Part shown: positions 1-64,000 of the stretch, piece after piece
Layout of the letters: every line of letters starts with the position of its first letter
How positions within the stretch are numbered: position 1 is the first letter of the stretch
Source of the DNA: an uncultured Candidatus Saccharibacteria bacterium
Lineage (GTDB): Bacteria > Patescibacteriota > Minisyncoccia > Phycocordibacterales > Zambryskibacteraceae
Length of the DNA: 64,000 bases
Reading direction: 5' to 3'
NCBI GenBank assembly: GCA_964618905.1
Contig: CAZUDK010000001.1
Span: 92,614 to 156,613, forward strand
Notes under the pieces: generated by a model
Seen by the model: the letters and a program-made list of their open reading frames with translations, nothing else
Databases searched by the model: none
Told to the model about the DNA's origin: nothing
Translations under genes and position numbers: made by a program

Positions 1-1364
<1,364 letters not shown>

Positions 1365-1377
1365 TTACTTGAAACTA

Positions 1378-1809
1378 CTAGTAAGTAACCTTAACAGCTC
1401 TTTCAACTCGCCGCGGATTGCTTGAATCGCAAGTATTATAACCGAAGGATTGAATCTGCGTGGAATTATCTGCAGATTTCGTAACTACTACTCTTGTGCA
1501 ATATGGGTCTGGCGAGAAGTCGAAAGTGAACTCAGACGGAGAATCACCACCAACTGTAATAGTCTGGTCATTGCAAATAATCTCAGATGAAGTGGAGGTT
1601 GAGAAAGCGCTAAAGCCCGTCGGGTTCGACACATCCCAATACAGAGCACATTCCACGCCTGTGTCTGCTGCATAAAAAGCATTCTGAGATTCCCGAGCGG
1701 CAGAATAAATCTTGGATGACTTAACAGCCAGTCCGATTATGCCGGTGGCGACCAAAAGCAAAGTGCCTGTCGTTACTATTGCTATAAATAATGTGAATCC
1801 TTTATTCAT
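1378..1809 (-). CDS. type IV pilin-like minor pilin/pseudopilin lacking Glu5 (N-term MNKGFTLFIAIV)
   Basis: Class III signal-like N-terminus G|FTLF plus a hydrophobic helix; several Cys in the C-terminal half; last gene of the pilus cluster. Confidence 0.55.
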   Translation of the reverse strand: MNKGFTLFIAIVTTGTLLLVATGIIGLAVKSSKIYSAARESQNAFYAADTGVECALYWDVSNPTGFSAFSTSTSSEIICNDQTITVGGDSPSEFTFDFSPDPYCTRVVVTKSADNSTQIQSFGYNTCDSSNPRRVERAVKVTY

Positions 1810-1815
1810 ATTGTT

Positions 1816-2337
1816 TTATTGCCAATCAAGAATATTCTCTTTAACTTTAAATTCCCTATCTATAATTCCTTTGTGCCAACTGACTGTAACCAGCATCGAT
1901 ATTTCCTTGCTGTCTACACTGGTTAAAGTTACTTCCCTCTTGAAAGGAGTCTCGTCCCATGAGCTGTCATAACCGAAGAATCCTGTCTCTTGATTCTGTC
2001 TGAGAAACGGGCAGTTATCTCCAGAGCAAGTGGTTATAGAATTTTCCAGCGCGTCCACTCTGCAAACTTTGCCAAAGTAACACGGGTCTGAAGAAGAATC
2101 AGATATACCATAGAGCCAATCCCTGCCGTTAAGGCCGTTCTCATCGCGCATATTTCTAATCTGCTCGACCGCTTCTTGAGCCAGATAAAATGCTGTTACT
2201 TCATCTTTTGACAAGATAGATAAAGAGAGACCTTTCTGGGCTGCCGTAGAAGCACCGATAACAGCTGTCACCAATATAGCTATGGCCACCAAAGTTTCTA
2301 CCAGAGTAAAACCTGTTGTATTTTTTTTCTTCTTCAT
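1816..2337 (-). CDS. type IV pilin-like protein (prepilin N-terminus GFTLVETLVAIAIL)
   Basis: Canonical G|FTLVE prepilin peptidase motif and N-terminal hydrophobic helix. Confidence 0.7.
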   Translation of the reverse strand: MKKKKNTTGFTLVETLVAIAILVTAVIGASTAAQKGLSLSILSKDEVTAFYLAQEAVEQIRNMRDENGLNGRDWLYGISDSSSDPCYFGKVCRVDALENSITTCSGDNCPFLRQNQETGFFGYDSSWDETPFKREVTLTSVDSKEISMLVTVSWHKGIIDREFKVKENILDWQ

Positions 2338-2338
2338 A

Positions 2339-2893
2339 TTAATTATCTAATACTCTCTGAGATACAAGAGTCTGGAGAGTAAACTCAGATTGACTGTTTT
2401 CATCCGACCCGGCCTGGCCGCTGACCTTTATGAAAACTTTAGGCTGCAAAGCTGGAGACTGAGAACCGGCTCCGAGCACATAAAAGCTCAAATCTTCGAT
2501 AACCACTTCTCCTCCCGTAACAGCAGCAAAGCTTGTGCCACCATCTGTTGATTTTTCTATCGTATCATCTGAAAGTCTGTAGACTATCTGCTCGTCATCA
2601 CTGGATAGGAAACTGACATAATCATCCCCAGAAGGGCAGTTCTGCGGAGAAGTTATAGTTCCGGAAGATCCGCAGTGATAATTCTCTCCAAAACGCATTT
2701 CGCGCGCCATAGATTCCATAGCTAAATTAACATTAGACATGACTGCTTTAAGGGAACGAGATTTTCTATTCAGATCAAAGATTCCCAAGATAGATCCCAT
2801 ACTTACTGTCATTATCAGCATGAATAAAGACATGGATGTTATCAATTCCACCAGCGTAAAGCCTCCTGTTCCTTTTAATTTTATCTGCTTCAT
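2339..2893 (-). CDS. type IV pilin-like minor pilin (GGFTLVELITSMSLF)
   Basis: G|FTLVE motif after a basic leader. Confidence 0.7.
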   Translation of the reverse strand: MKQIKLKGTGGFTLVELITSMSLFMLIMTVSMGSILGIFDLNRKSRSLKAVMSNVNLAMESMAREMRFGENYHCGSSGTITSPQNCPSGDDYVSFLSSDDEQIVYRLSDDTIEKSTDGGTSFAAVTGGEVVIEDLSFYVLGAGSQSPALQPKVFIKVSGQAGSDENSQSEFTLQTLVSQRVLDN

Positions 2894-3582
2894 TGTACTG
2901 ATATGTATCCAGTCTTATAAACCGACACCGACCTTTCAAGGTCTGACAGAGAAGAAAGCTTTATTTTGGCACCTTTGACATTCGACGGCGAAATTTGGGA
3001 ACCGGAGCTATTAAAGAATTTCAAGTTAGCAGTTGTATTAGGTCTTATGAAAGTAACAGCAAGACGCCCTATATTACAGTCCTCGCTATCATCAGTATGT
3101 ATGACACAAAGAGAGTCTATGGTATTGCCATTCGAAATAGCTGTCTTTTCAAGACATTCTGAGGAATCGTCTACAGGACACGACCAGTCATCTTCATATT
3201 CCCTATCATCATCCAAATCCACAAAGAACACATAAGAATCATCTGCACCTCCGGCGCCACTTAAACGAAATTCTACACCGTATGCCGAATTGAAATCGCT
3301 CGAATCCGGAGCTGTCTGCCTGACACTGACTCCATATATCTGAGCTTGAGATATGGAAAGACTAATGTCCTCAGCAAGATTAGAAAGAGAAGCACCTTCT
3401 GTGTAGGTGTGCTGATTAGAGAGGACGACAGATGAGATGATAGCTACTATCGACAGCGAAATCAGCATTTCAGGAAGAGTAAAACCGCCTCGCCTTAAGC
3501 TAGCCGAGGCGGATCCCTTTGACTCGCTTTGCTCTCTTAGGGTAGTCAACCTTTTTTTGTTTTTAGAAAAAAGTCGATACAT
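2890..3582 (-). CDS. type IV pilin-like protein with an unusually long (~32 aa) leader before G|FTLPEM
   Basis: GFTLPEMLISLSIVAII prepilin motif. The leader coding region contains a GC-rich palindromic element (see repeats). Acidic Cys-containing C-terminal domain. Confidence 0.6.
   Translation of the reverse strand: MYRLFSKNKKRLTTLREQSESKGSASASLRRGGFTLPEMLISLSIVAIISSVVLSNQHTYTEGASLSNLAEDISLSISQAQIYGVSVRQTAPDSSDFNSAYGVEFRLSGAGGADDSYVFFVDLDDDREYEDDWSCPVDDSSECLEKTAISNGNTIDSLCVIHTDDSEDCNIGRLAVTFIRPNTTANLKFFNSSGSQISPSNVKGAKIKLSSLSDLERSVSVYKTGYISVQ
3485..3512. repeat. GC-rich palindromic element copy (CCGCCTCG-N12-CGAGGCGG) inside a pilin leader-peptide coding region
   Basis: Same 8-bp arms as the recG copies; spacer CCTTAAGCTAGC; encodes the ..SASASLRRGG.. 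segment of the 2890..3582 pilin leader. Confidence 0.75.
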
Positions 3583-4348
3583 ATAGAAGGTTTAAATTAA
3601 ATACCAAGCTAAGCCACGCTCCGATTATGAGAAAAGGTCCAAATGGTATCTCGCTCTTCATTGTAAGCTTTTTTCTACCTAGAAGCATCCACACCAATAC
3701 AGTCAAAGTACCGATCCAAAAAGCCAGTACGACCGCAGAGAAAGCTTTTTCGGCCCCAAGAAGAATACCGATAGACAATGCCAACTTAGCATCCCCAAAA
3801 CCCATCGCCCTTCCTCTTGAGATGAGCCAAATAAAAGCAAAGAAAGAAAACAGCACAGGGCCAGCAAGAAGATCAACTAAAGAATAATGAATCAAAAAAG
3901 CCGGCAGACCAAGAGCCAGTATGATGCTCGCATAAACCAATCCGTCTGAAATGATCCGATGCTTTAGATCATATATAAAAATAACTATGTATATTGAAAA
4001 AACTGCTAAATATAAAAGAGTTGAAAGAGCAAAAGCCCAACTAAATTCCCTATAAATTGAAAGCTGGTGATTGAAGACAGATGCAAATACCAATCCGGTC
4101 AGTATCTCTATAGCAGGATACTGCCAAGACAGTCTTGATTTACAAGACCGGCATCTGGCTCCAAGAGCAAAGAAGCTCACAATAGGTACAAGCTCCCACC
4201 ACCTAAGCTGTTTGCTGCACGAGAAGCAATATGACCTTCCAGAGAATATGGACTTAGAACCCCACCTTAGGCCGACTACGTTAACGAAACTGCCAACAAT
4301 GGCGCCTAGGAGAAAAAGAGAGAAAGATGTGATTAAGATGCTGGACAC
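3563..4348 (-). CDS. pilD: prepilin peptidase (A24 family, PilD/PppA)
   Basis: Polytopic membrane protein; N-terminal CxxC...CxxC zinc motif (CFSC, CRSC); catalytic Asp motif GFGDAKL. Confidence 0.85.
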   Translation of the reverse strand: MSSILITSFSLFLLGAIVGSFVNVVGLRWGSKSIFSGRSYCFSCSKQLRWWELVPIVSFFALGARCRSCKSRLSWQYPAIEILTGLVFASVFNHQLSIYREFSWAFALSTLLYLAVFSIYIVIFIYDLKHRIISDGLVYASIILALGLPAFLIHYSLVDLLAGPVLFSFFAFIWLISRGRAMGFGDAKLALSIGILLGAEKAFSAVVLAFWIGTLTVLVWMLLGRKKLTMKSEIPFGPFLIIGAWLSLVFNLNLLYVSTFF

Positions 4349-4851
4349 ACAGTAGCGCCTGCGGCTGGTGCACTAGCAATCTTCCTTGAAGCACCGAGAG
4401 AATCCACACACCAGTATCCACCTACGAAAGGCAGAGCAGCATGGACTTGATAAGCTGTTGCGCTTGATACACAACCGATAGTTCCAACTCCTGCAGGATA
4501 ATTATCCTCATCAAGATACTGGTCTAAGCCGGATGCATCACCTGCGCTAACGCTGCACATGCTTGTGTATGAGTTTGGCGATTGGTTTGAATAGTAAATC
4601 TCTGCGGCACCTCGGAGTGAGGAGAGCTGAGCTTGAACCTTAGCATCGTTACCTTTACCTCTAGCTGAGTTAAGAGAAGCAAGGACAACTGAAGAGAGCA
4701 CACCGATAATAGCTACCACCACCAGAAGTTCTATAAGGGTGAAACCTGCCTGCAGGTGGGTAGAATTTTTTTCTCTGTTTTTTAACATAGTCATATTAAC
4801 TTTAATTGAGTTACCCTTTAAGTATACCTTAAAAGCCCGATGAGTTTGCAA
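4333..4851 (-). CDS. pilA: major type IV pilin (PilA-like)
   Basis: AGFTLIELLVVVAIIGVL canonical pilin N-terminus; C-terminal Cys pair (disulfide loop). The true start is probably an internal Met (MTML... or MLKNRE...), which would shorten the leader. Confidence 0.8.
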   Translation of the reverse strand: MQTHRAFKVYLKGNSIKVNMTMLKNREKNSTHLQAGFTLIELLVVVAIIGVLSSVVLASLNSARGKGNDAKVQAQLSSLRGAAEIYYSNQSPNSYTSMCSVSAGDASGLDQYLDEDNYPAGVGTIGCVSSATAYQVHAALPFVGGYWCVDSLGASRKIASAPAAGATVCPAS

Positions 4852-6037
4852 TGTTGTAAATGGGGATAAGAACAGAAGCTAGGAGGACACCTACACCAAG
4901 TCCCAAAGCCACGATCATCACAGGTTCAATAAGGCTGACCATGGTATCGACAGCATTAACGACTTCCCTTTGGTAGAAATGAGCCATGGTTTTTAAAATT
5001 TTGCCAACTTCTCCGGATTCCTCGCCCACGCGTATCATCTGGACAAGCACGCTTGGCACATCTTCATATTGAGACAAAGATTGTGAAAACGAGCTACCAC
5101 TCTTAACGGCTATAGCACTCTTCTCCAGCATGTCTTTATATACAATATTATCCACCACTGATGCGGTTATCTCTATAGCTCTTGCCATAGGGATACCCGA
5201 CAAAAGCATGGTGTTCATGTTGTCAGCTATCACTGACAAATAAAGCTTTTTGTATAGATCACCGACATAAGGCACTGTAAGTTTGAACCTTGCGAAAGCG
5301 ATCTTGCCTTCATCGGTGCGGATATACCTAATCAGAAGAACAACGGCAACTATGACTGCCGCAAGCAGGATTGCTCCGTAATCTACGAACAAATCGCTTA
5401 TGCTGAAGACAATTTTCGTATAAACAGGTATGGGCGCGTCTGATTCTTTAAGAATGACGCTTATTTTAGGCACAATAAAAGTGAACATCACTATCATCAC
5501 ACCAAAGAAAACCGTTATAACAAACGCAGGATATATAAGGGCATTCTTTGCTTTAGATATAACCTCATAGCTTCTATCCAAGTGATCCGCCAGATAATCA
5601 AAGGTTTCATTTAGTTTGCCCGATTCTTCTCCGGCCTTGACCATGTTTACATAAAATTCAGAGAAGATATCAGGATGCTTTGCCAAAGCCTTGGATATCG
5701 AACTCCCGCCCTGAAGGTCTTCAGTAACCTCCTGGAGGTTCTTGCGCAATACTTCATTCTCGACTTCGCCGGAGAGCAGGCTGAAGACCTTCAGGGCTGG
5801 AACCTCCGCTTCAAAGAGCGTGGCCATCTGCCTTGAGAGCATCACCACATCTTTATTCGACACTCCTGAACCGAATCTAATGCTAGTGAGCCAGGACTCT
5901 TTCTCTTGCGGTTCGATTTCTGAAATGATCAATCCTCTCTTCTGCAGAGCATTTATAGCCACGTCCATCGAAACCGCTTCGATAGAACCTTCCTTTCTGG
6001 CTCCTGAATTCTCTAAAGCTTTGTAGTTAAATAGCAT
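4829..6037 (-). CDS. pilC: type IV pilus inner-membrane platform protein PilC (GspF family)
   Basis: 402 aa, two T2SS_F repeats, three TM segments, conserved position next to pilin and ATPase genes. Confidence 0.85.
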   Translation of the reverse strand: MLFNYKALENSGARKEGSIEAVSMDVAINALQKRGLIISEIEPQEKESWLTSIRFGSGVSNKDVVMLSRQMATLFEAEVPALKVFSLLSGEVENEVLRKNLQEVTEDLQGGSSISKALAKHPDIFSEFYVNMVKAGEESGKLNETFDYLADHLDRSYEVISKAKNALIYPAFVITVFFGVMIVMFTFIVPKISVILKESDAPIPVYTKIVFSISDLFVDYGAILLAAVIVAVVLLIRYIRTDEGKIAFARFKLTVPYVGDLYKKLYLSVIADNMNTMLLSGIPMARAIEITASVVDNIVYKDMLEKSAIAVKSGSSFSQSLSQYEDVPSVLVQMIRVGEESGEVGKILKTMAHFYQREVVNAVDTMVSLIEPVMIVALGLGVGVLLASVLIPIYNIANSSGF

Positions 6038-6064
6038 GATCTTTGTTTATAATTCTCTTCCTTT

Positions 6065-7165
6065 CTACATCATCTTCTCTAAAGTTCGCGGATTGGCTGA
6101 ATACAGCATGGCATTCTCTGCAGTAATTTCCCCTGAACGCACCAAATTCGCCAAGCATCTGTTTAAGTCTATCATGCCCAACTGAGAACTCGTCTCTATA
6201 ACAGAATCTATTTCCTGCGTGCGCCGATCTCTTATGAGGTTTGATATAGCACTGTTATTTATCAGAAGCTCATAAGCCGGTATCAGCCCTCCGGATATCC
6301 TTGGTACAAGCCTTTGCGAGAAAATTCCCAAAAGACTTGAAGAGAGCTGGAGCCGGATTTGGCTTTGCTGATCTGCCGGGAAAGAGTCAATAATGCGGTC
6401 CACTGTTTGGCCGGCAGTGTTGGTGTGAAGTGTAGAGAGGACGAGGTGTCCGGTTTCTGCAGCCGTAACGGAAGCTGATATTGTTTCAGGATCGCGCATC
6501 TCCCCTATCATCAAAACATCGGCATCCTGACGGAACATGCCTCTGAGAGCAGTGTGAAAATCCGGAGTATCAATCTTGACTTCTCTCTGATCGATAATGG
6601 ACTTCTTAGGTTCGAATATATATTCAATCGGATCTTCGATAGTGATGATATGCTCAAGTCTTTCAGTATTAATACTCTCAACCAAAGATGCCAAAGTGGT
6701 AGACTTACCGTGGCCGGCTGGCCCAACCACCAAGAAAAATCCTTGCTGCCGCTTGGCAAAAGTTTCAAGAATCGGAGGCAAGTTAAGCTCTTCGAATGTC
6801 TTTATGCGAGAAGGTACAAGCCTCAGAGCGATATTCATTTTACCGATGGCAAGATAGGCATTGCCGCGGAAGCGGCCCCCGCCCGACCGGACGGTCGTTC
6901 GGGCGGATTTATCCAAATGGCTGTAAGCAAAGTTGACTTCTTTTTCTCCGGCTAGCTCAGCTTTTTTCTCCGGTGTAAGAAAGATTGCCAAGAGAGTATC
7001 CATATCCTGCTTGGTCAGGGCAGGCATTTTTATAATAGGCACTAAAAATCCCGATACTCTTATAACCGGAGGCTTGCCTTCAGAAAGATGGAGATCTGAA
7101 GCACTCTCTTTTATAACTATATCGACGAGCTGGTCTAAAAGATCTGACTTAGGTACTTGTTCCAT
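6065..7165 (-). CDS. pilT: twitching-motility/retraction ATPase PilT
   Basis: 366 aa; Walker A GPAGHGKSTT; Asp box; AISNLIRD PilT signature; no N-terminal GSPII_E_N domain. Confidence 0.85.
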   Translation of the reverse strand: MEQVPKSDLLDQLVDIVIKESASDLHLSEGKPPVIRVSGFLVPIIKMPALTKQDMDTLLAIFLTPEKKAELAGEKEVNFAYSHLDKSARTTVRSGGGRFRGNAYLAIGKMNIALRLVPSRIKTFEELNLPPILETFAKRQQGFFLVVGPAGHGKSTTLASLVESINTERLEHIITIEDPIEYIFEPKKSIIDQREVKIDTPDFHTALRGMFRQDADVLMIGEMRDPETISASVTAAETGHLVLSTLHTNTAGQTVDRIIDSFPADQQSQIRLQLSSSLLGIFSQRLVPRISGGLIPAYELLINNSAISNLIRDRRTQEIDSVIETSSQLGMIDLNRCLANLVRSGEITAENAMLYSANPRTLEKMM

Positions 7166-7172
7166 ATTTCTA

Positions 7173-8885
7173 TTATAAAGTATTTACATCTTCAAACGGA
7201 ATCATTTTGTTGAAAGCTTTTATCAAGGCATCCTCTTTCATAGTCAGCATGCCTTTAGAACGGGCAACTTTATAAAGTTCCTGGTCAGAAGAATTTTCAT
7301 TGAGAATAACTGATTCAATATCCTTATCCATAGGCAAAACTTCCATGACAGCCATTCGGCCTGAAAGTCCGTTCGGACAATCAGGTGTAGGAGATGGCTC
7401 GTACAATTCTTTGCCGATTTTTATCTTGCTTCTGTATTCCTCCGGCAAATCAGAGAATTCTTTGTCTATCATAGCTTTGATAGAACCTTCCACCGGAAAT
7501 GGCTTGCCGCCACCAGGGCAGAGAGTGCGTACCAAGCGTTGTGCTATGGCAAGCTGCAAAGTAGGCGCAATAAGATAAGGGTCCACACCCATGTCTATGA
7601 GTCTGGGGATCACACCTATGGCATTATTGGTGTGAATAGTCGAGAAAACCAAGTGACCAGTAAGAGAAGCTTGAATAGCCAGCTGGGCAGTTTCCTTGTC
7701 ACGAATCTCACCCACCATGATAACATCCGGGTCCTGGCGCAAAGTGGTACGAAGACCTGTAGCGAAAGTGTAATCTATCTCCGGTCTAACTTGGGACTGA
7801 GACACTCCGTCTAAGGTGTATTCAACAGGATCTTCAAGAGACAGAACGTTTCTGTGATCTCGATCCACTTCTCTAAGCATCGAATAAAGAGTAGTGGATT
7901 TTCCTGAACCGGTAGGACCGGAGATCAGGACCAAGCCGTAAGGTCTGCTCAAAGAACCTCTGATCAGTTTAAGATTTCTTTCTGAAAGACCCATCTCATC
8001 GAGCTTTTTAAGTCCCCTCTTCTGGTCAAGAAGTCTCATCACCACTTTCTCGCCGTAATATGTAGGGAATGTCGAAACACGGAAGTCTATCTTGTCGCCA
8101 TTGACTGTGGCAGAGAATCTTCCGTCTTGAGGTTTGCGCTTTTCATCAAGGCGCATGTTGGAGAGAATTTTTATTCTAGCCACAACAGCAGAATGAACCT
8201 TGCTTGGCAAAACCAAAGAAGTATTAAGGACGCCATCCACTCGAAAGCGTACTCTGATATTCTCTCTAGTCGGTTCGATGTGAATGTCTGAAGCATTTCC
8301 CTTGGAAGCATAGCTCAATATCGTAGCTACTATCTTGGTAACGGGCGCATCTTCCACTATCTCGGCTTCTTTTTTTGTTTGTTCTTCCTCTTGTTGATGC
8401 TGGGCAGCTTTTGCAGAAAGCTCAGTATCAAGTTCCGATAGAGCTTTATTGACCTTCCCGGAAAGACCTTTATATCTTTCAAGAGCTGCATTGAAATCGG
8501 TCTCGGTTATCAAGAACAGCTTGTAAGGCATGCCTATTTTGGAAGATATGAAGTTTAATGCGTCCCTCGCTTCTATATCATCAGGATCAACTATGCCGAC
8601 TTCAAGGACTCCATCCTTAACAGCAATAGGCATTATCTTATAGTGCATGGCAGACTCCTCAGGAACATAGTCGAGCACCTTTCCTGGAATTTCCACGTTC
8701 TGAAGACTCATTGTCGGAATATCGAGACCTTCACCTTTGCTCTTTAAAATCTCTTCCGGTGATATGCCTTTGGATATTAGTACTTGTTCTATAGAAAGAC
8801 CGCTGCTTTCGGCTTCAGCTTTAATTTTAGCAACATCATCTGGCTTGATGAGCTTTTTTTCTTGTAAAGTTTCCAGAATGCTCAT
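7173..8885 (-). CDS. pilB: type IV pilus assembly ATPase PilB (GspE family)
   Basis: 570 aa; N-terminal GSPII_E_N-like domain; Walker A GPTGSGKSTT; His box; Cys-containing C-terminal segment. Confidence 0.85.
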   Translation of the reverse strand: MSILETLQEKKLIKPDDVAKIKAEAESSGLSIEQVLISKGISPEEILKSKGEGLDIPTMSLQNVEIPGKVLDYVPEESAMHYKIMPIAVKDGVLEVGIVDPDDIEARDALNFISSKIGMPYKLFLITETDFNAALERYKGLSGKVNKALSELDTELSAKAAQHQQEEEQTKKEAEIVEDAPVTKIVATILSYASKGNASDIHIEPTRENIRVRFRVDGVLNTSLVLPSKVHSAVVARIKILSNMRLDEKRKPQDGRFSATVNGDKIDFRVSTFPTYYGEKVVMRLLDQKRGLKKLDEMGLSERNLKLIRGSLSRPYGLVLISGPTGSGKSTTLYSMLREVDRDHRNVLSLEDPVEYTLDGVSQSQVRPEIDYTFATGLRTTLRQDPDVIMVGEIRDKETAQLAIQASLTGHLVFSTIHTNNAIGVIPRLIDMGVDPYLIAPTLQLAIAQRLVRTLCPGGGKPFPVEGSIKAMIDKEFSDLPEEYRSKIKIGKELYEPSPTPDCPNGLSGRMAVMEVLPMDKDIESVILNENSSDQELYKVARSKGMLTMKEDALIKAFNKMIPFEDVNTL

Positions 8886-8890
8886 AGCTA

Positions 8891-9184
8891 CTAATCTCTA
8901 CCTAAAACATCAAATGGGTTAGACCTGCCTACAGGCTGAGAAGGAATTTCAGTACTAAAATCAGATAAAGACCTGTATATAGGAGAAGCAAACAAACTCT
9001 GGTCGAGCTTTGTTTTCTCAAGCCTATCAAGTAATTCAACAAGATCTTTGCCATTTTCTGTATTCGAATCTTCTATCAGAGCTAAATTAGGTCCGTATGT
9101 GTTGTACAGATAAAAACCTGCAGAAAAGAGCAGAACTATAACTATAATGTTTTTATATTTCTTTAGTCCTTTTAAGTCTTTCAT
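8891..9184 (-). CDS. small single-TM protein within the pilus cluster (function unknown)
   Basis: 97 aa, N-terminal TM helix, lies between pilB and pilO; no recognisable family from sequence alone. Confidence 0.4.
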   Translation of the reverse strand: MKDLKGLKKYKNIIVIVLLFSAGFYLYNTYGPNLALIEDSNTENGKDLVELLDRLEKTKLDQSLFASPIYRSLSDFSTEIPSQPVGRSNPFDVLGRD

Positions 9185-9207
9185 GGTTTTGTTGAGAGTT
9201 AATCCGG

Positions 9208-9747
9208 TTATTTAAGCCAATAGGTCTCTATGTTTATTTCAAATTCATAGATACCGCTCTCTGCCGACTTAAAGCTGATTTCCCTGATGTCAGTTATGCG
9301 CAGATTAGACTCTACATCCTGAATAAACTGCATGAAATCAGAATAAGAAGCGATGACGCTAAATGTTACAAGAACCTTGCCGTACGGAGCTGTGGAAGTA
9401 TCGACCACTGAAGTGTTGTTTTCCTTCTCCTCTGTCGATACAGTGAGCTGATTTACCGACACGCCATATTTAGCTCCTATAGTATCGAGATCCATGGCAA
9501 GCCTCACAGTATCAACATTGTCCGGCAGGAGTTTCTTTACATTTTCTATTTCAGTTTCAGGTATTGTCTGGTACTTCTTCAGAAGCTGATCTCTGGCTTT
9601 CTCCAGTGCAGAGATATCTTCTATAACTTCTTTATTTTTATCCACGCTTTCAGCAAGAACCTTTGTGTTTTGGTATTGCGGATTGATAAAAGTATAAAAG
9701 AGTCCGATGGATACCATTATGAGAAGTATAGCTGTGCTTGTTTTCAT
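9208..9747 (-). CDS. pilO: PilO-like pilus assembly protein
   Basis: N-terminal TM followed by a coiled coil and a periplasmic domain; position after pilN. Confidence 0.6.
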   Translation of the reverse strand: MKTSTAILLIMVSIGLFYTFINPQYQNTKVLAESVDKNKEVIEDISALEKARDQLLKKYQTIPETEIENVKKLLPDNVDTVRLAMDLDTIGAKYGVSVNQLTVSTEEKENNTSVVDTSTAPYGKVLVTFSVIASYSDFMQFIQDVESNLRITDIREISFKSAESGIYEFEINIETYWLK

Positions 9748-9748
9748 A

Positions 9749-10471
9749 TCAGTTTTGTTGAGAGGATACAGATTCTCCTAATGTACCGGAGGTTGTAGAA
9801 GCATTCGGCGACAGCAGAGTGGCAGGAGTCACTGTTGCAGCAGAATTAACATTTGCTCCGGTTTCAACTTCAACCACAGGAAGATCTTCTATACTTTTGC
9901 CGTATGATAGAAGTTCCGGATTGATAAGAGCAGTGAAAAGAAAGTTAACATTGCCTTCTTTATCTAAACGCAAGTCTGAAAATACTGGATTTTGAAAATT
10001 TTTGCTTTCATTCAAAATCTCCGACTGCAGAGCAATGGCAGAATATCCAGTTGCCTGGCCTTGGAGCCTCAGCTCCAAGCCGGCTTCTACGGTTTTGAAA
10101 GTCATATCGGTAAATCTTACATTCTTTACAGTAGACTCTTCGAGGAATTTAAAGAATGGTGATATGACTGAGTGATTAGCCAACAAGGTTTTGGTCGAAT
10201 TGAGCCTGTCGTCCATGCGAGTTATCCTCTCTATAACTTCAGGCTGGATTGAATCGCGGGCATTTTCAATATCCTTTCCTAATTGAGAGATCCTGTATTT
10301 AAGATAGAAGTTATATCCAAATACCCCCAAGCTGCCGGCAATAGTAAGGGCAAAAATTATAGAAGCAATGATGCCAAAAAAACTTTTTTTCTTAGAAAAA
10401 GTTGCCGTCGTCTTGCCGGCAGATGCGGCCGGACCTTTGGGAATGAAAGATGATTGAAACTTTGGTTCCAT
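9749..10471 (-). CDS. pilN: PilN-like pilus assembly protein
   Basis: Basic cytoplasmic N-terminus, single TM, coiled coil; sits between pilM and pilO. Confidence 0.6.
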   Translation of the reverse strand: MEPKFQSSFIPKGPAASAGKTTATFSKKKSFFGIIASIIFALTIAGSLGVFGYNFYLKYRISQLGKDIENARDSIQPEVIERITRMDDRLNSTKTLLANHSVISPFFKFLEESTVKNVRFTDMTFKTVEAGLELRLQGQATGYSAIALQSEILNESKNFQNPVFSDLRLDKEGNVNFLFTALINPELLSYGKSIEDLPVVEVETGANVNSAATVTPATLLSPNASTTSGTLGESVSSQQN

Positions 10472-10555
10472 TCTTTACAAATTATAAAGCAAAAATCGAA
10501 TAACCTGAACAAAATAGTGTTTATAACTTTTCAACCTTAAATAGAAAATGGTTTT

Positions 10556-11773
10556 CTATTCCTCTTCTGCAAGTTTGCGTAGTGCCAAGCCTATAGCCAC
10601 GGCAAATTCCGGACCGGTCTCCTTCAAAACTTTTTCCAAGAAAGCAGGAGTAGCTAGCTTTGAAAATGGATTACCAAGCTCTACGTCGGTTTTGAAATTA
10701 TTTTTAGCAAGTTCTATAAGCCCTTTAAGGTCTGCACCGCCTCCGACAAGCAATACCTTAGAGACAGCCTTGTTGTATCTCTTCTCAAAAGAAAGGAGGG
10801 TTCTGTTCGCTTCTGCGAAAATATAATCAAGAGTCAGAGTAACTACATCTCGAAGACCCTTGTCTTCTCCGGCAGCACCGACTTCACGCTTCATTACTTC
10901 AGCTCGCTCATGGGATATGCCGAGTGATTTGGAAATATTCAAAGTGATATCCTGCGAACCGCGCGTTATTGTATGCGAAGACTTAATAACTCCTCTCTCG
11001 ACAATATAAATTTTAGTAGAAGCAGCACCCATATCCATGATCATTACAGGAGATAGACTCTGGTCTAGTACCGAGCGCATAGTACTGAATATTTCTATCT
11101 CGAAGAAGCCGGCTTCTATGCCAGATTTTGTAACTATCTCCTGATACTTAGTGATGGTATCGCGATGTATTGCCACCACCAGCACATCTATATTCGGAAT
11201 GTTCGGTGCGGCCGGCTTGGCAGCAGGACCTTGTCCTGAAGCTGGTACGATTTTATCTTGCCCCCACTTGTCTCCGCTGATATTCCTATCTTCCGGCTTA
11301 ACTTCATCCTTCGGTATAAGAGACCAGTCGAGCATTACCTCAGAAATAGGCACAGGAATATACTTGCGCGCCTCTATAGGTATCATGGTCGCAAGCTGCT
11401 TGCTGGGAACCTTCGGCATCTCCATCACCGCCATCAGACTCGAAGAAAATGGTATAGAAAGTCCTGCCTTTCGGGTAGTAACATTAACCTCTTTCTCTTT
11501 CATAAGGTCGCTAAGAGCCTGAGCTAGCTTATCTGTCGGCAAAGAGACTGCCTGTCCTATAACAGCTCCTCCATACGGGCCGAGAGAGAGTTCGCCGTAT
11601 GTCTCAAGAACAGCTTGGCCGTTCTTTTTTTTGATCTGAACAACCTTTATTGCCGAAGAACCGATGTCAATTCCAATGACACTAGGTTCATCCTTTTTAA
11701 AAAGATTTAAAAGATCTGAAAAAAATGTCATATTTATAGAAATTATATCATGGAGAAGACAAGTATATTGCAC
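10556..11773 (-). CDS. pilM: PilM (actin-like ATPase-fold pilus assembly protein)
   Basis: VIGIDIGSSAIKVVQI actin-like phosphate-1 motif; ~390 aa. The likely true start is the internal MTFFSD... (~11731), which avoids overlap with the divergent comFC. Confidence 0.8.
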   Translation of the reverse strand: MQYTCLLHDIISINMTFFSDLLNLFKKDEPSVIGIDIGSSAIKVVQIKKKNGQAVLETYGELSLGPYGGAVIGQAVSLPTDKLAQALSDLMKEKEVNVTTRKAGLSIPFSSSLMAVMEMPKVPSKQLATMIPIEARKYIPVPISEVMLDWSLIPKDEVKPEDRNISGDKWGQDKIVPASGQGPAAKPAAPNIPNIDVLVVAIHRDTITKYQEIVTKSGIEAGFFEIEIFSTMRSVLDQSLSPVMIMDMGAASTKIYIVERGVIKSSHTITRGSQDITLNISKSLGISHERAEVMKREVGAAGEDKGLRDVVTLTLDYIFAEANRTLLSFEKRYNKAVSKVLLVGGGADLKGLIELAKNNFKTDVELGNPFSKLATPAFLEKVLKETGPEFAVAIGLALRKLAEEE

Positions 11774-12439
11774 AAAATAACAAACATGCTGATAGGAATC
11801 AGTAATGCTTGTCTTGATTTCCTGTTTCCAAGAAAACCCGAAGTCTTAAACTTGGAATCATTTTCATCCGGAGAGCTTTTATCCATCCTCTCCCCCGCCA
11901 CAGCAGAAGAAGACGAAAGTGTCATAGCGCTCTTCGACTATAAAGATTCACTGGCTCGCGATATGGTATGGGAATTAAAATACGGCGGTAACAGAAAGAT
12001 TGCTGAGAAGCTCGGAGCCGCCATATACGATACCATTTGTGATGAACTCTATGAAAAAGGCTTGCTCAAAGTTGATACTAGACCTGTCATTGTCCCAATA
12101 CCTATTTCAGATAGGCGAAGATTCGAGAGAGGCTGGAATCAAACCGAACTTCTAGCCGAAGCAGTTAAAAAATGTGACGAAGATATGAGATTTAAATATC
12201 TTCCTCGGCAACTTGTTAAGTTTGTGCACACTGAAAGCCAGACCCAAACTTCCGGCCGGGCCGAGCGCGAAGAAAATATAAAAAACTCAATGCGCGTCCT
12301 AAACCCTTCCAAAGTAGAGGGTCGACACATAATTCTTATTGATGATGTATGCACTACAGGCGCAACATTCAAAGAAGCCAAGCGAGCGCTCAAGGAAGCC
12401 GGAGCAGCGCAGATTCTATGTGTGGCAATAACTCACTGA
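11750..12439 (+). CDS. comFC: ComF-family competence protein (ComFC, PRTase-like)
   Basis: C-terminal PRTase signature HIILIDDVCTTGATFKEAKRALKEAGA; central PIP..RRRFERGWNQTELLA motif typical of ComF; N-terminal FLFP zinc-finger region is degenerate. Confidence 0.75.
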   Translation: MEKTSILHKITNMLIGISNACLDFLFPRKPEVLNLESFSSGELLSILSPATAEEDESVIALFDYKDSLARDMVWELKYGGNRKIAEKLGAAIYDTICDELYEKGLLKVDTRPVIVPIPISDRRRFERGWNQTELLAEAVKKCDEDMRFKYLPRQLVKFVHTESQTQTSGRAEREENIKNSMRVLNPSKVEGRHIILIDDVCTTGATFKEAKRALKEAGAAQILCVAITH

Positions 12440-12454
12440 ACAGCAAACCCTTAA

Positions 12455-12859
12455 CTATCTGGTTCTAAGGAGAGTATTAACCATGATAATGTTTTCGATA
12501 TCGAATTCTGCCCAGTCAGAATCATCTACTTCGTCTTCGGGCCTTAGCCTGCCTGTAACAGCAATGGTATCCTCTGCCTTCAAATCAGTATTGGCATCCT
12601 GAATACGGCTAATATCTAAAGCATAATACTTGCCGTCTCGGCTTTTCACTCCGAGTATGCAGCCGCGAGGAGGAGCCTCGCCAGATTTCAAAGGAAGACA
12701 GGTAAACGAACCAGTAATGATGACCGTTCTGTCTATCTCATTATTTAGGACATTTCCCCAGCCCTTATACAAAAGAAAGCCGAATATAAGCACAGCTGCA
12801 ACAGCAGAAATTATGATCGCCCTTCTTTGTTTTACTCCTTCTGGTGAAAAATCATTCAT
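12455..12859 (-). CDS. hypothetical membrane-anchored protein
   Basis: 134 aa ORF, one N-terminal TM segment; no family recognised. Confidence 0.4.
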   Translation of the reverse strand: MNDFSPEGVKQRRAIIISAVAAVLIFGFLLYKGWGNVLNNEIDRTVIITGSFTCLPLKSGEAPPRGCILGVKSRDGKYYALDISRIQDANTDLKAEDTIAVTGRLRPEDEVDDSDWAEFDIENIIMVNTLLRTR

Positions 12860-12927
12860 AAAAACATTATACCAATTTTATAATCTGGAAACACTATCAC
12901 AATTAAAAGAGAAAATGTACCCCAAAT

Positions 12928-13272
12928 TTAGCCAAGCTTCTTAAGCAGAACACTGACGTGCGAGTGCTCAAGATCTTTGACGGCACTCACTAAAGTAACT
13001 TTCTTCTTACCTTTTATTGCTGCTTTAAACTCGGTAAGAGATTTGGATTCTGCAAGCTCCGCGCGATACTTTTTGGAAAATTCAGTGAAGCGCCCCTCCC
13101 TATCTTTGTGATACCACTGCCTAAGTTTCGCAGAGGGAGTTATATCCTTGGCCCACAAGTCTATCTTTGCTTCTGCTTTGCTAACTCCCCGCGGCCACAG
13201 CCTGTCGACCAGCACGCGATAGCCGTCACTTGCTTCCGCTTTCTCGTATGCTCTCTTAGCAGATATTTTCAT
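12928..13272 (-). CDS. DUF488 family protein (YeaO-like)
   Basis: RVLVDRLWPRGVSK...DLWAKDITPS..LRQWYHKD matches the DUF488 signature. Confidence 0.7.
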   Translation of the reverse strand: MKISAKRAYEKAEASDGYRVLVDRLWPRGVSKAEAKIDLWAKDITPSAKLRQWYHKDREGRFTEFSKKYRAELAESKSLTEFKAAIKGKKKVTLVSAVKDLEHSHVSVLLKKLG

Positions 13273-13355
13273 ATATGTCAGTTTTTAATAGGTTAACTAA
13301 TCAGCTTCTATTATATAGGAAAGATAAGTAAAATATGCTAAATTATCGAAGAATT

Positions 13356-13441
13356 GGAGACGTGGCTGAGTGGTCGAAAGCGCCTCACTGCTAACGAGGT
13401 AGGGTGTAAAAGCTCTCCAGGGTTCGAATCCCTGCGTCTCC
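13356..13441 (+). tRNA. tRNA-Ser (anticodon GCU)
   Basis: Hand-folded cloverleaf: acceptor GGAGACG/CGTCTCC, anticodon loop CUGCUAA, long variable arm, T-loop GGTTCGAATCC, discriminator G; CCA not encoded. Confidence 0.8.
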
Positions 13442-13467
13442 GCAACGATTTGCAAGAAAGACCTAAA
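13426..13467 (+). repeat. 42-bp direct repeat, copy 1 (3' 16 nt of tRNA-Ser plus downstream terminator hairpin)
   Basis: GAATCCCTGCGTCTCCGCAACGATTTGCAAGAAAGACCTAAA is identical to 13604..13645. Confidence 0.85.
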
Positions 13468-13603
13468 CGGTCTTTTGAGCAAAGCGTAGTAGAAGAGTGT
13501 AGCTGGGATTCGAAAGGCGGAGCCAGAGCAATGCGAAGCATTGCAGATTGGCGAGCCCGGGCAGGGGCCACTTATGAGCGAAGCGAATTAGTGAGCTGAC
13601 GCC

Positions 13604-13645
13604 GAATCCCTGCGTCTCCGCAACGATTTGCAAGAAAGACCTAAA
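13604..13645 (+). repeat. 42-bp direct repeat, copy 2 (orphan tRNA-Ser 3' fragment plus terminator hairpin)
   Basis: Exact copy of 13426..13467; not preceded by a complete tRNA. Confidence 0.85.
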
Positions 13646-13698
13646 AAGTCTTTCTGTCTCCGGCTTCGCCTTAGCTCTGCTATACTGACCTCATACAA

Positions 13699-15906
13699 AT
13701 GAGTCCGGAAACTAAGCTTAAAGATTTCTCACGTCTTAACCCTTTTCAAGAGAAAGCTCTTAAGAAGCTGGGTCTGGAAACTGTAGAAGACCTCCTATAT
13801 CACTTCCCTGCTCGCTACGCAGACACGGCGGATGTGAAGAATATTGCAGACTTAGAGAAAGGTGAGAAAGCAGTAGTCTTCGGCAAGCTCTCCAAATTAA
13901 AGACAGCAAAAGCATTTAGAAAAAAAATTCCACTATCCGAAGCATATCTTGAGGATGATACCGGCAAAATCAAGATAGTCTGGTTCTATCAAGCATACCT
14001 AGCCAAGATGCTCGAAGAAGGCTCGCATGTAAGAGTCGAAGGAAAAGTGAGCGAGAGGGCCGGCGAACTGTACTTCTCGAACCCAAAAGTCGAGAGCGCG
14101 CCGACTCTCTTCGCGCAAGGCAGATCAGACATTCTATATCCTGTGTATCCCGAGGCTCGAGGCATCAGCTCGGACTGGCTGTACCACAAAATAGAGCGCA
14201 TCCTCGCTGCTAAAGTTCTCGACGAGCTCGAAGATGTCATACCTCAGGAAATTTTAGAAAAATATTCTCTCCCCTCGCTGAAGTCTGCACTTATTTATAT
14301 ACACACTCCGCAGAAACTTTCGGATGCTGAAGCTGCCAGAAAAAGATTTGCCTTCCAAGAAATCTTTTTAATACAACTCGATAGACAAAGAGAGAAACAG
14401 GAATTCAGAAGAAAGGAAGCATTCATCATAGACAAGGACTCCACTGATATAAAAAATTTCATAGAGCGCTTCCCTTTCAAAGCGACCGGCGCGCAGAATA
14501 AAGCCATTGACCAAATACTGGCGGATTTTAAAAAAGGCTATCCTATGACACGACTGCTTGAAGGTGATGTTGGCTCGGGTAAAACTGCTGTTGCCGCTAC
14601 TGCTGCATACGCCGTAGCAACTTCTAGGCCCAAAGGCCAGGACTTCGGCACGCTTCAGGTTGCCTACATGGCGCCGACAGAAATTCTCGCCCAACAGCAT
14701 TTTGAATCTTTCATTAATTTATTCAGACACTTGCCGATAAACATTGCTCTTATCACAGGGACAGGAGTGCGCAAATTTCCTTCAAAGGTAAATCCTGGTA
14801 GCTGGACAAGCATTTCCAAGAGCCAGCTTCTAAAGTGGGTTGCCAATGGCGAAATTTCCATAGTGATAGGCACTCACGCCCTCATTCAAAAGAACGTGAA
14901 GTTCAAGCACCTGGCGTTTGCCATCATCGACGAACAGCACCGCTTCGGCACAAAGCAAAGGCAGAAGCTCGCAGGCGGGCCCGCCTCGACTCGCGAAGGC
15001 TCGCCGACGCGAGGCGGGGAAGAGAATATCCCTCATCTTCTCTCTATGACGGCAACGCCTATCCCCCGCACTTTGGCTCTCACTCTTTACGGCAATCTTG
15101 ATCTTACTCTTCTCGACCAGATGCCTGCCGGCCGCAAACAGATACAGACAGAGATAATCGCACCCGAGAAAAGAGAGCGGGCTTACGAGAAGATGCGGCA
15201 AGAGCTTGCGGCCGGCAGGCAAATGTATGTAATCTGCCCGCGCATTGACCCGCCTCGCCTTGATGAGCAAGGGCGAGTCGAGGCGGGCGAACCCGATCCA
15301 AGCAAAGAAACTTCCATCCAAGCCAAATCTGTTAAAGAAGAAGCAAAAAGGCTCAAAAAAGAAATCTTCCCCGAATATGAGATCGGTATTCTCCACTCCA
15401 AGATGAAACCTGCGGAAAAAGAGAGTATTATGACCGACTTCAAGAACGGCAAAATAGATATTCTTGTTTCTACATCGGTAGTTGAAGTGGGAGTAAACGT
15501 AGAGAACGCTTCACTGATCATCATCGAAGGCGCGGAACGCTTCGGCCTCGCTCAGCTTCATCAGCTTCGCGGCCGAGTCCTGCGAGGCTCTCACCAGCCA
15601 TACTGCTTTATTTTCTCAGAGGGCAAATCGCAGAAAACTTTAGACAGGCTGGAAGCAATTAAAACCGCTAAAAACGGATTCGAACTTGCCGAATTCGACC
15701 TCTTGCAGAGAGGTGCAGGAGAGTTGAGCGGCAGCAGGCAATGGGGTATTTCCGACCTCGGCATGGAAGCTATAAAAAATATAAAGATGGTCGAGGCCGC
15801 CCGCACTGAAGCGACTAAACTTATAGAAAAAGATCCGGAGCTTAAAAAGCATCTACTGTTAAAAGAGAAGCTGACTGAAAGCTCTTCCAAAATTCATTTT
15901 GAATAA
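13699..15906 (+). CDS. recG: ATP-dependent DNA helicase RecG
   Basis: 735 aa; N-terminal wedge domain; helicase motifs GDVGSGKT, DEQHRFG, TATPIPRT; carries two in-frame GC-rich palindromic insertions. Confidence 0.9.
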   Translation: MSPETKLKDFSRLNPFQEKALKKLGLETVEDLLYHFPARYADTADVKNIADLEKGEKAVVFGKLSKLKTAKAFRKKIPLSEAYLEDDTGKIKIVWFYQAYLAKMLEEGSHVRVEGKVSERAGELYFSNPKVESAPTLFAQGRSDILYPVYPEARGISSDWLYHKIERILAAKVLDELEDVIPQEILEKYSLPSLKSALIYIHTPQKLSDAEAARKRFAFQEIFLIQLDRQREKQEFRRKEAFIIDKDSTDIKNFIERFPFKATGAQNKAIDQILADFKKGYPMTRLLEGDVGSGKTAVAATAAYAVATSRPKGQDFGTLQVAYMAPTEILAQQHFESFINLFRHLPINIALITGTGVRKFPSKVNPGSWTSISKSQLLKWVANGEISIVIGTHALIQKNVKFKHLAFAIIDEQHRFGTKQRQKLAGGPASTREGSPTRGGEENIPHLLSMTATPIPRTLALTLYGNLDLTLLDQMPAGRKQIQTEIIAPEKRERAYEKMRQELAAGRQMYVICPRIDPPRLDEQGRVEAGEPDPSKETSIQAKSVKEEAKRLKKEIFPEYEIGILHSKMKPAEKESIMTDFKNGKIDILVSTSVVEVGVNVENASLIIIEGAERFGLAQLHQLRGRVLRGSHQPYCFIFSEGKSQKTLDRLEAIKTAKNGFELAEFDLLQRGAGELSGSRQWGISDLGMEAIKNIKMVEAARTEATKLIEKDPELKKHLLLKEKLTESSSKIHFE
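14980..15018. repeat. GC-rich palindromic element copy (CCCGCCTCG-N21-CGAGGCGGG), in-frame inside recG
   Basis: Perfect 9-bp inverted repeat flanking 21 nt; 39 bp = 13 codons (encodes ..PASTREGSPTRGG..), located between helicase motifs II and III. Confidence 0.8.
15249..15287. repeat. GC-rich palindromic element copy (CCCGCCTCG-N21-CGAGGCGGG), in-frame inside recG
   Basis: Same 9-bp inverted repeat and 21-nt spacer geometry as 14980..15018; local GC is far above the gene average. Confidence 0.8.
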
Positions 15907-15952
15907 TTCTAAGATTGAAAAATAAAATCATTTGATATAATCTTTTGGCATC

Positions 15953-16026
15953 CCGCCCTTAGCTCAGTTGGTTAGAGCACAGAGCTTATATCTCTGCGGT
16001 CCTTGGTTCGAGTCCAAGAGGGCGGA
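15953..16026 (+). tRNA. tRNA-Ile with genomic anticodon UAU (reads AUA)
   Basis: 74-nt cloverleaf: acceptor CCGCCCT/AGGGCGG, D-arm GCTC-AGTTGGTTA-GAGC, anticodon stem CAGAG/CTCTG with loop CTTATAT (T at 34, A at 37), T-loop TTCGAGT. Confidence 0.7.
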
Positions 16027-16133
16027 CAAATTATCTGTGATGACAAGAATTGAATAAATGTGTATAACTTCCTACTTTAATACGGATGAGTTGGTAGAAT
16101 TATTTACAGTTAATTAATAGTTAATATTAGTTT

Positions 16134-16319
16134 ATGAAAATTCACAAAATTGCTTGGATTCTTCTCATTATAGGAGGCCTCAACTGGGGACTTGAAGTTC
16201 TTAACTACGGCATTGGTAACTATGTTTCTGGAACAGTAGCCAACGTAATCTACATCCTCGTAGCAGCTGCTGCAGTATACGAATTGTTTACTCACAAGAA
16301 AAACTGCAAGAACTGCTAA
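16134..16319 (+). CDS. DUF378 family small membrane protein
   Basis: WILLIIGGLNWGLEVLNYGIG matches the DUF378 (YuzA-like) signature; 61 aa with two TM helices. Confidence 0.7.
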   Translation: MKIHKIAWILLIIGGLNWGLEVLNYGIGNYVSGTVANVIYILVAAAAVYELFTHKKNCKNC

Positions 16320-16326
16320 CCTCGCT

Positions 16327-16366
16327 TAAAAAGCCGGCGGATTCGATTGAATCCGCCGGCTTTTTG
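16327..16366. terminator. bidirectional intrinsic terminator
   Basis: Perfect 12-bp stem GCCGGCGGATTC/GAATCCGCCGGC flanked by an A-run and a T-run, between convergent genes. Confidence 0.8.
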
Positions 16367-17134
16367 TTATGCTGCCTGCATATAGTTTTTGAAGAGAGAC
16401 TTTAACTTTTCTTTATCTTCTGACTTTCTGACCCCATAAGGATATTTCTTGCCTTGTTTGTCTATGAAAACCAGATTTCCCATCATATTAGTTTCCACCT
16501 TAGCTAAATTATTAAGAGGAATTGAAAAATTGGTCGGATGGGTATTTACAAGAGCCTGCAGACCTCCGGTGTTAAGAATTTTTTTGAATTTATTTTGAAG
16601 GTCATTGTAGGAAAACATCCAATTAAGCTGCTGAACTCCTAGTCCTTCCCCTATCGCTGCATCGCCGCCTGGTACAGGAATATAAATAAACCAAATATTT
16701 TTATCCGTAAGAACAATAGCATTCTCCGGAGCCTTCAACAGGCCCGCTCCTCCTATGGTAAGAGTTCCAGCCCTCATTCCGGTAGCCATTACTCCCGCGA
16801 CATAATCAACGATTGTCTCATCTAGCGCGACAGAGTTATTTACGGCAGTAGTAGTGGAAACGCCAGTCCTAGAGTTATTAAAAGCATTCATCATCCTCCT
16901 TCGGTTCCAAATCGTACCGACTGGTATGAGTATGCTTACCAAAACTATGCCCGCTCCAATGAGTTTTACTCCTCCAACAAAAAAGAAAAACAATCCGATT
17001 GCGACTCCTAAAACTGCTCCAAAGAAAGACTTGTAAACTGAATAAGCAGAAGAGACATTAGTGACTGTTTTCTCTATCTGATAGGTTTGTACTGAGCGCT
17101 GCTTTGACAAGAAATCTCCTATTGGATTTTCCAT
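16367..17134 (-). CDS. hypothetical membrane protein
   Basis: 255 aa, two TM helices in the N-terminal third; no family recognised. Confidence 0.45.
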   Translation of the reverse strand: MENPIGDFLSKQRSVQTYQIEKTVTNVSSAYSVYKSFFGAVLGVAIGLFFFFVGGVKLIGAGIVLVSILIPVGTIWNRRRMMNAFNNSRTGVSTTTAVNNSVALDETIVDYVAGVMATGMRAGTLTIGGAGLLKAPENAIVLTDKNIWFIYIPVPGGDAAIGEGLGVQQLNWMFSYNDLQNKFKKILNTGGLQALVNTHPTNFSIPLNNLAKVETNMMGNLVFIDKQGKKYPYGVRKSEDKEKLKSLFKNYMQAA

Positions 17135-17210
17135 ATTGTTAGGTTATTGAATCAATATCCTAAGTATACAGGAACACTCAATCTACTCACTAGCTTATCC
17201 ACCTTGGGAG

Positions 17211-19208
17211 TTACGCCTGATGCTCTATGTCTTTCTTCTTTTTGAGCGGTATGCTGTGCGCCACCAGTATGTCTTCGAACTCCTTCTGCTCTATAGTTTC
17301 CTTCTCAATAAGACGCACCGCTATTGCTTCTAACACTTTGTCGTGGCTTTTGATTATATCCTCCACTTTCTCCATGGCTTCGCTCATGATCTTTGATACC
17401 TCGGCATCTATTTCTGCACTGACTCTTTCCGAATATTCCTTGCTGCCGATTCCTGCTCCATAGAGTGGCTTGCCCTCAGGACCTTCGAGAGCCACCGGCC
17501 CCATCTTCTCGGACATGCCGTACTTGGTAACCATATTCCTGGCAAGAGCAGTGGAAACCTGCAAATCATTCGATGGGCCTGTTGTTAGGTCGTCGAACCT
17601 ATCTTTCTCAACCACATATCCGCCGAGAGCAACTGCAATATCATCTAAAAATTCTTTCTTTGACTGAAGCTTTTTGTCTTCCAAAGGAAGCTTGAGCACA
17701 TAGCCGGCAGCACGGCCACGTGAAATTATAGAAATTTTGTGCACTGGATCGGCATAAGGCAAGACACTGGCAACCAGAGCGTGACCAGCCTCATGATAGG
17801 CAGTAATCTCTTTCTCTTTCTTGGAAAGAATGTGGCTCCTGCGTTCCGGGCCGAGCATTACTTTTTCTATAGAGCGAATGAGGTCAAACTGAGCAACCTT
17901 GTTCCTGCCTTCTCTGGCGGCGAGAATTGCCGCCTCGTTCATAAGAGAATACAAATCTGCTCCGGAAAATCCCGGGGTGCGCTCTGCCACCAAGGCCAAG
18001 TTAACATCTTCGGCAAAAGGCTTCTTTCTGGCATGCAGGGTCAAGATCTCTTCCCTGTCTTTCCTGTCCGGCAGATCAAGAGTTACCCGCCTATCAAAGC
18101 GGCCCGGACGAAGGAGAGCAGGGTCAAGAACATCCGGCCTGTTGGTAGCTGCCATGACTATCACTTTTTCATTCGGCTCGAAGCCGTCCATCTCCACCAG
18201 AATTTGATTCAAGGTCTGCTCTCGCTCATCATTGCCTCCGCCGACGCCAGTTCCGCGCACTCGGCCGACTGCATCAATCTCGTCTACGAAAATAATTGCC
18301 GGAGCCATCTTCTTGGCCATGTCGAAGAGGTCTCTGACGCGGCTGGCCCCCACACCGACAAACATCTCCACGAACTCAGAACCGGAGATAGAAAAGAAGG
18401 CTACGCCGGCTTCGCCGGCGACGGCACGGGCAAGCAGAGTCTTGCCTGTGCCTGGAGCCCCCATCAGCAAAATACCTTTCGGAATCCTAGCTCCGATGTC
18501 TAAAAACTTCTTAGGATTTTTCAAAAAATCCACCACCTCCCTCAGCTCCTCCTTTGCTTCCTTGGCACCAGCCACATCTTTAAAAGTAATCTTCTGAGAT
18601 TTATCATCAGGAGATATCATCCGCGCCTTAGACTGTCCAAAAGAAAATGCTTGCATGCCAGCACCTTTAACCTGCCTCGATAGAAACCACAGGAAAAAGA
18701 CGATAAATATTATTGGCAAAAGAATAGGAGCAAGAGACGCAAACCAGAAGAAAAATCCTCGATTGCTTAGAACATCAATGGTTACATTTGAGAGTGCTTC
18801 AGGATTTATATCGTAGTTGGACAGAGTAGTTGTCAGGGCTGTGCCCTCTTCTTTTTTAGACAACTTCTTAGAACCATCTAAGTATGTTATTTCAAGGTCG
18901 TCTCCTTTGACAGCAATGCTCTCAACCTGTCCCGAAGAAATATCTCCTGCAAGTTCAGAAATGGCTATCTCCTCGCTCTTATCGACGTTGCTTGCAATAA
19001 AAGAATAAGAAGAGACGAGCAGCAGGAAAATTATTATAGCCAAAAGCCCCTGGCCCAAAGGATTTTGGCCGGAAGGTCCTCTGCCGCCTTTTTTCAAAAT
19101 TATTTTCTTTATGGGCTTTTTGATTTGGTTCTTTGAAGGAGTAGCTGGCTTGCGATTTCCTGGCATTTTGCTGGAGAGATAGAGGTTCATATACGGCGTA
19201 TTATACAA
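17211..19208 (-). CDS. ftsH: ATP-dependent zinc metalloprotease FtsH
   Basis: Two TM segments; AAA+ Walker [21 protein letters not shown]; SRH; HEAGHAL zinc motif. Confidence 0.95.
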
Positions 19209-19269
19209 GTAAGACGGATATACTCAAATTTTGGTATTATTTACCCTATAAACTTTTTACCTACGCATT

Positions 19270-19524
19270 ATGCAGTATGTATATGTATTGCAAAGCAAAG
19301 AGGATAATGATTTTTATATTGGCTGTACTAGAAACCTCAAGGATAGACTGAGGCTGCATAATGCAAAGAAAGTTGCTTCTACCAAAAAGCGAGTTCCGTT
19401 TGTGTTAATTTACTACGAAGCATATATTGATAGTAAAGATGCATACCAGCGAGAGATGTTTTTAAAAACTGGCTGGGGTAGAAATCATCTTCGCAAAACA
19501 TTAAGCAACTTTCTTAATAGGTAA
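19270..19524 (+). CDS. GIY-YIG nuclease-domain small protein (paralog 1)
   Basis: YVYVLQS...DFYIGCTRNLKDRLRLHN GIY-YIG core motif; 84 aa. Confidence 0.7.
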   Translation: MQYVYVLQSKEDNDFYIGCTRNLKDRLRLHNAKKVASTKKRVPFVLIYYEAYIDSKDAYQREMFLKTGWGRNHLRKTLSNFLNR

Positions 19525-19543
19525 AAAAGTTTTTAGGGTCAAC

Positions 19544-19987
19544 ATGCCAAATCTAGCTGATAATCCGCGAGCCAAATTTGATTACGAGATTCTGTCTCGC
19601 TTCACTGCAGGCATCGAGCTTCTTGGCTTTGAAGTCAAAGCTGTTCGCCAAGGCAAAATGAATCTGAAAGGCTCTCATGTATCCATAAGAGGTGATGAAG
19701 CTTTTTTGATTGGAGCAAGTATATCCCCCTACCAGCCTGCAAACACTCCAGAAGGATACGAACCTGAACGCACACGCAAACTCCTCTTGTCCAAGAAAGA
19801 AATAAAAGAACTTGCAGAGGCTGAAGACACTAAGGGTTTGACAATAGTGCCTATTTCAGTGTATAATAAAGGCAGATTTCTGAAGGTGGACATCGCCATA
19901 GCGCGCGGAAAAAAGAAATTTGATAAGCGCGAATCGATAAAAAAGCGAGACATCGAGAGGGATATAAAAAGAACTTTGAAAAGATAA
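19544..19987 (+). CDS. smpB: SsrA-binding protein SmpB
   Basis: 147 aa; conserved FDYEILSRFTAGIELLGFEVKAVR core; basic C-terminal tail; immediately upstream of ssrA. Confidence 0.9.
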   Translation: MPNLADNPRAKFDYEILSRFTAGIELLGFEVKAVRQGKMNLKGSHVSIRGDEAFLIGASISPYQPANTPEGYEPERTRKLLLSKKEIKELAEAEDTKGLTIVPISVYNKGRFLKVDIAIARGKKKFDKRESIKKRDIERDIKRTLKR

Positions 19988-19993
19988 CGTGGT

Positions 19994-20263
19994 ATGCCCT
20001 ACTTTGTTTATATCCTTATAAGCAAGAAGGACCACAAGCTTTACGTAGGATGCACACGAGACATTAAAAAACGTCTTGAGCGTCATAATAATGGAGCGGT
20101 AATTGCCACAAAGCACCGCCGACCATTAGAACTTCTGCATATAGAAAAATTCGATAAGAAATCTGATGCTTTTAATCGAGAAAGATTTCTCAAAAGCTTG
20201 TGGGGTTCTAGATTCAAGAAAAAATTAATTTCTGAATATAAACAAAGTAGGGCAAATCAATAA
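19994..20263 (+). CDS. GIY-YIG nuclease-domain small protein (paralog 2)
   Basis: YFVYILISKKDHKLYVGCTRDIKKRLERHN; paralogous to 19270..19524. Confidence 0.7.
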   Translation: MPYFVYILISKKDHKLYVGCTRDIKKRLERHNNGAVIATKHRRPLELLHIEKFDKKSDAFNRERFLKSLWGSRFKKKLISEYKQSRANQ

Positions 20264-20332
20264 TTTGCCCAGGCTAAATCAGTTTTGCTAGCAAAACTGA
20301 TCGCCCGAACATTTGCGAAGCAAATGTTTTAG

Positions 20333-20732
20333 GGGGATGCTCGGCCTAGACAAGAAGAGAAGGCAGGTTGATGCGCAAGAGAGCTCGGGTGACTCTTAAA
20401 TCCGCTCGAAATCTTAAATGCAAAATCAACTTTTGCTTCAGTTGTTTCTCCGTACTTTACGGCAAACGACTTCCAGTTCGCTTACGCTAGAGCTTAACGC
20501 TCGCTAGGCCTTCTGGCGCGGTTCCGCAAGATGCTTTGAGTAGCGGACTCCGTGTTATTACACAAAGCTCTGGATGCTAGTTCCTCACTAGTATCCGAAA
20601 CTTAGAGGATAGAGGCTTGAGGGCTTTCGTTTGCTTTATACCTCACACCTCGAACTTCAATGAAGCACACTACCTTGCGTAGACTTCATCCTGTCCCCTT
20701 CTTGCACGGCGGTTCGACTCCGCCCATCTCCA
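20333..20732 (+). ncRNA. ssrA: tmRNA (ssrA)
   Basis: 5' GGGGAUG pairs (one G-U) with 3' CAUCUCC-A; tRNA-like T-arm GGCGGTTCGACTCCGCC; internal reading frame GCA AAC GAC ... TAA (ANDFQFAYARA*) at 20462..20497; directly downstream of smpB. Confidence 0.75.
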
Positions 20733-20746
20733 CTAGCAAAAACATT

Positions 20747-20770
20747 AGCTCCGAAAGGAGCTTTTTGTTT
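20747..20770 (+). terminator. intrinsic terminator after ssrA
   Basis: AGCTCC-GAAA-GGAGCT hairpin followed by TTTTTGTTT. Confidence 0.7.
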
Positions 20771-20896
20771 ATAAAACCTTTATTCCTTTTCTAAAATATG
20801 TTCTGAAAGGTAATCCACAACTCTTGCCAGTGGATAAAATTATAAGATGTATGAAGAAGTGCAGTGTAATTCTTCCCAGGCAGAAAGGAGCTGAAG

Positions 20897-21097
20897 ATGA
20901 ATGCCAAAGGACCGCTGCAAACTTGCCTGTTCCAGGATGCGTGCGGGAAATGCCCGCTCACTGGGACTGCTAAGTGCCCTGCAGGCACAAGCATGACAGC
21001 GCAAGGTGACACTTGTCATCAGTGTGGAGCGGATTCGCCGCCTTCTTCTTCGGACAAGATCATGGAAGAGTACGGGCAGGTCTGTATCTCGTTCTGA
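20897..21097 (+). CDS. small Cys-rich protein (7 Cys in 66 aa), unknown function
   Basis: Good RBS AAAGGAG 7 nt upstream of the ATG; followed by intrinsic terminator 21109..21146; lies in the GC-richer islet. Confidence 0.45.
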   Translation: MNAKGPLQTCLFQDACGKCPLTGTAKCPAGTSMTAQGDTCHQCGADSPPSSSDKIMEEYGQVCISF

Positions 21098-21201
21098 ACT
21101 CTTCGCCAGAGGGATTCCAGCATGCTGGGGTCCCTCTTCTTTTTATTTACAAAAAGAGTAAGGTGTAGGCAGAACTTTGAACTCGAGCCAGAGAGGAAGC
21201 G

Positions 21202-21381
21202 ATGGGAGAAAAGACTAAGAAGCAGATAGCAGAAGTGTCTCATGCGGACTTTGAGAAGATGATCAGCTAGGAAACGGAAGAACTCAAGGCAAAAGATCCA
21301 AATGGATTCTTGCCGAGCGAATACCTAAAATGATACGATCCTGAAGAGATCGACTACGACATATGCCATGTATGGCGCTGA
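21202..21381 (+). pseudogene. small ORF interrupted by in-frame TAG (21268) and TGA (21331): likely decayed gene
   Basis: RBS GAGAGGAAG then ATG; the three in-frame segments MGEKTKKQIAEVSHADFEKMIS*ETEELKAKDPNGFLPSEYLK*YDPEEIDYDICHVWR* read as one continuous protein-like sequence; strong terminator 21395..21430 follows. Confidence 0.4.
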
Positions 21382-21491
21382 AACACTGGAGTCACCCCAT
21401 GTGTATATGCACATGGGGCTTTTGTTTTTTAAATATAGATGAAGTAACCTGTATATAGAGGATTCAAAAAACCTGAACCAAGGAGTGAATA

Positions 21492-21701
21492 ATGGAAATC
21501 CATTATATTAAGGATCTCGATAAGATTTCGATCGAGATTTATCCCTCCAGGGACTACTTAGATACAAGGGAGGTAACGGAAGATGTTACGGTTGATTTCG
21601 ATAAGCATTATACGCCTTTGCGAATTGAAATCAAAAATGCAAGCAAATACTATCCACGTCAGTTTATCAACCAGATAAAAGTGTGGAAACCAAGAACCTG
21701 A
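21492..21701 (+). CDS. DUF2283 family protein
   Basis: MEIHYIKDLDKISIEIYPS...VDFDKHYTPLRIEI matches the DUF2283 pattern; RBS AAGGAG; followed by a perfect 12-bp hairpin at 21712..21739. Confidence 0.65.
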   Translation: MEIHYIKDLDKISIEIYPSRDYLDTREVTEDVTVDFDKHYTPLRIEIKNASKYYPRQFINQIKVWKPRT

Positions 21702-21748
21702 GTACCGATTACCCCCGCACCACGTAAGTGGTGCGGGGGTATAAAAAT

Positions 21749-22519
21749 TCATGCGGCCGCGGTCAGACGAGACTGATTTTTCAGGTCTTTGGCCGAAATG
21801 GCTTCCGAGCCGCCTATGCAGAGAGGGCACTCGTCCGGAACCCACTTGGGTATCAGCCGGCGAACGAGAGAGAGTATCTCCTTACCTCTCGAAACCACCA
21901 GGTTCGATCGGTTAACGATAGAGCAGACGCATGGCAAAACGCTCGCCCCCTTCTCCCTTACAGCTTGAGCAGCAAGCTCCACGCTTCCGCAGGTCGTGAT
22001 GACATCATCACATAGAAGCACTCTGTCTGCGGAAGTGAGTGCGCACGACTCATCGAAGATAAAGTGCCGACTGGCACCTTCTCCTCGCTTCGACGGAGAA
22101 GCCCAAGCGCAAGGCGCGTGACGCCGGCGCCCTATCTCGGCTGCAAGAGCTTCTGAAAGTTTTGTTGCACCGGTCTGCGGACCCACTACGCACGTGACCG
22201 AAATCATGATACTCCTACCCTTGTCACCCTCTGCTTCGATCAAGTCACACAAGTCCGAAGCAGCCTGGTGTATGAGAAGGTTATCAGAAATGATCTTCTC
22301 ACTGCAGAAGAGCTCGCTTGAGTGAAGTCCTCCGGAGAGCTGGACGTGAGGATTGAGAGGGTTCTTGTCGTCGTGAGTCCAAAGCGCGTTGAGGTCGCGA
22401 TAAACGCCCATCCAGCCCTTCTGATCTTTGTACATACTGCATCTCCTTTGAAGTTGAAGGTTCTTATTCGCTAATGCGAAGCCTAAGAAAAGATTATATA
22501 AGAATGGGTGTAAACTCAA
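21749..22519 (-). CDS. type I phosphoribosyltransferase (orotate-PRTase-like) protein
   Basis: PRPP-binding loop RVLLCDDVITTCGS. Likely true start is ATG at 22435 (MYKDQKG...) with AAAGGAG RBS, rather than the TTG at 22519. Gene GC is markedly above its surroundings. Confidence 0.65.
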   Translation of the reverse strand: MSLHPFLYNLFLGFALANKNLQLQRRCSMYKDQKGWMGVYRDLNALWTHDDKNPLNPHVQLSGGLHSSELFCSEKIISDNLLIHQAASDLCDLIEAEGDKGRSIMISVTCVVGPQTGATKLSEALAAEIGRRRHAPCAWASPSKRGEGASRHFIFDESCALTSADRVLLCDDVITTCGSVELAAQAVREKGASVLPCVCSIVNRSNLVVSRGKEILSLVRRLIPKWVPDECPLCIGGSEAISAKDLKNQSRLTAAA

Positions 22520-22750
22520 GGGTTAATTTAAAAAACTGACCATATATTTTCTCGCTTGGCCCAAATGCGCGATCCCGATCCTCGCCGGCGGTCACCACAG
22601 GTGAACCCCGTTCGTCTCGGCGACCGCCTACGCTAAGCGCTATGCAGGCGCCCCATCTCCAGCATGGAGGAGAGATGACCTTCGACAGAGCTCCCCCGAG
22701 CTAGTAGAACAAGCCCCTGGCACCAATGGTGTCGGGGGCTCTTTTATTTT
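22436..22750. promoter_or_regulatory. GC-rich structured non-coding region: 5' leader of the PRTase gene (minus) and/or small RNA with a plus-strand intrinsic terminator upstream of infC
   Basis: About 300 bp with no credible ORF, GC far above the genome background, multiple hairpins. Stem AGCCCCTGGCACCA...TGGTGTCGGGGGCT plus TCTTTTATTTT (22712..22760) on the plus strand; on the minus strand a T6 run lies ~100 nt before the PRTase start. Confidence 0.35.
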
Positions 22751-23028
22751 CTATCAATCTTCCTCACCAGCTCAAGCAAAAGTTCGTTTTGGTTTTCCAG
22801 GTGAGCCAGGATCATGTCGTGCTCATAACGGTTCAGCCGGGCTTCATCCAAATGATCCTCCTGCTCCATCTCATGCTTGTTTTTAGAGAAAAATCCTTTC
22901 TTGAGCAAAGAAGATTGCCTGCGTTCGTCTATATCTTTGCGAAGCCTTCTGAGCTCTGGCAAAGAAGGCGGGTTATGTCTATACTCCATATCCCAAATAG
23001 TGTATAATACATCCCAATAAAGATACAC
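22744..23028 (-). CDS. hypothetical charged/coiled-coil protein (doubtful)
   Basis: 94 aa ORF with a possible GGAG RBS; overlaps the plus-strand terminator and abuts the infC start, so it may be spurious. Confidence 0.25.
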   Translation of the reverse strand: MYLYWDVLYTIWDMEYRHNPPSLPELRRLRKDIDERRQSSLLKKGFFSKNKHEMEQEDHLDEARLNRYEHDMILAHLENQNELLLELVRKIDRK

Positions 23029-23033
23029 CCGAT

Positions 23034-23537
23034 TTGCAACAACTCCGTATTAATCAACATATAAAAGCTAAAGAACTCAGGGTTATAGGTCCTCAAGGAG
23101 AAAACTTTGGAGTACTCTCACTGAAAGAGGCCTTAGTTAAAGCTGACGAACTCAAGCTTGATCTTATAGAAATATCCCCTACCGCCAAACCTCCGGTGGC
23201 TAAGATTGCTGACTATGGCAAATATCAGTACGAAGAAAAGAAAAAGAGCAAGCAGGGCAAAAAATCCCATTCCACAGAAGTCAAGAACATTCAGGTCAAG
23301 CTCGGTACTGGTGATCACGACCTTTCCTTAAAAGCCAAAAAAACATCAGAATGGCTCTCTGAAGGTCACAGAGTAAGGGTAGACTTGTTCCTTCCAGGTA
23401 GAGCCAAATACTTGGATCAAAACTTCCTTAAAGAACGCATCGAAAGAATGCTCAAACTGGTTTCAGTCGATTACAAGATAGCCGAGGCTCCTAAAAAAAG
23501 CCCAAAGGGCATGACCGCTATCATTGAGAAGGCTTAA
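23034..23537 (+). CDS. infC: translation initiation factor IF-3
   Basis: RINQHIKAKELRVIGPQGENFGVLSLKEAL... and the C-terminal domain match IF-3; TTG start (non-ATG start is classical for infC). Confidence 0.9.
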   Translation: MQQLRINQHIKAKELRVIGPQGENFGVLSLKEALVKADELKLDLIEISPTAKPPVAKIADYGKYQYEEKKKSKQGKKSHSTEVKNIQVKLGTGDHDLSLKAKKTSEWLSEGHRVRVDLFLPGRAKYLDQNFLKERIERMLKLVSVDYKIAEAPKKSPKGMTAIIEKA

Positions 23538-23650
23538 AGCCAGATTCTAAGGGCAGGTGCCCGAGGCTGGAAATACTAGACAAATCCTGCTGTTTAGGTA
23601 ATATAAGACCTTAACTAGAAGCTAAAAACTAGCAGCTAGAAGCTACTCAG

Positions 23651-23845
23651 ATGGCAATGAAAACTAATAAGTCTTATAAGAAGAGATTGAAGGTCACAAA
23701 GACCGGCAAGATTGTGGCACGCAAGGCTGGCCAGAATCATTTCAATGCCAAAGAGCGCCAAAGCGAAAAAGGCAACAAGAAGCAGAATGCTGAGTTTAAT
23801 ATAAGCAATAAAGCCAAGAGTCGCTTCCTCGTAAACATAAAATAA
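23651..23845 (+). CDS. rpmI: 50S ribosomal protein L35
   Basis: KTNKSYKKRLKVTKTGKIVARKAGQNHFNAK matches the L35 consensus. Confidence 0.85.
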   Translation: MAMKTNKSYKKRLKVTKTGKIVARKAGQNHFNAKERQSEKGNKKQNAEFNISNKAKSRFLVNIK

Positions 23846-23846
23846 G

Positions 23847-24191
23847 ATGACAAGAGTAAAAAAGGGCGTTAATGCTCTAAAGACCAGAAGGAATATTCTC
23901 AAGCGTGTAAAAGGCTATAGGTATGGACGCGGCAGCAAAGAGAGGCAAGCTAATGAAGCCATAGTTCATGCAGGCACACATGCTTTTGCCCACAGAAGAG
24001 ACAAGAAAGGAGTATTCCGCAGACTATGGAATGTGCGAATGTCTTCACTACTTAAAGCAGAAGGCCTCTCCTACTCCAAGTTTATTTCTATGCTCAAGAA
24101 GAAAGACGTAGCTCTCGACAGGAAAATTCTAGCTGGCTTGGCTCAGAACAATCCGGAAACTTTCAAAAAAATCATAGAAGAGGTTAGATAA
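23847..24191 (+). CDS. rplT: 50S ribosomal protein L20
   Basis: MTRVKKGVNALKTRRNILKRVKGYRYGRG...SYSKFISMLKKKDVALDRKILA matches L20. Confidence 0.9.
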   Translation: MTRVKKGVNALKTRRNILKRVKGYRYGRGSKERQANEAIVHAGTHAFAHRRDKKGVFRRLWNVRMSSLLKAEGLSYSKFISMLKKKDVALDRKILAGLAQNNPETFKKIIEEVR

Positions 24192-24194
24192 ATC

Positions 24195-24286
24195 AAAAAA
24201 GCTTCTAAAAACCCTTGCGCAGCGCGTCGGCGCGAGCGGAGCGAATTTTCAGCAGAAAATTACGTGTGGTTTTTAGAAGCTTTTTT
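24195..24286 (+). repeat. structured 3'-UTR element A: extended-stem intrinsic terminator (19-bp perfect inverted arms) enclosing a conserved GC-rich core
   Basis: Arms AAAAAAGCTTCTAAAAACC / GGTTTTTAGAAGCTTTTTT. Core CCTTGCG...GAGCGGAGCG-AATTTTCAGCAGAAAATTAC, homologous to 38794..38911 (20-mer identical after reverse complement). Confidence 0.75.
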
Positions 24287-24295
24287 GCTTTTTAA

Positions 24296-25666
24296 TTACA
24301 AATCTAATTCGTATACTTTCCCCTTCTCAGGCACAACTGCTTCCACACCCAATTCATCGTGAAGCCGCTGAGAAAGAAACATGGCCGACTTTGGTTCACC
24401 CATAGCCACAAACACTTTCTCCAAACTCTCTTTAGTACTGGAGACAAAATCTACAAGCTGATCAGAATCAGCATGTGCCGAGAAGCCGCTTATGGTTTCT
24501 ATCTTGGCTCTAACCTTTACATGCCTGTCCTCTATCTGAACATTCTTCATGCCTTCTTGGATTTGGCGACCGAGCGTTCCTGGAGCTTGGTAGCCCACGA
24601 AAAGGAGTGTGGTGTCTGGGTCCGGCAAGAATTCTTCTTCGTGCGATATTATCCTGCCTGCAGTAGACATGCCGGAGCCGGCGAGAATTATCTTCGGACC
24701 AGAGACTTTTCTAATTTCCCTCGAATCGCGGACTTGGGAAGTTTCTTTCAATCGGGAAAAACTGAAGACATCATCACCTCCGTCTAGTTCCTGTTGTATA
24801 TGGCCATTTAAATTTTTGGTTAATTTACTGTATACATCTGTTATTTTTATAGCCAAAGGAGAATCTAAAAAGACTGGTATAGGTTCAATTTTTTCAGTTT
24901 CAAACAAATCATCCAGAAGATGCAGTATCTCCTGAGTTCTTTCAAGAGAAAAGGCTGGTATGAGTAGTGTTCCCTTTTTGGCTATAGTATCGAGTACCGC
25001 TTTCTTGAACTTCTCCTCTCTTTCATCCCTGTCTTCATGGATTCTGTCTCCATAAACACTCTCCATGACCATATACTGCAGACCGGAAACTTTTTCCACA
25101 TCCTTTAGAATAACTGATGGCGAGTTGCCAATGTCTCCGGTAAACATAATGGATCTAGAGCTGGCTTTAAAGGTAAACTTAACCATGCTCGAACCAAGCA
25201 CATGGCCAGAGTTGTAGAGCTCAACTGTAAAGCTGCCGAAATCTTTAGGTTGGTGATAACCAGTCGTATCCCACATAGATATACTCTTCTCTACATCACT
25301 GTAGGTATATATCGGCTCCTGTCCTTCATCTCTGGATTTTCTTTCATTTATTTTGGCTGAATCATCAAGCATCAGCTTGGCAATGCTCTTTGTCTCCGGC
25401 GTAGAGATAATCCGGCCATTGAAACCGTCTTTAACAAGTTTTGGTATCAGGCCAACATGATCTATATGAGCATGGGTAATAAACAAGAGATCAACAGAAC
25501 TTGGATCATATTTAAAATCGCTTCTATTGATCTCGTCTGCATCCCTAGACCCTTGAGTGAAACCGCAGTCTACAAGAACTCTCTTGTCTCCAGTATCGAG
25601 CAGAAAATTGGCTCCCGTGACCGTATCCACGCCGCCGTAAAACTCCAGTTTAACCATTATCTTCAA
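24296..25666 (-). CDS. MBL-fold metallo-hydrolase, beta-CASP RNA-processing family (RNase J-like)
   Basis: HAHIDHVG (HxHxDH) motif; beta-CASP-type C-terminal half; 456 aa. Confidence 0.7.
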   Translation of the reverse strand: MKIMVKLEFYGGVDTVTGANFLLDTGDKRVLVDCGFTQGSRDADEINRSDFKYDPSSVDLLFITHAHIDHVGLIPKLVKDGFNGRIISTPETKSIAKLMLDDSAKINERKSRDEGQEPIYTYSDVEKSISMWDTTGYHQPKDFGSFTVELYNSGHVLGSSMVKFTFKASSRSIMFTGDIGNSPSVILKDVEKVSGLQYMVMESVYGDRIHEDRDEREEKFKKAVLDTIAKKGTLLIPAFSLERTQEILHLLDDLFETEKIEPIPVFLDSPLAIKITDVYSKLTKNLNGHIQQELDGGDDVFSFSRLKETSQVRDSREIRKVSGPKIILAGSGMSTAGRIISHEEEFLPDPDTTLLFVGYQAPGTLGRQIQEGMKNVQIEDRHVKVRAKIETISGFSAHADSDQLVDFVSSTKESLEKVFVAMGEPKSAMFLSQRLHDELGVEAVVPEKGKVYELDL

Positions 25667-26105
25667 TTATCTCATAAAACTTAGGATACCTGCCTAAGAG
25701 CACGGCAAAAACAGCGCCAAAAGCATCGGCAATAAGATCAATGGAAGTATCAAGGACGTAATTCTGCTGCGCTGTAGAGATATTAAATACATATTCAAAT
25801 ATTTCCCAACCTATACCTATTAGCACTACGGAAACAAAGCTGGTCAGGAGAGCTTGGCGCAGACCGGGAAGCTTCTTGCTAAAGATTCCCGAGACATAGA
25901 ATATCCACATCAAGAAGAAGCCGATAGAGAGCCCGCCTAAGAAATGCATCAGTATATCAAACCACCACAAAGTCCAATATAAATACAAAAAAGTGGCTGA
26001 GAAATGAAGTCCTGCAAGGACCAGTACCAGAAAAAAGGTGGTAAATAAAAGTGAATAGTTCTTCACTTTCATATTGTAGCTTTTCAAAGCCTTAAAAGTA
26101 AACAA
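25650..26105 (-). CDS. hypothetical polytopic membrane protein
   Basis: Four or five TM helices; probable true start ATG at 26072 (MKVKNYS...). Confidence 0.45.
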   Translation of the reverse strand: MFTFKALKSYNMKVKNYSLLFTTFFLVLVLAGLHFSATFLYLYWTLWWFDILMHFLGGLSIGFFLMWIFYVSGIFSKKLPGLRQALLTSFVSVVLIGIGWEIFEYVFNISTAQQNYVLDTSIDLIADAFGAVFAVLLGRYPKFYEIIEDNG

Positions 26106-26133
26106 AAAGCCCGACTTTGGTCGGGCTTTTTGT
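26104..26133. terminator. bidirectional intrinsic terminator
   Basis: GCCCGAC-TTTG-GTCGGGC flanked by A5/T5 runs; about 195 nt after the ndk stop. Confidence 0.7.
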
Positions 26134-26329
26134 AAGGGTTATTTCGGTATACCCTAGTTTATGCAACTAGGTGGGTGCCCGCAGTATCCTTGCCAAGACA
26201 AGGTACGATTTAGGCTCCCTTTGAAAGTTTTAGCTAGATAATACCTTAAATAACCCTCTGAACATTATAACGTATGAGACAAAGTTTTATGTGTTGATAT
26301 CAGTATAGACTACTCATTAAAAGTGTCGT

Positions 26330-26848
26330 CTATTCGAGGATTCCATCCAAATTCACATCATAAAGTATCTCATCCTGAACAAGTCTGTAATCTATGATTT
26401 CCTTAGGATCGAACCAATGATTTATCTCAAAATCAGCTTCTTCTTCGTTGCCGGAAGCATGAATGAGATTCCTTACAGCCCTATCGTCGCCATCTGCTAA
26501 AGCATAAGAATCTAAAACATAATCCCCTCTTATTGTCCCTACATCAGAAGACAGAGGCTCTGTACTGCCTACAAGCTTTCTAACTAATTTAACTGCGCTA
26601 GCTCCTTCCCAAATCATAGCCACAACAGGCCCGCTGGTCATGTATTTAACCAGATGATCCTGTATTTTCTTATCTAGCTGGTTGTAGTGCTTTCTTACAT
26701 GATCTTCATCAACCGTAAGCATCTTCATACCGGCAAGCTTAAGCCCCACTCTTTCAAATCTGGAAATTATTTCTCCTATAAGACTTCTTTGCACGCAATC
26801 CGGCTTAAGAGCTACGAATGTTCTTTCTTTTTTCAAATGTTTTGTCAT
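26330..26848 (-). CDS. ndk: nucleoside diphosphate kinase
   Basis: ERTFVALKPDCVQRSLIGEIISRFE and NLIHASGN (active-site His) match NDK. Confidence 0.85.
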   Translation of the reverse strand: MTKHLKKERTFVALKPDCVQRSLIGEIISRFERVGLKLAGMKMLTVDEDHVRKHYNQLDKKIQDHLVKYMTSGPVVAMIWEGASAVKLVRKLVGSTEPLSSDVGTIRGDYVLDSYALADGDDRAVRNLIHASGNEEEADFEINHWFDPKEIIDYRLVQDEILYDVNLDGILE

Positions 26849-27615
26849 GAAGTTAGTATTATATTGCCTTTTTCAGTTATGGCAACAGTGTGTTCAAAAT
26901 GAGCGCTTCTTGAGCCATCCTTGGTGGATATAGTATATCCATCTTTGGAAAATTTAATACCAGGCTTGCCGACGTTCACCATGGGTTCTATAGCTATGAC
27001 CATTCCGGGCTCCAGAAGCACTCCTTCACCAGCCTTGCCAGTATTCGGCACAAAAGGTTCCTCATGAACCTCATATCCTACTCCATGACCAGCTAAATCT
27101 TCTGCAAGCGTAAAGCCATACTTCTTTACCACTGAAGAAATAGCTTCTCCTATATCTCCTATATGATTGCCTGGCTTTGCCGCAGAAATACCGGCTTCAA
27201 GAGCTTCTTTAGCAGACCTCAACAGCTGCACAGATTCATCATCTATAGCCCCAACTGGCACAGTAATAGCAGCGTCAGTAATAAGACCGTCGTGAACCAA
27301 TCCTAAGTCTAAAGAAACTATGTCGCCATCCCTTAAAATTCTCTCAACTTCATTAGGGATACCATGCACTATCTCATCATTTATGGAGACGCATAAAGCA
27401 GCTGGAAAAGGCCTGTAAGCGCCGGCAGGCGTATAACCCAAGAAAGCAGGTTCATCACCAACTTCGTTTATAAGTCTTTGTGACTCTTCTTCTAAGAAAA
27501 AGGTGCTCAGTCCGGGTCTGACCAAGCCATAAAGAGCTCTCAGAATCTCGGCATGCCTGGCTCCGCCAACTTTTAATGTTTCTATCTCTTCCTTTGTTTT
27601 AAGTCTTATGCTCAT
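26845..27615 (-). CDS. map: methionine aminopeptidase type I
   Basis: DIVSLDLGLVHDG, HGVGYEVHEEP and further metal-ligand motifs; conserved position after adk. Confidence 0.9.
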   Translation of the reverse strand: MSIRLKTKEEIETLKVGGARHAEILRALYGLVRPGLSTFFLEEESQRLINEVGDEPAFLGYTPAGAYRPFPAALCVSINDEIVHGIPNEVERILRDGDIVSLDLGLVHDGLITDAAITVPVGAIDDESVQLLRSAKEALEAGISAAKPGNHIGDIGEAISSVVKKYGFTLAEDLAGHGVGYEVHEEPFVPNTGKAGEGVLLEPGMVIAIEPMVNVGKPGIKFSKDGYTISTKDGSRSAHFEHTVAITEKGNIILTS

Positions 27616-28198
27616 ATGCTTCGATGATATCTTTGTGCACCTTATCTATATCTTGTTCTCCATTTATTTCTAAAAAGTTATAAAAGGGGTCAGCTTTAAA
27701 ATATTCAATGGCCGGCCACACATCCTGTTCAAACCAATTAAGACGCTTATTTATTTTAGATAGTGAACGATCATCTCTTCGTCCTCTGGCTAAAAGCCTC
27801 TCCTCCGCCCATTCTCTTCCGACATTAAGGTAAATTACACTTGGATTCTCTCTTTCATAAAACTTGAAAGCTGTCGAAAGTAGAACCGCTTCAGAGTGAG
27901 CCCTTGGAGCGCCATCGAACACCAGATGCATGTCCGGTTCAAGCTCATCAACCAACATACCAGCCCACATATAGCAGGCTAGAAAGTCCGGCTGGCGCGC
28001 ATCAGAATCATATACAGCCTTAGAGAGCTTTGATGAATAGCTTGAGCCTCTTATAAACTGTCTGAACCTATCTCCAGTTTCAATGTAAATAATCTGCTTA
28101 TTATCAAGGTCGCGATCCTTGATATATTTTTTAAAGAGCTCCGCTTGAGTTCCCTTGCCGCACCCTGAACGGCCTATGAATATGACTGTATGAAGCAT
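27599..28198 (-). CDS. adk: adenylate kinase-like P-loop NMP kinase
   Basis: Walker A GRSGCGKGTQ, TGDRFR, VFDGAPR and RGRRDD motifs; position after secY. Divergent, and lacks an obvious zinc LID. Confidence 0.7.
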   Translation of the reverse strand: MLHTVIFIGRSGCGKGTQAELFKKYIKDRDLDNKQIIYIETGDRFRQFIRGSSYSSKLSKAVYDSDARQPDFLACYMWAGMLVDELEPDMHLVFDGAPRAHSEAVLLSTAFKFYERENPSVIYLNVGREWAEERLLARGRRDDRSLSKINKRLNWFEQDVWPAIEYFKADPFYNFLEINGEQDIDKVHKDIIEAYEHKT

Positions 28199-28262
28199 AT
28201 TAGAATAAGGAATTACAAATTAAGAATAACATAATTCCCTACTCTTGCTCTGCCTCTATATC

Positions 28263-29534
28263 TTAGTACTCTCTTACGCTGGCTTGAGCGTCGATTCTTT
28301 TGACAATGTCTATAACGACAGATACGACAATCAACAGAGCTGTACCTCCTATAGCTAGGGATTGAATGCCGGTTATAGACCTCAGCAAGAGAGGCAGTAC
28401 TGCAATAAAACCGAGGAACAGAGCACCAAAGAAAGTCAGACGGGTAACAATCTTTGATATGTACTCCATAGTAGATTGTCCGGGACGAACTCCGGGTATG
28501 AAAGCTCCGCTCTTTTGGAGATTGGATGACACGGATTCAGGATCAAAAGTAACTGCCGTATAGAAATATGTAAATAGGAAAACAAAGAAGAAATAGAGCA
28601 AAGCATATACCCATTGGTTAGCAAGAACAGCTAAGATACTGCTTGAGATGCTTGCCACTGAAGTTAGTGATGATTTGGCCAAGAACTCCAAGATCATCTG
28701 AGGAAACAGCAAGATAGAAAGAGCAAAGATGATCGGAATAACGCCGGCCTGATTAACTTTGATAGGCAGATAAGTCTGAAGACCGCCATAAGATCTTCCT
28801 CCTCTAACCTGTTTTGCATAAGTGATTGGCACCGGCCTTTCGGCTTCATTAATAACCACCACTCCATAAGTTACAAGAAGAGCTGCTACGAAGGCTGCTG
28901 CATAAACCGGCACGAGCTGAGGTTGGAAAGTGAAAACAAGCTGTGAAATAGAGGTAGGCAAAGCAGAGATTATGCCGGCGAAAATTATCAAAGATACACC
29001 ATTACCTACGCCGAATTCGGAAATCAGCTCTCCGACCCACATCAGCAATATTGAGCCGGCTACAATAACCAAGACATCTATGGCCATATCACTAAGAGAC
29101 ATTGGAGGAAGGACGTTTTGTCCTTGCAGGAGTACTATAAAGGCATATCCCTGAATAACAGCTAAAGGCACTGTCAGAAGTCTTGAATACTGGGCAAAAG
29201 TACGCCTACCAGCATCTCCTTCCTCCTGATATAAAGCTTTGAGCTTAGGAGACATGATGGTCAGAAGTTGCATCACAATAGAGGCCGTTATATAAGGGCC
29301 TACTCCAAGCATGACTATAGAAAGATTAGACAGTCCGCCACCGGAGAAAATATTAAGAAGAGAGAGGAACTGGCTGCCAGAGAAAAGGCTCTGAAGTCTT
29401 AAAGTGTCTATGCCTGGTACAGGAATAGCGGCAAGCACCCTTGTTATTACAAGGAGTCCAAGAGTTATAAGAATGCGATTGCGCAGTGCGGTATCGCTGA
29501 ATATAAGACGCAGCCTTTGGATAAAATTACTCAT
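28263..29534 (-). CDS. secY: preprotein translocase subunit SecY
   Basis: 423 aa with 10 TM segments and conserved SecY N-terminal and plug regions. Confidence 0.95.
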   Translation of the reverse strand: MSNFIQRLRLIFSDTALRNRILITLGLLVITRVLAAIPVPGIDTLRLQSLFSGSQFLSLLNIFSGGGLSNLSIVMLGVGPYITASIVMQLLTIMSPKLKALYQEEGDAGRRTFAQYSRLLTVPLAVIQGYAFIVLLQGQNVLPPMSLSDMAIDVLVIVAGSILLMWVGELISEFGVGNGVSLIIFAGIISALPTSISQLVFTFQPQLVPVYAAAFVAALLVTYGVVVINEAERPVPITYAKQVRGGRSYGGLQTYLPIKVNQAGVIPIIFALSILLFPQMILEFLAKSSLTSVASISSSILAVLANQWVYALLYFFFVFLFTYFYTAVTFDPESVSSNLQKSGAFIPGVRPGQSTMEYISKIVTRLTFFGALFLGFIAVLPLLLRSITGIQSLAIGGTALLIVVSVVIDIVKRIDAQASVREY

Positions 29535-29814
29535 CTGACTCTTTGGAGCCTCTATTAGCTTTCTTATCTGCTAAATGCTTTTTAAGCGCAGCTCCTGAAA
29601 GCTTTGTGCGCCTTGATTTAAGAGAGTTGATTCCCCTACCTCGAAGCTTAGGCACTTTCTTGATGAGGTCTCGAAGCTCAGGTCGTTTTTTGCGTCCAGC
29701 TCTGGCGTTCTGACCTTTGGTTCCTCGGCCAGCAGTTTTGCCTCGCTTTCCCCCTCGTCCTACTTGCCTGGACTTGGTTCTTGATGTATTCGGTTTGAGA
29801 GTATGGAATTGCAT
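29527..29814 (-). CDS. rplO: 50S ribosomal protein L15 (short form, 95 aa)
   Basis: N-terminal 60 aa match L15 (HTLKP..RVGRGG..GKTAGRGTKGQNARAG); the C-terminal globular half is absent and secY starts 8 nt inside the ORF end. Confidence 0.75.
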   Translation of the reverse strand: MQFHTLKPNTSRTKSRQVGRGGKRGKTAGRGTKGQNARAGRKKRPELRDLIKKVPKLRGRGINSLKSRRTKLSGAALKKHLADKKANRGSKESDE

Positions 29815-29838
29815 GTTATTTATAATGAAATTGTCTGA

Positions 29839-30423
29839 TTATTTCTCTTTTATTTCAAGACCATCAAGCTTTTTAAGTGCCTTTATAGCGGCATAAGCGT
29901 TATTGACGCTGTTCTTACTCCTGGATAAAAGCTTTGCTCCTACTCCATGCATGCCAGCGAGTTCAAGCACTACTCTGACAGAGCTTCCGGCTAAAATACC
30001 CTTGCCTTTAGCAGGCATGATCTTAACATCCGAAGAAGCAAACTTGGCTTCCACCTCATGAGGAATAGACATGTCTTTGGTCAGATTGACACTTATCATG
30101 TTTTTCTTGGCATCTCTGAAAGCCTTGTCTATTGCAAGCGGAGTATCCGAAGCTTTACCTTGACCGACACCAACCTTACCCTTCCTGTTACCAGCAACTA
30201 CCGCAACAGAGAAGCTGAATCGCCTTCCTCCTGCCACCACTCTGGTAACTCTGCGAAGGCTAATGATCTTTTGATCGAACTCAGGCTTAACACGCGTATC
30301 CCTTGAAGATCTTCTTCTATTCCTTGGTCCTCGAGATGAAGCAAAAGGCTTATTAGCCGTAGCTGTAGTCTCTGCCGACTTCTCATTTCCGTTTATTTTT
30401 TCTGCTGTTTTTGCTTCTTCCAT
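29839..30423 (-). CDS. rpsE: 30S ribosomal protein S5
   Basis: RVTRVVAGGRRFSFSVAVVAGNRKGKVGVGQGKA matches the S5 core; Lys/Arg-rich N-terminal extension. Confidence 0.9.
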   Translation of the reverse strand: MEEAKTAEKINGNEKSAETTATANKPFASSRGPRNRRRSSRDTRVKPEFDQKIISLRRVTRVVAGGRRFSFSVAVVAGNRKGKVGVGQGKASDTPLAIDKAFRDAKKNMISVNLTKDMSIPHEVEAKFASSDVKIMPAKGKGILAGSSVRVVLELAGMHGVGAKLLSRSKNSVNNAYAAIKALKKLDGLEIKEK

Positions 30424-30431
30424 AACTTATA

Positions 30432-30755
30432 TTAAAACTTTAATCCAGCCTCCCTGGCACTATCAGCCAGAGCTTTGACCCTACCTGTATAAACATAACC
30501 ACCTCTGTCGAACACTGCTTTGTCTATTTTCTTGGCAAGGGCAGCTTTTGCAAGACTCTCTCCAAGCTTCTTTGGATCCTTATCTTTAGCAGATGCAATA
30601 GTTGTTCCGGTATTGTCATCTATAAGCTGAGCGAACATACCTTTGTTCGACTTGAAAACAGACAATCTAGGCACATCATGAGTACCAGATATTTTAGCGC
30701 GTATTTTAGCGCGTCTTCTGTCTCTCTTTATACTTTTGTTATTAGCAGTATTCAT
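30432..30755 (-). CDS. rplR: 50S ribosomal protein L18
   Basis: Sequence and position between L6 and S5. Confidence 0.85.
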
Positions 30756-30762
30756 ATTTCAC

Positions 30763-31314
30763 TTATATTGATTTCTTACCCTGCTTGCGCCTTATTATTT
30801 CATCATCATAGCGGATACCTTTGCCTTTGTAAGGTTCCGGCTTTTTCATGGACCTGACTTTTGCAGCAAAGCTGCCTACACCCTCCTTGTTTATACCAGA
30901 AACAGTTATTACGTTTTTCTCTGCTTTGACACTGAGACCCTCAGGAATTTTAACTATGACCGGATGAGAGAAGCCAAGCGACATCACCAACTCTTCTCCA
31001 TTTCCTGAAGAAGCAGGCTTAACTTCTGACTTAAAACCAATTCCTTCAACAATAAGCTTTTTCTCAAAAGGCTTGTTGACGCCGGCAATCATATTGGAAA
31101 TATGGGATGCGAATGTTCCCCACAAAGCTCTCGCTTCAATACTGTCTTTCTTAGGATGAACAGTAACATCTCTATCCTCTATCTTTACTTCTACCAGAGG
31201 ATGAAGCTTTCTTGTGATCTCTCCCTCAGGACCTTTGATGGATACGGAACCGTCCGAGACTTTTATCTCGGTCTTCTCCGGAAGAGTCATAATTTGTTTT
31301 CCTATTCTTGACAT
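30763..31314 (-). CDS. rplF: 50S ribosomal protein L6
   Basis: MSRIGKQIMTLPE... two-domain L6. Confidence 0.9.
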   Translation of the reverse strand: MSRIGKQIMTLPEKTEIKVSDGSVSIKGPEGEITRKLHPLVEVKIEDRDVTVHPKKDSIEARALWGTFASHISNMIAGVNKPFEKKLIVEGIGFKSEVKPASSGNGEELVMSLGFSHPVIVKIPEGLSVKAEKNVITVSGINKEGVGSFAAKVRSMKKPEPYKGKGIRYDDEIIRRKQGKKSI

Positions 31315-31344
31315 GAAAGTTTTTAAATCTGAAGACTGGAATAT

Positions 31345-31743
31345 TTACCAAATAGATAAGAGAGCTTCGCCTCCGACTCCAGCTTTCTTTGCATCCTTGC
31401 CGGACATAACACCCTTAGGGGTGGTCATAACAATTGTGCCGTAACCACCTTTTATCTGTCTGATCTCTCCAGCTTTTTTGTATACCCTCTTGGATAGCTT
31501 TGATATTCTCTTGGCTTCGCGGATCTTAGGTTTGTGATTATTTATGATTACTCCAATTACAAGCGTCTTCTTGCCCTTTAGAGTCTTAACTTCAACCTCT
31601 CCTATGAATCCCTCAGCTTTTAGAACTTTAGCAATATCTTCCTTTATCTTTGAATAAGGAATAGAAACGCTCGAAAGTCCGGCGTTGCCGGCATTTTTCA
31701 AAGCTGTCAGCATGTCTGCGATAGGATCCATAATTCTTACCAA
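31345..31743 (-). CDS. rpsH: 30S ribosomal protein S8
   Basis: [14 protein letters not shown]...[25 protein letters not shown]. Confidence 0.9.
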
Positions 31744-31922
31744 GAAGATTTCTTAACACCTGGAATCTTGCCCTCATTAGCAAGTTCTCGGAAACAAATA
31801 CGGCAAAGATCGAAATCTCTCATATATCCGCGCTTGCGTCCGCATTTGAAGCATCGGTTAACAGCCCTTGTAGGAAACTTGGGCTTCTTCTTCGAACGTG
31901 CTATTACAGATATTTTTGCCAT
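31737..31922 (-). CDS. rpsN: 30S ribosomal protein S14 type Z (zinc-binding)
   Basis: 61 aa, CFKCGR...CRIC Cys4 motif. Confidence 0.9.
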
Positions 31923-32110
31923 AAACCCTAATAAATTTTCTTTTAGTTAATCTAACTTGTACTTACTCTCGTATACCCTCCTTACTATAAATCCGCTTAG
32001 ATTTAAGGCGAGGAAAAAATTTACGAGGGTAAATTAAATAAGAGGCCTTTAAAGCCGTGCGGACAGCTTAACATAAGGGTTTTCCATATTCAAGAGCTAT
32101 ACTACTAGCC

Positions 32111-32317
32111 TTAATCAGTGAGATTCTCTTCGAGCCTCCTTACCCTTTCCTCGAGGGTATGAAGCTTGTCGTCGTCCTCCTTATGATGGCGAAACCACCT
32201 CTTAAGCTGGGGCCAGATGAGTGCTCCGACAAGGATGTCGAAGATAAGGATGATGAATAGCTCGAATTGCCAATGAGCCAGGTCAGTGACAAGAGTCCAA
32301 AAGGTCTCGTGCTCCAT
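32111..32317 (-). CDS. small single-TM protein inserted between rplE and rpsN (possibly PspB-like coiled-coil tail)
   Basis: 68 aa; N-terminal TM helix then EERVRRLEENL; gene GC clearly above the neighbouring r-protein genes; preceded by a 190-bp non-coding gap. Confidence 0.4.
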   Translation of the reverse strand: MEHETFWTLVTDLAHWQFELFIILIFDILVGALIWPQLKRWFRHHKEDDDKLHTLEERVRRLEENLTD

Positions 32318-32331
32318 TGTGCTATTTTACC

Positions 32332-32865
32332 CTATTTCTTGAACGGGAAACCGAGGTGGTTTAGGAGAGCAAGCAGTTCTTTCTTGGTCTTGGCGGTCGT
32401 TACAATTGTTATTGCCATTCCGAAGACATCCTTGAGCTCCTCGTCTGAAGTTTCAGGAAAGATAGTGTGCTCTTTGATGCCTAGAGTATAATTTCCCATT
32501 TCATCCGCAGCATCAGGAGAAATACCTCTGAAGTCCTTAGTTCTAGGAAGTGCGATGTTTATGAGTCTGTCCAGAAAATCATACATTCTCTTCCCTCTCA
32601 AAGTAACTTGGTAACCGACAATATCTCCCTGGCGGGTTTTAAAGTTGGCTACAGACTTCTTAGCTGGTCGGCCGGAAGGTTTTTGACCCGTAATCTTAGA
32701 CATGCGGTCTTCTACGATGCTGAGCTTATTCTTATCCTTGAAAGAACCTGTACCAGAAGAAACTACAACCTTCAATATCTTCGGAGCTTGCATCCTGTTC
32801 TTGTATCCTTGCTCTTCCTTCAAAGCATCGAATGACTTGTTTGATTTTTCTTTTAAAGTTTCCAT
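32332..32865 (-). CDS. rplE: 50S ribosomal protein L5
   Basis: Sequence and position. Confidence 0.9.
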   Translation of the reverse strand: METLKEKSNKSFDALKEEQGYKNRMQAPKILKVVVSSGTGSFKDKNKLSIVEDRMSKITGQKPSGRPAKKSVANFKTRQGDIVGYQVTLRGKRMYDFLDRLINIALPRTKDFRGISPDAADEMGNYTLGIKEHTIFPETSDEELKDVFGMAITIVTTAKTKKELLALLNHLGFPFKK

Positions 32866-32884
32866 AACATTTTCAACTTAGAAT

Positions 32885-33163
32885 CTATGACTTACTACCA
32901 GCAACTTTCTTTGAATTTTTCTTTTTGTCTGTTGTCGGTTGCTTGCTGTCGGCTAATTTAACGTTTGATACGTGAATTGGGAAGAATTTCTCCACCACCT
33001 GTCCTTGCCCTTCGCTTCTTGTAGCTTTCTGGTGAACCTTCTTGGCATTTACACCTTCCACAAGGACTTTATCCATGCGCGGAAAAGCCTTCAGAATCTT
33101 TCCTTTCTTGCCTTTGTCTTTGCCTGCAAGCACTATTACGTTGTCTCCTTTCTTTACATGCAT
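32885..33163 (-). CDS. rplX: 50S ribosomal protein L24
   Basis: MHVKKGDNVIVLAGKDKGKKGKI KOW motif. Confidence 0.9.
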   Translation of the reverse strand: MHVKKGDNVIVLAGKDKGKKGKILKAFPRMDKVLVEGVNAKKVHQKATRSEGQGQVVEKFFPIHVSNVKLADSKQPTTDKKKNSKKVAGSKS

Positions 33164-33177
33164 AAATATAAATTTAC

Positions 33178-33549
33178 TTATACCACCTCAGGGGCTAGAG
33201 AAATTATCTTCTGAAAACCCTTTTCGCCTATTTCGCGAGGTATAGGGCCGAAAACTCTACCAGCTATAGGCTCCTTCTTGGCATTGTCCAAAATTACCAC
33301 CGCATTCTGGTCAAACCTGACATAAGAACCATCCTTTCTGCGGAATGGAGCGCGCTGGCGAACTATCACACCGAAGAGGACATCCTTTTTCTTGACGCTT
33401 TTTCTTGGTTCCGCTTTTTGAACAGAGAGTACTACGAGGTCCCCTATCCTTGCATAGCGCTTCTTAGAGCTTCCAAGTACTTTGAAAACCCTACCCAGCT
33501 TTGCTCCGGAATTGTCTGCGATATCTACGATGGTTTGTGGCTGAATCAT
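33178..33549 (-). CDS. rplN: 50S ribosomal protein L14
   Basis: MIQPQTIVDIADNSGAK...ISLAPEVV. Confidence 0.95.
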   Translation of the reverse strand: MIQPQTIVDIADNSGAKLGRVFKVLGSSKKRYARIGDLVVLSVQKAEPRKSVKKKDVLFGVIVRQRAPFRRKDGSYVRFDQNAVVILDNAKKEPIAGRVFGPIPREIGEKGFQKIISLAPEVV

Positions 33550-33559
33550 ACTAAGATGC

Positions 33560-33817
33560 TTAAACTACCATAAAATGCTTATCTTTTGAAATAGGCTTGG
33601 TTTCAGTGATCGTTACCTTGTCTCCAATTTTCTTGGTATTACCTGCATCATGCGCCTTAAATTTCTTTTGGATGCGAATATATTTCTTGTATTTCGGATG
33701 CTTTTCGTAGCGCTCAACAAGAACAACCACAGTATCCTTCATCTTGTCGGACACTACAGTACCGGACAAAGTTTTGCCCGCTGATCGCTCTTTAGTTGTT
33801 TTATTTTCCTTTTCCAT
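33560..33817 (-). CDS. rpsQ: 30S ribosomal protein S17
   Basis: KTLSGTVVSDKMKDTVVVLVERYEKHPKYKKY. Confidence 0.9.
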   Translation of the reverse strand: MEKENKTTKERSAGKTLSGTVVSDKMKDTVVVLVERYEKHPKYKKYIRIQKKFKAHDAGNTKKIGDKVTITETKPISKDKHFMVV

Positions 33818-34026
33818 TATTTTTCAGTTAAATTTTCTTTCTTTTGCATAGATACCAGTTCGGTCATAATGCGGGCAACATCTTTCTTAAGATTGTGGCC
33901 ATGCTTTGTGTTGGTAGTCTTAGAGCCGGTTATGCCAAAGCGAAATTTTCTAAGATCCTCTCGCTTTTCCAAGAGAGTCTTGATCAATTCATCCTTATTC
34001 TTATCTTTATAATTTGTCTTTTTCAT
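33817..34026 (-). CDS. rpmC: 50S ribosomal protein L29
   Basis: Size, position and the DVARIMT motif. Confidence 0.8.
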   Translation of the reverse strand: MKKTNYKDKNKDELIKTLLEKREDLRKFRFGITGSKTTNTKHGHNLKKDVARIMTELVSMQKKENLTEK

Positions 34027-34049
34027 GATTCTGCTTAGTGTCTGCTCTT

Positions 34050-34466
34050 TTATCTTGCAACCACCTTGGTCTTAACCGGCAATTTAGTGCCCGCCTTGCG
34101 CAAAGCCTCCTTGGCTACAGCTTCACTGACACCATCGACCTCGAAGAGGATCCTGCCGGCTCTTACAGGAGCCACATAACCTTCAAGATCTCCCTTACCC
34201 TTTCCAAGCTTAACTTCGGCAGGCTTCTTGGTATAAGGCATGTCAGGGAAAATACGTATCCAATATCTGCCGGTCTTGCCTACAGCGCGAGTCAGAGCTT
34301 TTCTTGCAGCTTCTATCTGATTAGATCTAATTCTGGCAGCTTCCATAGACTTAAGTCCATAAGAACCAAAAGCCACAGTAACCCCTCTGGTAGCAGGACC
34401 TACTTTGGAAGGATTCTTCCTCATTGTCTGCCACTTGCGATGTTTTACTTTCTTTGGAAACAGCAT
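34050..34466 (-). CDS. rplP: 50S ribosomal protein L16
   Basis: [13 protein letters not shown]... match to L16. Confidence 0.95.
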
Positions 34467-34491
34467 TTTATTAAAAGTTATTTAGATTTGT

Positions 34492-35166
34492 TTAAAATTT
34501 GCCTGCAGGCTGATCGAAAACATCTCCCTTATAAATCCACACCTTTACTCCAATGGTGCCGTAAGGCATCACAGCTTTAGTTGAAGAATAATCAACGTTT
34601 GCTCTTAGAGTTTGAAGAGGAATTCTGCCGAGTTTTCTATCTTCTGTGCGGCTCATGGTAGCTCCGCCCAGGCGGCCTCCAAGCATGATACGCACGCCTT
34701 CGACATCTCTATTAGCCATTACTTTTTCTATCATCTGCTTGACGACCCTTCTGAAAGGCAGGCGCTTTTCCAAACCCTCAACAACCATCTGACCCACAAT
34801 AGCTGCATTTGATTCCGGAGACTTTATTTCTTTTATATCAAGCTTTACATCTACTGCAGGGTCTAAGAGTTTGTGCTTGGCAAGAAGCTTCTTTATGTCA
34901 GCTCTCAGAACCTCAGCTCCGCCTCCTTGTCTGCCGATGATCATACCCGGCCTTGATGTTGAGATTATTATGCGAAGAGCCTTCTGACTTCTTTCTATCT
35001 CAATATCAGCAACATAAAAACCTTTGAGCTTCTTCTCAAGAAAGTCACGAATAAGCACATCTCCCCTAAGGAATTCTTTGTACTTTTCTTTAGGTGAAAA
35101 CCAGCGAGACTTCCAGTCCCTCAGAATTCCTAACCTATGTGAGTATGGATGTACTGTATGAGTCAT
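34492..35166 (-). CDS. rpsC: 30S ribosomal protein S3
   Basis: KH domain plus S3 C-terminal domain. Confidence 0.95.
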   Translation of the reverse strand: MTHTVHPYSHRLGILRDWKSRWFSPKEKYKEFLRGDVLIRDFLEKKLKGFYVADIEIERSQKALRIIISTSRPGMIIGRQGGGAEVLRADIKKLLAKHKLLDPAVDVKLDIKEIKSPESNAAIVGQMVVEGLEKRLPFRRVVKQMIEKVMANRDVEGVRIMLGGRLGGATMSRTEDRKLGRIPLQTLRANVDYSSTKAVMPYGTIGVKVWIYKGDVFDQPAGKF

Positions 35167-35171
35167 AATGA

Positions 35172-35585
35172 TTATTTAACAGTTTGAGCTTCTTGGTTAT
35201 TATTTTCTTCTGTCTTTACAGTCTTTTTGCTTCTGCTTTTAGCAGGCTTCGGAGCTGCTTCTTCCAGAGTAACACTAATATGGCTTGTTCTTTTCCTTAT
35301 AGGATGAGCCATACCGTGTGAGCGAGGCTGACGCCTGTAAAGAGTTCTGCCTTCGTCTACTTTGATTTCTTTAATCACTAAGCTGTCTGCCGGCATGGAC
35401 ATGTTTTTAGCATTAGCCACTGCGGAAGAAATGAGCTTGCGTATCGGACCTGCTGCTCTTTTGGTTGTGAAAGCGAGCATAGACAATGCATCATTAACTG
35501 ACTTACCTCTTACCAGGTCAGCAACAAGGCGAACCTTTCTAGGAGATTGCCTGTAAGTATTGAGCTGTGCCTTTGCTTCTGCCAT
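35172..35585 (-). CDS. rplV: 50S ribosomal protein L22
   Basis: Sequence and position; acidic C-terminal extension. Confidence 0.9.
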   Translation of the reverse strand: MAEAKAQLNTYRQSPRKVRLVADLVRGKSVNDALSMLAFTTKRAAGPIRKLISSAVANAKNMSMPADSLVIKEIKVDEGRTLYRRQPRSHGMAHPIRKRTSHISVTLEEAAPKPAKSRSKKTVKTEENNNQEAQTVK

Positions 35586-35607
35586 GTTACTTGATTTCTA
35601 TACCAGA

Positions 35608-35949
35608 CTATTTCTTAGAATCTGTTGATGCTTTAGCAGCTCTAGCAGCTGAAATCTCAGCTTCTTTCTTCTTCTGCTCAAGCTCTTTCTGCATCTTACC
35701 ACCGTGCTTTATGAATTTGCGGGTGGGAGAAAACTCGCCCAAACGGTGGCCAACCATATCTTCAGTAACAAAAACTTCTATATGATCCTTGCCATTGTGA
35801 ACACCAAAAGTAAATCCAAGCATTTCTGGAGAAATTTGGCATGCCCTCGACCATGTCTTAATAACTCCGGCTGTCTGCGGAGTTTTACTCTCGATTTTCT
35901 TTAAAATTCGAGGATCGACATATGGACCTTTTCTTGATGAACGAGTCAT
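35608..35949 (-). CDS. rpsS: 30S ribosomal protein S19
   Basis: [14 protein letters not shown]...[23 protein letters not shown]; Lys-rich C-terminal extension. Confidence 0.95.
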
Positions 35950-36084
35950 TAATATGCGTATTTAGAAAACAAAAAGCGTCAAGCGCTTGTGCGAGATATA
36001 GTATAGAAAATAAGGTTTTAAGTCAAATAGGACTTTGGTATAATTTTATGCAGGTATTAAATTTATTATTTTCATTTAAGCATT

Positions 36085-37053
36085 ATGATTCCACTAGCAA
36101 TAGCATTATTAGTAGCAGTAGGCGGCGGCGCCACAGTGGCAGTCTCAGACAGCGCACAGCCAGGAGACTTGCTCTTTCCCGTAGACCAGGCGGTAGAAAA
36201 AATACGCATATCTACAGCCATCGGGGAAGATAAAAAGGATGAACTGAGGGTAAAATTCGCCACAGAGCGCGTCAAAGAATTCGAAGATATTCTTGGAGAG
36301 GAAGCAGAAGAGAAAGACATAGAGGAAACTGAGGATACAGAAGAGTCTGAAGCGGAAAATGAAGCCGAAGAGCCTGCTGAAGACGAAAGTAATGTCCGCA
36401 TTGAGTCTTCCCTTGAAAATGCATTTGCGGCTCTCTCTGAAGTATCAGCCAAGCTTGAAGCCAAAGGCAACATAGAGGCCCAGCAAGCAGTTGAAGTTGC
36501 TATGGAAAGATTGCTCTCGAACGTAGACGATCTTCCGGCTCAAGTAAAAGCGCGCGTCGAAGTGGAAGACGAGGGCAATGAATCAGAAGTGAGGCTTAAG
36601 GCCAAATCAGCCGACGGCGGGAAAATTATAGAATTCAGGCATGAGATAGATGATGACGGCGATGAAAAGCTTGAACTCAGAGAAAATGGAGTACGCACCA
36701 GGATAGAGAATAAAGACGGAGAGATACGCATCCGTACGCAGGAAGATAACAGCGGATCCGGAAAAGCTGATGAGAATGAGATCAAGGATCAGGACGAAGA
36801 TGTGGAGGCAGACGAAGCGGAAATAGAGGATGAAGATAGGGATGACGAGCAAGGAGAAGTAAGCTTAATCGAAGTAGAGGCAGAAGCGGAAGATGGTGAA
36901 ACTGAAGTGAGAATAAAGCTTGAAGGCCAAGAAGACGATCAATATGTAAGCGAAGCAACTACGCGAGAAGCCGTGGCTTCCGAAGTGGCGCAACGCCTTA
37001 ACCTTCCTATAGAGGAGATAGACGCGGTGCTAGACTTTGAAGTCAAGAATTAA
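36085..37053 (+). CDS. secreted, highly acidic protein (DUF5667-like N-terminus PGDLLFPVDQAVEKIR)
   Basis: Signal peptide/TM, then ~300 aa of extreme D/E content; internal antisense ORFs are low-complexity artefacts. Confidence 0.5.
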   Translation: MIPLAIALLVAVGGGATVAVSDSAQPGDLLFPVDQAVEKIRISTAIGEDKKDELRVKFATERVKEFEDILGEEAEEKDIEETEDTEESEAENEAEEPAEDESNVRIESSLENAFAALSEVSAKLEAKGNIEAQQAVEVAMERLLSNVDDLPAQVKARVEVEDEGNESEVRLKAKSADGGKIIEFRHEIDDDGDEKLELRENGVRTRIENKDGEIRIRTQEDNSGSGKADENEIKDQDEDVEADEAEIEDEDRDDEQGEVSLIEVEAEAEDGETEVRIKLEGQEDDQYVSEATTREAVASEVAQRLNLPIEEIDAVLDFEVKN

Positions 37054-37075
37054 CACTTCTCTATAAGATTTCGCA

Positions 37076-37118
37076 GGATAAAGGGCCCAGCAGCTATTAA
37101 CTGCTGGGCCCTTTATCC
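37076..37118. terminator. long perfect hairpin (18-bp stem), likely bidirectional terminator
   Basis: GGATAAAGGGCCCAGCAG-CTATTAA-CTGCTGGGCCCTTTATCC. Confidence 0.5.
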
Positions 37119-37349
37119 TCTGCTCGCGCCGCCTTTCGGCTCGCTCGCTCGCCTGCTCCTCCTGAGCAGTCATTTTGCCCTCCTGGGCTAGAAGTGAAAT
37201 AACTAGGTAGGCAAATGCCTATCCTCTTCATTTTTATAATATATTATTAATTTTGTCAAGCATTACTTTAGAAAATTCAGATGCGCAAAAGGCCCCAGTA
37301 GGGGCCTTCTGCAAAGAACAGCTAAGGTATTATCTAGCTGAAATACCTA

Positions 37350-38048
37350 TTATCCGTTGTGATGCTTGCCGCTCATTTCTCCACGGAGCTTCTCAATGAA
37401 GCGCCCTGCTGCTTCCTGACCGCCAAGTCCAAATGACAATCCAAGTGCTAGAGAGAGTGCGATAACCACTCCGGTAAAGAGAGTCTGGCTAAATGCCGCT
37501 GCAATTCCGAGCTGTGAGAGAGCAACCAGGATAGCAAATATCCAGATAGCCCACTTAGCTACAGAACCTGCGAAGTGAGCAGAGCTTACGTCAGCTGTCT
37601 TTGCAGCTGCCACAACTACTCGCTCAGTAACATCGCCAATTACGCCAGCTACCAGAAGAACTAGTGCTGCCACGAGAACTCGAGGAAGATAAGCCAATAC
37701 AACTTCCTGAAGGAATAGATTGACCTGGCTAAGGCCGAGTACATCAAAAGCTGCAATAAGGAATACAACTATGATGAACCACTTCACAATACCGCCGACA
37801 AAAGCTCCTGAGTCTAAGCGAATACCGCCTCGGCGAAGAAATGACTCAAATCCTGCTCTACGAAGAGCGTCATCGACCTTTACAGAACGGAATACTTGCC
37901 AGATGGCTCTACCAAAGAGAGCACCTATCAGCCATCCGAGAATGACGATAATGATGGCTACGACAAGGTTCGGGACGAAATTAACGACTCCAACCCACAG
38001 GTTTTGGAATGAAAGAGTCAGTACGTCTCCCCAAGTGTTTAATAACAT
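37350..38048 (-). CDS. membrane protein with duplicated conserved-TM-helix repeats (MscS-N-terminal-like)
   Basis: 232 aa, about six TM helices; two internally similar halves; terminator hairpin AAGGCCCC-AGTA-GGGGCCTT at 37281..37310. Confidence 0.45.
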   Translation of the reverse strand: MLLNTWGDVLTLSFQNLWVGVVNFVPNLVVAIIIVILGWLIGALFGRAIWQVFRSVKVDDALRRAGFESFLRRGGIRLDSGAFVGGIVKWFIIVVFLIAAFDVLGLSQVNLFLQEVVLAYLPRVLVAALVLLVAGVIGDVTERVVVAAAKTADVSSAHFAGSVAKWAIWIFAILVALSQLGIAAAFSQTLFTGVVIALSLALGLSFGLGGQEAAGRFIEKLRGEMSGKHHNG

Positions 38049-38191
38049 ATATTCTTGACTGAAATCGTGCTAAAAGCACTTAACTTCTAATTACCACTCT
38101 TAAAGGGGTATAAAATCATTATACACCAACGAAATTTACTCAAAGGCAAGCGTTTCTAAGGCTGTGGATATCCACTTTTATTTACAGGATG

Positions 38192-38749
38192 TCAAATACC
38201 TAATTTATTTAGTATCTTTTTATGAGAAAAATCGAGAATATCTCTTATAAGCTTGTCATATAAGCCAAGTCTGTATTTAAAATCATCAGTTTCAAAAGCT
38301 GCATATCGCAGTTCTTTGCCAAGCTCTGCTTCTATCGAAGATATGGCCGAAACTAAGGCTGTCTGCTTTATATTGTCTCCAGCTATGAGTAGATCTACCC
38401 TGCTCTCAAGGTCATGAATAAATACTCCGGCTATAACTACAAGTTTGATATTGCCGGCCTTGCTTAGCTTTTTTATGATTTCCTGCTCGCTTACAGGGGC
38501 AACGTCAATAAGAAAGCTCTCAAGAGCAGAAAGATTTGGGTAGGTGCTGTTTAGGGCATAACCCTTACTGGTCTTCCTTATAAGCTTGCCTTTGGATAGA
38601 GACCTGAGCTCTTTTCTGACTGTATTAGGGCGTTCCTTGGACCTTCTGGAAACTTCTTTTGGGCTGAAAGACTGACCTGGGTTGAATACAAAGAGACGGA
38701 TAATCCTGGCCTTGCTGTTCGTGCCGAATATATGGGAAGAAGATGGCAT
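38192..38749 (-). CDS. hypothetical protein with basic N-terminal wHTH-like region
   Basis: 185 aa ORF; no family assignable. Confidence 0.4.
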   Translation of the reverse strand: MPSSSHIFGTNSKARIIRLFVFNPGQSFSPKEVSRRSKERPNTVRKELRSLSKGKLIRKTSKGYALNSTYPNLSALESFLIDVAPVSEQEIIKKLSKAGNIKLVVIAGVFIHDLESRVDLLIAGDNIKQTALVSAISSIEAELGKELRYAAFETDDFKYRLGLYDKLIRDILDFSHKKILNKLGI

Positions 38750-38793
38750 GGGCGTATTCTATCTGGACAGGAGAGAAGTTACAACCCAGCTTT

Positions 38794-38911
38794 AAAACAA
38801 AGAAAAAACAACAATTTCCTGTGCATGCAGTAATTTTCTGCTGAAAATTCTGCTCTGCTCACCACGCCGGGCTCCGCAAGGCACCATAAATTGTTGTTTT
38901 TTCTTTGTTTT
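38794..38911 (-). repeat. structured 3'-UTR element B: 23-bp perfect inverted arms enclosing a conserved GC-rich core (homolog of 24195..24286)
   Basis: Arms AAAACAAAGAAAAAACAACAATT / AATTGTTGTTTTTTCTTTGTTTT. The core on the minus strand reads CCTTGCG...GAGCAGAGCAG-AATTTTCAGCAGAAAATTAC; it lies in the 3' UTR of rplJ-rplL. Confidence 0.75.
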
Positions 38912-39046
38912 ACTTGAAGGTAACTTTGTCACAGATAATTTCCTCGCCGTAGCTCGGAAATTTCCGCGACTCCGCCTCGCGCCCGACTACTGCTGTAGTC
39001 GGACTGAGTGCGCTCCGGCCGTAAGACCTACCTAAATAAGCTCCGC

Positions 39047-39526
39047 TTATTTAAAGGTGGCCTTACCTCCTGCTTCCTCAATCTTAGCCTTGAGTTCTTC
39101 AGCTTCTTCTTTCTTCACATCAGACTTAAGCATAGATGGAGCAGCATCAACCATATCCTTTGCCTCCTTCAATCCAAGTCCGAGAGCTTCCTTGACCACC
39201 TTGATAACGGCAATCTTGTTAGCACCTGCGTCAGAAAGCTCTATATTTACCGTAGAACCTCCTTCTTCAGCTTCACCGCCGGCAGCAGGACCTGCAACCG
39301 CTACAGCTGTAGCTGAAACGCCGAATTTGTTTTCGAAGACCTTAACTAGCTCGTTGAGATCAAGCACTGACATGTTCTCGATTTCTTCAACAATCTTCTT
39401 GAACTTCTCAGGGACTTCTACTTCTTTAGTCTCTTCTTTAACTTCTTCGCTAGCAGGCGCAGCCTGAGTTTCTTCTTTCACTTCCTCTGCCGGAGCCTGT
39501 GCTTCTGTATTTGTTTCTTCTGCCAT
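39047..39526 (-). CDS. rplL: 50S ribosomal protein L7/L12 with ~40-aa acidic N-terminal extension
   Basis: Dimerisation domain [30 protein letters not shown], Ala/Gly hinge, C-terminal domain [24 protein letters not shown]. Confidence 0.9.
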
Positions 39527-39547
39527 AGTATTAATTTCAATTAGTAA

Positions 39548-40036
39548 TTACGATCGTGATTTAGCAATTTCGCTGAGAGCGACCGCTGTTCTCTGTATCG
39601 GAGAATTAATGATGTTGACAAATTTGCCACGCAAAACGTCAAGGCTTGGAATGAGTGCAATTTCCTCAGCTTCTGGCTTGGCGATATACTTGCCTTCAAA
39701 GACTGCTCCGAGGATATTCACTCCTCCGGCAAATTTCTTTTGAAAGGCATGCACCTCGCGCAAAGATGCTACAGGATCTTCACTCCATGCGAGAGCTAGC
39801 TCTCCCTCGAGTAGCGGCTTTTCTCCGTCAAATTTCTCGGCATCAAGAACCCTGTTAACAAGGTTCTTCTTGGCAACTTTGTAGGAAACACTCTGCTCTT
39901 TAAGAGCTTTGCGCATTTCTGTAACATCGCCGACTGAAAGTCCTTTGAAATTGACGAAAGCGAGCGACTTGGCGCGCTTTAGAGCCTCTGTCAAATTTTC
40001 AACTATTTCCTCCTTTTTCTGTCTGGTAATAGCCAT
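39548..40036 (-). CDS. rplJ: 50S ribosomal protein L10
   Basis: MAITRQKKEEIVENLTEALKRAKSLAFVNFKGLSV. Confidence 0.9.
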   Translation of the reverse strand: MAITRQKKEEIVENLTEALKRAKSLAFVNFKGLSVGDVTEMRKALKEQSVSYKVAKKNLVNRVLDAEKFDGEKPLLEGELALAWSEDPVASLREVHAFQKKFAGGVNILGAVFEGKYIAKPEAEEIALIPSLDVLRGKFVNIINSPIQRTAVALSEIAKSRS

Positions 40037-40162
40037 ACAATAAAAAATCGACCTAATAATATAAGGCCGAAAACGGAGATTTGTCTCGAGAGGACTTCTG
40101 GGTATTCCCTGCCCCTTGTCTTTGACCTTACGAGAGTTACTTTACAGGAATAAAACTATTTT
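40037..40162 (-). promoter_or_regulatory. possible L10 (rplJ) autoregulatory leader
   Basis: About 125-nt untranslated leader between the upstream terminator and the rplJ start; identification by position only, no motif verified. Confidence 0.25.
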
Positions 40163-40165
40163 GCA

Positions 40166-40190
40166 AGAAAAAGCCCCGATATGTCGGGGC
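40166..40190 (-). terminator. intrinsic terminator after the Cys/His-rich ORF
   Basis: GCCCCGA-TATG-TCGGGGC followed by a U-run on the minus strand. Confidence 0.7.
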
Positions 40191-40511
40191 TTACGCAACC
40201 TTGCTGAGCATTGCGCTCCTTTCTTCGAAACTCAACTCATTCCATTGCCTTCCATTATAAAGAGGAGTGCTCAAACACATTCTACCTAAGACAAAGCAGT
40301 CACAAGAAAACCATTCATGATGCTTGCCTAACATCTTTGCAAGCTCGCACTCAGAAGAGTGGCCGAAAAATCCATGCGAGCTTGCTGGGCCGCCCTTGGA
40401 TACAAATGGGTCTAATCCGTTACATACTGGGCACCTTCCATAAGCAGACCATTGCAGTTTCTCAAGCATAGCGAGAGCTGCCGTAAGTGCGGCTCGAGTT
40501 TCCGCAAGCAT
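40191..40511 (-). CDS. small Cys/His-rich (putative zinc-binding) protein, GC-rich
   Basis: 106 aa with CPVC and several His/Cys; inserted between rplB and rplJ. Confidence 0.4.
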   Translation of the reverse strand: MLAETRAALTAALAMLEKLQWSAYGRCPVCNGLDPFVSKGGPASSHGFFGHSSECELAKMLGKHHEWFSCDCFVLGRMCLSTPLYNGRQWNELSFEERSAMLSKVA

Positions 40512-40589
40512 ATATCCTCCTGTTTGTGGTCAGTTCTAATAGTAATTATACATATGCACAACAAAAAATCCCTCTCGGGGATTTTTTAC

Positions 40590-41429
40590 TTACTTCTTTC
40601 CTACCTTTCTTCTCTTCACGATAAACTTGTTTGAATACTTTTTAGAACGGCGGGATTTCTGACCTTTGCCTGTAGGCTTGCCGTAGATAGAGATTGCTCT
40701 TCGGCGACCTCGGCCCTGGCGGCCTTCACCACCTCCATGCGGATGGTCTACCGGGTTCATAGCTGTACCTCGTACAGTTGGACGAATACCGAGCCAACGA
40801 GACCTGCCCGCCTTACCGAGTTTGATCAAGCGGTTCTCGGAATTTGATACTTCGCCTACAGTTGCCCAAGCGTTCTCAGGAACTTTCCTCATCTCGCTCG
40901 AAGGCATCTTAACTGTTACATAACCTCCATCCTTGGCCAAAACTTCTGCATAGTTGCCTGCTGAGCGAGCGATCTTGGCACCGCCTTTGGATTTAAGCTC
41001 TATGTTGTAAACCATAGTACCCACTGTGATGTTCTTTAGAGGCAAGCGATTGCCGGCAACGATAGGAGCATTTTCGGAGACAACGTAAGTGTCACCAACT
41101 CTAGCTTCTTTATGCAGTAGAACATATCGCCTCTCACCGTCTTTGTAAGCAACCAGACCGATGAATCCTGAGCGATTTGGATCGTATTCTATGGTTTTAA
41201 CTGTGAAAGGAATGTCTAGCTTGTTGTATGAAAAATCTACATCCCTATGAAGCCTCTTGTGTCCGCCTCCTTTGTGCCTAGTAGTAATGCGACCGAGATT
41301 ATTCCTGCCGCTTCCTCTCCTGAATCCCTTAGTCAGAGACTTCAAAGGCTTTCCAGCAGTAATAGTCTTCCTGTATTCAACAAGAGCTGTATTTCTTTTT
41401 GATGAAGCTGTCGGTTTAAATCTTTTCAT
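40590..41429 (-). CDS. rplB: 50S ribosomal protein L2
   Basis: RHKGGGHKRLHR and VKTIEYDPNRS motifs. Confidence 0.95.
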   Translation of the reverse strand: MKRFKPTASSKRNTALVEYRKTITAGKPLKSLTKGFRRGSGRNNLGRITTRHKGGGHKRLHRDVDFSYNKLDIPFTVKTIEYDPNRSGFIGLVAYKDGERRYVLLHKEARVGDTYVVSENAPIVAGNRLPLKNITVGTMVYNIELKSKGGAKIARSAGNYAEVLAKDGGYVTVKMPSSEMRKVPENAWATVGEVSNSENRLIKLGKAGRSRWLGIRPTVRGTAMNPVDHPHGGGEGRQGRGRRRAISIYGKPTGKGQKSRRSKKYSNKFIVKRRKVGKK

Positions 41430-41450
41430 TTTATTTATGCAAATTTCGGG

Positions 41451-41744
41451 CTATATTATATCTATTTTGTCGCCCTTCTTTAGATATACATAAGCCTTTT
41501 TGCCTCCTCCTTTAGTTCCATGTTTGCCGCGTACAAAAACTCTTTTCCTAGGTATAGCAACAAGATTTACCTTAACAGGAACAACATTGTAAGCATTCTT
41601 CACAGAAGCAGCTACGCTTGCCCTGGTTGCACTAGGAGTAACTTCAAAGACATACGCATTATCTTTCTCTGCGGAGATTGCTGCCTTTTCTGTTATATAA
41701 GGCTTAAGCAGCACTGTATTAGGTTTTATATTCAAATTTTGCAT
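41451..41744 (-). CDS. rplW: 50S ribosomal protein L23
   Basis: Size and position; KPYITEKA motif. Confidence 0.85.
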   Translation of the reverse strand: MQNLNIKPNTVLLKPYITEKAAISAEKDNAYVFEVTPSATRASVAASVKNAYNVVPVKVNLVAIPRKRVFVRGKHGTKGGGKKAYVYLKKGDKIDII

Positions 41745-41746
41745 TG

Positions 41747-42502
41747 CTATTTAGTTTTCTTGGACTTAGCTGTCTTAGCCTTTGCTTTTGCCTTCACTGT
41801 CTTCTTCTCCTTAGGTTCAGACTTATCAGCCTTTTTGCCTCGAAGCTTGTTGCCAGGCAGAGAATCAAGAGCCTCCTTAGGATTCTCGATAACCAAGTAC
41901 TTGTGTTCAAGAAGAACCAGAGGGTGAAGATTCCTAGCCTCAATGACCTCCATGTTGCCAAGATTTGCAAAAGACCTTTCTGCTTCCTTATTCTTGCCTG
42001 AGAGGGCTATAGTAGCAGAATTTTTCTTTTTTGAAAGAAGACCTTCAAACCCCTTTATCGAAGAGAGATTGTTTAGAGTCTCTACAGCTTCGCGAGTCTT
42101 TGGCTGCGATAGATCGAAAGAATCAACGAGAAGAATCTCACCGTCCTTGAGCTTGCGGGAAAGAATAGTATAAAGAGCCTTGGCTTTCATCTTTCTTGAA
42201 ACAGTGCGCTCGTAGTTCTTGTCATTGCGAGGGCCATGCGCTACACCGCCGCCTACCCAGATAGGTGATCTATTAGAACCGTGTCTTGCCCGGCCAGTTC
42301 CCTTCTGTCTCCATGGCTTTTTACCTCCTCCGCTTACCTCTCCGCGAGTTTTTGCATGAGCGACAGGCTTTCGCTTGGAAGACTGAAGCGAATTAGCAAC
42401 TTGATATACCAAATCGGCATTCCAAGGCAGACCGAAAACAGATTCCGGAAGAGCAATCTTTTCTACTTCTTTTCCTTCTTTGTTGTAAATAGATGTATCC
42501 AT
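41747..42502 (-). CDS. rplD: 50S ribosomal protein L4 (with Lys-rich C-terminal tail)
   Basis: Sequence and position. Confidence 0.9.
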   Translation of the reverse strand: MDTSIYNKEGKEVEKIALPESVFGLPWNADLVYQVANSLQSSKRKPVAHAKTRGEVSGGGKKPWRQKGTGRARHGSNRSPIWVGGGVAHGPRNDKNYERTVSRKMKAKALYTILSRKLKDGEILLVDSFDLSQPKTREAVETLNNLSSIKGFEGLLSKKKNSATIALSGKNKEAERSFANLGNMEVIEARNLHPLVLLEHKYLVIENPKEALDSLPGNKLRGKKADKSEPKEKKTVKAKAKAKTAKSKKTK

Positions 42503-42507
42503 GTCTG

Positions 42508-43128
42508 TTATCTAGCGGCTTTAATCTCTACCAGTGTTCCTCTTCTTCCTGGGATAGCGCCTTTTACCATTAGTTCTTCGGATTCTGGCAAAATCTTAAT
42601 GATCTTGAGATTTTTTACCGTTACTCTTTCACCTCCCATTCTTCCGGCCATTCTCATACCTTTAACCACACGTCCTCCGGCCCTACCGCCTCCGCCGATT
42701 GAACCCGGCTCGCGTTCAGAATGCTTCTGACCATGAGAGCGGCGGCCTCCTTTGAATCCATGTCTTTTGACTACACCCTGAAAGCCCTTGCCTTTCGACA
42801 CTGCTGACACAGTTACTGTGTCTCCTTCGGCAAATGAATCAAGTCCGATCTTGTCTCCAAGATTCGGAAGATCTTCACCTTCCTTAGCTCTGTACTCCTT
42901 CAAGACAGACGCATTGATGCCTTTCAAGTGACCGCGGAGAGACTTGGAAATATTCTTCTCTTTCCTCTCTCCGAAGGCTACCTGCACAGCTTTGTAACCA
43001 TCACGAGCCATATCCTTGACCTGAGTCACGGTCAAAGGCCCTGCGGATAGTACAGTTACAGGATGAGCAACGCCATTCTCATCGAAGACTTGCGTCATAT
43101 TTACTTTTTTTGCCAGAAGGAATTTCAT
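42508..43128 (-). CDS. rplC: 50S ribosomal protein L3
   Basis: Sequence and position. Confidence 0.9.
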   Translation of the reverse strand: MKFLLAKKVNMTQVFDENGVAHPVTVLSAGPLTVTQVKDMARDGYKAVQVAFGERKEKNISKSLRGHLKGINASVLKEYRAKEGEDLPNLGDKIGLDSFAEGDTVTVSAVSKGKGFQGVVKRHGFKGGRRSHGQKHSEREPGSIGGGGRAGGRVVKGMRMAGRMGGERVTVKNLKIIKILPESEELMVKGAIPGRRGTLVEIKAAR

Positions 43129-43149
43129 TGGATTTAATCAGTAGCCGAA

Positions 43150-43506
43150 TTACATCATCTTAACGTCAATGCTCACGCCGGAAGGCAGAGACAGATTCGT
43201 TAGAGACTCAATGATCTTTGGAGTCGGATTTATGATGTCTATCAGTCTCTTGTGCACCCTCATCTCAAATTGTTCTCGCGCATTCTTGTAGACGAAGGAA
43301 GAGCGGTTGACTGTGTATTTCTTTATCTCAGTCGGTAAAGGAATCGGACCTTGAACTTCCGCATCATAACGAAGTGCAGTGTCGATTATCTGCTTTACTG
43401 AGAGATCAAGAATTTTGGATTCATAAGCTCGAACCCTGATGCGAAGCTTGGAAGCTTCGCCTTCTTTGTTATTGCTCTTTTTTGTTGCTTTAGGTTTTGT
43501 AGCCAT
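43150..43506 (-). CDS. rpsJ: 30S ribosomal protein S10 (N-terminal basic extension)
   Basis: LRIRVRAYESKILD...PLPTEIKKYTVNRS. Confidence 0.9.
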   Translation of the reverse strand: MATKPKATKKSNNKEGEASKLRIRVRAYESKILDLSVKQIIDTALRYDAEVQGPIPLPTEIKKYTVNRSSFVYKNAREQFEMRVHKRLIDIINPTPKIIESLTNLSLPSGVSIDVKMM

Positions 43507-43590
43507 TGTCGCTAGGTTCTAGGTGCTGGGTTCTAGGTGCTAGCTTTTGAATTCAAGCTAGAAGCAAGTCCCTAGCAGCTAGCAGCTGCC

Positions 43591-44787
43591 TTACTTAATG
43601 ATCTTGGTTACCACACCGGCACCCACAGTTTTACCTCCTTCTCGGATAGCGAAGCGGCGCTGCTCTTCAAGAGCTACTGGAGCCACCAGCTTAACTGTGA
43701 AGGTAACTGTGTCACCCGGCATAACCATCTCTACACCCTCAGGTAGAGTTACGTCTCCTGTAACATCGGTAGTACCGATGTAGAACTGAGGCTTGTAGCC
43801 AGTGAAGAATGGAGTGTGTCGGCCTCCTTCATCCTTCTTCAGGATGTAGACTTCAGCTGTGAATTCAGTGTGAGGAGTAATAGATCCCGGCTTAGCGAGA
43901 ACCTGACCTCTGTGAAGGTCTTCTTTCTTTACACCTCGCAGCAGGATACCTGCATTGTCTCCGGCCTGTCCCTCCTGAAGAGACTTGTTGAACATTTCAA
44001 TACCGGTAACAACTGTCTTTGTCGTATCTTTGATTCCTACAATTTCAACTTCATCACCAACCTTGATGATACCTCTCTCAATACGTCCTGTAACCACTGT
44101 TCCGCGGCCTTCAATCGAGAAGATGTCCTCGATAGGCATAAGGAATGGCTTGTCAGTATCACGTTGTGGAAGCGGAATGTAAGTATCAAGAGCATTTACA
44201 AGGTCAAGAATCTTCTGAGACCATTCGTCATCAATGCCTGTAGCCTCAAGAGCCTTGAGAGCAGAACCTCTGATAACAGGAGCATTTGCTCCGTCATACT
44301 CGTACTTAGTCAGAAGATCACGAACTTCTTCTTCAACAAGGTCAATAAGTTCCTTGTCTGCAACCATGTCGCACTTGTTGATGAATACTATGATCTTAGG
44401 AACACCCACCTGCTTAGCAAGAAGGATATGTTCACGAGTCTGAGGCATCACACCATCAGTAGCTGCTACCACCAAGATAGCGCCGTCCATCTGGGCTGCG
44501 CCCGTAATCATGTTCTTGATGTAGTCTGCGTGACCAGGGGCATCTATGTGAGCATAGTGCCTTGTATCTGTCTCGTATTCTGAGTGGGAAAGGGCGATGG
44601 TTATACCTCGTGCCTTTTCCTCAGGAGCACTGTCAATTGCGTTGACGTCCTTGACTGTAGCCTTCTTTCCGGCTCGGTTGAGCACGCTCAAGATAGCTGC
44701 GGTCAATGTAGTTTTACCGTGGTCAACGTGTCCGATAGTACCTACGTTGACATGCGACTTAGACCTATCAAATTCTGCTGCTGCCAT
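43591..44787 (-). CDS. tuf: elongation factor Tu
   Basis: [25 protein letters not shown]. Confidence 0.98.
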
Positions 44788-44959
44788 AATAATTAATTCT
44801 TAAATTTAAGTTTTGTAATTTCCCGAAGCAAAGTAAGTGCGCGAGAACTGCTACTTACTTTGATTTAGGATTAAGCGCAGTATAGCAGCTTAGTTTTCCT
44901 TTATTGAGAAAGACTCAAAGATCATACCTAAGCCGTATAAGACGCTGGGGCTATCTTAC

Positions 44960-44991
44960 AGAAAAAGCCCCAGGAGCGCAAGCTCCTGGGG
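44960..44991 (-). terminator. intrinsic terminator after the cold-shock gene
   Basis: GCCCCAGGAGC-GCAA-GCTCCTGGGGT followed by a U-run on the minus strand. Confidence 0.8.
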
Positions 44992-45015
44992 TAATTGCTG
45001 CACAGCGGCCTAGTC

Positions 45016-45543
45016 CTAGGCGACCCCCCGAATGTTCTCCGGGACAATCATCTGGACATTCTCCGCTCGCATACCTCGCGGGGTCTTCTTAACATCGAAG
45101 GAGACCCTTTGACCCTTCTCGAGCTCCTCGATGTAATCAGGAAGAGCTGTCTGGTGCACGAACACGTCGGTGAGCTTCGGATCATCCCGCTTAATGAAGC
45201 CGAATCCCCGCCCGTTGCTGAACCATGCCACCGTTCCGAAGACTCCGATCTCGATGATCTCGGCCTTCGGATAAGGCGTTTCACCAGCAGACTCTGCGGC
45301 AGCCGGTGGAAATGAGGCAGCTGCGCGTCTCCCGTGACGACCATGGCGAGCTTCCAATTCCCTGAGCTGTTCCACGTCACCCCTGTCGCGCCGCCTCGAT
45401 TTCTTTTTGCCCACAGTCCGAGCTCCTTGAAAGGGTTTAAGAAAACAGAACAAACTCCGGCCGATACCATAACACTCAGATGAGCTAAAATCAATGACCA
45501 ACGGGAAAACAGTTCGGATAGACAACACAGAAGCGCCCCGCAT
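45016..45543 (-). CDS. cold-shock-domain protein with Arg-rich N-terminal extension (GC-rich gene between fusA and tuf)
   Basis: C-terminal GTVAWFSNGRGFGFIKRDDPKLTDVFVHQTAL...GQRVSFDV is a CspA-type cold-shock domain. The N-terminal ~100 aa are Arg/Ala-rich and low-complexity; the start codon is uncertain. Confidence 0.6.
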   Translation of the reverse strand: MRGASVLSIRTVFPLVIDFSSSECYGIGRSLFCFLKPFQGARTVGKKKSRRRDRGDVEQLRELEARHGRHGRRAAASFPPAAAESAGETPYPKAEIIEIGVFGTVAWFSNGRGFGFIKRDDPKLTDVFVHQTALPDYIEELEKGQRVSFDVKKTPRGMRAENVQMIVPENIRGVA

Positions 45544-45586
45544 ATGCGGGGCGCTTTGGCGGTCATCCGTAGTGTCTACGGGTATT

Positions 45587-47749
45587 TTATTTCCCTCCCG
45601 TCCTTGCTTCTATGATTTCCTGCTCAACATTCTTAGGCACCACAGCATAGTGGTCGAATTCCATTGTTGCCGAACCTCGGCCTTCTGTCATCGAACGCAG
45701 GTTTGTTACATATCCGAACATTTCCGACAGCGGCACGAATGCCCTAACAACCTTAAGATCTCCTCTCTCTTCCATGGCCTCTATCTGACCTCTCTTACTG
45801 GACAAGTTGCCTGTTACATCACCCATGAACTTATCAGGGACAACTACTTCCACTTTCATAATAGGCTCGAGGAGCACAGGTTTTGCCTTCTTGGCTGCTT
45901 CTTGGAATGCCTGGCTGGCAGCTATCTTGTATGCAATCTCAGACGAGTCCACATCGTGATAAGAACCAAAGAGAAGTTCCGCAGAAATGCCTGTCATCTT
46001 GTATCCGGCAAGCACACCTCTATCCATAGCTTCTTTGATACCCTTTTCTACTGCAGGGATAAACTCCTGAGGAATAACACCTCCTTTGATCGAATCAATG
46101 AACTCGAAACCTTCTTCTCGATGCACGTTCTTCGGCACCTTTTCATCTGGATCATAGTCAGGAAGAGGTTTGATCTTGATCTTAACGTGTCCGTACTGAC
46201 CCTTACCTCCTGTCTGCTTAATGTATTTATTCTCGACTTCTGCTTCGCCTTGGATGGTTTCTTTATATGATACCTGAGGCTTGCCAACATTGGCTTCAAC
46301 AGCGAATTCTCGCTTGAGTCTGTCAACGATAATCTCCAAGTGGAGCTCACCCATACCCATAATGACAGTCTCTCCGGTCTCTGAATCTGTTTTGATCTTA
46401 AATGTTGGGTCTTCATCTGAAAGACGCTTGAGAGCCATACCCATTTTCTCTTGGTCAGCCTTGGTCTTAGGCTCAATACGAAGCGAGATAACCGGCTCAG
46501 GGAATGTGATTTGGTCAAGAATTATAGGATGATTCTCATCACAGAAAGTATGCGAGGTCTTAGCATCCTTGAGACCAACCGCAGCTGCAATCTCTCCGGC
46601 AAAAACCTTCTTAACTTCTTCTCTCTTATCTGCCTGCAGACGCACGATTCTTCCGAGACGCTCTTTCTCATCAAGAGTTGAGTTGTATATATAGGTACCG
46701 GACTCTACAGTACCGGAATAAACACGGAAGAAAGTGAGCTGACCGACAAACGGGTCAGACTGCAATTTAAATGCAAGAGCTGAGAAAGGTTCGCTGTCTG
46801 AAGCATGTCTTTCTATCTCCTCGCCTGTCCTTGGGTCGATGCCTTTTACAGGAGGCACATCAAGAGGACTCGGCAAAAAGTCCACCACCGCGTCGAGAAC
46901 CAGCTGCACGCCCTTGTTCTTGAGGGCGGAACCGGCAAACACGGGGAAAACATTATTAGCTATAACCGCCTTTCTGAGCGTTGCTTTAAGGTCTTCATAG
47001 CCTATTTCCTTGCCGTCGAGGTACTGATTCATCAGAGCTTCATCGTTTTCAACGATCTTTTCCACCAATTCAGCGCGATATTTTTCAACATCCGCCTTCA
47101 TGTTCTCCGGAATCTCCTTTTCCACTATCTTGTCGCCCATAGGGCCTTCAAAGTAGTAAGCCTTCATGCGCAAAAGATGCACCAAACCTTCATGCTTGTC
47201 TTCTTCGCCGATTGGCAAGGTCATTCTGACTGCATTCTTGGACAGTCGGTTTAAAATGCTCTGGAAAGAGCGCTCAAAAGATGCTCCGGTCCTGTCTATC
47301 TTGTTTATGAAGCAGATTCTTGGAACATGAGCTTCTTCAGCATATCTCCAGTTGGTTTCCGACTGAGGCTCCACTCCGGCAACTCCGTCAAAGACCACCA
47401 TGGCGCCGTCGAGCACCCTAAGAGAGCGCTTAACCTCAACTGTAAAGTCTATGTGACCTGGAGTGTCGATAATATTGAAACGATATTTATTCTCTTTCTT
47501 CAGCCTCTCGCCTTCTGGAATGTTTGTGGGTCCCCAAAAACATGTTACAGCAGCGGCTGTGATAGTAATGCCGCGCTCTTTCTCCTGCTCCATCCAGTCG
47601 GTGGTAGCTTCACCTTCATGCACCTCACCGATCTTGTGCTGAGAACCGGTATAGTAAAGCACGCGTTCAGACGTGGTGGTTTTACCCGCATCCACGTGGG
47701 CGACAATTCCAAAGTTTCTAATTCTTTCTAACGGATAGTCTCTCTCCAT
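45587..47749 (-). CDS. fusA: elongation factor G
   Basis: AHVDAGKTTTSERVLYYTG...; 720 aa. Confidence 0.98.
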   Translation of the reverse strand: MERDYPLERIRNFGIVAHVDAGKTTTSERVLYYTGSQHKIGEVHEGEATTDWMEQEKERGITITAAAVTCFWGPTNIPEGERLKKENKYRFNIIDTPGHIDFTVEVKRSLRVLDGAMVVFDGVAGVEPQSETNWRYAEEAHVPRICFINKIDRTGASFERSFQSILNRLSKNAVRMTLPIGEEDKHEGLVHLLRMKAYYFEGPMGDKIVEKEIPENMKADVEKYRAELVEKIVENDEALMNQYLDGKEIGYEDLKATLRKAVIANNVFPVFAGSALKNKGVQLVLDAVVDFLPSPLDVPPVKGIDPRTGEEIERHASDSEPFSALAFKLQSDPFVGQLTFFRVYSGTVESGTYIYNSTLDEKERLGRIVRLQADKREEVKKVFAGEIAAAVGLKDAKTSHTFCDENHPIILDQITFPEPVISLRIEPKTKADQEKMGMALKRLSDEDPTFKIKTDSETGETVIMGMGELHLEIIVDRLKREFAVEANVGKPQVSYKETIQGEAEVENKYIKQTGGKGQYGHVKIKIKPLPDYDPDEKVPKNVHREEGFEFIDSIKGGVIPQEFIPAVEKGIKEAMDRGVLAGYKMTGISAELLFGSYHDVDSSEIAYKIAASQAFQEAAKKAKPVLLEPIMKVEVVVPDKFMGDVTGNLSSKRGQIEAMEERGDLKVVRAFVPLSEMFGYVTNLRSMTEGRGSATMEFDHYAVVPKNVEQEIIEARTGGK

Positions 47750-47905
47750 ATTTATAATTTTAAATAAAAATGAGCAGCAAAATTACTGCCAGATGGCATC
47801 ATAATACAGTAAAGCATAGAAAAAACAACAGCGCCCTAACCAGACACCACTTTCCCCTCTCGCACAACTTATATTTCCATTCTCAACCGTATACAATGTC
47901 GAGTC

Positions 47906-48475
47906 ATGAATCCTTTAATAAAAAATCATTTTAAGTTTTTACTTGTTTTTATTTTAATAATTACGTTTGCATTATTCCCTGTTCCTTTCAAATCTTCAGA
48001 CAAAGTAGCCGAAGCCGCCCAGACTGCTTCGCAGCCCATTTCATCCTATGATCCTCCGTTGTGGCTCTACATTCCTTCAATCAATCTCTCTTCATCTATA
48101 GAAGGCGTTGGCATAAACAATAAAGGCAACATGGATGTACCTTCCGGACGCACAAACAATGTTGGCTGGTACAAGTACGGGACGCTTCCTGGCGAAACTG
48201 GCACGGCAGTCCTCGATGCGCATAACACTGCAGCCTTTAAAAATCTTCACATGCTAAATCCAGGCAGCGACATATATGTAATCACCAAAGCCGGCAGAGT
48301 GCTGCACTTCACAGCTACCGAAACGAAGACATATCCGGTAGCCACCCTCTCCCGCTATACCCTCTTTGAAGATACGGATGCAAAGCAGATCAACCTCATA
48401 ACCTGCGCCGGCACCCTTCTCGGCAACGGCGAAGCCAGCCATCGCCTGATAGTGTCTGCACAACTGGCAGCATAA
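47906..48475 (+). CDS. sortase family transpeptidase
   Basis: N-terminal TM anchor; conserved His region (TAVLDAHN), TLxTC catalytic motif (INLITCAG), Arg downstream. Confidence 0.7.
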   Translation: MNPLIKNHFKFLLVFILIITFALFPVPFKSSDKVAEAAQTASQPISSYDPPLWLYIPSINLSSSIEGVGINNKGNMDVPSGRTNNVGWYKYGTLPGETGTAVLDAHNTAAFKNLHMLNPGSDIYVITKAGRVLHFTATETKTYPVATLSRYTLFEDTDAKQINLITCAGTLLGNGEASHRLIVSAQLAA

Positions 48476-48675
48476 AAATACAACTCAAAGGTTCAATTTC
48501 CTAAGAAGCTCAAGGCAGAAATGAGCACAGCGAGAAAGCTGTATAAAAAATGAATTACGAGGCTCTTTTGCCGATACTCGAGACGCAAGTGAATTTGCGA
48601 CTAAGCTGTATAAAAAATACTGCGCAGGAGCAAATGAGCGCAGCAACGAAGAGTATCGGCAAAAGAGACCGTAAT

Positions 48676-49146
48676 TTACCAGGCGAAGTGAGCGAAGGCT
48701 TTATTAGCCTCTGCCATCTTGTGAGTATTTTCCCTCTTCTTGATAGCTTCGCCTTCATTGTTTGAAGCAGCGACAATCTCTTCAGCTAGAAGTTCATACA
48801 TAGGCTTGCCGGTTTTAGCGCGAGCTGCATTGATGATCCATTTCATAGACAAATACTGTCTTCTCTCAGGTCTTACTTCGCGAGGGATCTGGTAGTTGGC
48901 ACCTCCAACTCTTCTTGAGCGAACTTCCATGGTTGGTCCTGTGTTCTTTAAAGCAAGCTCGAATACTTCAAGAGGATTCGGGTTTTTAGTTTTGTTCTTG
49001 ATCTCTTCAAGAGCCTGATAAACGATTTTCCTGGCAGTGGTTTTCTTGCCGCTTAGCATTACGTAGTTTATAAACTTCGTAACTTTCTCAGAATCATATG
49101 TAAAATCCGGTCGGATAGGAGGTTTTGCTTTAAGTTTTCTTCTCAT
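48676..49146 (-). CDS. rpsG: 30S ribosomal protein S7
   Basis: Sequence: ...[20 protein letters not shown]. Confidence 0.95.
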
Positions 49147-49158
49147 ATCAAAATTTAA

Positions 49159-49581
49159 TTAAGCCTTAGGCTTTTTAGCACCATACTGGGAGCGGCCTTT
49201 CTTGCGCTTTTCTACGCCTGCAGCATCGAGCTTGCCTCTTACTACTGTATATCGGATACCAACATCCTTTACTCTACCGCCTCTAAGTAGCACCACCGAG
49301 TGCTCCTGCAAGTTGTGTCCCATGCCTGGAATATAACCTGTAACTTCCATACCGTTGGTCAAGCGGACTCTGGCGATCTTTCGGATAGCTGAGTTAGGCT
49401 TCTTAGGAGTCTTGGTCGTAACCTTTGTGGCTACGCCTCTTTTGAATGGAGAATTATAGAATACCGGCCTGTTCTTCAAAGTATTGAAACCGCGCGTCAA
49501 AGCAATCGCCTTGGACTTCTTAGCGACTTTCTTTCTCTTTTTCCTAACAAGCTGATTGATTGTGGACATACACCCTAACAA
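49159..49581 (-). CDS. rpsL: 30S ribosomal protein S12
   Basis: Sequence and position at the head of the str operon. Confidence 0.95.
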
Positions 49582-49702
49582 ATTTTGCCATTATCTTACC
49601 TACCCAAACTTTGCATTACTACAGCAAAATTTGAGAGGGTAAAAACTCTCCAAAACGGAGACACCTACTCTACTAAAGATTTCTATAAAACGCAAACCAG
49701 CC

Positions 49703-50323
49703 TTACATCAAAGGCATCCCTGAAATAAGCTCAAAGAAGTAAAAGACTATAGGAGCCACAAGCTGCCATACGAGAAAAATGAAAAGAATAACCAGAATTA
49801 GCCCGTATCTCTCGAAGAAATACCTCATTTTATACAGTTTCTCAGGGAAGAGAGCGAATAAGAGCTTTGAACCATCAAGCGGCGGAATCGGCATGAGGTT
49901 GAATACAGCCAGCAATATATTAATGAATATCACCAGCGAAGTTATTTCTATAAAAGCAGAACTGGCATATCCTCCTGAAACCGAGAGTCTCAAAATAATG
50001 CCGAAAATAAGAGCGATTGAAATGTTGGAGGCTGGGCCGGCTAAAGCCACAAGCGGTTCAGACCACCTGCCGGGTCGAAGATTGTGAGGATTATAAGGCA
50101 CAGGCTTGGCCCAGCCAAAGATGAATCCACCCATTACATAAGAGAGAGCAGGCACTAGAAAAGAGCCTACTGGGTCCAAATGGTTCAGAGGATTTAAGGT
50201 CAAACGGCCTTCATACTTGGCTGTCGGATCGCCGAGAGAGTTGGCAGCAAAGCCGTGCGAGACTTCGTGCACCACCACCGACATGATAAGAATGGCTATT
50301 TGAAAGATGAAATCTACTTGCAT
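49703..50323 (-). CDS. site-2 protease family (M50) zinc metalloprotease
   Basis: HEVSHG (HExxH) within a TM helix; polytopic. Confidence 0.7.
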   Translation of the reverse strand: MQVDFIFQIAILIMSVVVHEVSHGFAANSLGDPTAKYEGRLTLNPLNHLDPVGSFLVPALSYVMGGFIFGWAKPVPYNPHNLRPGRWSEPLVALAGPASNISIALIFGIILRLSVSGGYASSAFIEITSLVIFINILLAVFNLMPIPPLDGSKLLFALFPEKLYKMRYFFERYGLILVILFIFLVWQLVAPIVFYFFELISGMPLM

Positions 50324-50383
50324 TACAAGAATTATAACAAATATCGAGAAGAACGCCGCGCATTCGCGCGGCGTTCAGACTGC

Positions 50384-50854
50384 CTATAAGTGGTAAGAGG
50401 GATGAATTCCATCACAATAGTACTCATCAGATGGTTCTACCACCTTTTTCTGAGAATAGCTCTCGGCGGACCATCTATACCCGTAATCATCCGATATGAG
50501 AGGCAGAGCAATCTCCTTTCTTTCTCCGTCCGGATAAATAATTGCATATCTGAGCGGATAACCTTTTGCACTGTAGGCTGACTCCACCATGCAGGGGCGC
50601 TCTCTACTGCCGCAAGGGAATCCAAGCTCGCTGCAGTTTGCACATGGGCGAAATCCTGCATATCCAGTACATGGAAGCAGATCCCATGCCCGATCATAGG
50701 CTTCCTGAAGATTAAGAGACGGAGAGTACCTCCATTCTCCTAAAAGAAGATTGATTCTATCAACCCACCAATCCGGCTTCAGAGCAAAATGTTCAGGCAA
50801 AGCATGCATCATCTGCCTCCTTGTAAGAATGGTAAAAGCAATATCTGGACCCAT
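50384..50854 (-). CDS. hypothetical Cys-rich protein, GC-rich
   Basis: 156 aa ORF with 8 Cys; no family recognised. Confidence 0.35.
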   Translation of the reverse strand: MGPDIAFTILTRRQMMHALPEHFALKPDWWVDRINLLLGEWRYSPSLNLQEAYDRAWDLLPCTGYAGFRPCANCSELGFPCGSRERPCMVESAYSAKGYPLRYAIIYPDGERKEIALPLISDDYGYRWSAESYSQKKVVEPSDEYYCDGIHPSYHL

Positions 50855-50896
50855 TCTGAGTCTTGCTTGTAATTAAATCAAGTTTAGGTTAGTCTA

Positions 50897-51151
50897 TTGA
50901 ACATTATGGCTAAGATTTGCCCGGTAACAAAAAAGACTTCACAGGTCGGAGGCGGCTATTCCAACAGGACTCGTGCCACCAAGTTCAACCCGACCGGCAC
51001 TAAGCGCAGGTATCCAAACCTGCAGAAGAAACGTGTCTATGTACCGGAGCTCAAGAAGACAATAACTCTTACCCTCTCGGCTCGAGGTATCAAGACGATC
51101 AACAAGCGTGGCGCTTACAAAACACTCAAAAAAGCAGGAGTCATAAAATAA
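50897..51151 (+). CDS. rpmB: 50S ribosomal protein L28
   Basis: MAKICPVTKKTSQVGGGYSNRTRATKFNP... Confidence 0.85.
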   Translation: MNIMAKICPVTKKTSQVGGGYSNRTRATKFNPTGTKRRYPNLQKKRVYVPELKKTITLTLSARGIKTINKRGAYKTLKKAGVIK

Positions 51152-51254
51152 GCGCTAGAAACGGCTTCTGGCGCTTGTGTTTTCATATTGACAAATCTTA
51201 TTAGGAGGTGTATAGTAATAGATAGAAGCTCTATTACGCCTACCTTTTCACGTC

Positions 51255-51551
51255 ATGGAGGCTGAGATGGAGAGACATTCAATCTTCTGGGCAGTATCAT
51301 TTATCGGGACGTTGTTTGTCGCTGTTCTCATGCTCACTCTCGGCTTGTTTCTCTGGAACATGGGAGGGCTGTGGCTCTTGCCTTCAGTCATTCTCTCATG
51401 CGCAGGGACAGTGCTCGGTGCACTGTCCCTCAATCCCCTTCTGGCTATCCGGCAGGGGATAAAGAAAGACAGAGAAATTCTTGCTCAGCAGGAGAGAGCT
51501 GAGGAAGAATTTCTTCTTCCTCCCAGAGAGAGAATCCACGTTGTGGCCTAA
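51255..51551 (+). CDS. hypothetical membrane protein
   Basis: 98 aa with two or three TM helices; followed by a strong terminator. Confidence 0.4.
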   Translation: MEAEMERHSIFWAVSFIGTLFVAVLMLTLGLFLWNMGGLWLLPSVILSCAGTVLGALSLNPLLAIRQGIKKDREILAQQERAEEEFLLPPRERIHVVA

Positions 51552-51556
51552 GGCCT

Positions 51557-51590
51557 GCGCGGTCCGACGTTTCGGACCGCGCTTTTTATT
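51557..51590 (+). terminator. intrinsic terminator
   Basis: GCGCGGTCCGA-CGTT-TCGGACCGCGC followed by TTTTTATTT. Confidence 0.85.
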
Positions 51591-52449
51591 TCACTTTTAA
51601 TATTTCCCCGTCTGTTTCAAACACTATAGTTCCCTCTTCTGCCGTATTGAGTATTTTTGAACCCAGATTCTTCAGTCTCTTTATAACCTCCGGATGAGGA
51701 TGACCGTACCTATTGTTCTTGCCTGCTGATATTACTGCATATTCCGGAGTAACCGCATCAAGGAAGCTTTGCGAGCTTGAAGTCCGAGAGCCATGATGCC
51801 CGACCTTGAGCACATCCGTATCGAGCTCTCCGGCATTTATGCCAAGAAGTATATTTTCTGTCCGACGCTCGGCATCACCGGTCAAGAGAAAAGACTCGTC
51901 TTTAAAATCTAGCCGAGCTACTATGGAGGCATCATTGCTCTCTAGCCTAGAGACATCCTGATTTGGAAAAAGAATTGTTACCAAAGCTCCGCCGCCAAGA
52001 TCCATAATCATACCCCGCCGAGCTTGCAGGAGTGGTATACCCTTCTCCTCCAAACTTTTCTTTATGGAAGCGCCGGCATTATTCTCAGCTCTCTTGCCGG
52101 AATATACAAAAGCATCCACGTCATACCTGTCCAGCACGAAAGCAAGTCCACCTATATGGTCGGTGTCCGGATGAGTTGCCACCACTGCGTCTATCCTGCT
52201 GTCTCCGAAAGGCAGAGCTTTGCCGAGTTCAGACAGAACTTTGCGGCTGGGCCCGCCATCTATAAGCACTCTGCCGCCGCTCGGCGACTCTATCAGTATC
52301 GCGTCTCCCTGTCCGACATCGAGAAAACTAACTGTCAGATCAGATTGTCTTCCCGCATACACTGCTTGCCAAATAAAAGCATTCAGAATGAGAAGAGCAA
52401 GGATGAGATAAATCTTCCAATGAGACTTGAATGCTTCGACAAATTTCAT
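51586..52449 (-). CDS. stand-alone ComEC-type metallo-beta-lactamase domain protein
   Basis: N-terminal TM anchor; SFLDVGQGDAILIE, HPDTDHIGG, KVGHHGSRTSSS, YGHPHPEV are the ComEC C-terminal MBL-domain signatures. Confidence 0.75.
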   Translation of the reverse strand: MKFVEAFKSHWKIYLILALLILNAFIWQAVYAGRQSDLTVSFLDVGQGDAILIESPSGGRVLIDGGPSRKVLSELGKALPFGDSRIDAVVATHPDTDHIGGLAFVLDRYDVDAFVYSGKRAENNAGASIKKSLEEKGIPLLQARRGMIMDLGGGALVTILFPNQDVSRLESNDASIVARLDFKDESFLLTGDAERRTENILLGINAGELDTDVLKVGHHGSRTSSSQSFLDAVTPEYAVISAGKNNRYGHPHPEVIKRLKNLGSKILNTAEEGTIVFETDGEILKVK

Positions 52450-52548
52450 CGTCTAATTATACAGGTGATATAATGCAAATTACTTATCCTGTTAGGGTCT
52501 AATAGGATTTCAACTAGCATGAAATTTTATTAATTAAATTTTAAAAAC

Positions 52549-53151
52549 ATGAAAAAATTTGAAGAAAGAACATTTAATATTCCTGAACTTAAAGGCATAT
52601 CAGCCAAGAGTGTAGAAGATCATCTGAAACTGTATTCCGGCTATGTAAAGCACACCAACCTTATACAGACAATGATAGATCAATACAGCGGAGTGGATGC
52701 CGAGGATGGCAAATATTCCTTAGCAGAGATCACGCGACGCTTCTCCTTCGAGTTCGACGGCATGAGAAATCATGAATATTATTTCTCTCATTTTGAAGGC
52801 GGGTCGGCAGAACTTTCGGCAGACAGCCCCCTCATGAAAGCTATTGAGGAAGAGTGGGGCTCTTATGATGCATGGCTTACCAGATTTAAGACTGTTGCTT
52901 CCACACGCGGCGTCGGCTGGGCGATACTCTACTACGATCCGATGACAAAGAGACTCTTGAGCAACTGGAATGACGAGCAGCACCTCGGTCATTTGATTGG
53001 CCTCTCACCTGTTTTGACACTCGACATGTGGGAGCACTCCTTCGTTGCAGACTACGGACCTAGCGGCAAGAAGCAGTACATCGATGCCTTCTTTGACAAT
53101 CTCAATTGGCAGACATGCGAAGAGAATTATGCAGCCGCAGCACGAGAATAA
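52549..53151 (+). CDS. sodA: Fe/Mn-family superoxide dismutase (divergent)
   Basis: C-terminal DMWEHSF (DxWEH) metal-ligand motif; 200 aa; divergent N-terminal His region. Confidence 0.65.
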   Translation: MKKFEERTFNIPELKGISAKSVEDHLKLYSGYVKHTNLIQTMIDQYSGVDAEDGKYSLAEITRRFSFEFDGMRNHEYYFSHFEGGSAELSADSPLMKAIEEEWGSYDAWLTRFKTVASTRGVGWAILYYDPMTKRLLSNWNDEQHLGHLIGLSPVLTLDMWEHSFVADYGPSGKKQYIDAFFDNLNWQTCEENYAAAARE

Positions 53152-54772
53152 TCATCACCGCGTAAGAGATAACTGGCAGCCAGACAGGCAAGGGTGGCAT
53201 TTGTATTGAAGAGAGAGACAAATTACCTAAAACATGAGCCACGCCAAGTATCCAAGAGAGCAAGAGATAGACAGGAAACGCAAGAAGCAAGGAGAAAGAA
53301 GCAGGAAGTAAGAAATTAGATACAGCAGCTAGGAAGCCGGTAAGCATTGTAGCGGGAATAAGCAGAAGAATAAGAATATTTGCCGGCAATGATACTAACG
53401 ATACCTGTCCCATAGAATAAATCAGATAAGGCAGAACTACGATTTGAGTAGCTACGGTAGTAACTATCATCGTGCGCACACCCCACTTATCTTCCGATTG
53501 GCTAAGGATCTGCGGGATAAATGTTAGCCTTTGAAAATATTTTTCAATTAGCGGCACTGCATATATCAAGGCAAGAGTTGCAAGCAAGCTGAGCTGGAAA
53601 GAAGGATCAAAGACTAAAATTTTCGGATTCTCCAAGGTCATAAGAAAAGCAGCAGCAAGAAGCGCTCGCGGAGCAGAGTAGCTTCTGCCAAATAATTTAG
53701 CCGCAATAACAGCCAGGACCATGATGCTGGCGCGGACCACGGTAGCCTGAGCACCCGTCATCAGCACAAAGAAAATGATTCCCAAGATAGAAGCACCTGC
53801 GGCAAGAGATGGGCGCGCCCCCACTCTTCCTAGCAAAAACAAATTTTCGAACAGCTTCCGCATAAACTCCGAGATAATAGCGATGTTGTAGCCTGAGAGA
53901 ACTACTATGTGCACCACTCCAGCACGCCGAAACTCATCCACAATTGCTTTCGGCATAGCATCCTTACCGGCTACGACAAGCCCAGCCAAAAGAGATGCAT
54001 GCGGTTCAGGAAAAATATCTCTGATCTTTCCCACAAAACTTCTTTTAATACTAAGAAGTGCTCGCTTTAGAGGATTGCCGCCTCCACTTGAAAGCACTTT
54101 TGCATCTGCAAAGCTCAAAATAAAATAAATATCATCTTTCGCCAGATATTTGCTGTAATCAAAAGGTCTGCCTACTCCATCATCTATCAATCCAGGCTTC
54201 TCTAGCTCACCTTCAGCGAGAACAGCATCTCCATACGAAACATCCAGCGACAAATCTGCTTTCACTAAAACTTTTTCCATGCCTGCATCAACCACAAACT
54301 GCGTGTAACTGTCTTTGAACTCCGGCTCGGAAATCACCAAGCCTTCTATCTCCGCCTCCTCTCCAACTCTGCTTTGGAGATTCGGATCAATTATATGAAA
54401 ATCTTTTATGTCATAGCGCAAAACACCGAAAGAAAAAGAAGCAGCAGCCAAAACCAAAAGCAATACTTCCCTCCTCGGCAGCTTGCTTGAAACTTTCTCG
54501 GCAAAATAAATTCCAATGGCGATCAAAAAAATTAAAACCGCCGCAAGCGGCGGAATAAATACATATGAAGATACAAGTACAGCGGAAAAGAAAAACCATA
54601 TAAAAACAAAAATAAATTTCTCCCGTGCTAAATATTCATCGACCCTATCAAAGCTGGATCGGGTATTCGTTTCGCGGTCCATTGTATAAATCCGGAACCT
54701 TTCTGTCTGCAAACATTGTAGCGATCTGATCGCAGCGCTCGTTGGCTTCGTGCCCTGAGTGGCCGGCAACAT
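53102..54772 (-). CDS. comEC: ComEC/Rec2 DNA-uptake channel (DUF4131 plus competence domain; no MBL domain)
   Basis: Polytopic membrane protein of ~525 aa with ComEC competence-domain features. Likely start is MDRETN... at ~54682, removing most of the overlap with rnhA. Confidence 0.75.
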   Translation of the reverse strand: MLPATQGTKPTSAAIRSLQCLQTERFRIYTMDRETNTRSSFDRVDEYLAREKFIFVFIWFFFSAVLVSSYVFIPPLAAVLIFLIAIGIYFAEKVSSKLPRREVLLLVLAAASFSFGVLRYDIKDFHIIDPNLQSRVGEEAEIEGLVISEPEFKDSYTQFVVDAGMEKVLVKADLSLDVSYGDAVLAEGELEKPGLIDDGVGRPFDYSKYLAKDDIYFILSFADAKVLSSGGGNPLKRALLSIKRSFVGKIRDIFPEPHASLLAGLVVAGKDAMPKAIVDEFRRAGVVHIVVLSGYNIAIISEFMRKLFENLFLLGRVGARPSLAAGASILGIIFFVLMTGAQATVVRASIMVLAVIAAKLFGRSYSAPRALLAAAFLMTLENPKILVFDPSFQLSLLATLALIYAVPLIEKYFQRLTFIPQILSQSEDKWGVRTMIVTTVATQIVVLPYLIYSMGQVSLVSLPANILILLLIPATMLTGFLAAVSNFLLPASFSLLLAFPVYLLLSWILGVAHVLGNLSLSSIQMPPLPVWLPVISYAVMIILVLRLHNSLRMSAN

Positions 54773-55139
54773 ATTTCCATTGAATGTTCTTACCTTCCGA
54801 AACCTTCAGAAGCTCTTGCCAGAGATCTTGATTGAGCACCGGCTTCTTTGCAGCAGTCTTCCAACCTCTTTTCTGCCAGCCTTCGATCCACTCTGTAATA
54901 CCTTTCATTACATACTCGGAATCTGTATAAATAACAGCTTCTTGGTTCTGGCTGCTAGCTTCTAGCTTAGATACAAACACCAGAACTTCTATAGCAGCAG
55001 TTAATTCCATCCTGTTATTGGTAGTGTGCTCTTCCCTGCCGCCAAGCTCTCGCACTTCCTGCTCTGTCGCCACTATCGCCCCCCAACCCCCTGGCCCGGG
55101 GTTACCTCTCGAAGAGCCGTCTGTATAGATTGTTATCAT
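54648..55139 (-). CDS. rnhA: ribonuclease HI
   Basis: ITIYTDGSSRGNPGPGGWG, MELTAAIEVL, YTDSEYV. Confidence 0.9.
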   Translation of the reverse strand: MITIYTDGSSRGNPGPGGWGAIVATEQEVRELGGREEHTTNNRMELTAAIEVLVFVSKLEASSQNQEAVIYTDSEYVMKGITEWIEGWQKRGWKTAAKKPVLNQDLWQELLKVSEGKNIQWKYVAGHSGHEANERCDQIATMFADRKVPDLYNGPRNEYPIQL

Positions 55140-55148
55140 TTGTTTTAT

Positions 55149-56789
55149 TTATTTTACATCAACTATCCTCAAGCGCAGTTCGGGCTGGTTGCGGAAATAA
55201 GACTTCTCTAAATTAGCACAGACAGTTACAGGCACTCCTACGGAAATAGGTACTTTGAAATTATCTGGAGAGGAGAAAAAGGAAATGGCGCGCACTTCTT
55301 TTCCTGATTCATCTTTAATAGCAATCTCAAGATGATCCTTCTCCTTGCCGAACTGCCTTGCAGAACTTATTGCACCCTTCAGCTCAAAGACAGGTTTGGG
55401 ATTGCCCATGCCGAACGGCGCAAAGTCTGAAACAACTTTCCACAAGCTCTCACCTATATCGGCAATTTGTATGACAAGGCTCTTATTTTCTTGTTTTTCT
55501 TCAGACTCTAAATTCGCCAGTGCCTCAGAGAGCTTGCCTTCTAGTTCTGAAAGTTGTTCCAGAGAAACAGAGAAGCCTCCCGCGCCGCTGTGCCCGCCGA
55601 ATTCAATAAACATTTCAGGCACAAGACTCATAAGAGCATGGAGATTGTAGCCGTTATACGACCGGCATGAACCCTTAAGCTTGCCGTCACCATCCCTACC
55701 CCAGACAAAAGCTGGTCTCTCATATTCTTCAACAAGAGAATTAGCAACAAGTCCAAGAAGCGAAGGCCTCCAATCCGGATTGCCTATCACTATCACTTCA
55801 CTAATTTTCTCTCTTTCTGCCAAACGTCTCTTTGCATCTTTAACCAAGCTAGCCACCACTCCCTTGCGCTCATTGTTTACCTTCTCCAAGCGTTCTGCCA
55901 TCTTGACCGCCTCTACCTCTTCATCTGCTACAAGCAGATTAAAAGCATCTTCCGGTGTACCCATGCGAGAAGCAGCATTAATGCGTGGAGTTATCATGAA
56001 AGCGATGTCATCCTCAGTTATATTTCTTTTATCTATCCTGAGTTTGGAGAGGAGCGAGTTAAGACCAGATCGAGGCGATTTTCTAAGCACTTCCAAACCG
56101 TATTTAGAAAGTATTCTATTTTCACCCACAAGCGGCACCATGTCTGAGAGTGTCGCTATGCCTACCATATCGAGCGACCACTTTTCCATACCTTCTTTTA
56201 TGCCAAATCTTTCTTTGCTTAAAACCGCCTGCACCAGCTTGTAAGCAACAGCTGCTCCGCAAAGTTCTTTAAAAGGATACTTTGAATCTGCCCTCTTTGG
56301 ATCTACTATTGCATACGCATCTGGCAGAGATTCTCCAGACTCATGATGATCTGTAACAATTACATCCATGCCTAGAGACTTAGCCAAAGAAACTTCTCTA
56401 AGATCTGCAATGCCGCAATCGACCGTTATAAGGAGCTTTGTTCCGCGCGCCGCTATTTCTTCTATCGCACCAATATTTAATCCAAAGCCTTCATCATGCC
56501 TATGCGGTATATAGAACGAAACATTTTCGTATCCGGCTCGCCGGAAGAAATCTTTGAGCACCACCGCGCCCGGTATGCCGTCCGCATCATAGTCTGAGAA
56601 AACCGCGATATGCTCCCCTCCTTTCATAGCTTCCACCACCCTCTGAGCAGCCTTATCCATGTCTGGCAAAAGAAGCGGATCATAAAGCTTTTCATAATCC
56701 GGATTAAAAAACTCTTTTTCTTCGCCTGTTTTTATACCTCTCTCTTTAAGTAGAAAATTCAATACTTCAGGAAATCCAGAAACTGTCAT
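55149..56789 (-). CDS. recJ: single-stranded-DNA-specific exonuclease RecJ (DHH family)
   Basis: DYDADGI, VTDHHE and DHHA1-like region; 546 aa. Confidence 0.85.
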   Translation of the reverse strand: MTVSGFPEVLNFLLKERGIKTGEEKEFFNPDYEKLYDPLLLPDMDKAAQRVVEAMKGGEHIAVFSDYDADGIPGAVVLKDFFRRAGYENVSFYIPHRHDEGFGLNIGAIEEIAARGTKLLITVDCGIADLREVSLAKSLGMDVIVTDHHESGESLPDAYAIVDPKRADSKYPFKELCGAAVAYKLVQAVLSKERFGIKEGMEKWSLDMVGIATLSDMVPLVGENRILSKYGLEVLRKSPRSGLNSLLSKLRIDKRNITEDDIAFMITPRINAASRMGTPEDAFNLLVADEEVEAVKMAERLEKVNNERKGVVASLVKDAKRRLAEREKISEVIVIGNPDWRPSLLGLVANSLVEEYERPAFVWGRDGDGKLKGSCRSYNGYNLHALMSLVPEMFIEFGGHSGAGGFSVSLEQLSELEGKLSEALANLESEEKQENKSLVIQIADIGESLWKVVSDFAPFGMGNPKPVFELKGAISSARQFGKEKDHLEIAIKDESGKEVRAISFFSSPDNFKVPISVGVPVTVCANLEKSYFRNQPELRLRIVDVK

Positions 56790-56850
56790 AGAGGCTATTC
56801 TAACACAGCCGCCAGCTTGGATTATGGCTGGTTTATATTAATATAAGCTT

Positions 56851-57822
56851 ATGAGTACTGATAAAAGACGCTTTCAGAAAGGTAGTTCAACCTCCGAAGG
56901 ACTCTGGATCCTAACCGTTCTTCTTATCATCTTTTTCTTCTTTATCTTGCCGGATAATTCTCCAAGAACTTCCTCGACACCCTCTACTTATGGCCAAGAT
57001 ACAAGCAGCTCCATCCAAAGCGGCGGCCAGAACACTACCGGTGCAAACTTATACACGAATCCAAACTCTTCATATGCAAAGCATATCTCCCTTAGCAAAG
57101 GTAATGCCTCCTATGCTGATCAGTCTTATGAAGAATATGTAACCATACATAACAATGGCAGCGCTCCTATAGATATAACAGGCTGGCAGCTTGCAAATGC
57201 TAAAGGTCAAAGATCTTATGACTACGGCGGCATGCTCAGAAGATTCCCTTCAGATTCCATATCCATACCTAAAGCCTCGCTTTATATAAATCCATTCGGC
57301 TTTAGTCCGGTTCAAGACGTAATCATACAGAGGGGTGAAACTGCTGTCATCACCACAGGCTCGGTGGGAGCAAGCACTCCTTACAAGATCACCAGCTTCA
57401 AGGAAAATATCTGCACCGGCTATTTGGAAGAAATGCCGGAATACTCATTCACGCCCCAGCTTTCAAGGGACTGCCCTATCCCAGATGAAGAACCTGGCTT
57501 GGAAAATTATGGCAAAGAATGCAAAGACTTTGTAAATAATCTCTCTTCCTGCCAAACACCAGACTTCCAAGAGAAAGACAAGCAAGGTGAAGTCTGCCAC
57601 AACTGCGTTAATGGAGTCAGGCTCTCAAGTTCTTGTGTCGCTTTCATCAAAGAACGCTTCAACTATGCTGGATGCATTGCGCACCACTCCAGCGATCCGG
57701 ACTTTTACGGCCGGGCATGGCGAGTATTCATAGGCAGAGGCTGGCAGATGTGGGCAGAAGACGACGAAACCATTTCTCTCTTCGACCGTCTTGGTAATTT
57801 AGTCGATTCGATCTCATATTAA
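56851..57822 (+). CDS. secreted/membrane-anchored lamin-tail-domain (LTD) protein with Cys-rich C-terminal domain
   Basis: N-terminal TM; S/T-rich linker; EYVTIHNNGSAPIDITGWQLANAKG is an LTD signature; C-terminal region has 10 Cys. Confidence 0.55.
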   Translation: MSTDKRRFQKGSSTSEGLWILTVLLIIFFFFILPDNSPRTSSTPSTYGQDTSSSIQSGGQNTTGANLYTNPNSSYAKHISLSKGNASYADQSYEEYVTIHNNGSAPIDITGWQLANAKGQRSYDYGGMLRRFPSDSISIPKASLYINPFGFSPVQDVIIQRGETAVITTGSVGASTPYKITSFKENICTGYLEEMPEYSFTPQLSRDCPIPDEEPGLENYGKECKDFVNNLSSCQTPDFQEKDKQGEVCHNCVNGVRLSSSCVAFIKERFNYAGCIAHHSSDPDFYGRAWRVFIGRGWQMWAEDDETISLFDRLGNLVDSISY

Positions 57823-57831
57823 AATAAATAA

Positions 57832-58239
57832 ATGGAAAGCTGCATCTTTTGCAAAATTGTTAGAAAAGAAATTCCGGCAGAAATCGTATATGAAGATGAT
57901 AATTTCTTAGCATTCCTTGATATAAACCCTCAATCTCCTGGACACACTCAAGTCATTCCAAAGGAACATTACAGATGGGTCTGGGACGTACCAAATGCCG
58001 GAGAATACTTTGAAATAGCGAGGAAAATAGCCCTCGCACAGAGAAAAGCCTTCAACACTGATTGGATTCTATCGAAAATAGTTGGAGATGAAGTCCCTCA
58101 TGCTCACATCTGGGTATTCCCGAATTCTGAGGTAGAAGGAAACAAAAAAGATTTTTCAGCCAACGCCGAAAAGATCAGACAAAGCATTTTAAAAGGAACA
58201 GCGCCTGATAAATCAGGCGCTGTTGATAGAGGCAAATAG
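57832..58239 (+). CDS. HIT-family (histidine triad) protein
   Basis: [26 protein letters not shown]. Confidence 0.85.
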
Positions 58240-59586
58240 GTCTTCCAGACCCTCATGCCTCCTGAAATATGCACCCCAGTGAAGAATTTTGAGCTTGTAG
58301 GCATCAATATTCTTCAAGAAGTTTTCTTTTGTCACCAAGGTGCAGTTAGCAAAACCATATGTAGACATAACATCTCTATTCTCTTCAGTATCCAGTATTC
58401 TTACTTCATCTAATCTCGAAAAAACTCGCGAGAGGTCATCTACCTGGAGGTCAACATTCTCGTCAGCAAAGTCCATTCTGTATACCAAGAGAACCGACGA
58501 GTCATAATTGTGGTCAGTAAGAGCTGACATTCTACCAGAGTGAGTTACATCACCTTCGAACAACATTTGCTTACCGGCAATAGTGACCCACCTAATTCTG
58601 CTCTCAGGTCTGAATTGCGTAAGCGCTACAGATATCTCCTCTGGTGGTATATCCAATAGAGAACCTACAAGTCCTGCAGCCAGTGATTGGTAGTAGAACA
58701 GCTGAGTGCGTACATAAGGCAAGAAGCGAAGAGTCTGGTTAGAGTTATTCAGCTTTAACACAGCTTCCGCTCCCTCCCGCTCAAGATACGCATCTGCCTT
58801 TTTATTACTGAGGGAAAAAGTGAAATCTCCTTTTCTTGCTAGAGTCATGACCATGTCATCATCAGCATTGAGAAGAGCCACCTCGCTCTGCTCAATTAAG
58901 GCTCGCTTGCCGTCTCTAATATCCTCGAGAGTATTAATCCCATGTACTCCAAGATGCATTCTCTTGATATTGAGCATAACGCCCACATAAGGCTTCAGCA
59001 TCTTGGCTAGTTCACCGACATGATGTTTCCTGTACATAGCGTACTCAAGGACGAGCATCTGATGTTTCGGTTCCAAGTAATTCGCAATCCACGAGGAGAG
59101 AGTCAGGGGCGTTAAACGCTTGGCATAGATACGTCCGCATCCAAATCTTCTTTCAAGGACAGACTGAATGAATGCTACGGACGTTGTTTTGCCAACACTA
59201 CCAGTAACTCCAACGATTCGCGGTTGTATTGTCGAAAGCACATAATTAAGGATCTCCTCGACCGCATTGAAGATGTTAGGAACTCGAATATACCGAATAC
59301 CACGCACATCCAGATCATTTACTCTGCTGTCTACCAGGAAAACTAAGTCTTTTCTGGTAGAAAGTCTCTGAATATTTTTGGACCTGTCGAATTTTAGGTC
59401 ATACCATCCTTCCTGATCAGGATCATCTTCATAGACAACGCAGTAGAGCTCTGTATCGCTCCTATCTTGTGATTCAAATTCCTTTATGTGGGAAATATTG
59501 ATAAGACCGAATTTGGTATGTTCCGGCACACCATAGAATTGGGCCCCATGAACGATACTCTTAATAGTCGCAGCATCGATACGCAT
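58213..59586 (-). CDS. Mur-ligase-family protein (MurF/MurE-like)
   Basis: ATP-binding loop [12 protein letters not shown]; 457 aa. Confidence 0.55.
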
Positions 59587-59588
59587 TG

Positions 59589-60347
59589 TTAATCTCCCTT
59601 TGTAGAATTGATGATGACGGAAGTGAGTTCCTCGGTGTGAGTATTTGCTATGTCATGACCACCTCCAGCAATTATATGAATTTCATGGTCGGCACTAGCA
59701 GAAGACAAGACTTCACGAACAAGGTCTGGAGGAGTAGCAGAATCCACTTCTCCATATATTAAGACCAATGAGTCCGATACTTCATGGAGATCATCCCGCA
59801 AATCTAAACCGACTATATTGCGATATGTCTCTTTCATTACCGGAGTAGCTTCAGAGTAGAAAGGATTTTTTACTACTTTGGTCAAGTAAAAATTCCTAGC
59901 TACCTGAAGGAGCTTGTTCGGGATAAATTTCTTAAACCTGAAGAATGGTGCCTGACGCTTTTCGTATCTTCTTATGATTGCAGGAGAAACAAGAATAGCT
60001 TTCACATTTTTATCCTTAGAAATCTTTTTCCAGTGAAGAAGCACTGCTCCTCCAAATGAATACCCTAAAACAACATCTGGTTTTTCTTGGTGGATTATGT
60101 CTCCCACGAACTGCGAGAAATTATCTATTGTCCATGGTTCAGAAGGATCATTTTCTCCTCCAAAACCAGGGAGATTTACACGCAGAACCTCTAAATGGTT
60201 AGACAAAGCTTTCACGAAAGCCGAGCGGTTATTCCATGCATCGGTATTGCCTGAAGAAGTATAGTTCTTGTGATTCCAGCCGTGGATTAGAAGAATCTTT
60301 TTCATGATTACTTGAGAATGTTTAGGTTTTAAAAGACCTAGTCTCAA
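59589..60347 (-). CDS. alpha/beta-hydrolase fold protein
   Basis: ILLIHGW and nucleophile elbow GYSFGG; probable start at the internal MKKILLIHGW. Confidence 0.7.
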   Translation of the reverse strand: MRLGLLKPKHSQVIMKKILLIHGWNHKNYTSSGNTDAWNNRSAFVKALSNHLEVLRVNLPGFGGENDPSEPWTIDNFSQFVGDIIHQEKPDVVLGYSFGGAVLLHWKKISKDKNVKAILVSPAIIRRYEKRQAPFFRFKKFIPNKLLQVARNFYLTKVVKNPFYSEATPVMKETYRNIVGLDLRDDLHEVSDSLVLIYGEVDSATPPDLVREVLSSASADHEIHIIAGGGHDIANTHTEELTSVIINSTKGD

Positions 60348-60396
60348 TGTACAGTATCGTAAAATTATTATAAGTCAATTACTCCCTACTATATAT

Positions 60397-61332
60397 CTAT
60401 TTCAATGCTTCTATCCCGGGTAGCGTCCCCGTAGCAAAAAAGTCGAGCATGGCGCCGCCGCCGGTGGAGACAAAAGAGAATTTGTCATGTATATGAAGTT
60501 TCTGGATAGCAGCCAAGGTGTCGCCGCCTCCGACTATAGTCATAGCATCGCTGCCTTTACTAGCTAGAATCTGAGCCAACTCTTCTGTCCCCTTCTTGTA
60601 CTGCTCTTCTTCATACTTTCCAAGCGGACCGTTCCAGATGACAGACTTCGAGCCATTAATCTCCTCTTTAAGTTGTGCAATAGTCTCCTCGTCCACATCC
60701 GGAGCCGCTATGTCTCCGTGCGGAAAGAAAATTTTAGGATTTTTTGCTAAAGACATCTCAGCCGCTTCCGGTGCCAAAGTCCCGCCTATGAAAATCCTGT
60801 CAGCAATATTTAAAAATTTTTCTACCAGAGGCAGCTTTGTAGATAGCTTGGCTCCGCCAAGGATAAGCATCGACGGATGCGGCGGATTGAAAGCTTTAGA
60901 AAGCTCCTCTACTTCTTGGGCAAAGCGGATGCCGGCAAAGCTTGGCAGAAACTTTGGCACGCTCACAATAGAGGCATGCTTTCGGTGCGAGACAGAGAAT
61001 GCTTCGTTTACATATATATCTGCTTTCGCTGCTAGAAACTTCGCCAAGTCCTCATCATTGTTCTTCTCACCCGGATTATTGCGCAGATTTTCAAGAAGCT
61101 CTGCGCCTTCCGGCACATACTTGCGCAAAGGCTCCACAGAAGCATTGCCGGGTTCCATATGAGTAGCAATGATCACTTTCGCGCCCGCATTCTGCAGAAA
61201 CTCTATGGTCGGCAAAGTAACCTTGATGCGGAAATCATCTTCCACTTTGCCGTCTGCAATAGGCACATTCCAGTCCACACGCACTAAAACCTTTTTGCCA
61301 CTAACTTCTGGAGCTTCAGTTATAAGTTTCAT
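60397..61332 (-). CDS. pgk: phosphoglycerate kinase (compact, 311 aa)
   Basis: VLVRVDWNVP and GGGDTLAAIQKL...STGGGAMLDF N- and C-terminal PGK motifs. Confidence 0.75.
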   Translation of the reverse strand: MKLITEAPEVSGKKVLVRVDWNVPIADGKVEDDFRIKVTLPTIEFLQNAGAKVIIATHMEPGNASVEPLRKYVPEGAELLENLRNNPGEKNNDEDLAKFLAAKADIYVNEAFSVSHRKHASIVSVPKFLPSFAGIRFAQEVEELSKAFNPPHPSMLILGGAKLSTKLPLVEKFLNIADRIFIGGTLAPEAAEMSLAKNPKIFFPHGDIAAPDVDEETIAQLKEEINGSKSVIWNGPLGKYEEEQYKKGTEELAQILASKGSDAMTIVGGGDTLAAIQKLHIHDKFSFVSTGGGAMLDFFATGTLPGIEALK

Positions 61333-61419
61333 CCCGTACGAAATTATTGCTTATTAGGCATTAGATAGTAATGGATATTCACAACTTGTATAGCGTTATT
61401 TCGTATGGGACTCATCTTT

Positions 61420-62178
61420 TTATGATAACAGTGCTTGGGCTATATCCAAGAATTGTTTGTAGTTGAGAGAAGCTCTGCCCACCAGAAATCCATCTATAGC
61501 AGTTACTTCTGAGAGCTCTTCGGCGTTAGCAGGTTCCACAGATCCTCCGTAAAGAATCGGAATTTTTTCCGCACTATCCCTGCCATACATGTCGGAAAGG
61601 AGTCTTCGTATATATAAAGCAGTTTGAGTAAGATCCCTGGGAGAGATGGCGCTCTTGGCCTTACTGCCTATGGCCCAGATAGGTTCGTAGGCAACCATGA
61701 TCTTATTTGCATCTGGCCGCTTAACTCCTTCAAGAGATGCTTTAAGCTGATGCCTCAGAAAATCCAAATATTCCCCTTCACTGTCATGTTCGCTCTCGCC
61801 TATGCAAAGAAGTGGGCTTATGCCGCTCTTTATGGCAGTCTTAACTTTTTCTGAAACTATTTTGTCCGTTTCGCCAAGTGCCCGTCTTTCGCTATGTCCG
61901 ACTATTGCTACCCTGACACCAAAACTCTTTAGTATTTCCGGTGTAATGCTTCCTGTGAGAGTGCCATTTTCTTCAAGAGGCATATCTTGAGACGCTAAAG
62001 CAGAAAATTTTCTGCCTTTCTCAGAAACAACAGAAAGGTATGGCAGAGGCGGCGCGATATATGTAGAAAGTTTTTTGTATTTAAGATGCGCACGAGCCAT
62101 ACCGCGCAAGAGGGCCAGAGCTTCCGCCACTGAACCGGGATAGTTCTTCCAATTCGCTACCAAAATTTTCTTTGCCAT
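61420..62178 (-). CDS. tpiA: triosephosphate isomerase
   Basis: VANWKNY, AYEPIWAIGS, YGGSV. Confidence 0.9.
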   Translation of the reverse strand: MAKKILVANWKNYPGSVAEALALLRGMARAHLKYKKLSTYIAPPLPYLSVVSEKGRKFSALASQDMPLEENGTLTGSITPEILKSFGVRVAIVGHSERRALGETDKIVSEKVKTAIKSGISPLLCIGESEHDSEGEYLDFLRHQLKASLEGVKRPDANKIMVAYEPIWAIGSKAKSAISPRDLTQTALYIRRLLSDMYGRDSAEKIPILYGGSVEPANAEELSEVTAIDGFLVGRASLNYKQFLDIAQALLS

Positions 62179-62184
62179 TCAGAA

Positions 62185-62892
62185 TTACTGCGTAAACACT
62201 TTCTTCATCAAATAAGAGATTTGAATCAGAGTTCCTTCCTCTTGAGTACTTACAGTCACAGAGAGGTTTGCATTCTCTTTCTTGCCAGTTATAGATCTGA
62301 CAGCAGAGGATGGATCTCCTTCGGATACCTCATATCCGTTTTCGGAGACATATTTCTTGTATTCATCATAAACTTCAGCCTCAGTTTTGGCGCTGATGTA
62401 AGAAACGTTTATCTGCCTAGCATTATGCTCAATATATTCAGTGCTTACGCTTTCAACTATGTTCCCCTCTTCTATAGGAAGACCTTCTGGCAGGCCTACC
62501 GGAACAGTAAGAACACCATTCACTGTAGGTGTGCCTTCTACTATTGCATCAGAAGCACGTCCGTTAATGCCACTAGTGTTCATGTCTACGGCCGAAGAAG
62601 AGCTGAAATATCTGAATGCAAAGTATCCTGCAATAAGCACAACCACTACAGCCAAAGCTCCAAGAACTATCTTTACATTCATATTTCCAGAGTCTTTCAT
62701 GTCCCCTGGTATTTGCCCTACAGGAGCTTGGACAGGAACTTGAGTTGGTGCAGATGTAGGTATTGAAGATACTGGCGCTGCAGTTGCTGCTGCAGGTGTT
62801 GGAATTGGAGTTGGTTCAGGCGCAGGAGTCGGTGCCGGTGTTGGTGCTGAATTTGGCATCGAATTTGCCATTGGATTTTGTGTTTGTTCCAT
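62185..62892 (-). CDS. hypothetical membrane protein with Pro/Thr/Ala-rich N-terminus
   Basis: PTPAPTPAPEP repeats, single TM, ~140-aa extracytoplasmic domain. Confidence 0.45.
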   Translation of the reverse strand: MEQTQNPMANSMPNSAPTPAPTPAPEPTPIPTPAAATAAPVSSIPTSAPTQVPVQAPVGQIPGDMKDSGNMNVKIVLGALAVVVVLIAGYFAFRYFSSSSAVDMNTSGINGRASDAIVEGTPTVNGVLTVPVGLPEGLPIEEGNIVESVSTEYIEHNARQINVSYISAKTEAEVYDEYKKYVSENGYEVSEGDPSSAVRSITGKKENANLSVTVSTQEEGTLIQISYLMKKVFTQ

Positions 62893-62921
62893 AGTTTTAG
62901 TTCCGTTTAGTGCGTTAGCTT

Positions 62922-64000
62922 TTAAAACTCTTCAAACTCCGGATCGAAGCTCACATCTACAGAAGCTCCCGGGCTGCACGTACCTTGGTTCTGGAGAGAG
63001 TCGGTTACTGTTACTTGAGCGGTCTTAGTGCCAATAGTTGAGTAAGTTATGGTTGCTGGGTTACTTGTTGGAGCAGGAGTTGCTGATATACCCAAGCCTG
63101 ACCAGCTGTATGTGTAGCCTTCACCTGAGCCTCCTTCTACGCTAGCCGAGAGGGTTACAGGTTCTCCCAGTTTTACTGATGAAGGTGAAGCTGAGCAGCT
63201 TACTGTTAAGTCTGGTGAGTCTACAACAGTGAGGTTAAATGATGTGGTTTTGCTCAGAGGTGAGCCGGTTACAGTTATAGGGTAAGTACCTGGGGTAGCT
63301 GTTGGTGAGACTGTGATGGTGGCTGTAGAGTTCGAGGTAGGTTTGCTGCCTTGGTTTGAGAAGCTTACTGATACTCCGGTTGGTACACCGGCGGATGCTG
63401 AGAGAGTTACAGCTTTTGAAGTGCCTGCTGTCAGGGTCTTGGTGATGACAGTGGTGTCATATTGGTTTACTCCTCCCTGCTGTATAGAGACATTGCCGGA
63501 GTTTGAGAGGGAGTAGGAGAAATCTTGAGAGAAAGAAGCGGAAGTGCTCTTATCTTCGCTCATCTGAAGAGTGCAGGTGTTATCCTGTCCTGAACAAGCT
63601 CCGCTCCAGCTAGAAAATTCATATCCTGTTGAAGGTGTTGCAGTTAGAGTAACCGAAGTGCCATTAGAGTAATCCTGAGAGCAGTCATTCGGACAACTTA
63701 TACCCGAACCACTTATAGAACCGGATCCGGAAGCTATAGAAGTTGTAAGGGTTTGATCATCTGTTACTGTCACAGTCACAGAATCATTTGCGCTGCCGGC
63801 AGAGTTGGAACAGTAAACAGTGTACACAGTGGTTTCTGTCGGGTAAGCAGTTGTGTAGGCGCTTGTGCCTGTAACGGTACTGCCGCCAACATTCAAGGTG
63901 CAGGAAGTTGCATAAGTAGATATGAAGTGAAGCATGGTAGAGTCTCCACTATCAATAGTAGAAGGGCTTGCTGTTATGTACACATAAGGAGGGTTCTGTT
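62922..64000 (-). CDS. large surface/secreted repeat protein (Listeria-Bacteroides repeat-type domain plus Ig-like S/T-rich domains); N-terminus beyond window end
   Basis: CPNDCSQDYSNGTSVTLTATPSTGYEFSSWSGACSG..TCTLQM matches the List-Bact repeat pattern; S/T-rich beta-rich repeats. Confidence 0.55.
   Translation of the reverse strand, partial: QNPPYVYITASPSTIDSGDSTMLHFISTYATSCTLNVGGSTVTGTSAYTTAYPTETTVYTVYCSNSAGSANDSVTVTVTDDQTLTTSIASGSGSISGSGISCPNDCSQDYSNGTSVTLTATPSTGYEFSSWSGACSGQDNTCTLQMSEDKSTSASFSQDFSYSLSNSGNVSIQQGGVNQYDTTVITKTLTAGTSKAVTLSASAGVPTGVSVSFSNQGSKPTSNSTATITVSPTATPGTYPITVTGSPLSKTTSFNLTVVDSPDLTVSCSASPSSVKLGEPVTLSASVEGGSGEGYTYSWSGLGISATPAPTSNPATITYSTIGTKTAQVTVTDSLQNQGTCSPGASVDVSFDPEFEEF

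Follow-up and report, generated by a model that had tools for sequence, protein, structure and literature searches.

Does a type IV pilus locus that lies next to a ComF-family gene serve the uptake of DNA, the attachment and movement of the cell, or both? This question is raised by a 64,000-nucleotide stretch of DNA (here called the window) from a Zambryskibacteria-like member of the Parcubacteria (Patescibacteria), in which a first-pass annotation had described a compact, secretin-less type IV pilus (T4P) locus with the retraction ATPase PilT, linked to a ComF-family gene and to ligA. That description stands. The function was given there as likely DNA uptake, and here the reading preferred, with a probability of about 0.6, is a multipurpose retractile type IVa pilus (T4aP) of a one-membrane Parcubacteria cell, used mainly for attachment and twitching and secondarily for DNA capture, with comF and pilM started back-to-back and pilM putatively leaderless. 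Family assignments were made by Pfam and NCBIfam profile searches on the translated open reading frames (ORFs) of the window; gene content, family membership, synteny and promoter-like elements were computed, and transcripts were inferred.

Thirteen adjacent ORFs, all on the minus strand, span positions 1378-11773, and every one of them is present where the first-pass annotation had placed it. Their products are PilM, PilN, PilO, a 97-aa membrane protein, PilB, PilT, PilC, a major pilin, PilD and four minor pilins. The cluster encodes a complete type IVa pilus machine: PilT, PilM, PilO, PilB, PilC and PilD were assigned over curated thresholds. The gene order orf134, comF, pilM-N-O-orf97-B-T-C-A-D, four minor pilins and ligA is kept in about 29 related species genomes; a receiver-domain gene found between pilB and pilT in 21 relatives is absent from the window. 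A locus of this kind is already well described and represents the standard T4P cluster of the candidate phyla radiation. It resembles T4P-1 of Nanosynbacter lyticus TM7x (PMC12206443) and T4P1 of Southlakia epibionticum (PMC10633639), in which PilB/T/C/M/N/O/D and several pilins are likewise encoded in one locus. The 'T4P operon' in the core genome of Parcubacteria (PMC4508563, PMC6744442) has the same parts. Further shared features are the lack of PilQ and, as described for the radiation as a whole, a ComEC without a fused nuclease.

The type of the machine was determined from its motors and platform. The extension ATPase PilB (7173..8885) contains a T2SSE domain (2.6e-117) and an N-terminal MshEN domain (1.8e-15); it matches the PilB model TIGR02538 over its full length with 491 bits, under the equivalog cut-off of 676, and reached 498 bits for GspE and 264 bits for ComGA. 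For the platform protein PilC (4829..6037; T2SSF, PF00482, two repeats, 9.6e-56) the scores were 350 bits for GspF, 284 bits for PilC and 135 bits for ComGB. The retraction ATPase PilT (6065..7165) scored 401 bits against TIGR01420 (pilT_fam; cut-off 319) and carries the Walker A motif GPAGHGKST and the motif AISNLIRD. A ComG-type machine was rejected, since the ComGA and ComGB scores are far lower than those for PilB/GspE and PilC/GspF, and PilT as well as PilM/N/O are present. The locus shares with the ComG pseudopilus of Firmicutes a single-membrane envelope and pilins with class III signal peptides alongside ComEC and ComFC, but the latter system has no PilT, no PilM/N/O and a short ATPase, ComGA, whereas the ATPase in the window is a full-length PilB. 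The GspE, GspF and GspG/H/I models score about equal to the PilB, PilC and pilin models, as would be expected of a type II secretion-like pseudopilus exporting proteins instead of a surface pilus; such a function is nevertheless very improbable, given a PilT-family retraction ATPase over its curated cut-off, PilM, PilN and PilO instead of the GspL/GspM pair, the absence of both secretin and GspC, and the microscopy of pili on cells of the phylum (PMC13293708).

The actin-like ATPase PilM (10556..11773; TIGR01175 159.5 bits, cut-off 133; PilM_2 8.8e-40) most likely starts with the ATG at 11731 (MTFFSD...) and not at 11773, because the orthologues align from that Met. PilN (9749..10471) was assigned by homologue annotation and fold; it comprises a transmembrane helix, a coiled coil, a ferredoxin-like domain and a Thr/Ser-rich tail, and its N-terminal peptide MEPKFQSSFIPKGP is invariant. 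PilO (9208..9747) matches PF04350 with 30.5 bits (cut-off 22). The 97-aa membrane protein encoded by orf97 (8891..9184), a gene that nearly all relatives also have between pilO and pilB, has one transmembrane helix and belongs to no family, neither a Pfam nor a PDB match having been found. Its C-terminal motif is DFS..IP.QP.GRxNPF..IG, and L73, G86, R87, N89, P90 and F91 are invariant in the alignment of orthologues. In one relative (locus L012) it is read as a fusion with PilO, and it probably acts as an accessory to the complex of PilN and PilO. The earlier statement that PilP is missing was right at the family level, as no window ORF gave a PilP profile match, but this conserved protein occupies the PilP position, and its GRxNPF motif presumably resembles the N-terminal region of PilP.

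The absence of PilQ was also borne out within the 64-kb window, where all ORFs of >400 aa were assigned to other families and none to the secretin; PilQ is reported to be absent across the radiation (PMC6744442). The single-membrane-type envelope proposed before is in agreement with a Patescibacteria genome and with a sortase gene at 47906-48475. Single-membrane T4aP, as in Streptococcus sanguinis and Clostridium, are secretin-less and consist of PilB/T/C/M/N/O/D and several pilins; the window locus belongs to another lineage, has the conserved 97-aa protein in addition and is linked to comF.

The prepilin peptidase PilD (3563..4348; A24_N_bact 1.8e-27, Peptidase_A24 4.9e-11) carries an N-terminal Cys-rich domain. 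The major pilin candidate PilA (4333..4851) matches N_methyl (4e-8) as well as GspG/GspH and PilA N-terminal models; its start is likely the ATG at 4794, and the mature form has 136 aa, 4 Cys and a pI of 4.8. The class III signal peptide (G-1, F+1, E+5) is present as G/FTLxE (the slash separating G-1 and F+1) in four of the five pilins. The fifth, a PilX/GspK-like minor pilin of 143 aa (1378..1809; weak PilX_N match of 24.5 bits, cut-off 25.5) that is identical to an existing NCBI gene call, has the N-terminus G/FTLFI and lacks Glu at +5, as PilX and GspK do. For the 173-aa minor pilin (1816..2337; G/FTLVE; N_methyl 25.3 bits) weak GspI, ComGE and PilV matches were obtained with NCBIfam, and for the 184-aa minor pilin (2339..2893; G/FTLVE; N_methyl 19 bits), which shares 48-63% identity with its counterparts in relatives, a weak ComGE match. 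The 230-aa minor pilin (2890..3582; G/FTLPE; N_methyl 26.1 bits, TIGR02532 28.7 bits) showed weak GspH and ComGD matches; its leader is long as called and the true start may be further downstream. All five mature pilins are acidic (computed pI 4.2-4.8), and no DNA-binding pilin signature of the recognised kinds was found in any of them.

In the multipurpose reading, the five prepilins would be cleaved by PilD, and the four minor pilins (three with Glu5 and the PilX/GspK-like one without) would prime the major-pilin filament on the PilC platform. The filament would be extended by PilB and retracted by PilT, with PilM, PilN, PilO and the 97-aa GRxNPF protein as membrane alignment complex, and retraction would draw in whatever the pilus tip has bound. 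The pilus would then mainly serve to attach to host cells and to twitch, as it does in cultivated relatives, and secondarily, with some probability, to capture extracellular DNA, which would be passed on to a split ComEC (channel and free-standing nuclease) and a ComF lacking the zinc finger. This reading was chosen because the pilus genes of cultivated Saccharibacteria are essential independently of comEC, which is dispensable (PMC10633639), because the PilT-bearing locus of TM7x was assigned to twitching motility by inference (PMC12206443), and because a secretin-less T4P with PilT, accompanied by ComEC, ComF and DprA, has been described since 2015-2019 as a core feature of the radiation, Parcubacteria included (PMC4508563, PMC6744442).

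The ComF-family gene (11750..12439, plus strand; alternative start at 11786) is divergent from pilM on the minus strand, as had been annotated. Its product has a phosphoribosyltransferase fold, with a core matching PF00156 (3.1e-9) and the PRPP loop DDVxTTGAT. ComF is indeed its best profile match (TIGR00201, 95 bits, 5e-27; GntX 82 bits, next-best family 32 bits), but the match covers only model positions 33-185 and remains under the curated cut-off of 233.55, and the assignment was kept as ComF-like. Model positions 1-32 are left out of the match. The N-terminal 4-Cys zinc finger is absent from the window protein, its place being taken by about 35 residues without Cys; between the FLFP and LFDY motifs there is no Cys, and the aligned ComF orthologues have none there either except L020, with a single one within an insertion. 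Like H. pylori ComFC (PDB 7P0H; PMC9005727), the protein combines a phosphoribosyltransferase-type core and PRPP loop and falls into the ComF family by HMM, but it differs in the missing finger, and its sequence resembles that of 7P0H only marginally (E = 0.2). In H. pylori ComFC, DNA internalisation and membrane association depend on the zinc finger, which is highly conserved (PMC9005727); therefore, the role of the window ComF could differ.

In a comparison of 47 metagenomic ComF loci with enough flanking sequence, comF and pilM were arranged head-to-head in 18, down to 30-40% ComF identity, whereas 27 of the 29 loci without pilM had a classical zinc-finger ComF. The comF and pilM starts are grouped around a shared -10 element at a distance of 16-45 nt from each other, in distant relatives as well. 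As about 29 species genomes keep the linkage, and metagenomic relatives further off do so too, it is not accidental. This bears on the view that the pilus serves attachment and motility only and that the adjacency of comF and ligA is an inherited order in a compact genome, devoid of functional coupling. The experimental roles reported so far in the phylum, host binding and twitching (PMC10633639, PMC13293708, PMC12206443), would fit this view, and so would the case of TM7x, where the linkage of a pilus locus to recA/recX did not predict a role in competence (PMC12206443). However, the pairing of the comF and pilM starts persists at about 30% ComF identity while the rest of the neighbourhood has changed, which is difficult to account for unless the arrangement is under selection, and a purely adhesive or motile pilus is accordingly considered distinctly unlikely.

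The deep conservation of the divergent pairing would equally be expected of a dedicated competence pilus, by which DNA is bound and reeled in for ComEC and ComF, for transformation or nucleotide salvage. In Haemophilus and other Pasteurellaceae, comA-E are homologues of PilM-Q and comF is a homologue of ComFC. The comABCDEF operon (name from PMC9372613) thus groups a ComF homologue with the PilM/N/O of a DNA-uptake pilus, but there all genes point the same way, PilP and the PilQ secretin are encoded as well and the operon is under a competence regulon, whereas in the window comF is divergent and neither PilP/PilQ nor an evident competence regulator is present. Additional points in favour are the position of ligA directly downstream of the cluster, PilT-driven retraction as a mechanism of DNA capture known from Vibrio cholerae (at second hand, as cited in PMC10633639), and the missing nucleotide synthesis of these organisms (PMC6744442). 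On the other side, Southlakia cannot do without its pilus genes but grows without comEC, comF or dprA (PMC10633639), twitching was inferred for the PilT locus of TM7x and the recA-linked locus is dispensable for competence (PMC12206443), ATPase and platform are of the PilB/PilC and not the ComGA/ComGB type, the pilins are acidic and the ComF zinc finger is missing. In the only genetically tractable relatives, comEC alone was demonstrated as required for transformation (PMC10633639), and the sole Patescibacteria pilus tested for DNA uptake, T4P-2 of TM7x, was not needed (PMC12206443). As the TM7x pilus locus adjoining recA/recX is not required for competence (PMC12206443), linkage to DNA-metabolism genes is no predictor of function. 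A dedicated competence pilus is therefore held to be unlikely, and the label 'likely a DNA-uptake pilus' exceeds the evidence, given a PilB/PilT-type T4aP not of the ComG kind, relatives with an essential pilus and dispensable comEC, a TM7x recA/recX-linked pilus not needed for competence and a ComF without zinc finger; a role in DNA uptake is plausible, with the linkage to comF as its one indirect line of evidence.

The DNA-metabolism genes named in the first-pass annotation were confirmed. The 5′ part of ligA (1..1361, minus strand) begins 16 nt past the last pilin gene and continues beyond the window edge; adenylation (DNA_ligase_aden 2.9e-90), OB (DNA_ligase_OB) and Ia (Nlig-Ia) domains identify the NAD-dependent DNA ligase, and wherever the locus of a relative extends far enough, ligA follows downstream of the pilins. 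The channel part of ComEC (53102..54772, minus strand; OB/DUF4131 and Competence, PF03772 2.2e-42; TIGR00361 positions 82-388), an ORF in which the metallo-beta-lactamase nuclease domain is absent, lies downstream of recJ (55149-56789) and rnhA (54648-55139) on the same strand. The equivalent of the C-terminal ComEC domain is a free-standing metallo-beta-lactamase (51586..52449, minus strand; Lactamase_B 1.9e-22; TIGR00361 positions 423-663, 153 bits), 650 bp away, with an opposite-strand superoxide dismutase gene in between. A split ComEC with unfused nuclease is the norm in the radiation (PMC6744442). Neither comEA nor dprA is present in the 64-kb window. The split comEC, recJ and rnhA, together with recG (13699-15906), had been regarded as part of a competence and DNA-salvage toolkit; recJ, rnhA, recG and ligA are housekeeping genes of repair and replication, so their presence is no evidence of such a toolkit, and it would also suit a pilus for attachment only. 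The same holds for the finding that ligA has no conserved promoter of its own (1 of 6); the gene may ride on a constitutive transcript.

Promoter-like elements were compared among relatives. An extended -10 element, TGATATAAT (11742..11750, minus strand), is located 10 nt before the pilM ATG, and its first base pairs with the A of the upstream comF start candidate, the ATG at 11750; in 24 of 26 relatives pilM has a -10 element at 7-10 nt. For pilN, a TATAAT hexamer (10481..10486, minus strand) is located 9 nt before the ATG, with an equivalent -10 element in 26 of 28 relatives, and is taken as the putative promoter of a leaderless pilN-led transcript. The pilT ATG is preceded at 6 nt by a perfect TATAAT hexamer (7172..7177, minus strand) that overlaps the stop codon of pilB; it may be an internal promoter, with weak support because an equivalent occurs in only 7 of 25 relatives. 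No conserved -10 element was found before pilO, orf97, pilB or ligA in the relatives compared. In the window, -10 elements precede 18 of 49 genes, compared with 4% of all ATG triplets; a generic promoter and terminator scan gave no enrichment. The spacing of 6-10 nt before the pilM, pilN and orf134 starts implies leaderless transcripts, as judged from sequence, and expression of comF and pilM would start back-to-back within 16-45 bp of control region. At least two promoters probably serve the cluster, and the idea that it forms a single operon is weakened, since conserved elements precede both pilM and pilN.

The head-to-head comF-pilM arrangement and the downstream ligA are not mentioned for Patescibacteria loci in PMC12206443, PMC10633639, PMC4508563 and PMC6744442, nor do these sources mention the zinc-finger-less ComF and the 97-aa GRxNPF protein. 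What is new is modest and consists of the 16-45 nt comF-pilM pairing, the finger-less ComF, the putative leaderless promoters of pilM and pilN and the invariant GRxNPF of orf97.

A conserved neighbour of comF, orf134 (12455..12859, minus strand), encodes a membrane-anchored 134-aa protein with a predicted extracellular OB-fold. It has its own TGGTATAAT 6 nt before the ATG, and a conserved -10 element was found in 19 of 21 relatives. It is rather improbable that pilus and DNA import form one co-regulated unit, composed of the leaderless pair of pilM and zinc-finger-less comF, the 97-aa protein in place of PilP and orf134 in place of ComEA; in such a unit, the orf134 product would be a surface receptor replacing the often missing ComEA.

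The 13 minus-strand ORFs that make up the type IV pilus cluster (1378-11773) agree with those listed in the first-pass annotation and lie in a window of 42-49% G+C, in which the genes are small and closely packed. Families were assigned with Pfam and NCBIfam, which supported the proposed identities of PilD, PilC, PilB (carrying an MshEN domain), PilT (TIGR01420, 401 bits against a curated cut-off of 319), PilM (TIGR01175, 159 bits against 133) and PilO (30.5 bits against 22). The ORF at 9749-10471 (240 aa) gave no match when its sequence was searched directly against Pfam, NCBIfam and PDB; it was settled as PilN via homologue annotation and fold, with a precomputed PF05137 match in 8 of its 120 best homologues and the source name PilN on two homologues. 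A prepilin N-terminus is present on five cluster proteins. Four of the five pilins read G/FTLxE, while the pilin at 1378-1809 reads G/FTLFI without Glu5 and matches PilX_N, the pattern shown by the PilX/GspK-type protein within a set of minor pilins. The scores of the ATPase and the platform protein are far higher with PilB/GspE and PilC/GspF than with ComGA and ComGB, and the weakness of the latter ruled out a ComG-type competence pseudopilus in favour of a type IVa machine. No secretin was found among the ORFs of more than 400 aa in the window, as expected of the secretin-less pilus that had been proposed. The start of ligA at 1361 is located 16 nt beyond the last pilin gene, and its product shows the domains typical of NAD-dependent ligases (Ia, adenylation and OB).

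A search of species-representative genomes with PilM yielded 31 loci at 52-70% identity, all from metagenome-assembled Parcubacteria, Zambryskibacteria, Paceibacteria or 'Patescibacteria', and a synteny table was built by tblastn. The order orf134 (a 134-aa protein with a predicted OB-fold), divergent comF, pilM-N-O, orf97 (a 97-aa protein), pilB-T-C-A-D, four minor pilins and ligA recurs in essentially all loci of adequate length; therefore the cluster and its linkage to comF and ligA, both named in the first-pass annotation, are a stable feature of the lineage. Several variations were observed on this arrangement. Of the 31 relatives, 21 have a gene for a receiver-domain (CheY-like) protein of 129 aa inserted at the pilB-pilT junction (e.g. 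L004:14525-14914); this gene is missing in the window, where the pilB-pilT gap is 7 nt, and in loci L002, L017, L027 and L029. In locus L014 a diversity-generating retroelement (7340-10331) is inserted between pilM and pilN, comprising a 214-aa target ORF, a bAvd gene, a reverse transcriptase gene (RVT_1, 1.6e-23) and an Asn-rich, template-like copy of the C-terminus of the target ORF. Insertions of 0.7-1.7 kb at the pilM-pilN junction also occur in L003, L017 and L029. Two contigs of one metagenome-assembled genome (RYN_394; loci L005 and L018) each contain a full comF-pil cluster, so that either the loci are paralogous or the bin is mixed.

The top families of the protein encoded divergently to pilM (11750-12439, plus strand) are ComF (TIGR00201, 5e-27) and GntX, well above other phosphoribosyltransferases. 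Its score is under the curated TIGR00201 cut-off and only model positions 33-185 are matched, the unmatched part being the four-Cys zinc finger. The segment from FLFP to LFDY, about 35 residues long, is free of Cys in the window and in the aligned orthologues except that of locus L020, which has one Cys within an insertion of this segment. Membership of the ComF family holds in a broad sense, with a defining feature, the zinc finger, absent. In Helicobacter pylori ComFC, the zinc finger is needed for DNA internalisation and membrane association (PMC9005727). In a comparison with solved structures the matches were to generic phosphoribosyltransferases and to ShosT alone, and H. pylori ComFC was reached at E = 0.2, so that the N-terminus could not be aligned structurally.

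In order to determine how far the pairing of comF with pilM reaches, metagenome contigs were scanned with a ComF profile and 47 loci with sufficient upstream sequence were obtained. A divergent pilM was found at no more than 200 bp from comF in 18 of these, with ComF identities down to 30-40% and PilM identities of 26-68%; the CxxC pairs are lost in most of these ComFs and retained in some. In the other 29 loci pilM is absent nearby, and 27 of them have the classical zinc-finger N-terminus. The pairing is therefore much older than the loss of the zinc finger, and it constitutes the strongest argument for a putative functional tie of ComF to the pilus. A precedent for such a linkage is the competence operon comABCDEF of the Pasteurellaceae, whose homologies to pilus and ComF proteins are established knowledge. 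The operon is named in PMC9372613.

A generic scan of positions 1-13700 for promoters and terminators gave counts not above those of shuffled sequence and was replaced by a targeted search for -10 elements and inspection of intergenic DNA. An extended -10 element, TGATATAAT, extends from 11750 to 11742 on the minus strand, 10 nt 5' of the pilM ATG at 11731, and its first base overlaps that of the upstream candidate for the comF start codon (11750). In the relatives the start codons of comF and pilM are typically 16-45 nt apart, and fifteen loci have TGATATTATA, a sequence that can be read as a -10 hexamer on either strand. When at least five of six hexamer positions and an end 4-12 nt ahead of the start codon were required, a -10 element was found to precede 18 of 49 window genes as compared with 4% of all ATG triplets. 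The tRNA at 15953 likewise has an extended -10 element 11 nt ahead of it. Across the window few Shine-Dalgarno sequences occur, and no clear one was found for any gene of the cluster. The proximity of -10 elements to gene starts together with the lack of clear Shine-Dalgarno sequences suggests that leaderless transcripts are common in this organism and seem to be the rule in its genome. Conservation of the element across relatives is high for pilM (24/26), pilN (26/28) and orf134 (19/21) and is not seen for pilO (1/28), orf97 (2/26), pilB (2/14), pilC (4/24) and ligA (1/6); the perfect TATAAT 6 nt ahead of pilT in the window is poorly conserved (7/25). At least two transcription units may be proposed from this distribution of sequence patterns, pilM alone and a downstream unit led by pilN, which probably extends through ligA.

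The gene for the 97-aa protein (8891-9184, minus strand) is located between pilO and pilB in close and distant relatives alike, the position expected of PilP. The protein contains a single transmembrane helix, and its C-terminal part includes a GRxNPF motif that is invariant. This motif may resemble an 'R-x-P-F' stretch near the N-terminus of PilP, so that a PilP-like role is a lead; a PDB profile search and a Pfam scan of 22 members gave noise only. In L012:4634-5353 a single 240-aa ORF comprises PilO with the 97-aa protein at its C-terminus, minus the helix of the small protein, and is either a real fusion or an assembly frameshift. The C-terminal joining to PilO would put the soluble part of the 97-aa protein on the outer face of the membrane alongside PilO.

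With regard to DNA uptake, comEC (53102-54772) contains only the DUF4131 and Competence domains, and a separate metallo-beta-lactamase ORF of 287 aa (51586-52449) aligns with the ComEC/Rec2 model over positions 423-663. Channel and nuclease domains are thus encoded in separate ORFs, confirming the split comEC noted earlier; the two are 650 bp apart, with a superoxide dismutase gene on the opposite strand between them. A split ComEC is the usual state across the candidate phyla radiation (PMC6744442). The genes recJ, rnhA and comEC directly follow one another in the same orientation (51586-56789 region, minus), the rnhA and comEC ORFs overlapping by 125 nt as called, and recG is located at 13699-15906. 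As recJ, rnhA, recG and ligA are near-universal housekeeping genes, they are by themselves uninformative on competence, and their presence does not count as evidence for the proposed toolkit.

The OB-fold neighbour of comF, orf134 (12455-12859, minus strand), has fold matches that include SSB and PriB, but it was rated weak as a candidate DNA receptor because the OB fold is a generic one, the outer domain is acidic (pI 4.5) and the top match is a NigD-like lipoprotein. A DNA-binding pilin found no support, since all mature pilins are acidic and no FimT-like C-terminal GRxR motif was seen by eye in the pilins.

The locus is a known system, correctly re-discovered by the first-pass annotation, and not a new kind. 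A type IV pilus operon together with ComEC, ComF and DprA was described in the Parcubacteria core genome by Nelson and Stegen (2015; PMC4508563), who proposed attachment as the function of the pilus. Méheust et al. (2019; PMC6744442) reported co-localised PilB, PilT, PilC, PilM, PilN, PilO and PilD with PilQ absent, ComEC without a fused nuclease, and a patchy distribution of ComEA across the radiation. In Southlakia, transformation needs comEC; comEC, comF and dprA are dispensable for growth and most pilus genes are essential (Wang et al. 2023; PMC10633639). Two pili are known in TM7x (Grossman et al. 2025; PMC12206443): T4P-1 is the PilT-containing locus, for which twitching motility was inferred, and T4P-2, which adjoins recA/recX, serves in host binding and is dispensable for competence. 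A 2026 review regards the pilus as a hallmark of the phylum (PMC13293708). The locus is read, with a probability of roughly 60%, as a retractile type IVa pilus that serves several purposes, chiefly attachment and motility, the capture of DNA being a probable secondary one. The secretin-less, PilT-bearing pilus of the first-pass annotation stands, but DNA uptake is demoted from its main function.

The comF-pilM control region, the zinc-finger-less ComF, the GRxNPF protein, the two conserved putative promoters of leaderless transcripts and the OB-fold neighbour do not appear in the cited literature on such pili and are modest additions to it. These ultra-small, biosynthetically poor bacteria are believed to rely on the type IV pilus and the Com proteins for attaching to hosts and for obtaining DNA or nucleotides. 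The comparative details could provide experimental targets on whether the pilus feeds ComEC, namely the control region shared by comF and pilM, the missing zinc finger of ComF, the separate putative promoters of leaderless pilM and pilN transcripts, and the conserved 97-aa component.

Elsewhere in the window are a sortase gene (47906-48475, plus strand) and two genes for likely surface proteins (56851-57822, plus strand; 62922-63983, minus strand); one of these proteins has a lamin-tail domain, the other InlB B-repeat and PKD domains. These genes are consistent with a wall of Gram-positive type and a surface-contact lifestyle. The best NCBIfam model for a beta-CASP metallo-beta-lactamase protein of 456 aa (24296-25666, minus strand) is that of type VII CRISPR-associated Cas14, at 425 bits and well under the cut-off of 800, followed by aCPSF1; the product is probably an RNase J/CPSF-like ribonuclease and not a CRISPR protein. 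Finally, smpB and a full-length tmRNA (86.8 bits) adjoin ftsH at 19544-20735 and are an ordinary trans-translation module.

Follow-up and report, generated by a model that had tools for sequence, protein, structure and literature searches.

The 64-kb window (the whole stretch of DNA that was analysed) carries short GC-rich imperfect palindromes within its genes, and these are very probably copies of a non-autonomous selfish element, the autonomous partner of which would be a cassette of a hairpin and a stand-alone ~85-aa GIY-YIG gene at tRNA genes. Two copies of the form called type A lie in-frame in recG (13699..15906, + strand). Copy 1 (14980..15018, minus strand in canonical orientation; CCCGCCTCGCGTCGGCGAGCCTTCGCGAGTCGAGGCGGG) encodes PASTREGSPTRGG and copy 2 (15249..15287, plus strand; CCCGCCTCG CCTTG ATGAG CAAGG GCGAGT CGAGGCGGG) encodes PPRLDEQGRVEAG. 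Each is a 39-bp CCCGCCTCG-N21-CGAGGCGGG with 9-bp arms and a 21-nt spacer, exactly as described in the original prediction. The GC excess that it had noted for both copies was also confirmed, with contents of 79% and 72% against a window average of ~44%, among the highest 30-bp GC spikes. The copies are in opposite orientations, and the asymmetric 3' end GCGAGTCGAGGCGGG is common to the reverse complement of copy 1 and to copy 2 as written. A family HMM detected copy 1 on the minus strand (E=2.8e-10) and copy 2 with E=2e-8.

The third copy predicted lies in a prepilin-like gene (2890..3582, minus strand; 230 aa with an N_methyl domain). This 28-bp palindrome, CCGCCTCG-N12-CGAGGCGG (3485..3512, no strand assigned), accounts for a 30-bp insertion; it matches the family HMM weakly, has CCGCCTCGCCTT in common with recG copy 2 and is a short variant of the family. 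The three copies and their coordinates therefore stood, but the count was too low: a fourth element, of a sister family (type B; 6879..6906, plus strand; CCGCCCGACCGGACGGTCGTTCGGGCGG), is inserted in-frame in pilT (6065..7165, minus strand), where it adds the 10 residues LDKSARTTVR. All four elements of the window (two in recG, one each in pilT and the prepilin gene) are intragenic. The window contains 10 occurrences of the octamer CCGCCTCG, where 0.94 would be expected, and 0 of 100 dinucleotide-preserving shuffles reached this count; CCGCC...GGCGG palindromes number 7 compared with 0.66 in shuffles. The observation of palindromic micro-elements is thus real, and stronger than first claimed. 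Isolated half-sites were found at 17930, 37825, 38972 and 45391, but were rejected as family members because the family HMM detects none of them. The one at 17930 is conserved Fts coding sequence, the one at 38972 is intergenic, 3' of rplL, and the one at 45391 precedes csp, ~55 nt from its start codon; the last two had been placed at ~38995 and ~45385 and taken for relatives of the palindromes.

Comparison with orthologs showed that the RecG, PilT and prepilin insertions are all lineage-specific. RecG has 735 aa, and subtraction of two segments of 13 residues gives 709 aa, the modal length of its orthologs. Both segments, proposed to be lineage-specific from the outset, are missing in 15 of 15 aligned orthologs, one of them 79% identical, and in the solved structure of Thermotoga maritima RecG (1GM5). 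In the alignment, the whole palindrome corresponds to the whole insertion, which is exact, in-frame and codon-aligned. The insertions occupy the stretch that separates helicase motif II from motif III and a position immediately following the VICPRID strand; the AlphaFold model of this RecG is poor (mean pLDDT 63), with both insertions in stretches of pLDDT <50. PilT has 366 aa compared with a modal 355 aa, and its 10-residue insertion is missing from an 84%-identical PilT (P0122). In the prepilin leader peptide, the minus strand of the element encodes SASASLRRGG directly before the GFTLPE cleavage motif. This insertion of 10 residues is missing from eight of nine aligned homologs, and the ninth (P0242) has SASARRRRD at the same position. 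Several RecG and PilT orthologs of other genomes carry similar insertions at the same loops.

We then sought the family in other genomes. The search pattern that had been suggested, a plain 16-base palindrome, gave only chance matches in high-GC DNA; in viral contigs, 115 of the 120 matches listed came from contigs with a GC content of 55% or more. The approach succeeded with a 24-base signature common to both recG copies, which was scanned against species-representative genomes and identified at least 120 loci with at least 129 copies, 106 of those unique, mostly in Patescibacteria/CPR; members outside CPR are assigned by their MAG labels only (Planctomycetota, Gammaproteobacteria and Bdellovibrionales). 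This abundance in many CPR genomes contradicts the initial view that a streamlined genome would not be expected to harbour such a family. A single base separates copy 1 of the window from a copy at locus L225, which lies in an unrelated gene of a different genome. Type A has the consensus CCCGCCTCGCGTCGACGAGCGGTCGTCTCCGCGAGTCGAGGCGGG and a length of 30-52 bp (129 copies among the matches listed). Type B, of the form CCCGCCCGA..TCGTTCGGGCGGG, is common to the pilT of the window and to 36-bp elements in the recG of locus L001, with the same arms and a TCGT bulge; the L001 RecG is 67% identical to that of the window. Intergenic copies in L001 lie just 3' of genes, a terminator-like placement. In a related genome (L002, RecG P0030), the 22-kb locus contains neither elements nor GIY-YIG genes. 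No Rfam family was found at the elements, either at the gathering threshold or with E up to 10, and the literature that we searched contained no description of this element family in CPR.

The reading frame was surveyed in 131 copies, comprising the 129 from other genomes and the two recG copies of the window. About half of them are inside long ORFs, where 60 of 66 have a length divisible by three, compared with 35 of 65 elsewhere. Copies within ORFs are almost always free of stop codons and, as their length is also a multiple of three, they appear to stay in the mRNA and to be translated. Both orientations and all three frames are represented, so that unrelated peptides result, as expected of selfish insertions that are translated. 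The predicted peptides are Pro/Ala/Ser/Thr/Arg/Gly-rich loops of 10-15 residues. The hosts across the family are housekeeping genes, such as polA, ligA, secA, murC, rnr, thyA and mnmA, and only insertions at tolerant places survive, namely inter-motif linkers, a cleaved leader peptide and surface loops. When copies were folded as single-stranded DNA, z-scores ranged from about -3.2 to -5 (-4.4 for recG copy 2). For the window copies, the folding of which had been proposed as a check, the energies were significant (z-scores from -3.2 to -4.4). The inner stem shows compensatory GG/CC to AA/TT changes, and compensatory changes were also found between the L001 copies.

Analysis of the insertion sites showed a weak target consensus in the flanks of 128 contexts, with G at -1 in 45% and a pyrimidine at +1 in 81%, and this gives no clear cleavage-site signature. 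Neither a target-site duplication nor a strong target motif was detected in these flanks. An AGGCGGG repeat flanks recG copy 1, but is not general among copies. Inverted repeats of at least 7 bp flank 6.3% of copies compared with 0.46% of controls; insertion at the tips of other hairpins is thus enriched ~14-fold, but concerns only ~6% of copies.

Analysis of the gene environment pointed to a candidate enzyme. When 2,577 ORFs from 120 loci among the matches listed were clustered all against all, a single recurrent neighbour of the elements emerged, a stand-alone GIY-YIG gene of ~85 aa, and no IS partner was found. Five GIY-YIG proteins of this class, including two encoded in the window, match the PF01541 domain with 51-69 bits (cut-off 22.6); matches to the group I intron endonuclease model TIGR01453 were below the cut-off of that model. 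Of 10 GIY-YIG ORFs in loci selected by the elements, six to seven are preceded by a type-A copy at a distance of up to ~75 nt, and in each case this copy is contained in a duplicated tRNA 5' fragment. The layout of the cassette is a tRNA 5' fragment with the hairpin in its D-loop, the GIY-YIG ORF and then the intact tRNA. The hairpin lies within the left copy of a direct repeat of 22-36 bp, where its position varies and either orientation occurs; by interrupting this flanking repeat upstream of the nuclease gene, it may shield the cassette from deletion. In one MAG, RA.bin89, a type-A cassette (L223) coexists with solitary copies inside genes (L135, L154 and L190).

A further sample of 80 loci was chosen by GIY-YIG homology. 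A broad GIY-YIG alignment (A4) was too divergent for the locus search and a narrower one (A5) was therefore used as query. A GC-rich hairpin was present within 200 nt upstream in 49 of 77 of these loci, compared with 12% of control windows, and a tRNA within 150 nt downstream in 37 of 72. In this sample, hairpin type partitions perfectly by nuclease cluster: a cluster of 23 proteins has 16 type-A hairpins and none of a CCTGCC type, and a cluster of 50 proteins has 35 of the CCTGCC type and no type A. Since the query consisted of proteins found beside type-A copies, co-inheritance of the cassette could explain this association without an enzymatic relationship. The source genome, which belongs to a Patescibacteria/CPR lineage, was covered for nuclease/hairpin cassettes by the 64-kb window. 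It contains two stand-alone GIY-YIG genes on the plus strand, one of 84 aa (19270..19524) and one of 89 aa (19994..20263), the latter between smpB and the tmRNA gene. Neither is accompanied by a neighbouring hairpin, and their subclade differs from that of the type-A-linked nucleases. The 84-aa protein is of the class that is associated with these hairpins in other genomes; since no element adjoins its gene here, it is a candidate trans-acting factor only, and the 89-aa protein likewise is no more than a candidate.

We infer from these gene arrangements that the elements may be mobilised by the GIY-YIG nuclease. The autonomous partner would be the cassette resident at tRNA genes. Its nuclease would make breaks or cut extruded hairpins, and repair of the break would copy the hairpin from the resident copy into it. 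Solitary copies would be scattered in this way, as RAYT transposases are thought to scatter REPs. Tentatively, this could be a REPtron-like system in which a minimal ~85-aa GIY-YIG nuclease replaces a Y1 transposase as the enzyme. Each nuclease subclade would keep its cognate hairpin in a duplicated tRNA 5' fragment and disperse in-frame, translated micro-insertions of 30-50 bp throughout the genome, remodelling loops of essential proteins across CPR and some other lineages.

It is also conceivable, although on balance unlikely, that the hairpins are mobile but only indirectly linked to the nuclease. In this view, homing cassettes with a GIY-YIG gene generate short direct repeats of tRNA fragments. 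Left repeats interrupted by a hairpin would resist deletion of the cassette, or D-loop DNA would be a preferred target, and an unseen enzyme or template switching during replication would spread the elements. The variable positions and both orientations of the hairpin inside the left direct repeat fit this explanation, as do the copies at tips of other hairpins, empty ATGTTCCACG^TGGAACAT sites in the same locus and the hairpin-free GIY-YIG genes of the window. On the other hand, generic survivorship alone could hardly produce a perfect partition of hairpin families by nuclease cluster, and no other recurrent neighbour gene was found in the 120 loci among the matches listed.

Explanations that do not require mobile DNA fare worse. 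The strong hairpin potential, the terminator-like intergenic copies of L001 and the repeated use of the same RecG and PilT loops by different genomes would agree with modules that benefit the host, either as RNA stem-loops that influence how stable the mRNA is or how it is translated, or as flexible linker peptides under selection. We consider this improbable, as all three frames and both strands of the same sequence are used and give unrelated peptides, close RecG and PilT orthologs work without the insertions, the host genes are unrelated housekeeping genes and no Rfam family matches. Removal or skipping of the insertions, as mini-introns or as translational bypass elements similar to the byp elements of Magnusiomyces mitochondria, appears more improbable still. 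In its favour, the elements studied here are GC-rich hairpins within AT-richer coding sequence, and CPR bacteria carry excised insertions in their rRNA genes. However, removal or bypass needs neither a length divisible by three nor a stop-free sequence, and the constraint on length of the copies within ORFs thus indicates translation. Chance or convergent runs of GC-rich codons, or an assembly artefact, are effectively refuted. The plain 16-base pattern is indeed frequent by chance in high-GC DNA, but counts in the window far exceed those of shuffles, the insertions are exact, in-frame and codon-aligned, and the 24-base signature, which includes internal sequence that is conserved, is found repeatedly in low-GC genomes from many separate assembly projects.

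Returning to the selfish element with a nuclease-encoding partner, we compared it with known systems. Rickettsia palindromic elements (RPEs), reportedly described by Ogata and colleagues in 2000, are said to be restricted to Rickettsia and, for the RPE-1 type, to measure about 100-150 bp with a long palindromic consensus. They are also discussed in PMC3733652. A likeness to RPEs had been proposed, and it holds for behaviour: both are palindromic repeats found in-frame in housekeeping genes of a small genome, translated, tolerated in surface or linker regions and without a transposase encoded within the element. It does not hold for membership, given the length of 28-52 bp against 100-150 bp and the apparent lack of sequence relationship (RPEs were compared by description, and Rfam gave no match). 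The elements found here further differ in having a CPR host rather than Rickettsia, in being GC-rich in a genome of ~44% GC, in occurring in many phylum-level CPR lineages and in their link to the GIY-YIG/tRNA cassette.

REPs and BIMEs associated with RAYT, and the GTAG- and CGTC-tagged REP superfamilies (Di Nocera et al. 2013, PMC3733652), are likewise GC-rich imperfect palindromes of 20-40 bp with an asymmetric bulge and many copies. Some REPs have been described inside genes, especially those for replication and repair, and a cognate protein gene flanked by its own hairpin type follows the logic of the REPtron. The present elements behave like intragenic REPs, but there is no homology between the two. 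The 5' GTAG tag is absent, with TAG after the 3' end in only 17 of 128 flanks; REPs are mainly extragenic, whereas about half of the 131 copies, and four of four in the window, are within long ORFs; and the linked gene encodes a GIY-YIG nuclease rather than a Y1 (HUH) RAYT transposase. CGTC REPs, which lack a dedicated transposase, have an unpaired CGTC at the end, a stem of 8-9 bp that begins with A-T pairs, a loop of 4-5 nt and a CCA tail (PMC3733652). Type A, in contrast, has CGTC internally (CCCGCCTCG-CGTC-GAC...), with CCCGCCTCG as the outer stem, no AT start and no CCA tail. Separate GTCATTCC..GGAATCCAG hairpins present in element loci do fit the CGTC-REP family. MITEs are 70-300 bp long and are characterised by target-site duplications and by terminal inverted repeats of 15-30 bp that correspond to a parent IS, whereas here the palindrome of 28-52 bp is the whole insertion, with no detectable target-site duplication and no IS partner found. 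The phage T4 protein SegB, a free-standing GIY-YIG homing endonuclease at tRNA genes (PMC2330249), offers a parallel in that its stand-alone GIY-YIG gene is situated in a group of tRNA genes and the protein acts on tRNA-gene DNA. However, SegB is phage-borne, has ~220 aa with a DNA-binding domain and is associated with no dispersed hairpin family, whereas the proteins described here are chromosomal and consist of ~85 aa with the catalytic domain only. Mitochondrial GC clusters and palindromic micro-repeats (PMC7218506, PMC4524435), together with the byp elements, are also short GC-rich hairpins that invade AT-richer compact genomes, coding regions included, but are organellar and unrelated in sequence. 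Some of them are bypassed or untranslated, whereas the divisibility by three found here indicates translation.

These results indicate that selfish DNA is present even in the reduced genomes of CPR bacteria, and that they harbour abundant micro-elements small enough for essential genes. Such elements would explain many of the short, lineage-specific Pro/Ala/Arg/Gly/Ser-rich insertions in CPR proteins, and their signature could be used to annotate or mask insertions in alignments, phylogenies and structure predictions. The co-segregation of hairpin type and GIY-YIG subclade at tRNA genes suggests a possible new small DNA-manipulating enzyme, and points to a testable candidate for the enzyme, long missing, that mobilises palindromic repeats lacking a transposase.

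The sequences and geometry originally predicted for three palindromes in the window were found as described: two 39-bp type-A copies within recG (copy 1, 14980-15018; copy 2, 15249-15287; both CCCGCCTCG-N21-CGAGGCGGG) and a 28-bp short variant in a prepilin-like gene (3485-3512; CCGCCTCG-N12-CGAGGCGG). A perfect-stem hairpin scan of the window revealed a fourth copy in pilT (6879-6906), which represents the sister family type B. In the window, the octamer was counted 10 times versus 0.94 expected, a count reached in 0 of 100 dinucleotide-preserving shuffles; CCGCC..GGCGG palindromes number 7 versus 0.66 in shuffles. Both recG copies are among the strongest 30-bp GC spikes of the window (~44% GC), and the window copies, folded as single-stranded DNA, gave z-scores of -3.2 to -4.4, in agreement with the prediction. 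In the hairpin scan, all CCGCC-type palindromes were within ORFs, and the remaining GC-rich hairpins were all intergenic, with terminator-like stems bordered by A and T runs. The two recG copies are oppositely oriented, the asymmetric 3' end GCGAGTCGAGGCGGG being common to copy 2 as written and to the reverse complement of copy 1. No target-site duplication was evident at the insertions, and the palindrome is the entire insertion in each case.

The recG gene (13699..15906) encodes 735 aa, and dozens of RecG orthologs are exactly 709 aa long (735 minus 26). In a 16-sequence alignment, the segments encoded by the two copies, PASTREGSPTRGG and PPRLDEQGRVEAG, corresponded to clean 13-column gaps in 15 of 15 other RecG proteins, one of them 79% identical, and to gaps in the solved T. 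maritima RecG structure 1GM5, as predicted for lineage-specific insertions. Helicase motifs II (DEQH) and III (TATPIPR) flank the first, and the second comes directly after the VICPRID strand; both are in coil, with pLDDT below 50, in a low-quality AlphaFold model. tRNA genes are located on both sides of recG (13356-13442 and 15953-16026). In PilT (6065..7165, minus strand; 366 aa versus a modal 355), the 10-residue segment LDKSARTTVR is absent from an 84%-identical ortholog. The copy at 3485 codes for SASASLRRGG in the leader of the prepilin-like protein, directly ahead of the GFTLPE cleavage motif; this insertion is absent in 8 of 9 aligned homologs, the ninth (63% identical) having SASARRRRD there. 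Short Pro/Ala/Arg/Gly/Ser-rich insertions, in the same or other loops, are also present in RecG orthologs P0005, P0036, P0048, P0054 and P0082 and in PilT orthologs P0123, P0126, P0130, P0142 and P0181. Among these, P0054 alone has DNA-level confirmation, its RecG insertions being 36-bp type-B palindromes.

The interpretation of lineage-specific, in-frame insertions of a palindromic family was supported, except for the isolated single arms (half-sites) that the original prediction had listed as related. In a 175-codon open frame (45016-45543, minus strand), the cold-shock domain is confined to residues 103-165. The true start of csp is probably an internal ATG, in which case the CCGCCTCG half-site would belong to the 5' leader of the gene.

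The plain pattern first proposed for finding further copies gave chance matches in high-GC DNA and was uninformative in large collections. We therefore searched one-genome-per-species contigs with a 24-base signature, CCCGCCTCG-N(5-30)-GCGAGTCGAGGCGGG, and detected at least 120 loci. Among the matches listed, these belonged overwhelmingly to Patescibacteria/CPR (Moran-, Saccharibacteria, Parcu-/Paceibacterota, Doudna-, Woese-, Levyi-, Roizman-, Gottesman-, Kaiser-, Zambryski-, Giovannoni-, Buchanan- and Portnoybacteria), with many matches in each of several MAGs. The matches listed also comprised MAGs labelled, by record label only, as Planctomycetota, Gammaproteobacteria, Bdellovibrionales, Spirochaetia, Elusimicrobia and one archaeon. 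Some non-CPR-labelled contigs best match CPR contigs (e.g., 71% amino-acid identity over 562 residues), and their record labels or MAG binning may be unreliable. This question touches L124 versus L163 and loci bearing Gammaproteobacteria, Bdellovibrionales or Bathyarchaeia labels. In loci labelled Planctomycetota, the element subfamilies are distinct.

The 129 type-A copies among the matches listed (106 unique; consensus CCCGCCTCGCGTCGACGAGCGGTCGTCTCCGCGAGTCGAGGCGGG) measure 30-52 bp, with modes of 45, 42 and 39, and show compensatory GG/CC to AA/TT changes in the inner stem. Copy 1 is one base off a copy from an unrelated genome, where the host is a leucyl-tRNA synthetase-like gene. Among these 129 copies and the two recG copies of the window, length was divisible by three in 60 of 66 inside long ORFs versus 35 of 65 elsewhere. 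Copies within ORFs occur in either orientation and in any of the three frames, giving unrelated peptide series (PASTRG..STRGG, PPRVDE..RVEAG, PASRR..ASRGG, ARLAS..ESRRA), and the host genes are unrelated housekeeping genes (polA, ligA, secA, murC, rnr, thyA, mnmA, a uvrD-like helicase and others). These features argue against a selected peptide function, and equally against splicing or translational bypass. The in-ORF elements are translated, not removed, and a selfish element inserting at random would leave such a pattern once purifying selection had acted on its insertions.

Type B has the form CCCGCCCGA..TCGT-TCGGGCGGG. It occurs twice within recG of locus L001, whose RecG is 67% identical to that of the window, accounting for two 12-residue insertions at different positions, and also in L001 intergenic regions, one copy being inverted with compensatory stem changes. 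Hairpins of the form GTCATTCC(C/G)G..C(G/C)GGAATCCAG in CPR-labelled contigs (L152, L157, L164, L183, L232, L137, L234) conform to the CGTC-tagged REPs already published (Neisseria dRS3-like); some carry a type-A copy at the tip, and two flank one GIY-YIG gene in L234. Filled and empty versions of one short repeat coexist within L142 and L169 (ATGTTCCACG^TGGAACAT) and within L202 (TGCGAATCTA^CGAAATTA), showing that type-A elements inserted into the middle of a different repeated palindrome.

When the 120 loci listed were analysed, clustering of their 2,577 ORFs revealed no dominant neighbour gene; the largest cluster comprised ~85-aa single-domain GIY-YIG proteins (PF01541). In 6-7 of 10 of these genes, a type-A copy lies at most about 75 nt upstream. 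In these cases the tRNA gene located 3' of the ORF has its 5' end duplicated over 22-36 bp, and the type-A copy always lies in the D-loop region of this duplicate. Cassettes of this layout, with a GC-rich hairpin in the D-loop of the 22-36 bp tRNA fragment and an intact tRNA-Glu, -Leu or -Asn sharing the 5' sequence, are found in L153, L186, L189, L196, L208, L223, L257, L264, L293, L307 and others. The order of tRNA fragment with hairpin, GIY-YIG ORF and tRNA recurred among 80 metagenome loci chosen by GIY-YIG homology: a GC-rich hairpin was present within 200 nt upstream in 49 of 77 (versus 12% of random windows) and 37 of 72 had a tRNA (Glu, Leu, Met or Asn) no more than 150 nt downstream. 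A second hairpin family, CCTGCCTGCCGGCAGGCAGG, lies upstream of GIY-YIG ORFs of other clusters (L144, L208, L268-L321), with a few short versions within long ORFs (L233 6941-6958; L240 2724-2741; L246 1954-1974).

In L268, L270 and L284, the GIY-YIG ORF appears to split a tRNA-Met gene, with the 5' half and hairpin upstream and the last codons of the ORF (GGC TCA TAA) overlapping the 3' half at its anticodon loop; the split tRNA has no evident complete copy at the spot. In L189 (1780-2900, minus strand), clustered tRNA-Glu pseudogene fragments are riddled with several different hairpin insertions; the cluster contains two type-A copies, as well as two GIY-YIG genes, around one intact tRNA-Glu. 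In the window, two stand-alone GIY-YIG genes of ~85 aa (19270..19524 and 19994..20263) lie on either side of smpB (19544..19987), and the tmRNA gene (20333-20735) follows immediately downstream. The two genes belong to another subclade and no hairpin adjoins them; the pair resembles free-standing genes of the homing type residing at the smpB-ssrA locus.

Hairpin type and nuclease cluster (60% identity) were perfectly partitioned: type A accompanied 16 of the 23 proteins of its clusters and the CCTGCCTGCCGGCAGGCAGG hairpin none, and among the 50 proteins of the other clusters, CCTGCCTGCCGGCAGGCAGG accompanied 35 and type A none. MAG RA.bin89 carries a type-A cassette together with solitary intragenic copies. 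We infer that the GIY-YIG nuclease mobilises the hairpins, the nuclease/tRNA unit being a candidate master cassette of the type-A family. Two live alternatives would also account for the association: hairpin and nuclease could simply be co-inherited within the cassette, or the hairpin, which interrupts the flanking repeat, could protect the cassette from deletion. For action of a GIY-YIG endonuclease at tRNA genes, T4 SegB is a precedent (PMC2330249), and the hairpin-nuclease relationship resembles that of REP-RAYT, with the GIY-YIG nuclease in the enzyme role.

Intragenic palindromic repeats are already known as RPEs and as intragenic GTAG/CGTC REPs, the latter notably in replication and repair genes, and CGTC REPs were reported without a dedicated transposase (PMC3733652). 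The type-A family behaves like both, and the proposed likeness to Rickettsia-type RPEs holds for behaviour, but the family falls outside these groups in size, tags and location. Rfam gave no family match at the elements, and full-text literature searches found no description of the palindrome family in CPR. The distinguishing features are a predominantly intragenic, cross-lineage family of GC-rich micro-palindromes and its candidate GIY-YIG/tRNA master cassette.

Follow-up and report, generated by a model that had tools for sequence, protein, structure and literature searches.

How did a GC-rich cluster of orphan or very divergent genes come to lie between ssrA and infC, in surroundings made up of core genes? 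We addressed this question in a window of 64,000 nt (the whole stretch of DNA that was analyzed) from an uncultured Candidatus Saccharibacteria bacterium, in which ftsH-smpB-ssrA lie to the left and infC-rpmI-rplT to the right of the segment of interest, hereafter called the islet. The islet spans from the ssrA terminator (~20763) to a second terminator and a DUF1003 remnant (~22744) and is specific to this genome. Insertion of foreign DNA beside tmRNA genes is textbook biology and, therefore, the islet is unsurprising in itself. A sequence-only reading had interpreted the segment as a foreign islet that sits at an integration site linked to tmRNA. In line with this, the site is variable and relatives carry apparent ssrA-targeting elements, but the window itself yielded no integrase, no convincing att repeats and no phage or plasmid similarity. 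On balance, we lean slightly toward the view that the islet is the eroded remnant of an integrative element at an ssrA hot spot.

The 2 kb downstream of ssrA (20790-22750) have a GC content of 49.1%, compared to 44.2% for the window, and only 1.1% of 2-kb windows are equally GC-rich. The segment had been described as GC-richer, which holds for the average, but the excess is patchy: GC content reaches 55% in a Cys-rich ORF and in a phosphoribosyltransferase (PRTase) gene and 63% in a non-coding block, as against 38% in a DUF2283 gene and 44% in a stop-interrupted stretch. The genes of the islet are all orphans or very divergent; GC and GC3 are raised. Tetranucleotide usage, which had been suggested as a check for foreign composition, gave a mixed picture. 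By raw distance the islet stands out mildly (z 2.0, within the top 4.4%), but usage after base-composition normalisation is ordinary (top 26%), and far stronger deviations are found elsewhere in the window, at 42-45 kb and 62 kb.

At the left boundary, ssrA (20333-20733/20735, + strand; ARAGORN and Rfam) is complete, since its match to RF00023 (86.8 bits) covers model positions 1-374. Comparison of 3' flanks places its end at ...CCGCCCATCTCCAC, followed by TAG; CCA is not encoded. An intrinsic terminator identified by a terminator scan (20747-20762, + strand) forms the left edge of the islet, which starts right behind it and hence directly 3' of an intact ssrA. The sole SNP relative to Logan contig L001 is located inside this terminator, at 20759; the islet is found in identical form in the source of the Logan contigs, runs SRR11843827 and SRR11843829.

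A 66-aa ORF with seven cysteines in a CxxC...C...CxxC arrangement (20897-21097, + strand) was found as claimed, including its strong Shine-Dalgarno sequence, AAGGAG 6 nt upstream of the ATG. Profile searches gave no domain or family match for this ORF, and an exhaustive HMMER search of 1.84 billion representatives revealed no credible homologue, the lone match being a repetitive 892-aa protein (E 3.8e-4). An AlphaFold2 model was uninformative (pLDDT 40). Of the two ORFs that had been put forward for homology searches, only the PRTase gained family matches (PF00156 and pyrE_Therm). The terminator scan revealed intrinsic terminators on the + strand past the Cys-rich ORF (21108-21137) and at 21395-21418. 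The frame at 21203-21382 (+ strand), with an in-frame TAG and TGA, had been taken for a broken small gene. Its two stops in 59 codons compare to about three expected at random from base composition, and a homologue search found none. Because of the chance-like stop count and the lack of a homologue, this frame is indistinguishable from non-coding sequence and is not established as a gene. The DUF2283 assignment, on the contrary, was correct: the AT-rich gene at 21492-21701 (+ strand) encodes 69 aa that match Pfam PF10049 above the gathering score (26.6 bits, cut-off 23, E 6.7e-6) over model positions 2-49 of 49. A search of 5.8 billion proteins returned only the protein itself and no close relative.

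Convergent with the DUF2283 gene, and separated from it by a perfect 14-bp hairpin (21710-21741, repeat finder), lies the PRTase gene on the opposite strand (21749-22435, - strand). Its reading as an orotate-PRTase-like gene was confirmed by a match to PF00156 (28.2 bits, cut-off 26.3). The protein comprises 228 aa and starts with MYKDQ. An AT-rich spacer upstream of the gene (22436-22555, 34% GC) is the presumed promoter region, although none of its sequences passed a consensus promoter scan. The PRPP loop, VLLCDDVITTCGS, aligns with the family, except for a Gly to Cys exchange at one nearly invariant position; of 102 columns with high conservation, the window copy deviates in 27, this exchange included. 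The closest homologue among the 5.8 billion proteins is only 46% identical. Homologues have different neighbors in every genome, and none is adjacent to a tRNA or tmRNA gene. Judged by its sequence, the PRTase appears to be an intact but divergent PyrE-like enzyme, with orotate as its probable substrate.

Beyond the spacer, a GC-rich block without coding capacity and found only in this genome (22556-22711, + strand) runs into a strong terminator with a 13-bp stem and a T-run on the + strand (22712-22740). A structured non-coding block of ~300 bp had been described here. GC-richness and structure were recovered, with a folding z of -3.06 on the + strand, where none of 200 shuffles folded equally well, compared to -1.49 on the - strand, but block and terminator together extend over only 190 nt (22556-22745, 62.6% GC). 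Several candidate relationships of the block were dropped. A role as leader or riboswitch for the PRTase gene was rejected, since the sequences upstream of five PRTase homologues have nothing in common with the block; similarity to a GC-rich block at the same place in the related locus L014, a stretch that contains an 87-aa ORF, was not significant (z 1.9); and comparison with the region beside a displaced tmRNA end in L078 gave a score of 23 (p about 0.05).

The block had also been said to end at a hairpin just before infC. The terminator at 22712-22740 is such a hairpin, but an 81-aa DUF1003 remnant (22744-22989, - strand) lies between it and infC (23034-23537, + strand), which is the first gene of infC-rpmI-rplT and the conserved right anchor. 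Using tblastn, the N-terminal ~17 aa and the C-terminal ~26 aa of the remnant align to 151-aa orthologues of L011 and L014, in which Pfam recognizes DUF1003; about 70 aa of the membrane core were lost in frame. The full-length DUF1003 domain (PF06210) is absent from the window ORF, which has no Pfam match. The terminator abuts the DUF1003 stop codon and has the same placement in L011 and L014. Since its position is conserved there beside unrelated upstream content, the terminator need not belong to the block.

The order smpB-ssrA...infC is kept in at least 14 related Patescibacteria (15 with L075), with ssrA upstream of infC on the same strand. The question whether infC directly follows ssrA elsewhere can be answered positively: the gap is 74 bp in L064 and 0.9 to 7.5 kb (maximum 7538 bp) in 13 others. 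A single relative shows a site that looks empty. The content of the interval is unrelated from relative to relative. Islet genes were found neither in the ssrA-infC interval of the 14 relatives, which makes the islet a sporadic feature, nor anywhere in 65 infC-centered loci. All that the window shares with the intervals of relatives is the DUF1003 gene beside infC. The islet thus occupies a hypervariable hot spot flanked by the conserved anchors smpB-ssrA and (DUF1003-)infC-rpmI-rplT. No recombinase domain was detected in 43 ORFs from the variable intervals of the 14 relatives, and for this reason most of the interval variability cannot be tied to integration.

Recombinases are, however, present at this site in close relatives. 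L077 and L080 each encode a 518-aa protein with Resolvase, Recombinase and Zn_ribbon_recom domains that overlaps the tmRNA 3' end by 48 nt, the codons for its C-terminus (…LVEMGGIEPP…) lying antisense to the T-arm and acceptor end of the tmRNA. These two loci and L078 derive from the same sample; their tmRNA 3' halves are identical and they diverge right after CTCCACT. In L016 a decayed copy of the recombinase, residues 311-514 only, abuts ssrA. Displaced copies of the tmRNA end were also detected in relatives. L078 contains 15-nt repeats (194-208 and 642-656) that bracket a GIY-YIG cassette, L022 carries CATCTCCACCA and a terminator (6804-6850) at the edge of its variable segment, and the best match in the L014 locus is a 34-column copy with 26 matches (7821-7853). 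These repeats came from targeted searches only; simple local alignment revealed none in the gaps of the 14 relatives. No phage genes were seen around the L077 and L080 recombinases, and the L077 protein had no relative among viral contigs. Judging from this arrangement, the lineage appears to carry ssrA-targeting elements with large serine recombinases at the exact junction.

Domain searches of ORFs and tblastn revealed no integrase, transposase, phage gene or remnant of these in the islet or the window. With the L077 and L080 recombinases as tblastn queries, the only match to the window was 15 aa overlapping the tmRNA itself. The repeat finder detected no direct repeats (att) at the boundaries. 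Local alignment with an 80-nt tmRNA 3' query was at chance level (islet score 10, mean of other 2.4-kb chunks 10.1) and was rejected as evidence for an att repeat in this form, and a phage or plasmid origin found no match in a blastn search (distant mode) with 2.3 kb. Possible scars are small and weak. CTCCAC followed by TAG (CTCCAC/TAG) stands after the tmRNA in 4 of 24 tmRNA genes, namely the window, L016, L077 and L080; this agreement amounts to 3 nt. A 10/12 match to the tmRNA 3' end had been noted near 22650, and CCCATCTCCA is indeed present at 22652-22661, but it is only marginally above chance. Extended to CCCATCTCCAgCA (22652-22664, + strand, same orientation as ssrA), it matches a CCA-encoding tmRNA 3' end at 12 of 13 positions, lies 48 nt before the positionally conserved terminator and is a candidate displaced fragment (attR scar). 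The window contains three such 13-mer matches against 0.05 expected, of which one is ssrA and another, 12/13 in ftsH (18187-18199), is a coding coincidence. The gapped score of the tmRNA end at the islet (30.5) ranks at the top of 2528 windows, followed by a tRNA at 29.8 (margin 0.7). When the tmRNA end was aligned to the block in three gapped segments, the score beat all shuffles, but similar top scores occurred in other loci; we keep this alignment as weak support.

The islet's position, the variability of the site, its contents and the recombinase-bearing elements of relatives are observed; that the islet itself arrived by ssrA-targeting integration is what we infer from them. One or more integrative elements, of a kind still intact in close relatives, would have integrated into ssrA at the very tip of its 3' end. 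If they resembled the element in relatives, with its large serine recombinase and the C-terminus antisense to the tmRNA 3' end, they would have provided a replacement ssrA 3' end with terminator and displaced the native end downstream. Later deletion of the recombinase and most of the cargo would have left a mosaic of the orphan Cys-rich ORF, dead spacer, the DUF2283 gene, the intact PyrE-like gene and a GC-rich non-coding relic holding a decayed copy of the tmRNA end. The empty site under this model would read ...CCCATCTCCACCA, followed by ~48 nt, the terminator 22712-22740 and then DUF1003. Going further, the clade might host an undescribed family of ssrA-targeting serine-recombinase elements, and the islet might be a domesticated remnant through which a genome of reduced metabolism acquired for good a PyrE-like enzyme of nucleotide salvage and possibly, with the GC-rich block, a new small RNA; taken as a whole, we regard this extension as speculative and rather unlikely.

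Alternatively, the interval could be a tolerant space between two essential transcription units in which illegitimate recombination, gain and loss of small genes and local deletions accumulate, without any targeting of ssrA here and with the 13-mer and the TAG junction as coincidences. The lack of a recombinase or remnant in the window and in the gap ORFs of the 14 relatives fits this explanation, as do the missing boundary repeats, the comparable chance match in ftsH, the in-frame deletion in the neighboring DUF1003 gene as a case of ordinary local decay, and the compositional mosaic, which suggests several separate events. What speaks for integration instead are the recombinase elements at exactly this junction in L077, L080 and L016, the clear displaced tmRNA ends in L078 and L022, and a CTCCAC/TAG junction that the window has in common with recombinase-bearing loci only. 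We consider such untargeted turnover possible, though doubtful. A third explanation, in which the genes are native and vertically inherited and the GC excess is functional (a GC-rich PRTase family, a structured RNA block), is the least probable of all readings considered here. In its favor, the GC content of PRTase homologues exceeds that of their hosts by 6-13 points in each of the four other loci, normalised tetranucleotide usage does not deviate and core genes lie all around. Part of the islet GC signal thus comes with the PRTase gene family as such, and because its members surpass the host in GC content at every locus examined, the GC content of the gene is no proof of recent transfer. Vertical descent is, however, hard to reconcile with the absence of the islet genes from the relatives' intervals and the infC-centered loci, with PRTase neighbors that change in every genome, with a closest PRTase homologue as distant as described above, and with a PRTase GC3 of 0.59, about 3 sd above the window genes (0.424, sd 0.058).

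For the GC-rich block (~22556-22745, + strand), a function as small RNA or cis-regulatory leader was also weighed; transcription would run divergently to the PRTase gene and stop at the terminator 22712-22740. This reading fits either origin of the islet. The high GC content within a 44% genome, the strand-specific folding, a canonical + strand terminator that has no + strand ORF upstream, and alternative pairings that compete for the 3' arm of the terminator are consistent with it. Nevertheless, Rfam 15 gave nothing at the gathering threshold, and relaxing the cut-off to E <= 10 added no more than terminator-like noise. A covariance model built from the block matched the block itself and nothing in 1.08 Mb of relatives, and blastn found no homologue in relatives. 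The three known copies are all identical and offer no covariation to read, the promoter scan passed no candidate, and the conserved terminator of L011 and L014 follows unrelated sequence. We therefore consider a functional RNA quite improbable. For the islet as a whole, an eroded integrative element remains our preferred reading.

The islet marks a hypervariable hot spot within an otherwise rigid core region, and it illustrates a route by which a nucleotide-metabolism gene may enter an organism with reduced biosynthesis. It also led us to relatives, outside the window, whose tmRNA 3' end is occupied by large serine recombinases instead of the tyrosine integrases that are usual there. Compared to known proteins, the PRTase is closest to PyrE: it carries the signature of the type I PRTase fold and a PRPP loop, its best NCBIfam model is pyrE_Therm (TIGR01367, E 7.7e-15) and its only PDB match is the orotate PRTase 4paw (E 6.5e-6). 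In L003-L005, homologues lie between DHO_dh and OMPdecase genes (pyrD-like and pyrF). In contrast, this linkage is absent at the window PRTase and in L006-L010, the protein scores far below the equivalog cut-offs (55 bits against 150.25 for TIGR01367 and 29.4 against 106.8 for TIGR00336), and its family is Patescibacteria-specific with identities of 46% or less. The DUF2283 protein resembles other small PF10049 proteins in matching the whole domain, but it differs in having neither a close relative nor a recognizable partner gene, the frame upstream being no detectable gene.

Islands and prophages in tRNA and tmRNA genes are known as Islander-type integrative genetic elements (PMC4383910, PMC7192596, with "Traffic at the tmRNA gene" by Williams, 2003, cited there). 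Their hallmark is that the element regenerates the 3' end of its target and leaves the displaced fragment at the far end; tyrosine integrases are the usual catalysts at such targets (PMC4383910). The islet is similar in lying directly 3' of an intact ssrA and in its sporadic occurrence, and the elements of relatives seem to regenerate the tmRNA 3' end with a displaced fragment at the far end. It differs in that an integrase is missing from the window and the candidate fragment is limited to 13 nt (12/13 matching), in its size of 2 kb, far below that of typical islands, and in the enzyme of relatives, a large serine recombinase and not a tyrosine integrase. Another parallel may be the phage phiRSM, for which Askora and colleagues (2011, ref. 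22 in PMC7192596) reportedly described how a serine recombinase integrates into a tRNA gene at its 3' end. This phage is said to be filamentous and its enzyme small and resolvase-like; in L077 and L080, in contrast, the protein is 518 aa long and has Recombinase and zinc-ribbon domains, the target is ssrA and phage genes were not seen. The arrangement in L077 and L080 would nonetheless imply an analogous system, in which a tRNA-like gene provides its 3' end as attB for a recombinase of the serine family.

The interval between ssrA, the tmRNA gene, and infC was compared in 65 infC loci from species-representative genomes, all Patescibacteria (Parcubacteria/Paceibacterota), with a top infC identity of 71%; loci and contigs fetched for comparison carry L numbers. 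In at least 14 relatives, tRNA-Ile(TAT)...smpB-ssrA lies 5' of infC on the same strand. The sequence-only reading had proposed to check whether ssrA directly precedes infC elsewhere. Indeed, 74 bp separate the tmRNA end from infC in L064, compared to about 0.9 kb in L035 and L041, 2.3 kb in the window and up to 7.5 kb in L016. The content is unlike in each genome, examples being GrpB, LexA, a PLD-like enzyme, a glycosyl hydrolase, a beta-lactamase-like protein, membrane proteins and many orphans. None of the content of the window's islet (20790-22750) was found in the relatives' intervals, and the only item in common is an infC-adjacent DUF1003 gene, intact (about 150 aa) in L011, L014, L024 and L030. 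Since spacing varies and content differs among the 14 relatives, this test favors an insertion-prone, hypervariable site between conserved anchors.

The tRNA-Ile gene (anticodon TAT; 15953-16027 in the window) is conserved clade-wide 5' of ftsH-smpB-ssrA. Two small GIY-YIG genes (19270-19524 and 19994-20263) lie one on either side of smpB. Of the 14 syntenic relatives, just L035 and L066 share with the window a GIY-YIG gene in the smpB-ssrA gap, a distribution suggesting that these small genes are mobile. The interval of L014, the closest syntenic relative, holds small orphan ORFs on the + strand (6547-6729, 7511-7744 and 7834-8097), two of them Cys-rich.

The window's tmRNA gene is complete (20333-20735, + strand; ARAGORN and Rfam agree) and followed by its own terminator (20747-20762). 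The 66-codon ORF with seven Cys and a ribosome binding site that had been noted behind it is present (20897-21097), with AAGGAG 6 nt 5' of the ATG and a terminator 10 nt past the stop. It belongs to no family and is left uncalled in public assemblies, and a search of 1.84 billion representatives gave no credible homologue; a single-sequence AlphaFold model was uninformative. A terminator at 21395-21418 follows the stretch at 21203-21382, which had been taken for a broken gene and whose possible reading frame contains a TAG and a TGA. We do not accept this stretch as a gene, since two stops in 59 codons are about the random expectation at its base composition, and no homologue was found. The DUF2283 gene (21492-21701) was confirmed (Pfam 26.6 bits, cut-off 23); no close relative of its protein was found, and a perfect 14-bp hairpin follows (21710-21741). 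The phosphoribosyltransferase (PRTase) gene on the opposite, - strand encodes 228 aa (MYKDQ...; start ATG at 22435, AGGAG 7 nt upstream). An AT-rich spacer of 120 nt separates it from a GC-rich block without ORF (about 22556-22745; 190 nt, 62.6% GC), which is closed by a + strand terminator with a 13-bp stem (22712-22740). The block was thought to end at a hairpin just before infC (23034-23537); block and terminator are there, but an 81-aa DUF1003 ORF (22744-22989, - strand) intervenes. Compared to the 151-aa orthologues in L011 and L014, this remnant keeps the first ~17 and last ~26 residues, and a membrane core of ~70 residues is gone. The loss is in frame and takes out both predicted membrane helices.

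The orotate-PRTase-like assignment gains support: pyrE_Therm is the best NCBIfam model (E 7.7e-15, far under cut-off) and the orotate PRTase 4paw the sole PDB match. About 15 homologues were found, at 42-48% identity throughout, and those with a named source are all from Patescibacteria or JGI metagenomes. In L003-L005 the homologue is flanked by a dihydroorotate-dehydrogenase-like gene and an OMP decarboxylase gene; elsewhere the neighbours are unrelated, and none of the homologues examined adjoins a tRNA or tmRNA gene. The window PRTase is intact, yet the most divergent of its family: of 102 columns that are strongly conserved, it differs in 27, one of them a Gly-to-Cys change in the PRPP loop. 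This divergence could simply mirror an outgroup position.

The islet is GC-richer as described, with 49.1% compared to 44.2% window-wide, a value reached by just 1.1% of 2-kb windows. However, the excess is patchy: the Cys-rich ORF (55%), the PRTase gene (55%) and the block (63%) carry it, while DUF2283 (38%) and the stop-interrupted stretch (44%) do not. GC3 of the PRTase gene is 59%, compared to 42.4 ± 5.8% for the window's genes. The PRTase family exceeds its host by 6-13 GC points in every other locus examined, and therefore GC alone cannot date a transfer. In raw tetranucleotide distance the islet stands out mildly (z 2.0), but usage is ordinary (top 26%) once base composition is corrected, and the window deviates far more strongly elsewhere. 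Its strongest outliers are 42000-45800 and 62000-64000 (z up to 4.1). A cold-shock-domain protein with an N-terminal extension of ~100 aa is encoded at 45016-45543 (- strand; 55% GC).

The block had been described as structured, non-coding and ~300 bp long. It is non-coding, spans 190 nt, and its + strand (z -3.06), unlike its - strand (z -1.49), folds better than shuffled sequence. The + strand fold would suit a small RNA, a minority alternative; no Rfam match appeared even at E <= 10, a covariance model run over 1.08 Mb of related loci gave no hit, and the block is not conserved 5' of other PRTase genes. All known copies (the window and two Logan contigs) are identical. We treat the block as a relic of acquired DNA enclosing a candidate tmRNA-end scar. 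L014 has a 56% GC stretch in the corresponding place; it holds an 87-aa ORF and has no detectable relation to the block.

Integrating machinery was found at the same junction in relatives. Scanning metagenomes with a tmRNA pattern specific to the clade yielded three contigs from one sample (L077, L080 and L078), which are identical in the tmRNA 3' half and diverge right after ...CTCCACT. L077 and L080 run on into different islands, each opening with a 518-aa large serine recombinase (L077:161-1717, -; L080:4209-5765, +) with Resolvase, Recombinase and Zn_ribbon_recom domains. These enzymes are 79% identical to each other, and their final 16 codons (...LVEMGGIEPP...) are antisense to the tmRNA 3' end. 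One island carries a SocA/Panacea protein, the other a reverse transcriptase and an HTH protein. The latter pair (L080:1660-2885, +; HTH_3, then a 305-aa RVT_1 protein) might represent a defence module of retron or Abi type carried by a Patescibacteria element. In the syntenic relative L016, just residues 311-514 of the same recombinase remain, abutting ssrA (2430-3041, -). No recombinase domain was detected in 43 ORFs from the relatives' ssrA-infC intervals. In L078, 15-nt direct repeats of the tmRNA 3' end (TCCGCCCATCTCCAC; 194-208 and 642-656) enclose a 448-bp cassette inserted there, whose sole contents are a terminator and a small GIY-YIG gene; the distal repeat ends in encoded CCA. L022 has CATCTCCACCA and a terminator at the distal edge of its variable segment, and L014 has a copy of its own tmRNA end (7821-7853), the top match in that locus, which agrees in 26 of 34 columns. 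An inverted copy of the tmRNA 3' end (CATCTCCACCA) lies 57 nt 3' of ssrA in L054 (6439-6449, -).

In the window itself, the traces of integration are circumstantial. Among 24 tmRNA genes, TAG follows CTCCAC only in the window and at the recombinase-associated junctions of L016, L077 and L080; five others encode CCA there. The proposed tmRNA-end match near the right boundary corresponds to CCCATCTCCAgCA (22652-22664, ssrA orientation), a candidate copy that agrees in 12 of its 13 positions with a tmRNA end encoding CCA, but with broader queries it is at or barely above chance. Three matches of that grade occur in the window (0.05 expected), one being ssrA itself and another lying in ftsH. The ftsH match (18174-18199, +; gene at 17211-19208, -) is antisense to LVEMDGFEP, shares 20 of 24 bases with the T-arm and acceptor end of the tmRNA and is a coding coincidence, useful as a calibration against false att-site calls. 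The terminator at 22712-22740, 48 nt past the tmRNA-end copy, has a counterpart beside the stop codon of DUF1003 in both L011 and L014, where the upstream content differs; it may be either the terminator that ssrA had ancestrally or just the convergent terminator of DUF1003. We regard the junction TAG and the tmRNA-end copy as two weak marks of integration.

We found no recombinase remnant in the window and no phage or plasmid DNA match to the islet. The lack of a recombinase remnant would accord with turnover lacking site specificity, which is possible but rather doubtful given the recombinases at the relatives' junctions. Native islet genes would agree with the family-wide GC of the PRTase and fit poorly with islet content that occurs in none of the relatives' intervals; we consider this improbable. 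The proposed foreign islet at a tmRNA-linked integration site is partly supported: the islet is genome-specific, and its ssrA-linked hot spot is demonstrable. We conclude that the islet is, on balance, probably the eroded remnant of an integrative element.

DNA islands at tmRNA genes are already well known, and the ssrA-sited serine-recombinase elements of related Patescibacteria are the most interesting by-product of this analysis. In t(m)RNA-gene islands, a regenerated target and a displaced fragment mark both ends (PMC4383910). The relatives' elements resemble these islands in both respects. However, the enzyme at their junction is a serine recombinase, whereas t(m)RNA-gene islands usually employ a tyrosine integrase.
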